Shown piece after piece: positions 1 through 64,000 of a DNA stretch of 64,000 nucleotides; position 1 is the first letter of the stretch, and every line of letters begins with the position of its first letter. This DNA is from Eledone cirrhosa (lineage: Eukaryota). The notes beneath the pieces were generated by a model that was not told the DNA's origin, searched no databases, and saw only the letters and a program-made list of their open reading frames with translations. The stretch is taken from NCBI GenBank assembly GCA_964016885.1, contig OZ024743.1, forward strand, positions 252,588,001 through 252,652,000. Direction: 5' to 3'. Made by a program: the position numbers and the translations under genes.

Positions 1-2560
1 AACATTATAATATTACAACTATATTGAACAGTATAATATTACAACTATATTGAACATTATAATATTACAACAATATTGAACAGTATAATATTAGAACAAT
101 ATTGAACTGTATAATCTTACAACAATATTGAACAGTATAATATTACAACTATATTGAACATTATAATATTACAACAATATTGAACATTATAATATTACAA
201 CAATATTGAACATTATAATATTACAACAATATTGAACATTATAATATTACAACAATATTGAACATTATAATATTACAACAATATTGAACAGTATAGTATT
301 ACAACAATATTGAACATTATAATATTACAGCAATATTGAACAGTATAATATTACAACTATATTGAACAGTATAATATTACAACAATATTGAACAGTATAA
401 TATTACCATTATATTGAACAGTATAATATTACAACAATATTGAACAGTATAATATTACAACTATATTGAACGGTATAATATTACAACTATATTGAACATT
501 ATAATATTACAAGAATATTGAACAGTATAATATTACAACAATATTGAACAGTATAATATTACAACAATATTGAACAGTATAATATTACGATTATATTGAA
601 CAGTATAATATTACAACAATATTGAACCGTATAATATTACAACAATATTGAACGGTATAATATTACAACTATATTGAACATTATAATATTACAAGAATAT
701 TGAACAGTATAATATTACAACAATATTGAACATTATAATATTACAACAATATTGAACAGTATAATATTACAACTATATTGAACATTATAATATCACAACA
801 ATATTGAACATCATAATATTACAACAATATTGAACATTATAATATTACAACAATATTGAACATTATAATATTACAACAATATTGAACAGTATAGTATTAC
901 AACAATATTGAACATTATAATATTACAACAATATTGAACAGTATAATATTACAAGAATATTGAACAGTATAATATTACAACAATATTGAACATTATAATA
1001 TTACAACAATATTGAACAGTATAATATTACAACAATATTGAACAGTATAATATTACAACAATATTGAACAGTATAATATTACAACAATATTGAACATCAT
1101 AATATTACAACAATATTGAACATTATAATATTACAACAATATTGAACATTATAATATTACAACAATATTGAACAGTATAGTATTACAACTATATTGAACA
1201 GTATTATATTACAACTATATTGAATATTATAATATTACAACAATATTGAACATTATAATATTACAACAATATTGAACAGTATAATATTACAACTATATTG
1301 AACATTATAATATTACAACAATATTGAACATTATAATATTACAACTATATTGAACAGTATAATATTACAACTATATTGAACATTATAATATTACAACAAT
1401 ATTGAACATTATAATATTACAACTATATTGAACAGTATAATATTACAACAATATTGCACAGTATAATATTACAACTATATTGAACATTATAATATTACAA
1501 CAATATTGAACAGTATAATATTACAACAATATTGAACAGTATAATATTACAACAATATTGAACATTATAATATTACAACAATATTGAACAGTATAATATT
1601 GCAATTATATTACAACAATATTGAACAGTATAATATTACAACAATATTGAACATTATAATATTACAACAATATTGAACATCATAATATTACAACAATATT
1701 GAACATTATAATATTACAACAATATTGAACAGTATAATATTGCAATTATATTACAACAATATTGAACATCATAATATTACAACATTATTGAACATTATAA
1801 TATTACAACAATATTGAACAGTATAATATTACAACAATATTGAACATTATAATATTACAACAATATTGAACATTATAATATTACAACAATATTGAACAGT
1901 ATAATATTACAACAATATTGAACATCATAATATTACAACTATATTGAACATTATAATATTACAACTATATTGAACAGTATAATATTACAACAATATTGAA
2001 CATTATAATATTACAACAATATTGAACATTATAATATTACAACTATATTGAACAGTATAATATTACAACTATATTGAACATTATAATATTACAACAATAT
2101 TGAACATTATAATATTACAACAATATTGAACATTATAATATTACAACAATATTGAACATTATAATATTACAACAATATTGAACATTATAATATTACAACA
2201 ATATTGAACAGTATAATATTACAACTATATTGAACAGCATAATATTACAACAATATTGAACAGTATAATATTACAACAATATTGAACAGTATAATATTAG
2301 AACTATATTGAACAGTATAATATTACAACAATATTGAACAGTATAATATTACAACTATATTGAACAGTATAATATTACAACAATATTGAACACTATAATA
2401 TTACAACAATATTGAACAGTATAATATTACAACTATATTGAACAGTATAATATTACAACAATATTGAACAGTATAATATTATAACTATATTGAACAGAAC
2501 AATATTACAACAATATCACATAGTACAATATTACAATAATATTGAACAATACATTACGGC
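1..2560. repeat. 26-bp tandem minisatellite, consensus AACA(G/T)TATAATATTACAAC(A/T)ATATTG
   Basis: Roughly 95-100 head-to-tail copies running off the window start. They degenerate after about 2490. Confidence 0.97.
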
Positions 2561-3035
2561 AATGTTGGACAGTACAAAAAATATCCAACATAGTGTCGAC
2601 AAAATATCAGTTTAGTAATTCATATCATCTCTTTAGATATGAGATATACCTTTCCTATCTAGCTACTTTACATGTATTACTTACAATTTTATTTTATCGT
2701 ATCTTATTACATTAAAAAATGTTTTGAATTCTTTTCTTTTTTTTTACGCATAACTCTAATAAATTGATATCACATAGTTATTTTAGGATTTGATATATTT
2801 AAGTTGACATTTTATTTTTGTTGCTATGTTGTATCTCATATCGATGTTTATTTATTCTTAATACTGCAGCCCTGAGGCTAATGTTATAAATTTGTTCTAA
2901 CCTAATGTCCCTGCCTCACCATTTTATCATTATATTTTTCACTAATGTTATGATGTTTTGTTAGTATTTTCTTTCTATCACATAAACACTGAAGAAGCTG
3001 AAACTGCTGTAGTTCTATTATTATTATTATTATTG

Positions 3036-5897
3036 TTCTTTGAGTCTCAGTCAATGATGTTAGTTAACTGGAAAGTTTGTTGAAATGAATATCAAGCCAC
3101 TACCTGCAGCCTCAGATATTGAGGACGTCTCGGAGGGTTCTTGCTATTCCCAGTAAGTATGCCTTTTGAAGCGTTCCAAAAAGCGGGGCGGGGCCAATTT
3201 TCTTTAACCATCCCTGGAAACTTTTTGAGATAGTACCTAGTGCACCTATGACAATCGGGACCACTTTGACTTCATGGCAGTTCCAAATCCATTTTGCCTC
3301 CCACTTTAAGTCCTGGTATCGGTTAATTTTCTCTCTCTCCTTCTCTTGCACTCTCGTGTCGAATGGGCAGGCCACATCCACAATCAGGCACGATATTTTT
3401 CCTTGTTTAAAACCACCAGGTCAGGTCTATTGTGTTCCAGTTTCTTCTCCGTCTGTCTCCTAAAATCCCACAGCACCTTTATCTGATCGTTTTCTATCAC
3501 CGACTCTGGCTTATGCTCATACCACTTCTCAGAATGTGGTAAATTGTTTACTTTCCATAGGTGCCAGTGGATCACCCTGCCTATCACATCATGTCTCCAG
3601 CCTTTATAGAGAGTCTGGGCTAGGTGTTTACACTCGGATACAATGTGAGCCACAGTCTCCTCTCTCTCTCCACAGATCCTGCACAGTGGGCTAGCCTCCT
3701 CCTTGTAAATATGGTGTTTCAACCACTTCGTTTTGAGGGCCTGCTCTTGCGCAGCCATTAGCATTCCTTCTCTAGTCTTTTTACGGTCTCCTCTTTTCAA
3801 CCAGTTCCATGTCTGTGGATCTCTGAATTCAGTTTTCTCAAAGAAGGCCCTATGAAGGGATTTTTCATGAAGGCTGCTCTTTCTCCTTGTTGTTATTTCC
3901 TCCTTGGGCATCCACTGGTCTATTGTCCTCTCCTTCAGTACAAATCTGAGCATTGGCTCCTTACTATCAGTCACGTATTTGTGTAGGTTGTTTTTCTCCA
4001 TCTGAACACAGTCCTCTATGCTGATAAGACCTCTTCCACCTTCAGAACTCCTTAAGTAGAGTCTATCGACATCACTCCTGTTGTGGAACATGTTGTAGAT
4101 AGTCAATAGCTTCCTAGTCTTCCTATCCATTTCTTTTTGGTCAGCAACATTCCATCTCAGAATTCCCGCACTGTACCTAATAATAGACACAGTTCGGGAA
4201 TTTACTGCACTAATGGCATTCCTACTGTTCCGATGTGACTTTAATACGCTCCTTACTCTCTGAATGTATTCAGATCTTATGAATTCCTTCATTTTTTTGT
4301 TCTTGATGTCATCAGCCTCCAGAACACCCAAATACTTGTATCCTTCTTCAGTGTCAATTTCCTTTATCATCTCACCTGTTGGTACCTGGATTCCGTTGCT
4401 TCTGCTCAATTTACGCCTCTTCATCACAAGGACCCGACATTTACTAATACCAAATTGCATTCATATATCATTGCTGAAAATACGGACAGTGTCAACAAAC
4501 ACATCCAACTCCTTCTCACTCTTCCCAAAGAGCTTAAGATCGTCCACGAAGAGGAGGTGATTGATAGTAAGCTCTCCCTTTCCCAACTTGTATCCTGCTC
4601 TCACTTTTCGCAGTATAATGATCAGGGACATCAGGGCAAGGACAAACAAGAGAGGGGACAGACTATCTCCCTGGAAGATACCTCTCTTGATCTTAACGCC
4701 TCCCAAGGATTCCCCAGCTGATGTTAACTCTGTTTTCCAGGACTTCATACTTTTGCCCAACAACTGTCTGATGTTATCTGCCACCTTGAAGATCTGTAGG
4801 CTTTTGGTGATCCAAGAATTAGGCACCATGTCAAATGCCTTTTTGTAGTCTATCCATCCCATGGCAAGACCAGTGTGTCTCCTCTTGCAATTCCTCATTA
4901 CCATCTTATCAATAAGTAACTGGTCCTTTGTACCACGGAACTTGTTTCGGCATCCTTTCTGTTCGTCCGGTAACAAGTTGTTTGTGTGGAGGTGATGGTA
5001 GATTTCCTCAGACACAATACTTGTCAACAGTTTCCACATTACGGACAGACATGTGATAGGTCTATAGTTGGTAACATCATTACCGTTGATTCGGTCTTTC
5101 ATTACCAGAACTGTGGTACCTTTTGTCAAACACTCTGGTACCTCACCTGACATCAAGCAGTCATTGGACATGGTTGTCAGTTTCGAGTGGAGAGATGTTA
5201 TATTTTTAATCCAATACCCCTGCACACCATCTGGGCCTGGTGATTTCGAGTTGGTTAGTTTTTTGGCCTGCCCCTTAAGAGTTTCAACTGTGATACTCAA
5301 ATCAGTTTGTTGGTATGCCTGTTCACTAAACTCCTTTTGTACTGTTTCAATCCACACTGCCTGGTCATTATGTTTAACATCCTGCTCCCATATTCCTCTC
5401 CAGAATGTTTTAGTTTGTTCCGCCTCAGGGATCAAGTCGTTGCCTCTTTCTTTCCCTTCAAGCTGTCCAAACAGCATCTTCTGGTTGTTGTCAAACATGC
5501 GGTTCTGTCTATACTGACTGACTCTGCTCTCGTATCGCCTAATTTTTGCACTCTTTGCTACAATGCGTTGCTTCAGTTCCTCTATGATAATATTTAGATT
5601 TTAATCTTAGTTTTGTACTTTATTTCCAGTCTATTTTTAGTCTTTATGTCTTTTAGTGTCCCATTCAATAAGGACTCTATGTTTCCAATGTCATTTCTCA
5701 TTTCCCTGATTTGACCCTTCAGTCGTTTCTTCCACCAAGGTTCTGATATTTCTTGTTTGTTGTTTCCTCTCGCTTTTATGCCAAGTAATTTCCTCACCGC
5801 ATTTGCTGTTGCTTTGACGATATTGTTGCACTGGTGAAGGCTCCTCGCCTCAAGGTATGGGATGACTTTATTTACCTTAGCTGTTGTTTCTTTTAAC

Positions 5898-5899
<2 letters not shown>
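3036..5899 (-). mobile_element. 5'-truncated, frameshifted R4/Dong-like non-LTR retrotransposon (RT + CCHC + restriction-like endonuclease)
   Basis: ORF pieces 4461-5498, 3384-4460 and 3112-3381 give RT motifs (YRPITCL, WIDYKKAFD, GIFQGDSLSP, LFVDDLK), the knuckle CRICGEREETVAHIVSEC, RHD and RPDLVV..D. Both ends abut (TAA)n on the sense strand. Confidence 0.9.

Positions 5900-5961
<62 letters not shown>
5900..5961. repeat. (TTA)n microsatellite between the head-to-head Dong-like and Tx1-like LINEs
   Basis: Pure TTA run. Confidence 0.97.
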
Positions 5962-8900
5962 GGCGACCTACGTAGTAAATCGTATCATCGTGAGCTCCGC
6001 AAAGGTTTGTTATTGTCAGTTGTTTAAAATTGGAAAATGTTTATTGTTAACTGTATATAAGTGCACATAAATTGATTTCTGAAAAGGACACTCAAAAATA
6101 TTGGGGCCTTGAGCCCAAAATTTAAACTTTTTATAATTATCAAACAAAAATTTTTCTTTGAAATATCATGGATGACTCAGAGTCACTCCTCCCTCACAAT
6201 CTAACACCTCACACCGACACCACCATTGTAAATATTGCTACGTTTGCCAACACTGGAAATGTAAGCAGTAGCAATATTTTAAATTTGTCTCAGGCAGACG
6301 TTTATTTCCCGCCATTACCAATGACTGCAGGTGTTAAAGCCTCCACCCCCACCACCACCACAGCGACAACAGAAACAAAAGAAAAAAAAAATTAACTCGT
6401 GATATCGAAATGAATTCAACCAAAATGAACTCTTGCACACCGAACACCACTGACGCCACCACCACCACAACTGAAACTAAAATTAACAATAACAAAAATA
6501 ACGATAATAACAACAGCAACAATGAAATTGAGAAGACTACCCTGAGTTTTGCCAGAGTAGCAAAAACGTGCGAAGCGATCCAGGTAACTCAGGAGGAATT
6601 AGAAGATGCCAAAGGAATGGTAAAGAAAGATGGGTACAGGGTCAGCCTCCCCCCTCCCACACACCTAATAAAATGGAGCAACGTCGCCTATGCACCGTGT
6701 CTTATCGGACAATTAACATAAAATCGCGCCGAGTGGAACGGGCATCCGAGTCCCAAATCCAAAAAGCTTTGGGAAATGTGTGGGCAAAAGAACCCCACAT
6801 CAGACGTGGGCAGAAATATGAAACCGAGGACGTGTTCTTTGAAACACCACAGGAGGCCAGATAACACTCCATGGCCCCATTAAGAGTGACGACTTCACAC
6901 TCGTCCCAAGCTATTGTGGCAAAAGACTTGTAAAGATCAGGGTGACTCACGTTGCACCGGCCATCGAATTTCCCTGGCTAATGGCTGTCGTCCTCGCCGG
7001 CATCGAGGCCAACACCAAGATAATTGAAATAGCGAAAGAAAAGCAGGAGAACTGGTCCGGATCTGGGATGGAGCTCCTGATCCAAGCGGACCATAAAAGC
7101 ATTGAGGAGATCCCAGAGGTTATAGACCTCACTGACGGCAGCCACCTCACCGTAATCGTCGAGAGCAGAAGACCTAAGTGTGTCGTTTGTGGTGTGAAGG
7201 AACCCACCTAAGGGCTTTCTGCCCTCAGGCTAAAAGGTTGAGGCCACCTCTCTTACCCACCCCAGTGACTCAACCATCAACACCACCAGCAGCAGAAATG
7301 GCAGCAACAACTGTAGCAGCAACAACAGAAGCAACTGTAACAGCAACAACCCCAACAACAGTAGCAAAACCAACACCACCACCACCCAACGCGCCAGATC
7401 TAGCACCAGCGCCTACACCATCCCCCACGCCACAACCAAAACCAACGCCTGTGGAGGATTTTCCACTCCCCGGCTTATCACAACTGGAGACAGATTGTGT
7501 CGACGAGGAGTGGGATACGGTATCAGGAAAAAAGAAAAAAAGAAACCAAAAAAAGAAAAAAATTCTCTTCCTTCCCCCTCCAAAAACAAAATACAGAGGC
7601 AAACAAATAAATTATCAAACAAAAAAGTTAGGACAGATATGCCACCATCCACACCAGAATCACCAACCCCATCACCACAAACACCAACACCATCACCATC
7701 ATTAACCCCAACACCACAAAAGTCACCAAAAAGCGTAACAGAAACAAACCCACAACAAAGGCAAACAAAACAAAACAACCAAAACGATACACACTACACA
7801 GCATTAAATTTGAACAACAACCAATTATTACACTACATGCAACACAACACCAGCATCACAGAAAAAGACGACACAACAACCCAAAAGTTCACACAACCTC
7901 TACACATACAAATCACTCGCATCACACAGAAAACGTACACGACACTAATAAAAAATTCACGAAGACATCGGAAACTTCCGACAAACACTCTCCAGGAGGA
8001 TTTATAAGGACACCCTTCCTGAGGAGGCCACAAGCAGTGAAAAGGATGGACAAACGATTCTTTCTCTACGAGAAGTAAGGTAAGTGGTCTTTCCCAACTT
8101 TTCCACTCCATTTCAACATGACCTCACTCAGAATAGGCAGCATAAATGCGCGTGGCTTGGGGTCGTCATGGAAGCAGGGCCACCTGCTCAACTACCTCAG
8201 GTCACTAAACATAGATGTAGTGGCCATCAGCGAGACCAGAATCTCCGAAGCACGGGCCTTCGCACCCATCTTCGGCGGCTACGATGTGTACGCATCTCCC
8301 AGCCGTCCAGGATCGGGGGAAGGAGTTGCTGTGATTTTTCGGAGAGGTTTGGATCTCGCCATACGGGCCATCTTCCTGGACCCAGAAGTTAAGTTGGTGG
8401 TGCTGGACGTGACCAGCGGAGACGAGCAAGCTTTCAGGCTAATGGCCGTCTATGCCCCGACAGGAGCAGGACGGCCTGACTTCTTCCGGCGTCTGGAGAC
8501 CTTTCTTGGAACGTCCCGGTCTTTAGTGTTAGTGGGCGACTGGAACGGGATCTTAGATGCACGCTGGGACTGTGTGGGATTAGCGGATAGGGGAGGCGGG
8601 TGCAAGAGTCTCACCAACCTGCTCAGGCGTTTTGAACTGTCTGACAGGTACCGATTGGATTTCACGAATGTGCCAATGTGGACTTGGACAAATTGCATAG
8701 GGTCATCCAGATCATATCTAGATAGAGATATTTTGTAGGGAAATAGATAGGTCTAGCATAGGCTGTCCACAATTCAAGATAGTCAGCTACACGGACCACA
8801 AATTCGTGATCTGTGTGCTTGACTTAGATAGGCTTCATAGACGAGGACCCGACTACTGGAAGCTAAACGCGTCCTTCCCAGCGCGCAAGGCCTACAGAGA

Positions 8901-11703
8901 CCGGATTAGCGAACTAGTTAAGCAGGCGTTGACGGGGTCATCGTCAACAACAAGTGGTGGTTTGCTCTGAAAAGAGCAATTAGAATAGAGTCCATTAGGT
9001 TTCGTAAGGCTTTAGCAATAGAGAAAAATAGAGCAGAGGGAGAATTAGTTAGAAAATTAGACGAGGCGCTTAGCAAAGGCATCGCGACCGACGTACTTGC
9101 GGCGAAATTGGCCCTTGACCAATTCTTCAGTGCAAAGCACGAAGGCTGCGTTGTCAGAGCTAGGGTGCGTTCTCTCAGACACGAGGGGACGAAAGCCGTT
9201 CAATGGGCCCGAGTGGCGGAGGCACCTCGTGGAAACAAATCCACGATCCGGTCTTTGGTGGACCACGACGGGTGCATGCTACTCGATCCCGGCCAAATGT
9301 GTGAAGCTTTTTAGCAACACTTCGCACAGCTGTTCGGGGGCAGCGGCGGGTCGGATCGAGGGATAGACTTTAGTGTCTACCTCGACGTTCTGCCGCGGCT
9401 CTCGGCCACTTAGGCGGACTGTTGCGAAAAGCCGATAAAAACTGCTGAAGTACGGGAGGCAATGACTGGCTGCACAAGGGGTAAATCGCCTGGTTTGGAT
9501 GGTCTGTCAAATGAACTTTACGTACAGATGCCAGATTTGTTCGTAGGCCTCTTGGCGGACGTCTACTTCAACTGGCAACAGATCGGGAGAATTCCTAGCT
9601 CTGTGAGCCGAGGAGCTGTGGCGCTGCTGAGAAAGGATCCGAACAAGGGGGATAACATAGATAATTTCAGGCCCATATCTCTGCTAAACACAGAGTTCAA
9701 GATTTTGGCCAAGGTGCTAGCAAAGAGGTTAGCGCTTGTCGTTGGTGGTCTGGTGGGAGAGCCGCAGACGTGCGCCATTCCCGACAGATCCATCCACGAC
9801 AACCTCCACCTCATGCGATACATCGTAGAGAGGGTAGCTAGGGAACCTGGCACGGGTGGGTCCTTGATCAATTTAGATCAGTAGAAAGATTTCGACAGGG
9901 TCGACCATCGTTACCTAGCGGCAGTCCTGAGGGCGGCTGGCTTTGGGCCCGTCTTCAGAGGCTGGATCGCTGCCATGCACAGCGATATCTGCTCTGTGGT
10001 GAGAGTGAACGGTCACCTTTCGGAACCGTTCAACATCATGCGCTGGGTCCGCCAAGGATGTCCCCTCTCGTCCCTCTTGTACGGATTGACTCTCGAGCCA
10101 TTACTGCACAAACTGGAGACGTTTAGGGGGGTCCCACGCGAACTAGGATGCAGAAGATCCGTGTCAGCATTTGCGGACGATGTCACCGTAATGGTGTCGA
10201 ACGCCAAAAACATCGAGGCGATCGGCACTACACTAAGAGAATACGAAGCAGTGACAGGAGCAATGATCAACCAGGAAAAGCCAGTGGGCCTGCAGCTCGG
10301 CACCTGGTTCGGTCCGGACCTCGAGACGGACAAAATCTGGGATGAGGTGACGAGCAGGGTGGCTTCTCTCACCTAGAAATGGGCGGAGAGGAAGCTATCC
10401 CTGAAAGGTCGAGCGGAGGTGGCTAACGCGTACATCGCGTCAGTCATCTACTACCACGTGACCGTCGTACCTTGTCCTAAGCCCCGCCTGACTGCGCTGG
10501 AGCGTTTGCTCTTTCGCTTTTTGTGGAAGGGACGCGCTCCGATGGTCAGGCGGTCCATCTGCTGTCAACACCCGCTACGTGGAGGGCTGGGCATGCCGTG
10601 GCTGATGATGCGCAGACACGCGCTCAGGCTACGACATCACCTCTTCCTCGACGGTGATCATGTGTGGTCGCCGTTTGCTAGACACGTCTTTCCCCAGCTC
10701 GTCTCCTTGACGGAGCTGCAGTCCTGGGTCAAGCGAAGACCGAGAGGGAGCGCTTGGAGACTGGAATGTCTTCAGGCGCTCACAGCCCTCGACCAATCGG
10801 GCAATGTGATCGGTGGAAACTCCACCTTGGCGTTCTATAGAGGATTAGTGGAGGGGAAGAGCGACGACGTACTTGGAGAAACTCTAGGCGTCGACGAAAA
10901 TCAACTAGCCAATCTCTTACGGAAGGACTTTCGGGCCGGGGTCTATGGACAACTTCCAGAAATCCCTGGCCTGGCAGTGCTACCGAGAAGCTTTGCCAGT
11001 TCGGGATAAACTCTACAGGCATGGAGGTGCCGTCAGCCGGGCATGTCCGAGATGCACGCAGGGCGACGAAACCGTCCTGCACGCACTCGTCCAGTGTCCG
11101 AGCATTGCTGACTTGTGGGTTTATGTCGAACACCTGCTGTCACGTCTAGGACGGATCCAGCTATCAGCTAAGTCCATCGTGAGGATTGCCCCGCCCTCTT
11201 CCTTTAGCCAGTAAGGGCAGGCAGTTTTTATCTGTCTGGTGGCTATGGCGAAAGAGATAGTATGGTGGACACGTTTGAAAGGCTGAAGACGAGCACTTAC
11301 CTCTTCGGTGATGCCCTGATTAACTTTTTCAAATTTCATTTGAAAAGGAAAATCAGGGTAGAGAGGGAAGTGCTCTCTTCCCAGCATTTTGTTGAAATAT
11401 GGGTGAGAGAAGCAAGTATGGCCCGAGTGAATGGGCCTACTCTGAGTATGTGTCTGTAAATTAAAGGTGGAAAACTGGGAGAGGGCACTTGCCCTGGTGG
11501 TCAGGGTCACTGTGGTCTTTTAATGGGCTTTCTCCACAAATGTCCCTCGGAAGTCTCCCCCCTATTGGGGAATCTTTCTTTGTTATTTTATTTCATCCTC
11601 TGTTTTTTTTACACGCATAAATGCCCATTTGTACCGTCCTGTATTGTCCTGTACTGTCCTTAATGTCTACTTTATGTAAATCCTTGTGGTTAATAAAGAA
11701 AAC
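5962..11703 (+). mobile_element. Near full-length Tx1/L1-clade LINE, copy 1 (ORF1 with CCHC knuckle; ORF2 APE-RT-CCHC), disrupted
   Basis: ORF1 pieces start at 6168. ORF2 starts at 8118 (GSINARGL, ISET, VYAP, VGDWN), then KSPGLDG, FRPISLLN, RQGCPLS, AFADD, and ends with CPRC..ETVLHALVQC. The 3' end is AATAAAGAAAAC+(ATT)n. It has multiple stops and frameshifts. Confidence 0.93.
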
Positions 11704-11769
11704 ATTATTATTATTATTATTATTATTATTATCATTATTATTTCTTCCAATAAAATACAAAGTAGAAGA

Positions 11770-12360
11770 AATAATTGTATCGACATTTAGCACAAGGCCA
11801 GCAATTCGAAGGACAAAAGAAAGTTGATTTAAATGACTCCAGTTCATTACTGGTATTTTATTTTATCAAATTCATAAGGATGAAATGCAAAGCTAACTTC
11901 AATGGTATTTGAACTGTAAGGATGAAAGGCAAAGCATGTTGACTGATACTCTACTGATACTGCCTATACAACACCCTTTAATAATGGTTTCTGATTTAGC
12001 CACAAGGCCAACAACTTTGAGAGGAGGGGAAAGTCAGTTAAATTGACTCCAGTGCATTACTGATCCCTTATTTCATTGACTCTGTTAAGATGAAAGGCAA
12101 AGCTAACCTTGGCGGGATTTGAACTCAGAAAATAAAAATTCACAACTATACTGCAAAGCATGTTAACTGATGCTCTACAAATACTGCCAATCCAGCATCC
12201 TATAATAATAATTGTTTCTACTTCAGGCACAAAGCCAGAAATTTGAAGGAGGGTGAACATCGATTAAATTGACCTCTGCATTACTGGTACTTTATTTTAT
12301 CAATCCCATAAGGATGAAAGGCAAAGCTAACCTCAGTGGAATTTCAACTCAGAACAAAAA
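11770..12360 (-). mobile_element. Cluster of tRNA-derived SINE copies and fragments (core GCCTTTCATCCTT..GTCGATAAAATAAAGTACCAG)
   Basis: Three diverged reverse copies of the SINE seen at 19.3-20.6 kb, separated by TAA-rich spacers. Confidence 0.8.
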
Positions 12361-12424
12361 GAGCCAATCTGATACTGGTTATCCAATAATAATGATAATA
12401 ATAATATTAATAATAATAGTGCAG

Positions 12425-12885
12425 TCCTATAGTTCCATCCGAATACCTAAACAGGCATGACAGAGCTGCACAATACATACATTGGGTTATGTGTAAGTAT
12501 TTAAACCTGCCCCATCAAAAGAATTGGTGGGAGCATCAACCACCTCCCATACTTTAAAAAGATCACATCTCAATCTTGTGGAACTTTAGCATCCAAACAG
12601 ACTGAAAAATAGATGCAAATAGACCTGATATAATACTGAAGGACTTTAAAAAGAGGGTATGCCTGCTAATTTATATGTCCGTTCCAATAGACAAGGATGT
12701 ATCTATAAAAACATTTGAAAAATTGAGCAAGTATAAATATCGGGTGATAGAAATTGGAAAAATGTGGAAGTTGAGAACTAAAACAATATCAGTGGTTGTA
12801 GGCGCTCTAGGAATGATACCTAAGGGGTCTAATGATTACTTATCCCAAATCCCAGGAAACGCGTATAGAAGAAATACAAAAGATA
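12425..12885 (+). mobile_element. Degenerate 3' fragment of a second RLE-type (R4/Dong-like) LINE family
   Basis: RHD-like motif, NRPDII and VPIDKDVSIKTFEKLSKY..VVVGALG parallel the C-terminus of the 3036-5899 element. Confidence 0.7.
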
Positions 12886-12894
12886 ATAATAATG

Positions 12895-13874
12895 ATTTCT
12901 TTATTAACCACAAGGGTTTACACAAAGTAAGACATTAAGGACAGTACAGGACAATACAGGACAATACAGGACGGTACAAATGGGCATTTCTGCGTGTAAA
13001 AAAAAACAAAAACAGAAGATGTAACTAAAAAACAATGGAAAATTCCCCAATAGGGGGGAGACTTCCGAGGGCCATCGTGGAGAAAGCCCATTAAAAAAGC
13101 CACGGGAATGCTGACCACCAGGGCAAGTGCCCTCTACCAATTTTCCACCTTCAATTTACAGGCACATACTCAGAGTAGGCCCATTCACTCGGGCCATTCT
13201 TGCCTCTCTCACCCATTTTCAACAAAATGCTGGGAAGAGAGCACTTCTCTCTCTCTACCCTGATTTTCCTTTTCAAATGACATTTGAAAAAGTTAATCAG
13301 GGCATCACCGAAGAGTTAAGTGCTCGTCTTTAGCCCTTTCAGACGCATCCACCATACTATCTCTTCCACCATGGCCACCAGACAGATAAAAACTGCCTGC
13401 CCTTCCTGGCTAAAGGAAGAGGGCGGGGCAATCCTCACGATGGAATCAGCTGATAGCTAGTTCCGTTCTACACACAAAAGCAGGTGTTCGACATAAACCC
13501 ACAAGTCAGTAATGCTCGGACACTGAAGGAGTGCGTGCAGGATGGTTTTGATTTTCGTCGATGCCTAGAGTTTCCCTAAGTACGTCGTCGCTCTTCCCCT
13601 CCACTAATCCTCTATAGAACGCCAAGGTTGCGTTTCCACCACATCACATTGCCTGACTGGTCGAGGGCTGTGAGCGCCTGAAGACATTCCAGTCTCCAAG
13701 CGCTCCCTCTCGGTCTTTGCTTGACCCAGGACTGCAGCTCTGTCAAGGAGACGAGCTGGGGAAAGACGCGTCTAGCAAACGGCTGATCACCATTGAGGAA
13801 GAGGTGGAGATGTCATAGCCTGGCCCTCCACATAGCGGGTGTTGATAGCAGATGGACCGCCTGACCATCGGTGC
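12895..13874 (-). mobile_element. 3' fragment of the Tx1-like LINE (same family as 5962-11703)
   Basis: Reverse-complement match to about 10535-11703 with internal deletions. The 3' end abuts TAA repeats. Confidence 0.9.
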
Positions 13875-13875
13875 C

Positions 13876-14760
13876 TGTACTGAAGGAGAAGACCAGGAGA
13901 TGTCCAAGGAGGAAATATCAACAAGAGGAAGAGCAACCTTCAAGAAGAATCCCTTCATAGCACCTTCTTTAAGAAAAACGGAATTTAGAGATCCACAGAC
14001 ATAGAAGTGGTTAAAAACAGGAGACCTTAAAAAAAGCTACAGAAGGAATGCTAATGGCTGCACAAGAGCAAGCCCTCAGAACGAAGTGGGGGAAACATCA
14101 TATTGACAAGAAGGAGGCTAGCTCACTGTATAGGATCTGTGGAGAGAGAGAGGAGACTGTGGCTCACATTATATCCGAGTCTAAACACCTAGCCCAGACT
14201 CACTATAAAGGCTGGAGACATGATGTGATAGGCAGAGTGATCCACTGGCATCTATGCAAACTAAATAATTTACCACATTCTGAGAAGTGGTATGAGCATA
14301 AGCCAGTCAGTGATAGAAAACAATCAGGTGAAGGTGCTATGGGATTTTAGGATACAGACGGACAAGAAATTAGAACACAATAGACCTGACCTGGTCGTTT
14401 TGGACAAGGAAAAAAGATGTAGCCTGCCTATTTGACACGAGAGTGCAAGAAAAGGAGAGGAAGAAAATTAACCGATACCAGGATTTAAAGTGGGAGTTAA
14501 AAAGGATTTGGAACTGCCATGAAATCAGGGTCATCCCGATTGTCATAGGCACACTAGGTACTATCTCAAAGTATTTCCAAGGATGGTTAAAGAAAATTAG
14601 TCCAGCCCCGCTTTTTGGAACACTTTAAAAGGCATGCTTGCTAGGAACAGCAAGAACCCTCCGATATGTCCTGAATGTCTGAGGCTGTTGGTTATGGCTT
14701 GATATTCATTTCAACAAACTTTCCAGTTAAATAACATTAATGACTGAGACTCAAAGAATA
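13876..14760 (+). mobile_element. 3' fragment of the Dong-like LINE, fused 5'-to-5' with the Tx1 fragment
   Basis: ORFs 14048-14350 and 14443-14628 closely match 3112-4460. The same 3' UTR ends GAGACTCAAAGAATAATAAT. Confidence 0.9.
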
Positions 14761-14779
14761 ATAATATTAATAATATATG

Positions 14780-15065
14780 GTTTTTGACAAGGAAAAAAAA
14801 TCTTGCTCGATTGTAGATTTAGCTTACCAACTTGACACAGGGAGAAAATTAGCCGGTATGAGGATCTAAAGTGGGAATTGAGGACGATTTGGGATTGTCA
14901 CGAGATCAAGATCTTTCCCATTGTTAAAGGGGAACACTTCAAAAGACATGCCTACTAAGAACAGTAAAGACTCTCCAAAATGTCCTGAATATCTGAGGCT
15001 GCAGGTAGTGGCTTGATGTTCATTTGGGTAAATTTTTCAGTTAAATAGCATCAATTACTGAAATA
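14780..15065 (+). mobile_element. Additional degenerate Dong-like 3' fragment
   Basis: Shares the C-terminal coding remnant and the 3' UTR CTGAGGCTGCAGGTAGTGGCTTGAT. Confidence 0.75.
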
Positions 15066-17514
15066 GCAAATTAAAAATGATAATTTCTTTATTAACCACA
15101 AAATTAAACAAACATTGAGGATGGTAGTGGAAGATACAGTGTAGGATTTTTCATGTAAAAAACTATAATAATAAACCTACAGCATCTTCAGTTTCTTCAA
15201 CTGATTACAGACGTGGTTGATAAAATAAAATATCACCCACATAGTTGGGTCAATGTTATCGACTGTCCCCTCCCTGTAAATTATTGGCCTTGTGCCTTAA
15301 TTAAATTAATTATTTCTTCTTTCAATCATTCAATATCCAGGAAAATGCCTACTTTTTATGTTATCTGTCCTTTTAATGTTTCTATCATCCAACACCCTTG
15401 TGACAAATAAAGAAAATCATCATCATGTCTGTAGTAAGGATTAAGCCACCACCTTCCTTTAGAAAGGTGTAGCAAATCTTCCTTTGTCCGGAAGCTATGG
15501 TAAAAGAAGCTGTATTGTGAATTAATCTAAAAGGATTGAGGACAATCTCTCAACTGCTTCAAGTTCCACTTAAACAGGAAGGTGAGTGTAGGGAGGTTTT
15601 GAATTCTAGGGTGTGTTATGAAAGAGTTGAGAGGTTCATAAGTCTGAACAGGTCTAACCTGACTATGTTTTTCTACGTAGGAGGAAGGGAACTGAGAGTG
15701 GGGACTTTCAATGCCCAAGAATGGTCTGAGTAATCTGGGCTTTTGTTTGGGGTTCTCCCTGAAATGACTCTAAAGTACAGAAACTCACTATTAGAGAACT
15801 TGCCCTTGTTGAAATTTGTTTGCACTTTCTTTGTTTTTTTTTTCTATTGTTTTGTATATTTATTACAATATCTATTATTGTTATTCCTGCTGTTTTTACT
15901 TCAGTGATATCCTATTCATTTACTTAATATAAACTCCACTCGGTGTTGTTTTTGTCCTTGTATTGTCTCCGATGTCATGGGTCCTTGTGGCCAATCAAAG
16001 AAACCATTATTATAATTTTATTTATTTATTTACTTTTATTTTGGCAGACAATTTATCAGTAACTGAGTGTGATGGTGTGTTGACTTAGTTCTTATAACTG
16101 GAGTCATAACACAGCAAAGACAAACACCAATGTAATAATGGGAGGAGGAGAAGAAGAAAAGAAGACGGATGAGGAGGAGGGGCAAGAAGAAGAAGAAGAC
16201 CATTAAAAAAATCCAAGTGAAAACACGTCTTCAAATGATGAACTTAATATATTTTCTCTATCTAGTTTGTTTATCCCGCAAGGAAGAATTATGAAATTCA
16301 TATAAATAGCAATTTTTTTCTTTTTAAAAACGTTTACGGCCATTTAAACCACAAAGACTTTCATATAAGCTGCCTTATTTCTTCGAAAACTATCTTATTC
16401 TTGCATTCCTTTGGGAAGAATGCGAATGTAGACAAAACATGATAAATTAATTTGTAATTTAGTTGTATGTCAGTGGATTTTACACTTAAGGAGGTATTGC
16501 TTTAAATTAAATATACAAATATGTCAGAAAATATTATCGCTGTAAACTTCCTCGTTTAAGATTGATAAGGGCCGTTGATATTTTAAAAATAATAAAATTT
16601 AGTCAGTTAATATGACCTAAAGAGGGAAATTGAACCGGAGAAGAAAAAATGAACTAAAAATATAAATAAAATAAAATAAAAATGTGAAAATGAGTTAAGG
16701 ATTAAACACAAGAAATTTTTTGAAAATTAAAAATTTTCATTTTTAGTGTTTACTTACTGTATTTTGTGGCCAGGCTGGACAATCAGTATGTTTAAGTCAA
16801 TCGTATTGACCCCAATACATTTACTGATTTCTGTCATTAGACTGTATCCAGCCTGGGCTAACATCATGATTAACCCTTTAGTATTTTGCTTACTCTATAT
16901 TTATTATTATATTTTCATGGTAAAGGCTTTACCTGACATAATTATCTCACATAATATTGAATCTATGAGATATTGATATTTTTTTATTTTGAGATCAATA
17001 CATTAACGTCGGTATCAGTGGCCGGTTACAGCCAGTTTGAACAGAAAGAGGTGAGAGAATTCTGTCCAGATATGGCCCATTTAAATGCTAAAGGGTTAAA
17101 TCAATTATATTGATCCCAATATATTTACTAGTTTCTGTCAGATTTTGGCCAGCCTAAGCTATCAGAATGACTAAGTCAATCAAATTGACCCTAATACTTT
17201 TTTAAAGTCTGGTACTTATTTTAATAATCTCTTTTTTATCGAGCCACTAAAATATGGGACACAAACACCCACATATATACATACATACATGCACCATCAT
17301 CGTTTTACCTCGCCTTTCCATACCAGCATAGTTTGGATGGGATGTTTTGAGGTAGATGTCCTTCCTGATACCAATCCTTTTATTTACAACATGCAGAGAT
17401 ATGATGTTCTTATTTTAAAATCTGGGATACACACCACAATATATATATACATACAGAAGGCAATTCATACACAAATATATATATATATATAGAAGACTAT
17501 GTATATATATATAT

Positions 17515-18046
17515 GATGGTTGCCGCCTCGTTATCGAGTATGGCCTTTACACTATATAACATTATTAATAATTATTAATTAATTCTAATGTGCAATGCCT
17601 GTGAAGATATTTTTTAAAGTGAGGAAAGACCGTGCACTGAGCTAATCCCACTCTCTGAGCGACAGTAGCTATAACCCGAAAAGAAGAAGAGATCAACATC
17701 AACAGTAACTACTGAGCCGCAGGTTTTATATCAGAGTTATCCCAGTTTCATGAGTTGCCTTCTCCTAGAAGAATGCCCTGACAAAGGCTAGGGGTCCTTC
17801 ACTCCCAGTGGTTTAACCGCGCGGTACCTGTGTATATACATATTTACACACTTTTGGATGGCCGTTGACTCTTATGAGTTCTTCCGCCCTTTGTCAGGTT
17901 TTGCTTTTTGTCCTGCAGGGTGTCCAAAATCACCCTCCTCACCAAGTAAACTTGGTAGGGTTGCCGGTTTAGTCGCTGACGACCCGACCATGCGACAGGT
18001 TGTAGTGGATTACATGTTACCAGTAGCACTCAAGAGTGACCCGGCA
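17515..18046 (-). mobile_element. Probable non-autonomous RTE-5'UTR-derived element
   Basis: The minus strand has the RTE-leader-like motif GGGCATTCTTCTAGGAGAAGGCAACTC. The element is bracketed by a direct repeat TATAGAAGACTATGTATATA at about 17488 and 18074. Confidence 0.45.
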
Positions 18047-18103
18047 TATATATGTAGTCTTCTATATATATATATAGAAGACTATGTATATATATATATA
18101 TTT

Positions 18104-18220
18104 ATAGGAAAATGTTTAACTCCAACGGCAGAGCTCAAGCCATTTCGACGGCTATTTCTGGACCAGAAATAGCCGTCGAAACAGCTTGAGCTCTGCTGTT
18201 GGGGTTAAACATTTTTCTAT
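18104..18220. repeat. Near-perfect palindrome (about 58-bp arms, almost no loop)
   Basis: ...GACGGCTATTTCTGG-A-CCAGAAATAGCCGTC..., with arms extending to ATAGGAAAATGTTTAAC / GTTAAACATTTTTCTAT. Confidence 0.92.
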
Positions 18221-18314
18221 TACCCACTCTACTACTCTAAGTATTGAGTACTCTGGTGCGTTATGGTCCATCTGGTTCCTTACCACACCTCCTTCATTAT
18301 ATATATAAACAGAG

Positions 18315-18600
18315 AGAGTAGGGTGTTGGGCTCCCAATTGCAAGGTTGTGAGTTCGATTCTTGGACTGAGAACACAGTGTTTTGTCGTCCTTGAGCACAG
18401 CGCTATATTTCACATTGATCCAGTTAACTCAGCTGGTTAAAATGAGTTCTGACATCACTGGTACCAATCTTTGCCTTTCCTTTGGACAATATCAGTGGCA
18501 TTGAGAGGGAAGACTGGCATGTATGAACAATTAGGCTTGTGTGTTGGAGGTGAATGTTCTAGGTGAAACCCATGGTCTGCAATGACTGAGTGAAAGGGCT
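18315..18600 (+). mobile_element. Degenerate tRNA-derived SINE (separate family)
   Basis: B-box GAGTTCGATTC followed by the SINE-core-like TCCTTGAGCA..CCAGTTAACTCAGCTG. Confidence 0.55.
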
Positions 18601-19304
18601 TATGTTGATGATATATGGAAGACTTCTACAAGGTTTCTGTCTAATAAATTCAACCTATAAGGCTTTGGTCCACCCAAGACTATAGTAGACAACACTTATT
18701 CATTGTTAAACACAGTGGAACTTCTTAACCACACAGCCATGACTAAACTTATCTTAGAAGATTAGATATAGCAATAAATTTTCAGAAATTTTGAATATAG
18801 TAATATCCATTATTTCTTTTTTATTTCATGTGTTTATCACCATTTCGAGTAACTAAGAATATTAATTATACCTCAGGGTCCTAATTTGTCAGAATATGAT
18901 GGTAATTTAAATATAAGAGAACAAATTACTTGCTAATAGAAAAGAGAAGATTATTATATTCACCATCATCAACATTGGCATTTTTTGTCTGTATTTTCCA
19001 GGTTGCCATGGGTTGAAAAAAGCTTTATGTATTTTTTATTTTGTTTTGTTGTTTCTTGAGATTCAACAAAATGACATTGATAAAATATGTACAAGTCATT
19101 GATAAATGCAGTGATGTTGATACATATTAATTAATTGCTTTTAAGGCTGTGCTGTAATCTATTGACTGAAACAAGTAAAAGAATATAATACTAGAAGACA
19201 AATTGTCAAGAACTGTAGTCTCTGTGCTATTCCAAACCTAATAACTATTGACCTAAATCTACATCTTTGTAACAACATCATCATCATCATCATCATTATT
19301 ATTA

Positions 19305-20645
19305 TTAACTTTGCCTTTCATCCTTATGGGGTCGATAAAATAAAGTACCAGTAATGCACTGGGTAATTGCTGGCCTTGTGTCAAAAGCAGAAACTATTAT
19401 TATTATTAATATTAATAATGATTTCTACTTTAAGCACAAGGCAAGTAACTTTTGGGGGGGAGGGGAAAGTCGATTAAATCAACTCCATTTTATTACTGGT
19501 ACTTTATTTTATTGACTCTCTTAAGATGAAAGGCAAAGCTAACATCGGTGGGATATGAACTGAGAACATAAAGGACATGCTGTTCGACATTCTAACAATA
19601 CTGCCTATCCACCATTATTATTAAAGTACCAGTAATACACTGGGTAATTGCTGGCCTTGTGCCAAAACTAGAAACAATTATTATTATTCCCTTATAAAGT
19701 ACCAGTAATGAACTGGGATAATTGCTGGCCTTGTGCCAAAAGTAGAAAAAAAAAAATTATTATTGCCTTATATATGGTTGATTGGCAGTATCGGTAGAGG
19801 GCCGGACGCCATGCTTTGATGCATAGAGTTACGGCCTTTGCCATTCTGAGTCCAAATCCCGCCGAGGTTAACTTTACCTTTCATCCTTACGGGGTCGATA
19901 AAATAAAGTACCAGTAATGCACTGGGTAATTGCTGGCCTTGTGCCAAAAGTAGAAACAATTATTATTATTGCCTTTCATCCTTACGGGGTCGATAAAATA
20001 AAGTACGAGTAATACACTGGGTAATTGCTGGCCTTGTGCCAAAAGTAGAAACAATTATTATTATTATTATTATTATTATTTTATCGACCCCGTAAGGATG
20101 AAAGGCAAAGTTAACTTCGGCGGGATTTGAACTCAGATTAGCAATAGACGTAACTCTATGCGTCAAAGCATGGCGTCCGACCCTCTACCGATACTGCCAA
20201 TCCACCGCGGTTTCTGATTTAGGCACAAGGTCAACGATTTTAGAGGAGGAGAAAGTTGATTAAAGCAACCCCAGTGCATTATTGGTACTTTATCTTATTG
20301 ACCTTGTAAGGATGAAAGGCAAAGCTAACCTCAGCGGGATTTGTACTCAGATTGTAGAGGGCTATAACTCTATGCTACAAAGCATGGTGCCCGACGCTCT
20401 ATGAATACTGCCAATTCACTGCTCTAACGTTAAGACAAATACGTCTAAGCATTAATCTAATGTTCTGACAACTCTGCCAATTCATTATTCTTCTAAAAAT
20501 TCCTAATTCAAGCACCGGGGCAACAATTTGTGGGGAGGTAAAAATAAATTATATCGTCTCAGTATATGACTGGTACTTTATTTTAACAAACCTAGAAAGA
20601 AGAAAGGAAAAGTTGACCTAGACAAGATTTGAACTCAGAACATAT
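19305..20645. mobile_element. Dense array of tRNA-derived SINE copies in both orientations, with (TTA)n tails
   Basis: A near-complete copy at about 19775-19970 has A-box TGGCAGTATCGG, a degenerate B-box GAGTCCAAATCCC, core CCTTTCATCCTTACGGGGTCGATAAAATAAAGTACCAG (recalled as Meta-domain-like, unverified) and tail GGCCTTGTGCCAAAAGTAGAAACAATTATTATT. Confidence 0.88.
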
Positions 20646-21768
20646 GGAGCAATAATTGGTCTGGTAACAAAGAAAATCCAAAATTGAATTGTAAAGATTA
20701 GTTTGGAAATTCAAACTAAATTGCTGCAAAGGGTCCTGTTCTTAGGAAAAAACAGAATTTTGAGAAGTCTACCACAAATGCAATAAGAAAGATGAATTGT
20801 AGGATCCTGACCTTCTCCTGTATGTTAATTTTGACGCCATAAGATCTGTCTGAGATTGGAGAACTAATAATAATAATGATAATGTTTTAGGATTATTGTG
20901 TAATGCAGTAAATCACAATTTTTATATATTTATTTATTCCATATAAGAGATTAGTAACTATAAAATAATGATTCTTACTGTTCAATAAGCAGTTCACTAT
21001 CAGTTGATTGTGTAAGTTATTATATAATCACATAGAAGATTAAAGTGTGGAGACAAAAGATTTGAAAATATTCTCACAGTCTCAGAAATACCAAACCAAC
21101 TCTAAAGACTATAATCAATAGATAAAAGATTATTTTATGGAATGGTCAATGTGTCTGATGGGTTGCTATATAAAAGAAAGATTTCACTTTTAATATAGAA
21201 AACTGTGATGGTTGTTGTCTAGTACTTACTGAATATATTTTACTTTGTAGTTCTGGAGGAAGGGACAAAGCTCATTCCCTTCATAGGCCATCAGAAGAAA
21301 CATTACTGAGTATAATCTGTTATATTTTTTGGTGGGGAGCAGAGACATCGTCAGTGACTAAAACCCATGCAGCAGAACTATGGGAGGATTGAAAGGGACA
21401 GAATCAAGCCGTCTTTTCCAGCACAACCTCCTTCCACACATTATGCCCCCTTGTCATTTCCTCTGTGAGGTTCAGGTTTTCTCCCCCTCTCTCTCTCTTG
21501 TTCTCTCTTTCACTATATATATATATATATGCACAATTGGCAAAAGGTACAAAATCTATGATCATCATCCATGAATATAGGAATACAAAGGTTTGAACGT
21601 TACTGTGATGTATATGGCTCTGCCACGTCTCATATATATTTGCTAGTAGAGACGGTGGACATTAAAACAATATATATAATTATATATTGGACCTGTTATT
21701 TTTCTCTAAAAACATTTTTTCCAATTCCGGCCTGCCCGTCCCTTCAATCTTTCTAATTTCTCACTCTT

Positions 21769-21804
21769 TCTTCTGATGAAAGGCTAGCATCCAAAACGTT
21801 AAGA
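21769..21804 (+). ncRNA. Degenerate minimal type I hammerhead ribozyme (likely Penelope pLTR remnant)
   Basis: TCTT-CTGATGA-AAGG-CTAGCAT-CC-[A]AAACGTT-AAGA. Stem I is TCTT/AAGA and stem III is palindromic AACGTT. G12 reads A, consistent with CpG decay. Confidence 0.55.
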
Positions 21805-23044
21805 CACTCTTCCTGATATCTCAAGTGTTAAACTAATATATTTTTACCTATACTGCACCGGATGTATTGTTATTTCTGTTTACCTTTTACATATAAATAT
21901 ATTTATGTATATTTAGTAGAACATATACATATACAATTGGGAAAAGGAAAAAGAAAACAGGACAGAATCAGGTATGTGAGCTGATATAATCTATTATCTA
22001 TTTATCTTCATACATGGAACAAAAGCACTAAGGTTTCAAGGCCCAATATTGACTCTATCTTCAGACTAGATCACAAACTTGATCACTCATACAATATGGA
22101 AATATGGTCAACAATGGGTCTTGAACCCAGAGGTGACCATGTCCTGGTCGTTTGTTCTGTTTTAGGATTAGTTTCTACGGATTGATATCCTTCCTAATGT
22201 GAACCACTTCACAGCATGTACTGGGTGCATTTTACCTGGTATTTACACCACCTACCTTACAGGGGTAATATTAAGAGAGGGAAACCAGAGTGTTTGACTG
22301 GTGTATCATCAATGTGAACTGCTATTTCTAATAGCCATCTTTTCACCTCTTAATAATTTGTGTGTGAGACACGTTGGCTGGGTGCTTTTGACGGGAACGA
22401 AAAGATTGATTCTTTTAGCTTCCCGCCGCCACGTAAAATTTGTAAATCGGTGGCTAGTTGAGAGACAGAATCTTAACGGGTGCCAGTTGCTAATCGCTTT
22501 ACCATGTCAGTCGTCACAAACAGTCATGACCGACATGGGCTGGTGTTCGGATTCTGTCGATCGATTGGTTATTAATTAGGCGATACCCGCTGATGAAGCC
22601 GCATAAGCCAATTGTGCATTGTTGCATAATATATGCAGACGGATGGTGCAGTGCACCTTACTACTGCATTAATGCGGCAGAAATTCGAGTCCGGGAACCA
22701 TTATAGGCACCCGTTTTACGTGTGTTGTGTTGAAGCAAATAACTATGTGTATACTCTGGGAATGTATCTTACATTGCCCATGGAATACGCTGAAATACAA
22801 CCGGTACTGGCATTGATAAATATGCTGGATCCGTCAACTCCTTATTATTATTAACTTCCAACTAGCGGACTATTGAGAGTAAGTTAAACAATTTTTCACT
22901 TTTTTATTGTGTTTTTGTTTTGATATGCACTCTATTTCCTGCTATTAATTTTGTCTCTCACTTTTTTAAGTTGTGAAATAGATTGGTTCTCTACGCACGC
23001 GGCTGAGACATTTCAGCTAGCTACTATATTGCTCTATAATGGAT

Positions 23045-25555
23045 AATCGCATCTATTTGGACGAGACAGAGGCACAGTTCACCATAGCTAAAAATAAGAT
23101 TAGACAAATAGTAGACCGGTAAACTAAGAGACAAAGCAGACCAGAGGTCCAACAACTTGGGAGGAAACCTGTAGAAGGCATAGTTAGCCTCAAGCAACGC
23201 ACAAGGTATGGTGAGGTAGTATGTCTACCCACAGATCAGTCTGGTAGGATGTCAATAGACAGCATGCTGAACTACATCAAGGCTATGCAACCCCACATCA
23301 CCAACACAAGCGAAATTACACAGCAAATACATGAGGGGAGAGAGAAAATCCTCAACGCTCACATGATGATGTGGACCGACATCCTAAAGCCAAGCAGACG
23401 CACTGACATCAACTTCCACGCGTCTAACAATGACATACCACACTTGTATGGGCTCCGCAAAGACCATAAGACAGTCGACGACCCGACAACAGGACCACCA
23501 ACAAGACCTGTATGCGGAGCCAATATCGCTAGCAACTACAGGATCTCCTACTTCCTCTCAATGGTTATACGCCTCATAATCAAGATGTCCCCAGATGTAT
23601 GTGACAGTACAGAGGACCTCCTCAGCAGAATCAGTGAGTGCAACAAAAACAAAAACCTATCCAACTGCCTAATAGGCAGTATGGACGTGGTATCACTATA
23701 CGTATCCATTAACATTGATTTTGCTGTGGAAAAATGTGTGGAGATGATCAGTGAGAGTGAGGTTTAGTTCTGTGACGTCGACACAGATGAACTGGGCCTC
23801 CTACATAGACTTACCTATGACACTGACTACCTAGACAGCCATGACCTTAGACGTTTCTGCCCCAGTAGACCCATAAGAGGTAGACCATCTACCATAACCT
23901 CAATGGCAAAAAATACTCCTATGGGAAGTTGGATTGGGTGTACCAAAGCCATACAGACCCCCAAAACAATGATCAGGTAAGAAAAATGGTCGCACATGCA
24001 ATAGGGGCTAGTATTAAAACTACCCTAAAGGGCCACATATTCAAATTCAACGTGAAGATCTACACCCAAAATGAGGGAGCACACATTGGCGTCAGCATAG
24101 CTGGTGACGTTGCCAACCTTTTTATGGTATGCTGGGAAAGGAGACTCAAAGATCTCCTTGATGAGAGCTCCATAGACCTCATCATGTACTCTCGTTACGT
24201 AGACGACATCAATATAGTAATAAGGACATCCCCACAAGAGAGTACTAACAAGTAAGATTTAGAATGTAGCACAATGGAAAGCATCCAGCAGATAGCTAAT
24301 TCCATACACCAGAGTATAACTGTAACTATCGACTACCCTTCCAAACACCCTAACAATAGACTACCTGTATAAGACACGGAACTCTGGATTAACACTATAG
24401 ACAAGAGAGCCCAAATTTTCCACTCACACTACGCTAAACACATATCCTCCAAATACCTGATACTCAAAAACTCAGCAATGTCCAGTAGTGCTAAGTTTAA
24501 TATTCTGATCGTAGACTTGGTATGAGTGATGAAGAACGTGTCCCGCATGTGCGACCCAACAGAAATGAAAAGATACATCCAACACTTCATCAACCGCATG
24601 CAGTTCTCTGGCTACAGCCAAAGAGACAGAATCAGAGTATACGAAAGAGCCACGGAGAAGTATAAGACCCTCATAGAACTTGACATGAAAGGAATGTGCC
24701 CATTATACAGGAGCAAATCATAGAATAGCTTAGATAGGACTAAACATAAGATAGGGAAAGCCACCTCATGGTACAACAACCAGAGATACCAGAGTGTCAT
24801 GTTCGTGGACGCTACCCCTGGATGGAAATTAGCTAACCAGTGTAGAAAGGCTCTGAGAAAGACCTACTTAAAGATTAAGGTGGTAGAAAAGCCAGGAACC
24901 ACCATAAAATACCTGATCAGCAAAACCTACCCTTTTAAGAAAACCCACTGTACTAATAGGAAATGTATTGAATGTAATGTAAACCCCCGGATAAACTGTA
25001 AAACTAGAAACGTAGTCTATAGCATAAGAATGTACAGAGGGTACTTGCAGAAACATGACAATATACATAGGTGAGACAGCTCGTAGCATAGGTGAAAGGA
25101 TAGACCAACACTGGGCGGAACTAAAAGGACGACAAAACGGTCCAGTAATATACGAACACGCCAGACAACAACACGACGGTAGCATAGACAACATAGAAAT
25201 TAAAATAACATCTAAACATAGAAATGACCCAGCAGATAGGCAAATCAGAGAGGCCAGTGAAATAGAACTTAGAAGGCCAAAGCTAAATAGAAAAAATGAA
25301 TGGAATAACAACATCCAAACAAACAATACTGACATAGGAGAATACAATAACCAAAACACAGTCACCCAATCTCGAACACACATCAAACACTATACACACA
25401 CGCAAACGCATGCGCAGAGAAGAAGACAAAAATAAATAAATAAATAAATAAACAGATTAAATAAAGATGGCGGAGACATACAATACAACAGGAGGAAACA
25501 TAATAGCACCACTGACGATGTTGTAGATGTGCAACGAAAGAACTTTGTTAGACTA
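23045..25555 (+). mobile_element. Decayed Penelope-like retroelement (RT + C-terminal GIY-YIG; Naiad-like)
   Basis: Motifs LYGLRKDHK, RPVCGA, GSMDVVSLY, IG..IAGDVANLFM..W, YSRYVDD, FVDATPG..KVVEKPG, a Cys cluster, and VVYSI..YIGETARS..R..H..E..LN. Several stops and frameshifts. A hammerhead core lies just after the ORF. Confidence 0.9.
25504..25551 (+). ncRNA. Hammerhead ribozyme core at the 3' end of the Penelope-like element
   Basis: CTGACGA (25512-25518), stem II GTTGTA-GATG-TGCAAC, then GAAA (25536-25539). Stems I and III are degenerate. Confidence 0.6.
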
Positions 25556-25789
25556 TATATATGTGTTTGTGTCTATATTATATCTGTATTTTTGACAGTT
25601 GATCAGTCAATAGTAAACATTGAGGACCAAATAAATTAACTGATATAAAAGATACAGAAGCGAAAACCAACCAAACAGTGGATGTGTTCTGTTATTAATT
25701 CTGGCAATATCATTGCAACAATATGACCCTCCCCAAGTATAACAATATTTGTTTCGACACACAATTTCATATCAAAATCCTCACAAAAC

Positions 25790-25830
<41 letters not shown>

Positions 25831-26300
25831 CGAGAGAGAGAGAACCATGAAGTCATACCAAAACACATATAGACTATAGATAGACACACACACATATATA
25901 TCTCTATATATATATACACACAACATGCCAAAAAATGCACACTAAAGACATGATGATGTATGATGTAGAACAGATAAAAAACACTGTATAGACCTGTCAA
26001 AACATATATATTGTCAAGATATAGCATGTATAAACATGCAGTATCACACATATATATGTATATTATGAATAATTATTGTATATAGATATGTAGAAACCAA
26101 CCTACACCTACAAACACATACACATGTTTATATATATTAAGATATTAATAAATATATACATTGTCTGTTATTATGTATGCACACAGACAATTAATTTGAA
26201 AGATACACACAAAGTTTGTATGAATATGTCTCACCAACATCATCATCATCATTGCCATTACCTTCGTTTTTATGTCCGTTTGTCCACACTTACGTATATA

Positions 26301-26344
<44 letters not shown>

Positions 26345-26349
<5 letters not shown>

Positions 26350-26463
26350 AAAAAGAGATGAAATCGAAAATGCAACTGGAGTCTTATTTTTTTAAAAAAT
26401 ATATATATTTTAAAAAAAAATAAGACTCCAGTTGCATTTTCGATTTCATCTCTTTTTCTTTAT
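26345..26463. repeat. Near-perfect inverted repeat around a TA-rich centre
   Basis: AAAGAAAAAGAGATGAAATCGAAAATGCAACTGGAGTCTTATT is followed by its reverse complement. Confidence 0.9.
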
Positions 26464-26519
26464 ACTTTCACTCGTGTAGGACACCTCGGTTATTTTTCAT
26501 TTTGTAAAAAAAACCTCAC

Positions 26520-26577
<58 letters not shown>

Positions 26578-26825
26578 TCGTCTCTCCATGTTTACCTGGT
26601 CCATTCATCTATCTGTATCATATCGTCCAGAATACAACCTTTTCTTTTTAAATGCCATTCGATAATTCTGACTGATCGTTCAAAATAATCTTCTTTTATT
26701 TTAAAATCCCATAATTCTTCCTTTATTACAGTTATATGCTCGTTCAATTATGGCCAAAATTTCGTGGATTTTACTTTATAACCTTCTCGCTCACTACCCC
26801 AGATCCCTCCCACCACCATTATTAT

Positions 26826-27009
26826 GAATTGCCAGTATCCGTAGAGGGTCGGACATGCTTTCCAGCATAGTTACGTCCCCTTACGATCTGAATTCAAATC
26901 CTGCCGAGGTTAACTTTGCCTTTCATCCTTACGGGGTCGATAAAATAAAGTACCAGTAACGTACTGGTTAATTGCTGGCCTTGTGCCAAATCTAGAAACA
27001 ATTATTATT
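26826..27009 (+). mobile_element. tRNA-derived SINE copy
   Basis: Same head, core and TTA tail as the 19.8 kb copy. Confidence 0.85.
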
Positions 27010-27059
27010 TGGACCTATCATAAGTCAGCGGCCTATGTTATCACTTCTTAAGTTTAGAC

Positions 27060-30000
27060 CTGGTTGCCTTTCGATATGATGGATGGAATACGAAATTCTG
27101 GAGAGTCTGAAAAAATCTGGACACTCAGTGACAATGCCAAAGATACAGACAAATTCACCTCATGTTGCCGGACGAGAATGCAAGGACTCCTCCTCTTTAT
27201 TTAGGCCGCGGAGGGCTAACATAGCCCCATCCCCCACCTCTCCCTACGCCCTGTCCTTCCCACCCACCAAACGCAATTCAAAACATCAGAGTTGGTACCA
27301 TGAATGTAGGTACCTTAAAAGGTTGCTCTAATGATGTTGTAGAGATGCTTGAACATAAGGAGGTTGATGTTTGCTGTATTCAAGAGACCAGGTGGAGGGG
27401 TGGGTCTGCTAGCTTCATTGTGGGTAAAAAACGATGCTATAAGCTTTTCTGGGTGGGAAATAACAATGGGATGGGTGGAGTAGGAATCATGCAAGCAGAA
27501 AAATGGGTAGATAAGATAATAGACGTAAATAGAGTGAACGACGGAATAATTAAAATAAGACTTGTCCTCAATAGAACTACTGTGACAATAATATCTGCGT
27601 ATGCACCCCAACCCGGTCTGCCTGGCATTATAAAAGACAGATACTATGAGTCGTTAATGCTCATTACCTCCCAAATAATCGACAGTGACTATATAATTAT
27701 TGCTGGCGACCTAAATGGTCACGTTGGACAACACTGTGGCGGCTATGACGGAATCCATGGAGGCTATGGGTTTGGTATAAGAAATGAGGAAGGCTCCAGA
27801 ATCCTGGAATTCTGTGACGCAAATAATCTAACTGTAACACAAACTTCAAAAAACGAGACAATCACTTGATCACCTATAGATCAGGGGAACACGCCAGTCA
27901 GATAGATTATATCCTTACCAGAAGACGAGACAGAGTGTCTGTTGTAAACACTAAATTCCTCCCCCATGAAGAATGCACCTCCCAAAATAGACTCATAGTT
28001 AGCGACCTCATAGTCAGGACGAGACGTATTCGACAACAGAAGAGGACTATCCTTAGGAGAAAAATATGGAAGGTAAAGGACCCGACACACAGTAATAAAT
28101 TTAAAAGCATATTACTTGATGCTTTTGACAGTAAGGAAGAGCAATTAGAGGCGTACAATATAGAGGAACAGGGGAATTCCTGAAAGCTAACCTGCTGAAG
28201 GCGACAGATGAAATCTGTGGTGGAGCAGACCTATAGGCAGGAGAGTAACTTGGTGGTGGAACAGTAAGGTGGAGGAGTCGATCAAGGCCAAAAAGCAGGC
28301 TTGGAAAGTATGGCGGGATGGGGGAGGTAGAGAAGACTATCAAGTGGCCAGGAGGGAAGCTAGGAGACAAGTGTACTTCGCAAGATGGGAAGCGGAGGTA
28401 GAAAGTTCAAGCATGTTCTACAACGCGAGAACCAAACACGTGTGGTGTTCAGGATTGCTAGACATTGTGTCAAGGAGAACCGTGATATTGTCGGGGAGAA
28501 GTGTGTCCGTAAGGATGATGGTGTACTTGCCATCACTGACGCTGATAAGAAGGTAGCTTGGAAGTGTCACTACGAAAGGCTACTAAATGAGGAGAATAGA
28601 TGGGAGAAAGACAGCCTCCCCCACATCGATCCAATAGAGGGACCAGCAGTGCAAGTTGAAGGTAGTATAATAAGTAAGGCAATCAAAGATATGAAGACGG
28701 ACAAGGCGGCTGGGCCTTCGGAAATAGTTGCTGAAAATCTGAAAGCATCTGGAACGGTGGGACACACTATGGTCACCCGGATAGTAAACCAAATTATACA
28801 GAATGGGGTCGAAACAAAGGACTGGCGTAGCAGCATCATCATTAACTGCTACAAGGGTAAATGAGACACCCTAGATAGGGGAAACTATAGAGACATTAAA
28901 TTAATTGACCAGGTCATGAAGGTTACAGAAAAAGTAATAGCGCAACTAATCAGAGAACCAATTGATCTAGATGAAATGCAGTTCGGGTTTGTGTCTGGTA
29001 AAAGTACCACAGACGCTCTTTTCATTGTACGACAACTACAGGAGAAGTACCTAGCTAAAAGTAAACCCCTCTACTTAGCTTTTGTAGACCTGGAGAAAGC
29101 CTTTGACAGAGTCCCCCGCTCCATTATCTGGTGGGCTCTTAGAAAACTAGGTGTAGATGAATGGCTTGTGAGCGCTATACAAGCCATGTATAAAGAAACA
29201 GTCAGCATGGTTAGAATTAACAACGAATATAGTGAAGAGTTTAGCGTAAAACTTGGTGTTCATCAGGGCTTCGCCATTAGCCCACCTCCTATTTATTATC
29301 GCCCTCCAAGCTATAACGGAGGAGTTCAAGACTGGCTGCCCATGAGAACTTCTATAAGCAGATGATCTAACACTCATAGCCAAATCAATGGTTGAACTAG
29401 AGAAGAAATTCCAAACATGGAAGCATGGCCTAGAATCTAAAGGGCTTAAAGTTAACTTGTCTAAGACTAAAGTCCTAATATGTAGGAAGGAGAATAGGGC
29501 ACTGGTCCCATCTGGGAAATGGCCATGCTCAATGTGTAGAAAAGGCGTAAGCAGAAACTACATTTTATGTCCCAAATGCAAAGAATGGGTGCATAAAAGA
29601 TGTAGTGGGATCACAGGTAAGCTAACTAAGAATATAGATTTTATATGTGGCCGGTGCTCTGGTGCAATAAGTAGCAGCAAATGCCCACAGAATACTAGCT
29701 CATTCCATTGCCCAGATGGTTCTATAGAAATAGTGGACACCTTCCGTTACCTGGATGACAAAATCAGCAGGGGTGGAGGGTGCTCCGAAATTACTGTAGC
29801 TAGAGTCCGAACGGGATGGAAAAAGTTCAGAGAGCTTATACCACTATTGGCCGCTAAAGGTTTCTCTCTAAAAATAAAAGGCAGGCTGTATGATGCCTGC
29901 ATACGAACAGCGATGTTACATGGCAGTGAGACATGGGCCTAGTGTGCAGAGGATCTATGCAGACTGGAGAGGAACGAAGCTTGTATGCTCCGTTGGATGT

Positions 30001-30575
30001 GCAATAGTAATATACGCGAAGCATAATACGCAAAGCATAAATGAACTAACTGAGAAATTAAGAATAAGAGGGATAAGATGCTGTTTACTCGAGAGAAGAC
30101 TACGTTGGTATGGCCACGTGATGCGCATGAAAGACGACAGCTGTATAAAAAAGTACAGGGCGATCAAAATAGACGGTAGCTACGAAGTAGGCAGACCCAG
30201 AAAAACCTGGGACGACTTGATAAAATCTGACTTCACAAACTTACACCTCTCCAAGACACTATCACTGGACCGAGATCTTTGGCGCTACACAGTAATACAG
30301 AAGACCTGCCTTGCCTAAGTACAAAGCGAAACCTACAGTCAGTAGGCACCTCTTAACCAAAATACACCCCCGTCCCACTAACCCTACCTCCACCGCCATA
30401 TAAACCACCCCTTTCGATGTAAAGCTATGTTGGTACCACAACATCCAGTCGTTGAAAACCCGCCAGAAAGTCTTGAGCAAGACAGCCATTCTTGCCTCAA
30501 GTGGGACAATTCCCGCCCAGACCCATGCTAGTGTGGAAAATGGACGTTAAACGATGATGATGATGAGGATGATGA
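27060..30575 (+). mobile_element. RTE-clade LINE (APE + RT + PHD-type finger), frameshifted
   Basis: APE motifs (NVGTL, IQETRW, SAYAPQ, AGDLNGHVG, QIDYIL), RT motifs (QFGF, FVDLEKAFDRV, GVHQG), C-terminal RLRWYGHVMRM..GRPRKTWD, and a 3' tail GGACGTTAAAC(GAT)n. Confidence 0.92.
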
Positions 30576-30577
30576 TC

Positions 30578-30721
30578 TGTATGTATATATATATATATAT
30601 GTATATATATATGTATATATATATGTATATATATATGTATATATATATGTATATATATATTTATATATATTAGTTTGTTATATGCTATGTATATAGGTAT
30701 GAATGTACATATAGATGTATG

Positions 30722-30752
<31 letters not shown>

Positions 30753-30790
30753 GTGTGTGTGTCTTTGTGCATGTGTGTGTACATGCATGT
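30578..30790. repeat. Compound (TA)n/(TG)n microsatellite
   Basis: Direct reading. Confidence 0.95.
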
Positions 30791-31099
30791 TAAAAAAGTC
30801 TACTTCCCGTTTGGCCTGAAGGGATTCTACTTATTATATTTTAAATTACTTCTTACTTCATGAACTTTCCGTGCACTCTTTCCAGAGGGAACTGATGAAC
30901 CCAGTATAATCCAGTTATCTCCAAATTAACTGTCTGGAAGTGTATATCATGTTTCCAGTAGATAGAACACCAATGGTTAGAGGAAGGGAGGGGTGGAGTA
31001 GAGGTGGAGAAGGAGGATTAGTTCTTAGCTTTAGTATCTAAACCAACATGGCTAAGTTTTTCAAATCTACTCATTCCAGCCTTGTTTCTAATTCTGTTA

Positions 31100-31589
<490 letters not shown>

Positions 31590-31597
<8 letters not shown>

Positions 31598-31839
31598 ATA
31601 CTTTGGGAGGGTCATGTTGCCAATAAGAAACACACGCACCAGTTGCTTTCATTTCAATTTATTCTAATAAATTTATAAATTTAGGAATTTATAAATTTCC
31701 GGTTGGTTGGTTTGTTCCACAACCAGATGATTATTTATAAATTCATAAATTTATAAATTTATTATAATAAACTGAAGTGAAAGCAACTCGTGCGTGTGTT
31801 TCTTATTGGCAACATGACCCTCCCAAAGTATAACAATAT
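31590..31839. mobile_element. Fold-back/MITE-like element with about 90-bp inverted arms, in (TA)n
   Basis: TATTGTTATACTTTGGGAGGGTCATGTTGCCAATAAGAAACACACGCAC is mirrored at about 31790-31839. A related end occurs at about 25715-25790. Confidence 0.8.
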
Positions 31840-31893
31840 CGGTTTCAACACACGTTTTCAGATAAAGAATCTTGCTAAACAAATTCAGAAACG

Positions 31894-31967
<74 letters not shown>

Positions 31968-32010
31968 GTCAGTGTGAATATTGTGATTATTGTGCAGTTT
32001 ATTTCAAATC

Positions 32011-32126
32011 TCAATGTATGAAAGATCTTCCGTCCGGAAAGGCAAGAATATCGTATTGAAGTGTTTTACAAGTAGAACTACTATCGTTGGTGCCATTTAG
32101 AAAATCGTATTTACTGTTATTTTCAC
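32011..32126 (-). other. Possible terminal coding exon of an unidentified host gene
   Basis: Pyrimidine-rich acceptor TCTTTTGTATCTTCAG, open frame (G)ENNSKYDFLNGTNDSSSTCKTLQYDILAFPDGRSFIH-stop, and AATAAA a few nt after the stop. No homology recognised. Confidence 0.25.
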
Positions 32127-32726
32127 CTGAAGATACAAAAGATACAAGGAACAGAATATTTGTACAATGCCATTTCAATCAGAACAATCTGTTTAAAATA
32201 GATTTACTAAATGGACTGGAAACAATCAATGGATCCATATGACTGTGCACAAGTATCTGTCTGCCTCTTCCTCTCTCTCTCTCTCTCTCTTTGTCTCTTC
32301 TTCTCTCTTTGTCTCTTTCTCTCTCTCTCTCTTCCTCTCTCTCTCTATCTCTCTCTGTCTTTTTCATTGTATTTCTCAGTGTCTCTTGCCCTATGGCTTT
32401 CATTTATCTCTCTCTCCCCCTCTCTCTGTCTTCTCATGATTTCCCAGTCCTTCTCTATGTCATTCTTTCTCTCTCATTTATTCTCTCTCTCATTCATTTT
32501 CACTATCTCTGTATGATTTCAAAATATCTACTAATGTATTACTTTGTATCCTATAATTTTGACATTTTATTTACTCAGTTTTTATTTTTATTTCTTCTCT
32601 CTTGTTTATTTCTTTGTTTCATGGCCTCTTTTGGTTTTCATATTATTTAATTCGACAAACACAGCACAGACATGGCTGTTTGGTTAAAGAAGTTTACTTC
32701 ACAACTATGTCGTTTCAGATTTAGAT

Positions 32727-32960
32727 GCAATACATCTCCAGATACAATTCATTCCAGAAATAATTTATCTCCAGATACTATTCATTTACAGATATAATTC
32801 ATCTCCAGATAATATATCTCCTGGTGCAATACATTGCCAGATACAATACCTCTCCAGATACAATACATCTCCGGATACAATACATCTCCTCATTCAATAC
32901 ATCTATAACAATATATCTACATATACAATTCATCAACAACAGTTCATTTACAGATACAAT
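32727..32960. repeat. Degenerate 17-bp minisatellite (CAATACATCTCCAGATA)
   Basis: About a dozen diverged tandem units. Confidence 0.8.
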
Positions 32961-33135
32961 ACATACTTTTATTCTTCTATTGGTTTCAGTTATTAGAGGG
33001 CAGCCATGTTGTGGTGCTTGCCTTGAATTTAGTTGATTATATCAACCTCACGATATATCTTTTTAAAGATACTTATTTTATTTAACTCTCTTGTTTGAGC
33101 TACTAAGTGACAGGACATAAACACAGACACAAACA

Positions 33136-33195
<60 letters not shown>

Positions 33196-33207
33196 CATGT
33201 GCACACA

Positions 33208-33370
33208 ATAGGCTTCTGTAGTTTTTGTCTACCAAATTCCACTTACAAGACATTACTCAACCTGAGGCTATAGTAAAAGACACTTGCCCAAGTTGCCAAA
33301 TTGGGGTCTGAACACGGAACCAAGTAATTCTAAAGTAAACACCTTAACCACACAGCCATGCCTGCACCTA
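33208..33370 (-). mobile_element. CORE-type tRNA SINE
   Basis: The minus strand has A-box TGGCTGTGTGG and CORE-like TTGGGCAAGTGTCTT. A related copy lies at about 18620-18742. Confidence 0.65.
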
Positions 33371-34677
33371 CAACTTCCTCTATAGGTAAAATTCATTTAC
33401 AACATAGTGAAATTTGGCAAGGGCAAAACAGGATAAAATTGTGTAGTTAAACTGAGGTCACAGTGTGATTTGATCTCAGAAAGCAAAGAATCACAGCAAG
33501 TACCACATGGCAGCTGATCTGACACTTTAAGAGACCTGCTAGCCTCTCATTTAGAATGAATAATTTATTTCTATGCTTTCGAAAGAATTAAACACAAATT
33601 TAATACAAGTATTCTTCTTCTGGGAATTAATTGTGTGTAGATATGAAGTTCCCTTATATAGATAGTGAGAAGGATCGTTTAAAAGGTCATTATTTATGAC
33701 TAATTGTTACATGCCAAGCAAAGAAAAACAAACTAAAATTTCTCAGTTAATATGTCTTTATTACCAACAACTTGGCGTAACATTAATTATCCTACCATAA
33801 AATACAATCAACATGTCAACTAGGCTTGCCCTTATAACCTCTCAACTTATCTGTTATAACAATTCATAGCAGATCGAAAAGGAAATCACTACATGATAAC
33901 ACATTAGATCAATGGTCATAAATAGCTAGAGAGACTATATTCACATTACAAGATGTTTTTTTAAAGTTTGTTAATTAGCAGAATCATTAGAGCATCAGAC
34001 AAAATGCCTTGTAGTATTTGTTCCATCTCTTTACATTATGAGTTTAAAAATGAAAAGTTAAACTAAATAAATATGATTTGATAGTTCTGTAGCATATTCT
34101 AGTGGGCAATGTTAAATCACTGCAATGCATGTAAATAGTGTGGGTTTATGTATATAACAATGAAATAAAACAACAAAAATAATGTTTTATATTTTGGATC
34201 AATGATAAGAAATAGCAACAGAAAGAGACTGTATTCACATTATGAGATTATTTTGATATCCTGTTTCTTGAAGGCGGTAAATGAGCCGAGTTATTAAAAT
34301 GTTGGATAGAATGTATTTGTTTTGACTTTCTGCACTGTAAGCTCAAATCCTGCTGAGATCAACTTTGCCTTTCATCCTTTCAAGGTCAATAAATAAAGTA
34401 CCAGTACAATAAGCATATTGACTCTGTCTCTTTCTTTCTGGAAGAAATCATCCATATTTTACCGAGATCAGAAGGATGAAAGGCAAAGTTGATCTCAACA
34501 GGGTTTGAGATCAAAGTGCAAAGATCCATAGTTAAATATCAAAATATATTTCATCCAAAGTTCTACAAACAACAACAATAATTTCTAATTTAGGCGCAAG
34601 GCCAGTAATTTAGAGGATTGTCAATTATATTGACCCAGTACTTGACTGATAAATTGTTTTATTGACTCTGAAAGAAT

Positions 34678-37600
34678 GATTTCTTTATTAAAACAAGGGT
34701 TTACATAAAGTAGACATTAAGGACAGTGCAGGACAATACAGGACGGTACAAATGGGCATTTCTGCGTGTAAAAAACAAAAACAGAGGATGTAACAAAAAA
34801 ATAACAATGAAAAATTCCCCAATAGGGGGAGACTTCGGAGGGACATTTGTGGAGAAAGCCCAGTAAAAGGCCACAGTGATCCTGACCACCAAGGCAAGTG
34901 CCCTCTCCCAGTTTTCCACCTTTAATTTACAGATACGTACTCAGAGTAGGCCCATTCACTCGGGCCATTCTTGCTTCTCTCACCCATTTTTCAACAAAAT
35001 GCTGGGAAGAGAGCACTTCCCACTCTACCCTGATTTTCCTTTTCAAATGAAATTTGAAAAAGTTAATCAGGGCATCACAGAAGAGGTAAGTGCTCGTCTT
35101 CAGCCCTTTCAAACGTGTCCACCATACTATCGCTTTCGCCATGGCCACCAGACAGATAAAAACTGCCTGCCCTTCCCGGCTAAAGGAAGAGGGCGGGGCA
35201 AGCCTCAAGATGGACTCAGATGATAGCCGGATCCGTCCTACACGCGACAGCAGGTGTTTGACATAGACCCACAAGTCAGAAATTTTCGGACACTGGACGA
35301 GTGCGTGCAGGACGGTTTCGTCGCCCTGCGCACATCTCGGACATGCCCGGCTGACGGCACCTCCATGCCTGTAGAGTTTATCCCGAACTGGCAAGGCTCA
35401 TCTGTAGCACTGCCAGGCCAGAGATTTCTGGAAGTTGTCCATAGGTCTCGGCCCGCAAGTTCTTCCGAAGAGATTGGCTAGTTGATTTTCGTCGACGCCT
35501 AGAGTTTCACCAAGTACGTCGTCACTCTTCCCCTCCACTAATACTCTATAGAACGCCGAGGTCGAGTTTCCACCGATCACATTGCCCGAGTGGTCGAGGG
35601 CTGTGAGCGCCTGAAGACATTCCAGTCTCCAGGCGCTCCTTCTCGGTCTTCGCTTGACCCAGGACTGCAGCTCCGTCAAGGAAACGAGCTGGGGAAATAC
35701 GTGTCTAGCAAACGGCGACCACAACTGATTACCGTCGAGGAAGAGGTGGAGATATCGTAGCCTGAGCGCGTGTCTGCGCATCATCAGCCACGGTAAGCCC
35801 AGCCCTCCACGTAGCGGGTGTTGACAACAGATGGACCGCCTGACCATCGGAGCACGTCCCTTCCACAAAAAGCGAAAGAGCAAACGCTCCAGCGCGGACA
35901 AGCGGGGCTTAGGACAAGGTACGACGCTCAGGCGGTAGCAGATGACAGACGCGATGTACGCGTTAGCCACCTTCGCTCGACCTTTCAGGGATAGCTTCCT
36001 CTCCGCCCATTTCTGGGTGAGAGAGCCACTCCTCTCGTCACCTCGTCCCAGTTTTTGTCCGTCTGGAGGTCCGGACCGAAACAGACCCCTAGCAATTTAA
36101 CCGGTCCGCCCGTCCAGCGCCCGACGACGCTGTTGGACGGCATGGACCTGCCTCTCCAGGTGCCGAGCTGCAGGCCCACTGACTTTTCCTGGTTGATCAT
36201 TACTCCTGTCACCGCTTCGTATTTTCTTAGTGTAGTGCCGATCGCCTCGATGTATTTGTCGTTCGACACCACTACGGTGACATCATCCGCATATGCTGAC
36301 ACGGATCTTCCGCATCCTAGTTCGCGCGGAACGCCCCTCAACGTCTCCAGTTTGTGCAGTAATGGCTCGAGAGTCAATACGTACAAGAGGGACGAGAGGG
36401 GACATCCTTGGCGGACCGAGCGCATGATGTTGAACGGTTCCGAAAGGTGACCGTTCACTCTCACCACAGAGCAGATGTCGCTGTGCTTGGCAGCGATCCA
36501 GCCTCTTGAAGACGGGCCCAAAGGCATCCGCCCTCAGGACTGCCGCTAGGTAACGATGGTCGACCCTATCGAAAGCTTTCGACTGATCTAAATTGATCAA
36601 GGACCCACCCGTGCCAGGTTCCCTAGCTACCCTCTCTACGATGTATTGCATGAGGTGGAGGTTGTCGCGGATGGATCTGTCGGGTATGGCACGCGTTTGC
36701 GGATCTCCCACCATACCACCAACGACAAGCGCCAACCTCTTTGCTAGCACCTTGGCCAAAATCTTGAACTCTGTGTTTAGCAGAGTTATGGGCCTGAAAT
36801 TATCTATGTTAATTATCCTTGTTCGGATCCTTTCTCAGCAGCGCCACAGCTCCTTGGCTCACAGAGCTTGGAATTCTCCCGATCTGTTGCCAGTTGCAGT
36901 AGACGTCCGCCAAGAGGCCTACGAACAAATCTGGCATCTGTACGTAAAGTTCATATGACAGACCATCCAAACCAGGCGATTTACCCCTTGTGCAGCCAGT
37001 CATTGCCTCCCGTACTTCAGCGGCTGTTATCGGCTTTTCGCAACACTCCGCCTCAGTGGCCGAGAGCCGCGGTAGTCCGTAGAGGTAGACACTAAAGTCC
37101 ATCCCTCGACCCGGCGCACCGCTGCCCCCGAACAGCTGAGCGAAGTGTCGCCGAAAAGCTTCACACATTTGCCCGGGATCGAGTAGCATGCGCCCGTCGT
37201 GGTCCACCAAAGACCGGATGGTGGCTTTGTTGCCACGACGCGCCTCCGCCACTCGGGCCCATTGAACGGCTTTCGTCCCCTCGTGTCTGAGAGCACGCAC
37301 CCTAGCTCTGACAACGCAGCCTTCGTGCTTTGCATTGAAGAATTGGTCAAGCGCCAATTTCGCCGCAAGCACGTCGGTCACGATGCCTTTGCTAAGTGCC
37401 TCGTCTAATTTTCTAACTAGTTCTCCCTCTGCTCTATTTTTCTCTATTGCTAAAGCCTAACGAAACCTAATGGATTCTATTCTAATCGCTCTTTTCAGAG
37501 CAAACCACCAATTGTTGTTGACGATGGCCCGCGTCCACGCCCGCTTAACTAGTTCGCTAATCCGGTCTCTGTAGGCTTTGCGCGCTGGTATGGACGCGTT

Positions 37601-40472
37601 TAGCTTCCAGTAGCCGAATCCTCGTCTATGAAGCCTATCTAAGTCAAGCACAAAGATCACGAATTTGTGGTCCGTGTAGCTGACTATCTTGAATTGTGGA
37701 CAGCCTATGCTAGACCTATCTATTTCCCTACAAAATACTCTATCTAGATATGATCTGGATGACCCTATACGATTTGTCCAAGTCCACATTGGCACATTCG
37801 GGAAATCCAATCGGTACCTGTCAGACAGTTCAAAACGCCTGAGCAGGTTGGTGAGGCTCTTGCACCCTCCACCCCTATCCGCTAATCCCACACAGTCCCA
37901 GCGTGCATCTAAGATCCCGTTCCAGTCGCCCACTAACACTAAAGAGCGGCACGTTCCAAGAAAGGTCTCCAGACGCCGGAAGAAATCAGGCCGCCCTGCT
38001 CCTGTAGGGGCATAGACGGCCACTAGCCTGAAAGCTTTCCCGTCTCCGATGGTCACGTCCAGCACCACCAACTTACCCTCTGGGTCCAGGAAGATGGCCC
38101 GTATGGCGAGATCCAAACCTTTCCGAAAAAGCACAGCAACTCCTTCCCCCGATCCCGGACGGCTGGGAGATGCGTACACATCGTAACCGCCGAAGATCGG
38201 TGCGAAGGCCCGTGCTTCGGAGATTCTGGTCTCGCTGATGGCCACTACATCTATGTTTAGTGACCTGAAGTCGTTGAGCAGGTGAGGTGGCCCTGCTTCC
38301 ATGACGACCTCTAGACACGCGCATCTAGGCTGCCTATTCTGAGTGAGGTCATGTTGAACTGGAGTGGAAAAGATGGGAAAGATAACTTACCTTACTTCTC
38401 GTAGAGGAAGGATGGTTTGTCCATCCTTTTCACTGCTTGTGGCCTCCTCCGGAAGGATGTCCTTATAAATCCTTCTGGAGAGTGTTTGTCGGAAGTCTCC
38501 GATGTCTTTGGGGAATTTTTGTTTTAGTGTCGTGTACGTTTTCTGCGTGATGCGAGTGATTTGTATGTGTGGAGGTGGTGTGAACTTCTGGGTTGTTGTG
38601 TAGTCTTTTTCTGTGATGCTGGTGTTGTGTTGCATGTGGTGTAATAATTGGTTGTTGTTCAAATTTAATGCTGTATAGTGTGTATCGTTTTGGTTGTTTT
38701 GTTTTGTTTGCGTTTGTTGTGGGTTTGTTTCTGTTTCGCTTTTTGGTGACTTTTGTGGTGTGGTGATGGTGGTGTTGGGGTTAATGATGGTGATGGTGTT
38801 GGTGTTTGTGGTGATACGGTTGGTGATGCTGGTGTGGATGGTGGCATATCTGTCCTAACGTTTTTGTTTGATAGTTTATTTGTTTCCCTCTGTATTTTGT
38901 TTTTGGAGGGGGAATGAAGAGAATTTTTTTCTTTTTTGGTTTCTTTTTTTCTTTTTTCCTGATACCGTTTCCCACTCCTCGTTGTCACAATCTGTCTCCA
39001 GTTGCGATAAGCCGGGGAGTGGAAAATCCTCCACAGGCGTTGGTTTTGGTTGTGGCGTGGTGGATGGTGTAGGCTCTGGTGCTACTTCTGGCCCGTTGGG
39101 TGGTGAGGGTTGGTTTTGCTACTGTTGCTGGGGTCGTTGCTGTTACAGTTGCTTCTGTTGTTGCTGCTACAGTTGTTGCTGCCATCTCTGCTGCTGGTGG
39201 TGTTGATGGTTGAGTCACTGGGGTGGGTAAGAGAGGTGGCCTCAACCTTTTAGCCTGAGGGCAGAAAGCCCTTAGGTGGGTTTCTTCACCACAAACGACA
39301 CACCTAGGCATTCTGCCCTTGACGATTACGGTGAGGTGGCTGCCGTCAGTGAGGTCTATTACCTCTGCGATCTCCTCAATTCTTTTATGGTCCGCTTGGA
39401 TCAGGAGCTCCATCCCAGATCCGCACCAGTACTCCTGCTTTTCTTTCGCTATTCGATTATCTTGGTGTTGGCCTCGATGCCGGCGAGGACGGCAGCCATT
39501 AGCAGGAATTTCGATGGCCGGTGGAACGTGGGTCACCCTGATCTTCACGAGTCTCTGGCCACAATAGCTTGGGACGAGTGTGAATTCGTCACTTCTTAAT
39601 GAGGCCATAGAGTGTTCTCTGGCCTCCTGTGGTGTTTCAAATAACACGTCCACGGTTCCATATTTCTGCCCACGTCTGATGTGGGTTTTTATTGCCCACA
39701 TATGTCCCAAAGCTTTTTGGATTTGGGACTCGCCCGTTCTACTCGGCGCGATTTTATGTTAATCGTTCGATAAGACACGGTGCATAGACGCCAATGCTCC
39801 ATTATATTAGGGGGGGGGGGCTGACCCTGTAGTACCCATCTTTCTTTACCATTCTTTTGGCTTCTTCTAATTCCTCCTGAGTTACCTGGATCACTTCGCA
39901 CGTTTTTGCTACTCTCGCAAAAGACAGGGTAGTTTTCTTAATTTCATCGTTGCTGTTGTTGTTATCGTTATTTTTGTTATTGTTAATTTTAGTTTCAGTT
40001 GTGGTGGTGGTGGCGTCAGTGGTGTTCGGTGTGGAAGAGTTCATTTCGATATCATGAGATAATTTATTTTTTTCTGTTGTCGGTGTGGTGGCTGCTTTAT
40101 CACCTGCAGTCATTGGTAATGGCGGGAAATGACTGACTGCCTGAGACAAATTTAAAATAGTGCTACTGCTTATATTTTTAATGTTGGCAAACGTAGTAAT
40201 ATTTACAATGGTATCGGTGTGAGGTGTTAGTTTGTGAGGAAGGTGTGAGTCGTCCATGATTTTTCAAAGAAAAATTTTTATTTGATAATTATAAATGTTT
40301 AAATTTTTTGGGCTCAAGGCCCCAATCTTTTTGAGTTTCCTTTTCAGAAAACAATGTATGTGCACTTATATACAGTTAACAATAAAAATGTTCCATAAAT
40401 GCAATTTTAAACAACTGAAAATAACAAACCTTTGCGGAGCTGACGATAATACGATTTACTACGTAGGTCGCC
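34678..40472 (-). mobile_element. Near full-length Tx1/L1-clade LINE, copy 2, disrupted
   Basis: Same 5' start (GGCGACCTACGTAGTAAATCG) as copy 1. ORF1 starts at 40257 with CVVCGEETHLRAFC (CX2CX4HX4C). ORF2 spans about 38352-34927 with APE, RT (AYADD) and CCHC. The 5' end abuts (TAA)n at 40473-40502. Confidence 0.94.
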
Positions 40473-40504
40473 AATAATAATAATAATAATGATAATGATA
40501 ATTG

Positions 40505-40843
40505 TTAATGTGGCCTGCCCCTTTTGACACAAGAATGCAAGAAAAGGAGAAGGAGAAAATTAACCAAGACCAGAATTTAAAGAGGGAATTAAAAAGGATT
40601 TGTGACTGTCATGAGATCAAAGTCATCCCGATTGTCAGAGGAGCACTAGGCACTATCTCGAAGAGTTTTCAAGGATGGTTAATGGACATTGGTCCAACCC
40701 CCTTTTTTTGGAAACATTAAAAAGGCATGCTTGCTGGGAACAGCAAGAATCCTCCGATACATCCTGAATATCTGAGGCTGCAAGTAGCGGCATGATGTTC
40801 ATTTGGACAACCGTTCCAGTTAAATAACATCAACTGAGACTCC
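40505..40843 (+). mobile_element. Dong-like LINE 3' fragment, head-to-head with Tx1 copy 2
   Basis: PFDTRMQEKEKEKIN..IKVIPIV.GALGTISKSFQGWL plus the same 3' UTR. Confidence 0.88.
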
Positions 40844-40854
40844 AATAATGATAA

Positions 40855-42366
40855 TTGTTTCTACTTTTGGCACAAGGCCAGCAATTACCCTGTTCTGGTA
40901 CTTTATTTTATCGACCCGGTAAGGATGAAAGGCAAAGTTAACCTCGACGGGATTTGAGCTCAGACCGTAAAGGGACGTAACTATGCTGGAAAGCATGGCA
41001 TCCAAAAATGATAATGGTTTCTTATATAGACAGAAGGCCATCAATTTAGCGGGAGGGAAAAGTCGATTAAATCGACCACAGTGCTTAAATCGACCACTGG
41101 TACTTTATTTTATTGACCCCATAAGGATGAAAGGCAAAGTTAACCTCGGCAGGATTTGAACTCAGATCATAAAGGGCCATAACTCTATGCTGCAAAGCAG
41201 GGCGTCCGACCCTCTACCGATACTGCTAATCCACCGCCCTCACTCCAATAATAATATTATTAATGTTTATTGCAGTTTGATACTTCAGTGCTATACAAAG
41301 AATGACAGACATGAAGTATAATATTATTGATAATAATATTAATATAAATATAGATGATAATGATAATAATATAAAGATGAAAAATTAAAAGCAAAAAAGA
41401 TGATTTGGTAGTTCTATAGCATATTCTAGTGGGCAACATTTCTTCACTTTGAAACATTATGTAAATAGTATGGGTTTATGTTTTATAACAATGAAACAAT
41501 ACAACAAAAATACTACATTTCATGTATTTGATTATCTTACAATGATACAGGTGCTGCCTCCTCAGGAAACAAAACGAAGTCAAAGAAAAGCAAAACAGTA
41601 TTATTCCATGTCAAAATGTAATAGTCAAATGAATGAAACTATGCAAATAACAATTTAGTATTGATATAACGTTAATACCTGCATAAAAGATGACATTCTG
41701 GCTAATTGCTTTAGATTTATTATTAGCTAAGAACAATAAGTAAAAACACAACCAATATATAAAAAGAATTATTATCTTTCTCTTTGTAGGTTTCCCCTCC
41801 CCTTTACTTGCTGTTAAACCATACACTGTATTGTTTTACTTCCTTGTATTGTCCTCAACATCAGGAACACTTGTGGTCAATAAATGGAATCAATAATCAT
41901 TATCATCATTATTATTGTATGGTTGATTGACAGTATCACTAAAGGGTCGGACGCTATGCTTCGCAGCACAGAGTTATGGCCATTTACGGTCTCGGTTCAA
42001 ATCTCGACGAGGTTAACTTTGCCTTTAATCCTTAATGAGTCGATAAAATAAAGTACCAGTAATGCACTGGGATAATTGCTGGCCTTGTCCGAAAAGTAGA
42101 AACAATTGTTATCATTATTATTGTTTGGTGGATTGGAAGTATCGGTAGAGGGTTGGACGCCATGTTTTGCAGCATAGAGTTACGGTCCTTTACGATCTGA
42201 GTTCAAATCCCGCCGAGGTTAAGTTTGCCTTTCATCCTTACGGATTCGATAAAATAAAATACCAGTAAAGTACTGGGTCGATTTATTCGACTCTCCCCTA
42301 CCCCAAAATTGCTGACCTTGTGCCTAAAGTAGAAACAATTATATTTGTTGTCATTGTTGTTGTTGT

Positions 42367-42401
<35 letters not shown>

Positions 42402-43805
42402 TTTTTAGAGTGGTGGCTTGGCAGAATCAAAGACGTATCCGACAAAGTGCTTTGTGGCATTTGTTGTAACTCTTTAGATTCAGAGATTACATCCTGCTAA
42501 TGTCAACTTCACCTTTCATCTTTCTGAAGTCTATAAAATAAAGTACCAATCAAGTACTGGGGTTGATAAAGTCAACTTCATCTAAATTGCTGGCCTTGTA
42601 ACTAAAGACTGTTCTATTGGTCTTTTCTGCTACTTCTTCTGGTGGCACCATAACTGTTGCCTTCCAGCCTTCAACTTTTACTATTTCTTTGGCGTGGACT
42701 AATTCAGCATTATTATTTTCCCAGTGCTAATACGAGCGCATCTTTTTTATTCGCGTTTGCTTTTGTTGTTGGTGTAATTAATTTTTTCATTGGTTTGGTT
42801 CTTGTTGCTGTTGTTTTTACACTGCTGTAGTTGTTGATATTCATGTTTTTACTATAGTAGAAATTATTATTATCATTATTATTACAACATGTTTTGTGGC
42901 ATATAGTTACGTCCTTTTACCTTCTGAGTTCAAATCCCGCCGAGATTAACTTTACCTTTCATCCTTATGGGGTTGATAAAATAAAGTATCAGTCATGCAT
43001 TGGCGTCAATTTAATCGACTTTCTCCTTCCCCAAAGATTGATGGCCTAAAGCCTAAATCAGAAATTATTATTAACATTATTATAATTTTTCATTTACGGT
43101 TTGAGTTCAAATCCCATCGAGGTTAACTTTGCCTTTCATCCTTACGGGGTCGATAAAATAAAGTACCAGTAATGTACTGGGTTATTGCTGGCTTTGTGCC
43201 TAAAGTAGAAACAATTATTATTTTTCATTTACACACTGATGCTCTAGTTAACACTAGCTCATTTAAGTGAATCCCTATCAAGTTATATAACCTCAGATAG
43301 ACATTATTTGCTGTTCCCAAAACTGTTGTTTTTGCATAGTTGTCATGCTGAGACTATTACTATTATTATTAATATTTTCAACTAGTAATAACCACACCTT
43401 GGATATATCTCATTGGCCTTGGTATTGCCCCTGTGCAAATCACATCAAGGTTAGCTTTGTCTTTTATCTTTATGGTATCGATAAAATAAAGCACCAGTAA
43501 AGCACTTGGGTTGATTTAATTGACTTTCCACTCCCCCCAAATTGTTGGCATTGTGTCTCAATCAGAAATCATTATTATTATTATTATCACTAGGGCTATT
43601 TATTGGCAGTATCAGTAGACTGTTGGACAACATGATTTGTGGCATATAATTATGTCCCTTTACGTTCTGAGTTCAAACCCAGCAGAGGTTAGTTTGCCTT
43701 TCATTGTTATGGGCTCGATAAAATAAAGTACCAGTAATGCACTGGAGTCAATTTCATTGACTTTTCTCTCCCCAAAAATTGTTGACCTTGTGCCTAAATA
43801 AGAAA
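40855..43805. mobile_element. SINE-rich interval (about 10 copies or fragments of the TTA-tailed tRNA SINE)
   Basis: Repeated B-box GAGTTCAAATCCCG, core and tail. Reverse copies at 40855-41240 and forward copies at 41915-43805. Confidence 0.85.
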
Positions 43806-45980
43806 TGTTTCTTAGAGCAAACGCCTTAGTTCTGATAATGCAAACTTTGTGTTTTGCATTGAAGAAATGGTCTAATGCCATTCTCACTGCTAGCACATCA
43901 GTTGCAATGCCACTACAAATAGCCTCATCTAATTTAGCTTTCAGCTCCCCCCACTTTCTATTTTTGTCTAACGCTACCTCTTTACTAAAACCTGTCGATA
44001 TTACTTTAATCGCTCCTTTGAGAGCCCTATCATCAACTGTTGTTGACAACCTCCTGTCAACTTTTGCTTAACTATCTGGGTCCCTGTAAATTTTAAATGC
44101 CAGAATGACATGTTCAGTTTCCAGTAAGGAGGTTCTATTCTGTGTGCTCTATCTTGGTAAACCATGCAGATCACAAATTTGTGATCTTAATAGGCGACCA
44201 TTTGAAAATGTGGATAACCTATATAATCCTATTGACCAAATAAAAACCTATCTATATACGATCTAGATCACCCTATGTGGTTGGTCCAGGTCAACACCGG
44301 TGCATAAGAGAAATCTAGTTGGTATCTGTCAGACAGTTGGAAGTGGCTGATCAGATACTTGTAGGAGTAGAGCGACATTTGTACAAGTAGTAAATCTTCT
44401 GGCACACGGAAAGTATTTGTTCAAAATATCTCATTCTCCTTTTCTATGTCTTGCCTTCATGCTACATGGGCCATTAAGTCCTTGTTAGCCCTTCTTACAA
44501 GCACGAAGTTGTGTGTCTTATTTTGTTCTTGTGTTTGTTGTAGTTCTTTGCATTTGGGGGATCGTGGTGGTGGTGGTTATGGTGCTGGTGGAATTGGTGT
44601 TGTTGTGGAAGTGTTTGTTCTGTATGTTGTGTCTGCTTCATCCTCATCCTGGAAGATGAATTGTCTCTGTCTGTAAGTGTGTCTCTGTCTGTAAGTATCT
44701 CTGTGTCTGTGTTTGTTTCCCCCTGGGTGGTCAACGTTGGTTGTGGCATTTCCGTTGGTATTGCCAGTGCTGGTGATGGGGCTGATCAGAAGCAACAGAT
44801 ATTTGTGGCCCTCTGCAGTTATCAGCTGGGGGCAAAAGGCTCACAGATGTGTGGTATCACCACAAACATAACAGTGTAGTCGTTTTATCTCTGTTATTAC
44901 TTGTATTTTGTATACGTCCGGCAATTTGATATGGCCCGGTCTGATTTGGAGAAGAATTTGCAAACCAGTCCTGGACCACCTCTCCCAGTCTGTAAATTTG
45001 ACATTGAGAAAGGTCCCTCTGCCATAACACATGCCAGGAGCCAGCATAGGTCTAGTCCTGGTAGAATCCTGGGAACATGGCTCCTTACTGACCTCCTCCC
45101 TATGTATGATGGGTACATGATTATTTGGTCCGTTTTGCAGAGGAACACAAAATGCTTGATAGCAAGGAACTCAGTTTTGAGGAGCACAAAGACGCTCCCC
45201 AATTGTTTGTTTCTTGCTATATCTTCAATGTCATTATTGATGCACTTCTGTTGAGCCTGAACCTGTCCTTCAGAGGTTGTCTCAACTTTGCGAGATTTCA
45301 TTGAAATGCATCTATATTTCAGCATTCTCCTCTCCTATGTTACCATTACCTCTGCCAGGATGTTTAAGTTGGCCCAGGTCTTTTCACTTGTTTTATTTTT
45401 TTCCACTTAGGCCAAACGTTCATTTTTTTCTGTTGAATGAAAGTTGTATAGAATTTGAATCTTTGCTTCTGTGGTTGCGAAAATACTCCTGTTTACGTTG
45501 TGGCTGCGAAAGTACTCCTGTTTACGTTGTTGCTGCTATTGTTGTTGTCATTCTTTTTGTTGCTGCTGTTTTACTGCTTTTTGTTGTTCCTGGTAGTGTT
45601 GTCATTGTTTGTGTTATTCTTGGTATTGTCTTTGTTGCTGTTGTTGATGGGGTTATTGTCTTTATTGTTCTCAGTTGTTGTTGGTGTTTGCAATGGTTGT
45701 GGCAGGGGCGGTGTTATTCCTTTCAATATTTAAATCACTGTAACATGATAGCCAACTTAATGGCATATTCAATCCTTGTTTTATCAGACAAAACATTTTT
45801 CAAAAAAAAATGTAAAGTTCAAATATTTGGGCCCAATATTATTTGGAGTTCCTTCTTGGGGGCAAAGAATACACTCTTATGCCCCTTTTGAAACCCAAAA
45901 TATTAACAATAAAAGGATTTAAATACATTAAATTAACAAACACATGCTCACAATAGTACATCTTTTCACTTCAAACACCG
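43805..45980 (-). mobile_element. Degenerate Tx1-like LINE of a different family (5' UTR, ORF1, partial APE/tether)
   Basis: Knuckle CYVCGDTTHL and ALDHFFNAKH similar to copies 1 and 2. The 5' end abuts (TAA)n at about 45981. Confidence 0.72.
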
Positions 45981-46039
45981 ATAATAATAATAATAATAAT
46001 ACAAATAATAATAATAAATATTAATAATAATAATCATAA

Positions 46040-46722
46040 TTTCTTTATTATTGGCCACAAGGGCCGAATATAGAGGACAATACAAAAAAGGGAACAGTGG
46101 GGGTTTACATATATTCAAGTAAAAATTATAAACAAAAACAATTAACAAAAAATATCAACAACAGAATTCCCCCAATAAGGGGGTATACCACCCAAGGCTG
46201 ACCTTAGGAACCCCACAAATCCCAACCCACATCATCTCCTAGAGCACCCTAAGTGAGTGCCCCTCTCTCTCTCGATCCTTCCAGCCTACAGGAGCATGAT
46301 CAGAGTAGGCCCATTTTCACGGGCCATCTTCGCAGCAACCACCCACCTTTAAAAAAGAATCTGGGGGGAAACATTTCTCTCTCCACCCTTATCTTCCTTT
46401 TGAAGTGGAACTTAAAAAAGTTGACAAGGGCTTGGCCGAAGGGGAAAGTGTCTGTCTTCAGACCTTTCAGTCATGTCCACCACACAACCTCTTTCGCTAC
46501 AGCTATCAGACAGAGGAAAACTACCTGCTCTTCCCAGCCAAAAGAAGGCGGCGGAGTGATCTTCAAAATGGACTCAGTCAATAGGTGAATTGGCCCCACA
46601 TGCGATAACAGCTGTTCGATATAACTCCATAAGTCAGCAATACATAGGCACTGGACGAGTGCATGCAAAACGGTTTTGTCGCTCTGCGCGCATCTCAGAC
46701 AGCTCTGAGATGCATTAGCCAC
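46040..46722 (-). mobile_element. Tx1-like LINE 3' fragment (diverged family)
   Basis: CLRCAQSDKTVLHALVQC..AKEVVWWT. The 3' end is CCCTTGTGGCCAATAATAAAGAAA plus an ATT-rich tail. Confidence 0.82.
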
Positions 46723-47115
46723 CATGCTTTGCAGCACAGGGTTATGGCCCTTTTTGGTCTGAGTTCAAATCTGCTGAGGTTAACTTTGCATTCATCCTTA
46801 CAGAGTTGATAAAATAAAGCACTAGTAATGCACTGGAATAATTAATGGCATTGTGTTAAAATTAGACGTGTATTTTGAAGCTCCATGAGTTACTGAATTT
46901 CAGTTGATTTCTTAGTTTGTATTTGCTAATTTTTTTTGCTAATAATAATAATGATAATAATAATAATAATGATAATAATAATAATAATAATTATAATGAT
47001 TTCTTTATTCAAGAAAAACATTACAGACGGCACAGGACGGTACAGGACGGTACGATGTGGGTTTTGTGCGTGTAAAGATTTTTATTATTTATATAAGAAA
47101 AGAAAAAAAAAGGAC

Positions 47116-47262
47116 AATAAGAATTATTCTATCATAGTTGTTTTAAATAAGTAAAAATCAAATGGAAGAAAACGCACATGGTGGATATATCGTTGTGGAA
47201 TCGCTCCCGTAAGTTTTTGATTTTTACTTATTTAAAACAACTGTGATAGAATAATTCTTATT
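47116..47262. repeat. Inverted repeat (about 45-bp arms, about 55-bp spacer), MITE-like
   Basis: ATAAGAATTATTCTATCATAGTTGTTTTAAATAAGTAAAAATCAAA is mirrored at about 47215-47261. Confidence 0.8.
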
Positions 47263-47879
47263 ACAAATGAAGTATAAGATTACAGTTTTACGCTCAACAA
47301 GCCACAACGCATCACATTACGGCATAGGGCCCCAATATTTAATATTTAATTTTGGATCAGAAATGTTATAGTCGAAAAAGAGAAAAATGGAAAAATGGCT
47401 AAGTGTACAGACAGGCAAATCATTTCATCACCAACACCACCTCCGCCACCATCACCACTACCACGCCAAAAACTCTAGTCAAGTTACCTTAACTTCTATT
47501 TCTACTTCAACTTCAACACCATCACTACAGTACTACGATCACATCACCACCACCACTGCCTCATTATCGCTACCGCCGCTATTCTCTCCCACTACCTCCT
47601 GCTAAGTACTACTAGCACATCACCACCACCACCACGACCACTGCCTCATTATCGCTACTGCCGCTATTCTCTCCCACTACCTCCTGCTAAGACATGCATC
47701 GTAGTGTCCCCTCTAAAAGAGGAAGGCATCAAAAGATATAAATAGACTGATTTTATGACCCGGTCAAAAAATTAAAAAACCAAAAATCAAAGTCAAAACA
47801 GCACAGCAACAACGAAAAACGTAAAGAAAAGAAAAATGAAAAGAAAAACAAACAGACAGACAGAGAAGGAAAAAAAAAC

Positions 47880-49607
47880 TAAGTCAGACATTCAAACATG
47901 GTGATGGTGTTGGTGGTGTTGATGTTGGCGTTATTGGAGAGGTGTTTGCGTGGGTGGTGTCTGCGTTTTTTATTGCGGGTTCTTTTGTGTTTTGTTGAGT
48001 TTTTTTTTTCTTTTTGTGTTTCCTTTTTTGTATTTTGGGGGATTTTGGATTTCCCTCATTTTCACTACTGGTAGATGAGGGATCTGTGTTTGTAATTATG
48101 TCTGTATTTATGTTTATGATTTTATTGGTGTGTGTATTTGGGGGGGGGGGGGGATTTGACAGCTTTCCTCGTTTCCCCCCTGGGTGGTCAATGTTGGTGG
48201 TGGTCTTTCTATTGGTGTTGTTGTTGGTGGTTTTGCCGGTGCTGGGGTTGGTTGTGGTCCTCGCCCCGGCGTCGGCAGCAGTGGAGCCTTTCGACCCCTT
48301 GCCTCTTTCAGCAGTTGAGGGCAGAAGGCTCGCAAATGGGTTTTTTCCCCACAAACAATACACTGCGGCCTTTTGCCTTCGGTCATAATGTGAATGACCG
48401 TCCCATTGTGAAGGCGGATGTGGTCCGGGATTGTCTTCACATTCTCGGGCCTGATCTGGAGAAGGATCTCCAGGTCAACACCGGACCAATCCTCTCTGGC
48501 CGTTCTGGTCACTTCTATAAGGACTGTATCCGTCCCCTCCACAATCACACATCCCAGAAGCCACCACATGTCAAGTCCTGGTGGGATTCTGGGAATGCGG
48601 AGACGGGCTGTTCTTTTTCCCATGTGGGAGGAGTACATTATGACCTTGCTGGTTTTGCAAGGAGTCATAGCGTGTTTCATAGCGAGGGCTTCTGACTTGA
48701 ACAACACCGAAATGGTGCCGTACTGTCTGCCCCTCTCTATGTACTGGGTGTCTTCTCTGATGCACCTCAGCGCGACATCGACATCTTCTTGTGGGATTAA
48801 AGCTGCCCTTTTGGTTTGTGCTGAGATGCATCTATAATGCACCGTTTTGCGCTCCACTGCCTCAATAGCTTCTACCAGGACAGTTAAGTTGGCCCAAGTT
48901 TGCTCTTGCTTGAAGAGCTTCCATGCCTGGGCCAACTTTTCATCTTTGTTTGAGAGGTCCATGTTGAAGCATGGTCTCTTTTTTGCTGCTGCCGCAGAGA
49001 AAGTGTTCTTCTTGTTTTCGTTGGGGGTGTTGTTGTCGTTGTTCTTGTTGGTGTTGTTGTTAGCACTGTCGCTGTTATCATTTTTGTCTTTGTTGCCACC
49101 GTTGTTCTCGGTTCAGTTGGTATTGTTGCTGTTGTCGCTATTTGTTTTCATGTTAGTGGTGTTGATATTGTTGTTGTATTTGTTTTTTTTATTTTTGTTA
49201 TCTGTATTTTCGATGCCGCTGTTACTGTAATTTTTTTCAAAATTAGATTTCTCATTGGTATCATTGGTGTCTTTGTTTACATTGTTTGAGGTGGGGTTTG
49301 TGTTATCAATGTGTGTTAATTTCGCTGTAGCGCTCCTCTCAACTTCTACGTCGTTGTCGCACGACAGCCGACATATCGCTGGGGGGCGTGGCTCAGCCTT
49401 GTTTTTATTTCTTCGTAAATTTTTTAACATGTAAAAGAAAAGTTCAAATATTTGGGCCAAAAGGCCCAAATATTATACTTTCCCCTTCACAGGGCAAAGT
49501 CTAAGGGCTTATATCCCTTACACAACAAGAAATATTTAACAACAAATAATTTTAACAGGCAAATAAAGCGACTTGCTGTTAGCGAGCAAAATACGTCCGC
49601 TTAGACC
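47880..49607 (-). mobile_element. 5' portion (UTR + ORF1) of another Tx1-like LINE family
   Basis: ORF 48114-48962 has IERGRQYGTISVLF and CIVCGEKTHLRAFCPQ, homologous to ORF1 of copies 1 and 2. The 5' end abuts (TAA)n at 49608. Confidence 0.82.
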
Positions 49608-49629
49608 AATAATAATAATAATAATAATA

Positions 49630-50170
49630 ATTTCTTTATTAGCCACACAGGACTCACATTAAGGAAACATTATAGACAATACAGGATGATGCGGTGTGGG
49701 TTTTCCTTTGTGTAAAATAAAATTTATAAAAGAGTCTAAGAAAATAAACTTTTAAAATAAATATAACAACTTCCCTAAAGTTGAGGTGACTCTAAGGGTC
49801 ACTCATGTAGAAATCTCACAAAAGCCACGGTCACCCTGTCCGTCGGGACAAAATGCCCTCTCTCAGTTTTTTTACTCCAATCTACAGGCATATGCTCAAG
49901 GCAGGTTCATTCACATGGACCATGCTCGCCTCTCTCATCCACCTTTCAACAAACTGGTTGGAAGACAGAATTTCCCTCTCCACCCTGATTTTCTTCTTCA
50001 AGTGAAATCTGAAAAAGTTAATCAGGGTTTCTCTGAAGAGGAAGTTGGATGTCTTCAATCCTTTCAAATGCGTCCACCACATGAGCTCTTTTGCCATAGC
50101 CACCAAGCAGATAAAAACTGCCTGTCCCTCCCCTTTAAAGAAGAATGGTGGGGCAGTCTTCACAATTGAC
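49630..50170 (-). mobile_element. Tx1-like LINE 3' fragment
   Basis: GQAVFICLVAMAKELMWWT..FHLKKKIRVERE. The 3' end is TGTGGCTAATAAAGAAA+(TTA)n. Confidence 0.82.
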
Positions 50171-51054
50171 TCATATTGTGCCTATATAAGAAACCATTAT
50201 TGTTAGACAATAAGAAAGCTTACTTCACAGGAAAATGTGTATATCTATGTTTATTTTGGAAATGGCTTTTTTTCTATAAATTTTGTTGTTAAACTGCTGT
50301 ATTGTTGATGTTAATATATAAATTTACTGAGAATCTTTGATAGAGTTCACATCATAGAAATCTTATTTTCTTTTTCTTTTTCATTTTTTTGTTTCAATTC
50401 AGTTATGTGATTGTATGTTTAGAACAACAACATTCAACAACCAAAACAATATCAACAATAATAACAGCACTCAGAACCACACCATAAACAATAACAACAA
50501 CCACAAAAATAACAGTCACAATTAGAACTGTAGCAGCACCCACAATATCAACACCAAAAAAGAACAACACCCACAAAATAACAACATTCATAACCCCAAC
50601 AGCAAAACCACAACAACATTCTCAACAACAAGACCCACAAAAACAACAACAACATTGGCAACCCCAATAGCAACTACAGCAACCACAACAACACCCACAA
50701 TAACAAACTCAACATTAACAAAATGCTTACAAGTAAAACTATAATAATTTTTTTTTTAATATCATTGAAAATATCAGCTCAAAAAAATGAATACCCCAAA
50801 ACTTGTCAAATATATTTTGATGGTTGAAACCATTTTTAGTTTGTGGGGTGAGCATGTCACTTTCCACCTCTCCTTTCTCTCTCATATGAATTTGGTATTT
50901 ATATTATATATATGTCATATAGAATCTGTTTTTATGTATTTATATATTGAAAAAATATATTTTGTTGTTTTTTGCAATATATTGTTATTTTTTTTTCGCT
51001 TCTGTTTTTAGTTTGTGTTTTGGTGTAGCAATTTTATTGTTGTAAGTTGTTTTC

Positions 51055-51325
51055 TGGATGATAGTGGTGATGGGGGTGAGGGCCTATATGGTTGTTATAG
51101 TGGTGATGGTGGTAGTGGCGGTGGTAATGATGATGGCAGTGGTGAAAGTGTTGGAAAGAATGGTGGTGGTAGTGGTTGTGGTAGTGATGGTGAAAGTAGT
51201 GGTGATGGTGATGATGATGGCAGTGGTGAAAGTAGTGGAAGTGATGATTGTGGTAGTGGTGATGGTGATGATGATGGTAGTGGCGATGGTTGCTATGAGG
51301 ATGATGGTGGTAAAGGTAGTGGGAC
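51055..51325. repeat. (GGT/GAT/AGT) trinucleotide low-complexity tract
   Basis: Direct reading. Confidence 0.85.
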
Positions 51326-51594
51326 AATGATAATATTTTTATCTTTGCCACAAGGTTATCAAAAATAGAATATTACAAGACTGTAACACCACAAAATAAA
51401 CAAGGAACTGAGTTTGAAAACACACATACACACACACACACACACACACATATAAGTGCATGGGAGTGTGTATTTTTGTATGTGCATACACACATATATA
51501 TATATAAATACTTATATATGTGCGTGCGTGGGTAGAAATATATGTATGCATGTGTATTACCATATATTTATATATAAAGATATATATATATACA

Positions 51595-51666
<72 letters not shown>

Positions 51667-52215
51667 TGTATATATATATATCTTTATATATAAATATATA
51701 GTAATACACATGCATACATATATTTCTACCCACACATGTAGATACATATATACATAAATACATATATATATATATACACAAGTATACACAATAGTAACAA
51801 TAACAACAATATCCATATTAATGATTGGGATGATGATGATGATGCTGCTTCTGACATTTTTTTAGTTTGTATTCATTGTAACTACAGCAATATAAACAAA
51901 AATAATGAAGACACCAACGACTATAACTTCAATAAAAACAACAACAATATAGTATACTTGTTGTTTTCTTTAAGGAACAAGAGTTACAGGAGAAAATTCT
52001 AGAATTCAGCATGTACCACACCAACTGATACAACATTGCTTAAAGCTCATAGAAAAGCTTACACTTCAATTACAATCAATAATATATATATATAAACATA
52101 TATATAAACATATATATATATATATATATAAACATATATATATATACATATATAAATTATATATATATATATATATATAAACATATATATATATACATAT
52201 ATAAATTATATAAAT

Positions 52216-52290
<75 letters not shown>

Positions 52291-52932
52291 ATATATATAT
52301 ATGCATATACATATATACATATGCATATGTATATATATATATATGCATATACAATATATTAACAAATGGAAACTATATTTATTAAACCATATTTATTTCC
52401 TTATACATATTTCAAGGGCCACCAAGGCAAACTATGGTGCGCTTTCATCATATAAAATATAATATAGGTTAGTTTTATAAATAAATATTGACATACCCTG
52501 AAAAAATGCAACCATTCTGGTTGGAATCTGGATATTTACTCCAATAATTTGTTGAGTGCTTTATATCAGTTATAAAAATATTTTGCTTGTTGTATCCCAA
52601 CAAATTAAATATAACCTCTACATATATGCATATATATATATTTATATATATATATATTTATCTGTATATATATATATATATTTATGTATATATATATATG
52701 GAACTCTTAGTACAGCTGATACTTAAATATAAGTATGTATACATACATATATGTATACAGATGTACAGTACTATGTATATTCATACATACAGGCACACAT
52801 ATATATATGTATGTATGGGTTTACCGAACATTTATTATGATGCTTGGTTTGTTTTTAAAAAAACAGCCTGAATTATTAGCCATACAGTGTTCGGCAACCA
52901 TCGTTGCCATTTTGTACAACACTGACAAAGGA

Positions 52933-52975
52933 ACGATGAACTAGTTTCTAGCTCATTAGCTGTCATCAGCACCGT
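52933..52975 (-). ncRNA. Type I hammerhead ribozyme (element A, left arm)
   Basis: Minus strand: ACGGTG-CTGATGA-C-AGCT-AATG-AGCT-A-GAA-ACTAGT-T|CATCGT. Confidence 0.8.
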
Positions 52976-53103
52976 ATACCTTCCTGTCAGTTTATTGCAC
53001 GTTTGAAAGTATATACTTTCCTTATGCATATTAATGGCTGAGCAGCCTAATTTGCATATCGAGTGAGTTAGTCGGCTGTTCAATCAACTGACAGGAAGGT
53101 TAT

Positions 53104-53146
53104 ATGGTGCTGATGACAGCTAATAAGCTAGAAACTAGTCCATCGT
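53104..53146 (+). ncRNA. Type I hammerhead ribozyme (element A, right arm)
   Basis: ATGGTG-CTGATGA-C-AGCT-AATA-AGCT-A-GAA-ACTAGT-C|CATCGT. Stem III is palindromic, and the GUC cleavage triplet ends at 53140. Confidence 0.82.
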
Positions 53147-53353
53147 TCCTTTGTCAGTGTTGAACAAAATGGCAACGATGGTTGCCGAACACTGTACGGC
53201 TAATAATTTGGGCTGTTTGTTTACAAACAAACCGAGCATTATAATAAATGTTCGGTAAACCCATACGTACATATATATATGTGTGCATGTATGTATGTAT
53301 ATACATACTACTGTACGTCTGTATACATGTATGTATGTACGTATACATAGTTA

Positions 53354-53407
<54 letters not shown>

Positions 53408-53565
53408 CATATATATATATATACATATATACATAAAATGTAAATCTGAGTTTTTCAAATATTAATAATAATATTCGATTCATTTGCAATGATCCAAACT
53501 GCCTCATAAGCCATGTGAGTAGAACAACCTTGTCATTCTTGCTTTTGTGTTGGCATATAAACAGA

Positions 53566-53612
53566 ATGGCAGACACTAATGTTTCTGGGTGATTACCCTT
53601 CATCTGTACTGT
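53566..53612 (-). ncRNA. Hammerhead ribozyme with mutated core (element B, left arm)
   Basis: Minus strand: ACAGTA-CAGATGA-A-GGGT-AATC-ACCC-A-GAA-ACA-TTAG-TGT-C|TGCCAT. U4 is changed to A and stem I is weakened. Confidence 0.65.
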
Positions 53613-53866
53613 ATACTGCTTAACTGTCAGCAAGTCAGAGCTAGTGAAAATATATGATATTTTCTGGAATATACTGTGACTGATAGGCCTGATCAGCATA
53701 TCACTCAGATCTGCATATTAGCACACCCACTCATCAGTCAGATTTCCATATCAGGAGAGATAGGCCGGTCAGTTTTATGTATATGGGCGATTAATGGTCA
53801 GGTTTGCCATAGTCAATTAACTAACAAATAGTTTTATCACTCTGACAGTTGGCAGGTAAGCAGTAT

Positions 53867-53913
53867 ACGGTACTGATGAAGGGTAATAACCCAGAAACAT
53901 CAGTGTCTGCCGT
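53867..53913 (+). ncRNA. Type I hammerhead ribozyme (element B, right arm)
   Basis: ACGGTA-CTGATGA-A-GGGT-AATA-ACCC-A-GAA-ACA-TCAG-TGT-C|TGCCGT. All three stems pair, and the GUC triplet ends at 53907. Confidence 0.85.
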
Positions 53914-54138
53914 TCTGTTTCAATGCCAACACAAGAGCAAGAATGATGAGGTTGTTCTACTCCCATGGCTTAAGAAGCTGTTTGCATCATTGCAAACAAA
54001 TAGAATATTATTATTAATATTCGAAAAACTCAGATTTACATTTCTTGTATTCAGTCATGTAGAGCGATAAAACTATTTGTTAGTTTTTATATATATACAC
54101 ACACACACACATATATATATGTATGTACACACACACAA

Positions 54139-54205
<67 letters not shown>

Positions 54206-54209
54206 TATA

Positions 54210-54422
54210 TCATCATCATTGTTTAACGTCCATGTTCCCCGCTTGCATGGGTTTGGACGGGAGTTTTCCCACTTGAGGCAAGAGTGGTTGTCTTGCTCGC
54301 ATAGGACTGTCTGGCGGGTTTTCTACAGTTGGATGCCCTTCCTAACACCAACCGCATTTACAGTGTGGGGCTGGGAGGATTTTACTGTGTTGCCTACACG
54401 GCCACATTACAGCGTGGACTGT
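54210..54422 (-). mobile_element. Short RTE-tail fragment or RTE-partner SINE
   Basis: Shares the 3' end ..CCCATGCAAGC..GGACGTTAAAC(AAT/GAT)n with the RTE copies. Confidence 0.65.
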
Positions 54423-55174
54423 CTACATATATATATATAAATAAATTAGTCCTTCATCAGTAATCTTCCAACCTTCATTGGTATTTCATCGCTTTAAAGA
54501 CCATATACCTCTGCTTGGTGCGAGCAACGGCTAATGAAAGTCGTTGGGACACGTAAATAGGGGGAACGAGCACAGAGAGAGAGAAAGAGAGAGATTTATG
54601 TAAAGTTGCCATTTTGCCTGATGCTGTGGTTATTGTTGTTTATTGAGAAGGGATATTGGGGCACTTTTTGTAAATGAGACACGGTTGGTGGAGGTGTAGT
54701 TAGTTAGAATATTTGAGGGGAGGTCGTTTGATTGAATAATAAAAAAGATAGCGATGGTGGGGGGGGGGGGGGGGGGTAGAGAAGAGGTTGGTGGAATATT
54801 ACCATAATTCAGCTTTGGCCACAGAACAGTAATTTTTGATATTGATATATAATTATAATTTTGTATATTTTACTTTGATGTGTGTGTATGCATATAATGA
54901 TAATTTTTTCCAGTCTGAAATGGCAAAACATCTAGTTACACATGCGCCATGATAAAAAAGCAGAAGCACACTTCCTTTTTGCTGTCTATATATATATCAA
55001 CCTATGCCTGAATGGATGTAAAGTGATAAAAATTGTGATATAATATATCCATACATACATACACATATATAAATATAACATTTATATATTATATATATAT
55101 AATATAACACACACATATATAAAATATAGATATAACATATCCATACACACACATATATAAAATGATGATGAGAT

Positions 55175-56365
55175 ATCATCATCATTTTACATCTGCTTTT
55201 CCCTGCTTGCAAGGGTGGGATGGGTCCTATTCAGCACAGCATCTCTCTACTTGTCACGGTCCTTCGTCATCGCCTCCGTGTGTTTCAGCGATCTGAGGTC
55301 TGCTCTCAACACTTCCGCCCATGTTTGTCGTGGTCTTCCGCTACTGCATCTTTCTTCTACTGGGATTTCCTGGCAACTTTTCACCCAGCGGTCATCCTCC
55401 ATGTGCATCAAATGTCCATACTCTCTCAGTCTTCTCTCTTGCACACCACAACTTATCCCTCTTATACCCAGTTTCCCTCTCAACTCATCCATGCTTGGTC
55501 ATTCACGCACATTGATATTGCACATCCAATGTAACATGCTTGCTTCATTTCTCTCCAGCCGTTGCATATCCTCTGCAGTTGCTGCCCATATCTCACTACC
55601 ATTCAGCATCATACATCTCACACAGGCATCATATAGCTGACTTTCATATGCAGGGAGAAACCCTTCTTTGTCAACAGAGGAAGCAGCTCCCTAAACTTCT
55701 TCAACCTGACCTTATTCTAGATACTATGGCCTCGGAACACCCCTTCCTATGCTAATATGATCACCTAGGTACTAGAAGCTATCAACCACTTCTATAGAAC
55801 CCACCTGCATTGGGAAAATGTGTCTATCACTGCGATTAATACTGCCAACTTTCCCTGTACATCTGCTACATACATAGTTTTCCCTACCCGTTAGTTTGCC
55901 TGCTATCCCACTACATCTCTTCTGTACCCAAGATCTGCATTGCGTACATTTTATGGAATTTATGCCAGTTCCTTTCCTACATATCGAACATGGCCATTTC
56001 CCTGATGGAATCAGAGTACTGTCCTCTCTTCTACTTATCAACACTTTTGTCTTAGCTATGTTCACTCTTAGTCCTCTTGATTCCAGCTGCTGTTTCCATA
56101 GCCAGAAATTATTCTCTTCCTCCACTACTGATTCTGCTATAAGAACAAGATCATCAGCATAGAGCAGTTACCATGGGCAGCCAGTCTTAAACTGATCTGT
56201 TATGGCTTGGAGGACTATAGTGAACAAGAACGGGCTGAGGACCGAACCCTGATGTACTCCTACTTGTATCTGGAATTCCTCACTAAACTCCATTCCTACT
56301 CTCACTTTACTGACAGTGCCTCTGTACATAGCTTACACTGTCCTTACAAGCCATTCCTCCACACC

Positions 56366-56375
<10 letters not shown>
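55175..56375 (-). mobile_element. 5'-truncated RTE-clade LINE fragment
   Basis: RT 3' half, KWPCSICRKG..C..C finger, GRPRQTW and a (GAT)n tail. Confidence 0.88.
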
Positions 56376-56414
<39 letters not shown>

Positions 56415-56450
56415 CATTTCTGTAAGTATTTTTATACTCAAATACACACA

Positions 56451-57838
56451 CATCATCATCATCATCATTTTACGTCCGCTTTTCCCTGCTTGCAAGAGTG
56501 GGACGGGTCTTATTCAGCATAGCATCTCTCCACTCGTCACGGTCCCTCGTCACGGTCCCTCGTCATCTCCACCATGAGCTTCAATGATCTGAGGATGTTC
56601 TCACCACCTCCGCCCATGTTTTTCGTGGTCTACCTCTACCACGTCTTCCTTCAACTGGCAATTCCTGGCACTTCTTCACCCATCGGTCATCCTCCATGCG
56701 CATCACATGTCCATACCACCTCAGTCTTCTCTCCCGTACACTACATTCTATCCCTCTCAGACACAGTTTCTCTCTCAACACATTTATGCTGGGTCGTTCA
56801 TGCACATTTACACTGCGCATCCAACGGAGCATGCTTGCCTCATTTCTCTCCAGCCGTCGCATATCCTCTGCAGTTACTGCCCATGTCTCACTACCATGCA
56901 GCATTGCGCTCCTCACACAGGCATCATAAAACCGGCCTTTCGTACACAGGGAGAAACCCTTCTTCGTCAACAGAGGAAGCAGCTCCCTAAACTTCTTCCA
57001 ACTCGTCCTTATTCTAGATACTATGGCCTCGGAACACCCTGCTCCCATGCTAATCTGATCTCCTAGGTACCGGAAGCTATCCACCACTTCTATAGCGCCC
57101 TCTTGCATTTGAAAAATGTGTCTATCAGTGCGACTTCTACTGTCTAATTTCCCTGTACATCTACTGCATACATATTTCTCCCTACCTGTTAGTTTGCCTG
57201 CTATCCCGCTACATCTCTTGTGTACCCAGGATCTGCATTGTGTGCATTTTATAGAATTTATGCCAGTTCCTTTTCTGCATATCGAACATGGCCATTTCCC
57301 TGACGGAATCAGAGTTTTGTTCTCTTTTCTACTCATCAACACTTTTGTCTTAGCTAGATTCACTCTCAGTCCTCTTGCTTCCAACTGCTGTTTCCATAGC
57401 CAGAATTTATTCTCTAGCTCCTCTACTGATTCTGCTATAAGAACCAGATCGTCAGCGTAGAGAAACTCCTCTGTTATGGCTTGGAGGACTATAATGAACA
57501 AGAGCGGGCTGAGGACTGAACCCTGATGTACTCCTACTTGTATCTGGAATTCCTCACTAAACTCCATTCCTACCCTGACTTTACTGTACAAAGTTTGCAC
57601 TGTCCTCACAAGCCATTCCCCAACACCTAGCTTCCTTAGGGACCACCAGATGACAGATCGGGGTACCCTATCAAAGGCCTTCTCTAGGTCAACAAAGGCT
57701 AAGTATAGTGGCTTATTTTTCTCTAAGAACCTCTCTTGCAATTGTCTCACCAAGAAGAGGGCATCTGTTGTACTCTTCCCAGGCACAAAACCAAACTGCA
57801 TCTCATCTAGTTTGACCCTTTCTCTAATTAGTTGTGCT
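56451..57838 (-). mobile_element. 5'-truncated RTE-clade LINE fragment (406-aa open RT piece)
   Basis: QFGF, FVDLEKAFDRV, GVHQGSVLSP, LYADD, the PHD-type finger, LRWYGHV and a (GAT)n tail. Confidence 0.9.
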
Positions 57839-58104
57839 ACACATGTATATATATATATATATACACATGTAGGTATATAACTATTGTATAATTTTAACTA
57901 ATATATTATTTATTTAAAAATATAATAATACTGTAGAAAATCAACATGTATATTGCATAACAGTTATATGATAAAGGAATAATGGTAAACACAATCCTAG
58001 AAGCTACAAGGAGAGAGAGCAGAGAACAAATTTGACTAAAGGTGATCAGTGGGCTAGGTGTTGTCAGTTCGACTGACCGCCAGTGGTGAACCACCAAACT
58101 TCAA

Positions 58105-58174
<70 letters not shown>

Positions 58175-58178
<4 letters not shown>

Positions 58179-59477
58179 CTGGGGCATAAAAACTGTTACA
58201 AAATAAAATGCAAATAGTTCTTGAAAAAACATTTATTTCAAGATCTGACTTCAACAAATAATAAGTAATATACTATTAAACAACTGCCCAAAATTTTATT
58301 CGAAATGCTTTCCTCTAGCTCTCACTACTGCTTGAAGTCTTCTAGGAAAGTCTTTGATGGCTGCACGAACAGTTTCCATGGGTATTTTCTCCCATACTTT
58401 ATTCAGTTTTGATTTTAGAGTTTCAATATTTTGGCTAGGAGTAGAGCAGGCTTCACTCTCAAGAATTGACCATAAAGAAAAATCGAGAGAGTTGAGATCT
58501 GGTGATGTGGGAGACCACTCTTCCTTACTGATCCATGCAGGACAATGGTCTCTACACCACTGTTGTGTTACGCAGTCAGTGTGGCTCGTCGCTCCATCTT
58601 GTTGGAGAGTCCAAATATCATCGCCATAAACAGATGTGCACCATGGCATCAGTGCTCCTTCTAAAATATCCTTTATGTAAAGTTCTTTGTTAATTTTAAC
58701 TCCTTGAGGCACAACAATCAGAGGAGACTTCCCTCTTTCAGAAATGGCTGCCCAAACCATCACGAATGCTGGTTTCTGTGTTCTGAACACTTTTCCTACA
58801 CTTGAAGGAATTGATGTGAGACTTTTTGCAAGTAGTCGATCATTTTGATGATTGTGAGACTGCTGCACAGTGAATAAATTCTCATCTGTAAAGATGATGT
58901 TTTGCAGCGTGCCATCCTTGATACGGTTCAATAACAGTTTACTTCTGGAGAGCCTCTTTTCAATTGTGGCTGCAGAAAGAAGCTGCCTCTTTTGGAACTT
59001 ATAAGGTGACATCCCCAGATCATCTCGACATATCCTCTGCATAGTTCTCAGCGATGTTTCTGCTTCTTCTGCCATTTTTCTCATGGACCTTCTTGGATTA
59101 CGCCTTATTTTTTCCTTCACACTTTTAACGAGTTTTGGTGTTCTTGAGGTGCGAGGGCATCCGGATTGAGGTCTGTCTTTGGTCGAGGAAGTTTCCTTAA
59201 ATCGATCGATTATCCTTTTGATCAACATTTTATTGATCTTAAGAATTTTCCCCAGTTTAAATATCATGGGTGGAGTCAGGCTCTTTTTATGCTTCTCTAT
59301 TATGAACTTTCTTTTCAATTCTATGGACATTACAAATAGTTAATGGAATAATGTTCTGAAAAATAGTTAATATGGTTATAGTGCATGGATTTGATACAAA
59401 TATATTAGTTATATTAGCAACATAATGTACTTTTAAATTGGTTTAAAACTTTGTAACAGGAATTATGCCACACCCTT
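58175..59477 (-). mobile_element. Tc1/mariner-superfamily DNA transposon, DD37D (maT) family, about 1.3 kb
   Basis: Imperfect 27-bp TIRs (CAGACTGGGGCATAAAAACTGTTACAA vs AAGGGTGTGGCATAATTCCTGTTACAA) with TA-repeat flanks. Confidence 0.9.
58296..59330 (-). CDS. DD37D transposase, 344 aa, uninterrupted
   Basis: N-terminal HTH region, FTDE, QQDGATSH and SPDLNSLD, with 37 residues counted between the second and third D. Confidence 0.93.
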   Translation of the reverse strand: MSIELKRKFIIEKHKKSLTPPMIFKLGKILKINKMLIKRIIDRFKETSSTKDRPQSGCPRTSRTPKLVKSVKEKIRRNPRRSMRKMAEEAETSLRTMQRICRDDLGMSPYKFQKRQLLSAATIEKRLSRSKLLLNRIKDGTLQNIIFTDENLFTVQQSHNHQNDRLLAKSLTSIPSSVGKVFRTQKPAFVMVWAAISERGKSPLIVVPQGVKINKELYIKDILEGALMPWCTSVYGDDIWTLQQDGATSHTDCVTQQWCRDHCPAWISKEEWSPTSPDLNSLDFSLWSILESEACSTPSQNIETLKSKLNKVWEKIPMETVRAAIKDFPRRLQAVVRARGKHFE

Positions 59478-59657
59478 TATATATATATATAATTCGATTT
59501 GCAATTCGAACACATGTATACTTGTATCGGTGTTCATCCCTCTCATATAGTCAATTATATTACACATGTATATATATATATCATAGATTGAGTTAGAAAC
59601 TCAAAATAGTCTTTTACAATTAAATAGCTCAAGGAAGGGAATCTTTCCGAGCCGTGT

Positions 59658-60190
59658 AATACAAATGAATATATGAGAGGGATGAACACCGATACAAGTA
59701 TACATGTGTTCCAATTGCAAATCGAATTAGCTGACCAATACTAATTTAAAACAATATGGTTTGCCTGTCTCGATTTAAAGTAATAAATCAATAAAAATAA
59801 CAAACCTATATTGGGCAACTGCCTTTGATACCCGGACAGATCTAAAATCTGTGTCGCAAGAATTATTAAGTGAAAGCCACCATTCCTGTGCTCTTCTGCG
59901 GGTATCAGGAAATTCGTAACATTCACTTCAAAAGATCTAAGAAGACTGAACTATGTGTTGATATAAAAGCGCATGTTGCAGTGCCTAGCACGTCTTATAC
60001 TCATGCCGCTAAAAATAACTGCCGGTTTTATGAGACTAAAGTTAGCTCTATGTATGGAGCCGAGAATATCATAGATTGAGTTAGAACCTCAAAATAGTAT
60101 TTTTTCAGCCTAACTAACTTGGTCATTTGCAATTTGAACACATGTATACTTGTATCGGTGTTCATCCCTCTCATATATTCAATTGTGTAT
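59658..60190. mobile_element. MITE-like element with about 65-bp TIRs; an extra solo end lies at about 59491-59560
   Basis: ATATATGAGAGGGATGAACACCGATACAAGTATACATGTGTTC..TTGCAAAT is mirrored at about 60125-60180. Confidence 0.75.
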
Positions 60191-60197
60191 ATATATA

Positions 60198-63100
60198 TCA
60201 TCATCATCATCATCACCATTTTACGTCCGTTCTTCCACGCTAGCATGGGTTAGACGGGTTGTCCTGTTGTGGGCAGTGTCTGGTCGGCTGACCATGCCTT
60301 GCTCATACAGGAACTGATTTGGCTTGATTTCTACAGCTGGATGCCCTTCCTAACACGAACCTCATTTACAGTGAGTGCTGGGTGCTTTTTCGTGGCGCCT
60401 ACACGTCCACTTTACAGTGTGGGCTGGGTGCTTTTTTGCCGTGGCACCTCCACGACCACCTTGCGGTGGGGGTGTGGGGGTATATTGTCTATATGCTTCA
60501 GCTTGTACCCATGGGAGGTCGGGTACTCTGTATTACTGCGTGACGCCAGAAGTCACGGTCGTGCGTCATTGCCTTTGAGAGGTGTAATTGGGTAAGGTCG
60601 GCTTTTATCACCTCATCCCAGGTCGTCTTGGGTCTCCCCACTCCGCGGTTTCCATCAACTTCTAGTGCTCTGCACCTTTTTATGCAGCTGTCATCCTTCA
60701 TACGCATCACATGTCCATACCAGCGCAACCGCCTCTCCTGCACACGGCATTTGATTCCTCTTATGCTCAGTCTCTCTCTCAATTCATTTATGCTTTGTCG
60801 TTCACGTATATTATTGTTACACATCCATCGGAGCATGCAGGCTTCGTTTCTCTCTAATCTACGTAAGTCTTCCACCTTCAGCGCCCAGGTCTCACTACCA
60901 TGCAACATCGCTGTTCGGATGCACGCATCATACAGTCTTCCTTTCATTCTGAGGGAGAAGCCTTTTGCAGCTAGCAGTGGTAGTAGTTCCCTAAACTTCT
61001 TCCATCCCGTTCTTACCCTAGTTATTGTACTTTCTGAACACACACCTCCGCTGCTAATTCGGTCAACTAGGTAGCAGAAGCTGTCTACTGTTTCTACAGG
61101 GCCCTCCCAGAGATTGGTGGTACTTGTTTCCTGTGGCTGTTTGCTGCTTGCTGTCTCAGCACAGCTGCTGCATGTGAATCCTACATTCTTAATTAAGCTT
61201 CCTGAGATCCCGCTACATCTCTTGTGTACCCATTGTTTGCATTTGGGGCAGAGAATGGAGTTCCTACCTACACCTTTCCTACATACTGAGCAAGGCCATT
61301 TCTCTGAGGGGATCTGGGTTCTGTTTTCTCGTCTACTTACAAGGACCTTAGTCTTTGTCATGTTGACTTTGAGACCCTTTCTTTCTAGTCCCTGCTTCCA
61401 AGTTTGGAATTTCTTCTCTAGTTCTACCATAGATTCAGCTATGAGTGCGAGGTCATCAGCATACAGGAGTTCCCATGGGCATCCGGTCTTAAACTCCTCC
61501 GTTATTGCCTGCAGGACTATGATGAACAGGAGAGGGCTAAGAACAGAGCCCTGGTGGATCCCAACCTGTACGCTAAATTCCTCGCTATACTCATTGGTAA
61601 TCCTAACTTTGCTGACTGCTCCCCTATACATGGCTTGTACCGCTTTCACAAGCCATTCATCTACACCTAGTTTTCTAAAAGCCCACCAGATTACAGCACG
61701 TGGAACTCTGTCAAAGGCTTTCTCAAGGTCGACAAATGCCAAGTAGAGTGGCTTACTTTTAGCTAGGTACTTTTCCTGTAATTGCCTCACAAGGAAGAGG
61801 GCATCAGTGGTGCCTCTCCCTGGTACAAACCCAAATTGCATCTCGTCTATTTTCACCCGGTCCCTAATCAGCTGTGCTATAACTCTTTCTGTTACTTTCA
61901 TGACCTGGTCCATCAACTTCATACCTCTATAGTTTCATCTATCTAGTGCATCGCCTTTGCCTATGTAGCAGTTGACAATGATGCTACTGCACCAATCTTT
62001 TGGTATGGCACCTTCTAGTATTACCTGGTTAACGATACGTTTGGTTATAGTGTGACCTACAGACCCAGTTGCCTTCAGCATCTCGGCAGCTATACCCGAT
62101 GGACCGGTTGCCTTCCCCATCTTCATATCTTTGATTGCCTTACTTACTACGCTGCTGCTGACTTGTACTGCTGGTCCCTCTATAGGGTCTACTTGGGGTA
62201 GGGTCACTTCTTCCCATGCATTATCCTCATTTAGTAATCTATCATAATGACTCTTCCATGCATCTTTCTTCTCAGCACTTGTGAGGGCAAGCTCACCTTT
62301 ATCATTCCGGATACACTTCTCTCCAATGACATCACAACTATCTCTGACACACTGCCTCGCAATCTTGAATACCTCCTGTTTCTGGTCCTCACGTTGCAAA
62401 ACATGCTTGAATTTTCTATCCTCTGCTTCCCTCCTAGCTAAGTATACTTGTCGCCTAGCTTCCCTCTTGGTCTCTATGTAATGTACCCTGCTCCCCCCGT
62501 TCTTCCATTCTTTCCATGCCCGTCTCTTGGCCTTAACTGCTTCATCTACCTTATTGTTCAACCACCAAGTCACTCTCCTCCTGCTTGAGGTCTTACTCCA
62601 GCCACAGACCTCATCCGTTGCCTCTAGTAAATTATTTTTTAGGAACTCTCAGTTCTCTTCTACATTAAATGTCTCTGTTCTTCTTTACTGTCGTAGGCGT
62701 TGAGTAAAATATCTTTAAATATGTTACTGGTTGAGGGGACTTTCAGCTTCCAGATCTTTCTTCTCCAGGTTGGCCTCTGTTTCCGGGTTTGTCTAGTTCT
62801 GACCGTGAGGTCGCTGACAACTAAGCTATGTTGGGATGTACATTCCTCACTAGGGAAGGCTTTTGTGTTTACGACCGTCCATCTGTCACGTCCTCTGATG
62901 AGGATAAAATCTAACTGACTAGAGTGCTCCCCTGATCTATAGGTGATCAGGTGGTTGTCGGGTTTTTAAAGTTTGTGTTACATATCGACATGTCATTGGC
63001 GTCGCAGAATTCTAGAAGTCTGAATCCTTCCTCATTCCTTGTGCTAACCCCATGGCCTCCATGTACTCTATTGAAGCCGTCGCAGTGTTTACCTACGTGT

Positions 63101-63600
63101 CCGTTAAAATCTCCTGCGATGATTAGCAAGTCATCGTCGTCTGTTAGAGCAGTAGTGTGCATTAGGGACTCGTAAAACCTATCCTTAAGTTCGTCTGACA
63201 GCCCCGATTGGGGTGCGTAAGCTGATATTATTGTAGTAATTGTTTTATTCAGGACTAGTCTGAGTATAATGATTCTTGTGTTTACCCTGTACACTGAGAT
63301 TACTTTATCTACCCACTTGTCAGCTAGTAGTATACCTACACCACCCATCCCATCGTCATTTCCCACCCAGAAAAATTTGTAGCACCGACTTTTTCCTACG
63401 AGGACTCTGGCAGACTCTCCTCTCCATCTAGTCTCTTGCACACAGCATACATCAATTTCCTTTCGCTCTAGCATTTCTACGATTTCTCATGCTCTTCCTT
63501 TCATTGAGCCTACATTGATGGTATCAACTTGGAGTTTTGGGCATTTGTCGACACTCGTAGGGAAGGGTCTCTGGGTTGGCGCTTCACGTGGGTGCTTGGT
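60198..63600 (-). mobile_element. RTE-clade LINE (APE + RT + PHD-type finger), few disruptions; 5' boundary uncertain
   Basis: APE at 62947-63474, linker at 61935-62573, RT ORF at 60498-61922 (LLYADDL, GIHQGSVLSP, finger, LRWYGHV) and a (GAT)n tail. Confidence 0.93.
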
Positions 63601-64000
63601 AGCTCGCAGATTCATATTTCATCTATTGATTCAGAGTTGCTCAAATTTATTCTCAGCTCATCCATCCATAACGGTGGGAAAATGAGGGCTAGAAGAACAG
63701 TGGTGGTGGGATAATGGCAGGGTGTGTTGGGCTGTGACAGGGGAGGAGAGAGTTAGTTAGGTAGTAGTAGTAGTAGTAGTAGCAGCAGCAGCCGTAGGAA
63801 TAGCATGCTGGTGTTTGATTGGCCAAATAGGCTATGGCGGTGTGACGGGTGGGAGAGACGGAAATTGTGAGGTAGGCACTGAGGGTCGCCTTCAAGACCG
63901 CATGGTAAATCCGAAATAATACGACAGAAAAACAGGGTAAATCCGAAATTATACACAGCAGTAATATTAATAATAATAACGTCATAAGAGTTAAGATACC

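What the first reader, a model, noticed from the sequence alone, without database searches (positions are those of the whole stretch)
52735..54085. Two adjacent palindromic elements, each with a divergent (back-to-back) pair of hammerhead ribozymes
Seen: elements A (52735-53348) and B (53436-54085) each consist of inverted arms around a unique spacer. Each arm has a type I hammerhead fold reading outward (52933-52975 -, 53104-53146 +, 53566-53612 -, 53867-53913 +). A and B differ in stems II and III and in the rest of the arm, yet keep pairing and geometry. They share the leader CTGACAG..AAG..TATA(C/T)(G/A)GT-N-CTGATGA, an AAT(A/G/C) stem II loop and an unpaired base on each side of stem II (C.A in A, A.A in B). 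Known: minimal hammerheads with palindromic stem III occur in Penelope-like pLTRs and animal retrozymes, where they are usually in tandem direct orientation and may cleave as dimers. Inference: the same outward-facing architecture in two diverged families suggests a non-autonomous, bidirectionally transcribed ribozyme mobile element using (TA)n sites rather than a chance inversion.
Basis: partly seen in the sequence, partly recalled or inferred. Interest (0 to 1): 0.85.

Follow-up and report, generated by a model that had tools for sequence, protein, structure and literature searches.

The report
Hammerhead mini-retroelements with Penelope-type inverted insertions
Two neighbouring repeats in an animal genome each carry back-to-back copies of a predicted self-cutting hammerhead RNA, but the mirror layout is likely the known landing scar of Penelope-like jumping genes copying small gene-less repeats, so it is a new example of a known pattern rather than a new two-way ribozyme element.

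Summary
The two inverted-arm elements and four type I hammerhead folds are real. One fold (53566-53612, minus) has a mutated core. The 'unique spacers' are not unique. In B the spacer is the upstream body of the left-reading copy. Contigs and reads from four runs show B is an abundant repeat whose other copies join the left end of the spacer directly to the hammerhead arm. B's right arm runs on through a 42-nt one-sided tail whose last 25 nt repeat the spacer's start (24/25), implying an ORF-less head-to-tail unit of about 425 nt. Both spacers carry a short palindrome and an octamer 60-62 nt upstream of the left-reading ribozyme only. A long copy, a shorter inverted copy, a one-sided tail and (TA)n targets are the published insertion anatomy of Penelope-like elements (PLEs). 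Opposite-strand hammerhead pairs were already reported in schistosomes. Best reading: two families of non-autonomous PLE derivatives (animal retrozymes) whose mirror arm is made at insertion; not a fixed bidirectional element. What remains of interest: retrozyme-type units bearing the PLE insertion footprint, and a conserved octamer. No reads were laid on A. Cleavage and expression are untested.

The parts
52701..52726 (-). Element A one-sided 3' extension ('tail') beyond the end of arm homology, followed by TA-rich repeat
   Evidence: Arm ends printed and aligned; no counterpart at the right arm; no significant match within A
52727..52992 (-). A left arm: 3' part of the longer, left-reading copy, ending in about 110 nt of degenerate TA/CA-rich sequence
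   Evidence: 247 of 265 ungapped columns identical to the right arm
52933..52975 (-). Type I hammerhead A-minus: core 52969-52963, stem III ACUAGU (1 bp plus palindromic tetraloop), GUU triplet, predicted cut 52939/52938
   Evidence: Parsed; cleavage not tested
52993..53085 (-). A 'spacer', read as the upstream body of the left-reading copy: 16-nt palindrome at 53005-53020 and octamer at 53050-53057, 60 nt from the base of extended stem I
   Evidence: strand assignment inferred from the matching layout in B
53086..53355 (+). A right arm: shorter inverted copy starting 24-29 nt upstream of the hammerhead core
53104..53146 (+). Type I hammerhead A-plus: core 53110-53116, GUC triplet, predicted cut 53140/53141
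   Evidence: weak Rfam Hammerhead_HH9 match, 23.4 bits against gathering 52
53356..53435 (.). (TA)n-rich tract between A and B; likely shared target; no target-site duplication discernible
   Evidence: Sequence
53436..53640 (-). B left arm: 3' part of the longer, left-reading copy, ending at the first of two family 3' ends
   Evidence: loose ends before 53443 run into TA-rich flanks in 28 (X1) and 35 (X2) contigs
53566..53612 (-). Decayed hammerhead B-minus: core CAGAUGA (U4 changed), two stem I mismatches
   Evidence: most laid molecules carry the intact core letter at 53605 (X1 depth 2840 of 2936; X7 8294 of 8618 reads)
53641..53843 (-). B 'spacer' = upstream body of the left-reading copy: near-palindrome at 53646-53664 and decayed octamer at 53692-53699, 62 nt from the base of extended stem I
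   Evidence: coverage in all runs; majority letters at 53694 and 53695 give the octamer; loose ends before 53840 match this stretch's left end on the minus strand
53840..54043 (+). B right arm: shorter inverted copy starting 33-37 nt upstream of the core, with about 4-9 nt of microhomology at the junction
   Evidence: 181 of 204 ungapped columns identical to the left arm
53867..53913 (+). Type I hammerhead B-plus: intact core 53873-53879, GUC triplet, predicted cut 53907/53908
   Evidence: fold z = -3.88, 0 of 200 shuffles as good, for 53858-53921 (the MFE fold is not the hammerhead fold)
54044..54085 (+). B one-sided 42-nt tail; its last 25 nt (54061-54085) repeat the start of the left-reading copy (53843-53819), implying a head-to-tail unit of about 425 nt
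   Evidence: 24 of 25 identical; tail conserved in the family (loose end behind 54036 in 1388 X7 reads; contig pieces 53933-54084 and 53861-54082)

Best explanation
A and B are insertions of two diverged, gene-less hammerhead repeat families (B an abundant family with an inferred head-to-tail unit of about 425 nt) that are likely copied in trans by Penelope-like element (PLE) enzymes, and the back-to-back ribozyme pair is likely a by-product of each insertion rather than the functional unit. Shown for B: multi-copy family; spacer joined to the arm in direct order in other copies; conserved tail; two 3' ends about 40 nt apart; majority letters that keep the core, the octamer and a self-complementary stem III. 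Inferred mechanism: (1) a promoter in the 'spacer' (octamer about 60 nt upstream, palindrome 15-35 nt upstream) starts transcription near the base of the ribozyme's extended stem I, and the RNA reads through head-to-tail units. (2) Two same-strand hammerheads can pair their palindromic stems III and cut out monomers, as in animal retrozymes. (3) A PLE endonuclease cuts (TA)n DNA and the PLE reverse transcriptase copies an uncleaved RNA from both broken ends, starting at one of the two 3' sites. One copy runs back into the spacer; the other stops at the RNA's 5' end just past the ribozyme. The two copies are joined head to head by microhomology. In B the two copies tile one dimeric RNA with a 25-nt overlap, as in twin priming (recalled from LINE-1); self-priming fold-back is the alternative for this step. 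A is assigned by analogy. These copies are probably decaying.
For: (B only): 3780, 4030 and 2378 contigs and 25,871 RAD reads were laid. Loose letters before 53840 (33 contigs in X2, 43 in X3; agreement 0.66-0.68) match the spacer's left end on the minus strand. 6 of 15 shown joints (of 253) link 53634-53641 to 53840-53849 on opposite strands, and all four runs show such joints. None of 24 listed pieces (of 10,712) crosses 53843/53844; six start at 53840-53847 with 63-135 unlaid letters before them. Most depth at 53839 carries the tail-type letter in contigs that end 5 letters on (X1 128 of 160; X2 146 of 194). Five other junctions in RAD reads (53481/53730, 53590/53723, 53701/53923, 53754/54011, 53842/53999; 69-115 reads, one start each) read as head-to-head joins with different breakpoints (my mapping); tail overlap 24 of 25; octamer 60 and 62 nt from the left-reading ribozyme, but 31 and about 149 nt from the right-reading one. 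A read-through transcript would bury 41 of 43 (A) and 44 of 47 (B) ribozyme bases in the opposite arm. Locus L002 is an unrelated contig with the same ribozyme variant and a decayed inverted partner 183 nt away; there the short copy's far end repeats the spacer over 187 nt at 76%. Literature: inverted 5'-truncated copy, 30-40-bp one-sided tail, hammerhead near the 3' end and (TA)n bias (PMC8557442); head-to-head most frequent, palindromes at pLTR 5' ends, microhomology (PMC3846280); tail equals the distance between two RT start sites, and uncleaved RNA is the template in vitro (PMC11167929); retrozymes related to pLTRs (10.64898/2026.07.22.740005).
Against: No reads were laid on A, and A's tail does not match its spacer. 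No listed read or contig spans arm, tail and spacer interior in one piece, so the 425-nt unit is inferred from a 25-nt overlap, and no tandem dimer with two same-strand ribozymes was seen. Depth is low over the whole right half of B's spacer (X1 about 210-290 at 53767-53802, against 160 at 53838), so the dip at the junction is not itself decisive. One X3 contig covers 53838-9 with 82 letters to its end and might bridge it. Only 24 pieces and 15 joints were shown; single-start joints may be PCR chimeras. No autonomous partner was found: the decayed PLE-like element at 23.1-25.6 kb has no BLAST match to A or B, and six short motifs had no hit in the PMC8557442 supplement. No target-site duplication is visible. 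The ribozymes are canonical-type, not the minimal type typical of metazoan PLEs. The putative circular monomer folds only slightly better than shuffles (z -1.8; 3 of 60 as good).
Confidence: 0.75

Rival explanations
1. One reading: a fixed palindromic, bidirectionally transcribed element in which two outward-facing hammerheads and a central promoter move as one unit.
For: The same geometry occurs in two diverged families here and in L002, with short arms starting 24-37 nt upstream of the core in all three. Octamers act in either orientation (recalled). PMC3846280 raises bidirectional pLTR promoters. A was not tested with reads.
Against: For B, other copies join spacer to arm in direct order, no listed piece bridges this junction, and other junctions differ. 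There are one-sided tails and one-sided motif spacing. Opposite-strand ribozymes cannot dimerise in cis. The three examples were picked for having two ribozymes, which biases toward this geometry.
Confidence: 0.07
2. A and B are merely the 5'-truncated 3' ends (3' UTR plus pLTR) of two longer autonomous PLEs, with no short non-autonomous unit; the 25-nt overlap in B would then be an internal repeat.
For: Most PLE insertions are 5'-truncated. No tandem dimer was observed. A has no tail-spacer overlap. Depth falls in the right half of B's spacer.
Against: B's tail reaches the spacer start after 17 nt, at 24 of 25 identity, and L002 shows the same closure over 187 nt. The longest Met-started ORFs are 64 and 88 aa in low-complexity sequence. 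The canonical-type ribozyme and 425-nt size fit retrozymes of 170-400 nt better than the minimal hammerheads of metazoan PLEs.
Confidence: 0.13
3. MITE or foldback DNA transposons (TA target) whose long terminal inverted repeats happen to contain captured hammerheads.
For: Long inverted arms in TA-rich DNA; a Tc1/mariner-like transposase ORF lies at 58296-59339 (recognised by recalled motifs).
Against: The ends are unequal (one-sided tails), the arms end in degenerate microsatellite, family copies lack the fixed inverted layout and have two staggered 3' ends, and A and B share no terminal motif.
Confidence: 0.03
4. Assembly or amplification fold-back artefact.
For: Palindromes in TA-rich DNA are error-prone, and no independent record spans this locus.
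Against: The arms differ at 18 of 265 and 23 of 204 positions, including CpG-type decay, which fold-back reads would not give. L002 shows the same layout.
Confidence: 0.02

Closest known systems
Insertion architecture of endonuclease-bearing Penelope-like elements (Penelope/Poseidon, Neptune, Hydra, Naiad; PMC8557442, PMC3846280, PMC11167929)
   Same: Long copy plus adjacent inverted shorter copy joined head to head; one-sided 26-42-nt tail; hammerhead in the terminal repeat; palindrome near the repeat's 5' end; microhomology junction; (TA)n targets.
   Different: No RT/GIY-YIG ORF; no autonomous partner identified; canonical-type rather than minimal hammerhead; no target-site duplication visible.
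Animal non-LTR retrozymes (PMC7229834; 10.64898/2026.07.22.740005)
   Same: Canonical type I hammerhead with 6-bp stem I, bulged extension, 4-bp stem II and short palindromic stem III; ORF-less low-GC unit (36%) of about 425 nt; high copy number. A resembles axolotl HHR_Amex1 (1 bp plus palindromic tetraloop). The mismatch at the base of stem II parallels the U.U of HHR_Amex2.
   Different: Here seen as dispersed inverted insertions rather than tandem arrays; C.A or A.A at the base of stem II; circular RNA not tested. The word 'inverted' does not occur in the main text of PMC7229834.
Opposite-strand hammerhead pairs 100-700 bp apart in Schistosoma mansoni (PMC4209133)
   Same: Two hammerheads close together on opposite strands, discussed among PLE-related motifs.
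   Different: Those are minimal hammerheads with long stem II; the passage gives no orientation or spacer analysis.
Newt satellite 2 (hammerhead repeat with an internal snRNA-type promoter; Coats 1994, seen only as a citation in PMC2220036)
   Same: Hammerhead repeat with a candidate internal promoter upstream of the ribozyme; that the newt promoter contains an octamer is recalled.
   Different: Promoter activity untested here; no proximal sequence element was looked for; dispersed and inverted rather than satellite.

Membership tests
Type I hammerhead ribozyme | Conserved core CUGANGA...GAAA...UH | tested here: met
   3 of 4 copies; the fourth is a local mutation, since most laid molecules keep the core letter at 53605
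Type I hammerhead ribozyme | Stems I, II and III form, with covariation | tested here: met
   Stem I 6 of 6 pairs in three copies and 4 of 6 in B-minus; different stem II and III sequences in A, B and L002. Majority letters give U-A where B-plus has G-C in stem I (linkage on one molecule not shown). No formal covariation statistic was run.
Type I hammerhead ribozyme | Canonical 10.1-11.1 pair (usually G-C) at the base of stem II | tested here: not met
   C.A in A and A.A in B; a U.U at this place is tolerated in axolotl HHR_Amex2
Type I hammerhead ribozyme | Rfam hammerhead model at gathering score | tested here: not met
   best is HH9 at 23.4 bits against 52
Type I hammerhead ribozyme | Self-cleavage | not testable with these tools
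   Needs an in vitro assay; 8 of 9 predicted Xenopus dimers showed no cleavage in the 2026 preprint
PLE-type insertion | Inverted, shorter copy adjacent to the 5' end (head to head) | tested here: met
   A and B; strand of the spacer shown for B, inferred for A
PLE-type insertion | One-sided 30-40-bp tail, i.e. two 3' ends | tested here: met
   42 nt in B with both ends recurrent in the family; 26 nt in A
PLE-type insertion | Microsatellite (TA)n target, or variable target-site duplication | tested here: met
   TA-rich flanks on all four ends and in family loose ends; no duplication discernible
Autonomous PLE | ORF with telomerase-like RT and GIY-YIG endonuclease | tested here: not met
   No such ORF in A or B
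Non-autonomous PLE derivative | Sequence similarity to the pLTR of an autonomous PLE | tested here: inconclusive
   No match to the decayed element at 21.8-26.0 kb or, by six short motifs, to one paper's supplement; genome and repeat libraries not available
Animal non-LTR retrozyme | Short ORF-less unit in head-to-tail repeats | tested here: inconclusive
   425-nt unit inferred for B from a 24 of 25 overlap and overlapping contigs; no dimer seen; not shown for A
Animal non-LTR retrozyme | High genomic copy number | tested here: met
   B: thousands of variant contigs in three runs of about 1.4-1.5 Gb, under two species labels; not a copy count; A not tested
Animal non-LTR retrozyme | Expressed as linear and circular monomers | not testable with these tools
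   No RNA run could be laid
MITE / foldback DNA transposon | Fixed symmetric terminal inverted repeats with a defined duplication in all copies | tested here: not met
   Asymmetric ends; B copies lack the fixed layout

The most novel reading that the evidence does not exclude
These families give direct footprint evidence that animal retrozymes are moved by PLE enzymes from uncleaved, promoter-started linear dimers rather than from circles. Two primings on one dimeric RNA turn a direct hammerhead pair into a back-to-back pair (25-nt overlap in B, 187-nt in L002). The short arm records the RNA's 5' end at the base of the ribozyme, and a conserved octamer 60-62 nt upstream marks a promoter like that of newt satellite 2 in an invertebrate retrozyme with an unusual C.A/A.A stem II base.
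Probability: 0.35. Interest if true: 0.55.

Novelty: new member of a known kind. Interest (0 to 1): 0.33.

Why it matters
As a pattern it is known: inverted hammerhead pairs are a PLE insertion scar. Its value is as a test system. How animal retrozymes move is open; the link to PLEs rests on shared ribozymes, co-occurrence and pLTR trees, and the 2026 preprint notes that non-vertebrates and the life cycle were not examined. An abundant gene-less family that carries the PLE tail, inversion and (TA)n signature lets a copy census decide between a circular and a linear template, and between twin priming and fold-back. The ribozyme variant also escapes Rfam at gathering score, so such families are probably under-counted.

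Tried and rejected
Whole genome: none held, so no copy census. Rfam: no hit at gathering score in the window; 54 sub-threshold hits over 48-60 kb, almost all microRNA models on TA repeats, and no hammerhead. Sequencing runs: no RNA holder listed; this says nothing on expression. Reads were laid on B only, on 4 of 9 listed runs. Metagenome pattern scan: 6 hits, of which 1 (L002) has 6 of 6 stem I pairs and a hammerhead layout; the other 5 were set aside as chance. No further copies of A or B in the window. MFE folding of the four extended ribozymes mostly does not give the hammerhead fold (z -2.22, -3.54, -2.46, -0.24). Circular fold of the putative B monomer was inconclusive (z -1.8). A TATA-box reading of the spacer palindromes was considered and left weak, because the short arms start only about 10-21 nt from them. 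The depth dip at B's junction was rejected as evidence on its own. One arm-to-spacer joint (53758/53943, 21-nt side) was rejected as too short. The decayed PLE-like element at 23.1-25.6 kb was rejected as the partner (no BLAST match); Pfam gave only a weak RVT_1 hit in 1 of 4 fragments (E 0.0023), and the Atlas gave DUF8422 clusters at 0.96-0.97. Literature searches for octopus or cephalopod hammerheads and retrozymes returned only PMC8557442 as relevant; its supplement lists a (TA)n-targeting octopus Hydra element with a different hammerhead. A search that included 'twin priming' listed no PLE paper using that term. Lunse 2017 and Coats 1994 are not held; the PMC7229834 supplement and bioRxiv supplements could not be read and may list related families. 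Earlier scan notes had no look-alike sequence.

Full report
Context. The window is repeat-dense animal DNA: LINE, Tc1-like and PLE-like ORF remnants among long (TA)n and (CA)n tracts (element classes recognised from recalled motifs). No tool named the host. The repeat landscape looks octopus-like from recall only. No whole genome was held.

Observation. The two strongest inverted repeats in 50-57 kb are the arms of A and B. They align at 247 of 265 and 181 of 204 ungapped columns, so they are old enough to have diverged and are not fold-back artefacts. Each arm parses as a type I hammerhead reading outward, at the coordinates given, with a 6-bp stem I continued past a bulge, a 4-bp stem II with an AAU(N) loop, a C.A (A) or A.A (B) opposition at its base, and a self-complementary stem III. 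A post hoc strict descriptor found 3 hits in the window and none in 200 shuffles. Rfam finds none at gathering score; A-plus matches Hammerhead_HH9 weakly (23.4 bits against 52) and B-plus matches no hammerhead model.

Asymmetry in the sequence. B's right arm continues 42 nt past the end of the left arm, and the last 25 nt of this tail are an inverted copy of the spacer's right end (24 of 25; no other match of 19 or more in the window). Read on the minus strand, the spacer is therefore what follows the tail and precedes the ribozyme: a head-to-tail unit of about 425 nt (36% GC) with no credible ORF. A has a 26-nt extension on the left only. Both spacers hold a 16-19-nt palindrome and, further upstream, an octamer site 60 nt (A) and 62 nt (B) from the base of the left-reading ribozyme's extended stem I; the distances to the right-reading ribozyme (31 and about 149 nt) do not agree.

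Family evidence for B. Nine runs were listed and four were laid on 53436-54085 at 80% likeness (three samples at most, two species labels). Laid: 3780, 4030 and 2378 contigs and 25,871 RAD reads. The spacer is covered in every run. Letters preceding the right arm in other copies match the spacer's left end on the minus strand (33 and 43 contigs, agreement 0.66-0.68), and 6 of the 15 shown joints (of 253) are this switch. None of the 24 listed pieces (of 10,712) crosses the window's inversion point. The tail is conserved (1388 reads behind 54036), and a second end near 53443 runs into varied TA-rich flanks. Majority letters keep the core at 53605, give ATTTGCAT at 53692-53699 (for example X3 depth 1556 and 1638 of 1698), give a stem III that pairs fully as a dimer (53901), and give U-A where B-plus has G-C in stem I. 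Five single-start junctions in RAD reads fall at other places and read as head-to-head joins; one has a copy starting at 53842, the same place as here.

An outside example. A pattern scan of metagenome contigs gave six loci; only L002 parses as a hammerhead. It has the same C.A variant, a decayed inverted partner 183 nt away, a short copy starting about 30 nt upstream of the core, and a far end that repeats the spacer over 187 nt at 76%. The layout is thus general and again closes head to tail (unit about 765 nt).

Mechanism. Stem III of A (1 bp plus a palindromic tetraloop) implies cleavage by two ribozymes on one strand (PMC4209133 parts 1-2 of 4; PMC7229834 passages and parts 3-4 of 6). A back-to-back pair cannot do this in cis, and a transcript through the whole element is predicted to bury 41 of 43 and 44 of 47 ribozyme bases in the antisense arm. 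The working unit is therefore likely the direct repeat. PLE insertions typically show an inverted 5'-truncated copy, a one-sided 30-40-bp tail and (TA)n bias (PMC8557442 passages); head-to-head is the most frequent form, with palindromes at pLTR 5' ends and microhomology joins (PMC3846280 passages). The tail equals the distance between two RT start sites, and uncleaved RNA is the in vitro template (PMC11167929 parts 1-2 of 4). I infer that a PLE enzyme cut (TA)n DNA and copied an uncleaved, promoter-started RNA from both ends. In B the two copies tile one dimeric RNA with a 25-nt overlap, resembling twin priming (recalled from LINE-1); PMC3846280 prefers self-priming. That the short arms of A, B and L002 start 24-37 nt upstream of the core fits an RNA 5' end there, since reverse transcriptase would meet stem I from its other side, but these cases were selected for having two ribozymes.

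Comparison and novelty. Opposite-strand hammerheads 100-700 bp apart were reported in 2014. Animal retrozymes are proposed PLE derivatives on the basis of co-occurrence and pLTR trees in vertebrates (10.64898/2026.07.22.740005, parts 1-3 of 5). A mismatch at the base of stem II is known in axolotl. An internal snRNA-type promoter is cited for newt satellite 2 (PMC2220036 passage; the original was not held, and its octamer is recalled). Searches for octopus or cephalopod hammerheads gave only PMC8557442, whose supplement lists a (TA)n-targeting octopus Hydra element with a different ribozyme and none of six short A/B motifs (line breaks could hide matches). Subscription papers, repeat databases and unread supplements may already hold these families. 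PMC10886601 (passages) was irrelevant. Earlier AI notes on other genomes reach similar readings; they are unchecked and not counted as support.

Verdict. Real hammerhead-like motifs, real inverted elements, known architecture. New member of a known kind; interest 0.33. The remaining value is a retrozyme-type family carrying the PLE footprint and a conserved octamer, which makes its route of mobilisation testable.

Noticed in passing
window 23100-25600 (+): Decayed Penelope-like element: RT fragments (weak RVT_1; DUF8422 clusters), a GIY-YIG-like fragment at 25028-25435 recognised by recalled motifs, and a minimal-type hammerhead core at 25512-25539 (6-bp stem II with an unpaired 5' base) followed by TA-rich sequence. 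No match to A or B.
   Followed up: partly
window 51481-51780: Palindrome with 150-nt arms, 89% complementary, centred on a (TA)n run with no spacer; no hammerhead core. A similar one, with 61-nt arms at 97%, lies at 26343-26464.
   Followed up: no
L002 744-800: The hammerhead of L002 is followed directly by a near-perfect antisense copy of its own core region (57-nt palindrome, 91%), which would mask the ribozyme.
   Followed up: no
window 53591 (minus-strand loop II of B): A one-base deletion in loop II is the majority form in the RAD run (7040 of 9133 reads) but rare in the contig runs: a subfamily with a 3-nt loop.
   Followed up: no
window 53690-53724: B's spacer appears to carry a local duplication of about 16 nt of the octamer region, with both octamer copies altered; RAD reads have loose ends here (5006 reads before 53700).
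   Followed up: partly
window about 7000-11600 (+) and 34800-39800 (-): Two closely related LINE copies (endonuclease plus RT, with an upstream ORF) in opposite orientation.
   Followed up: no
window 58296-59339 (-): Uninterrupted 347-codon Tc1/mariner-like transposase frame, recognised by recalled motifs.
   Followed up: no
window 55175-55702 and 56458-56998: Two direct copies about 1290 nt apart of the 3' end of an RTE-like LINE ending in (CAT)n on this strand.
   Followed up: no
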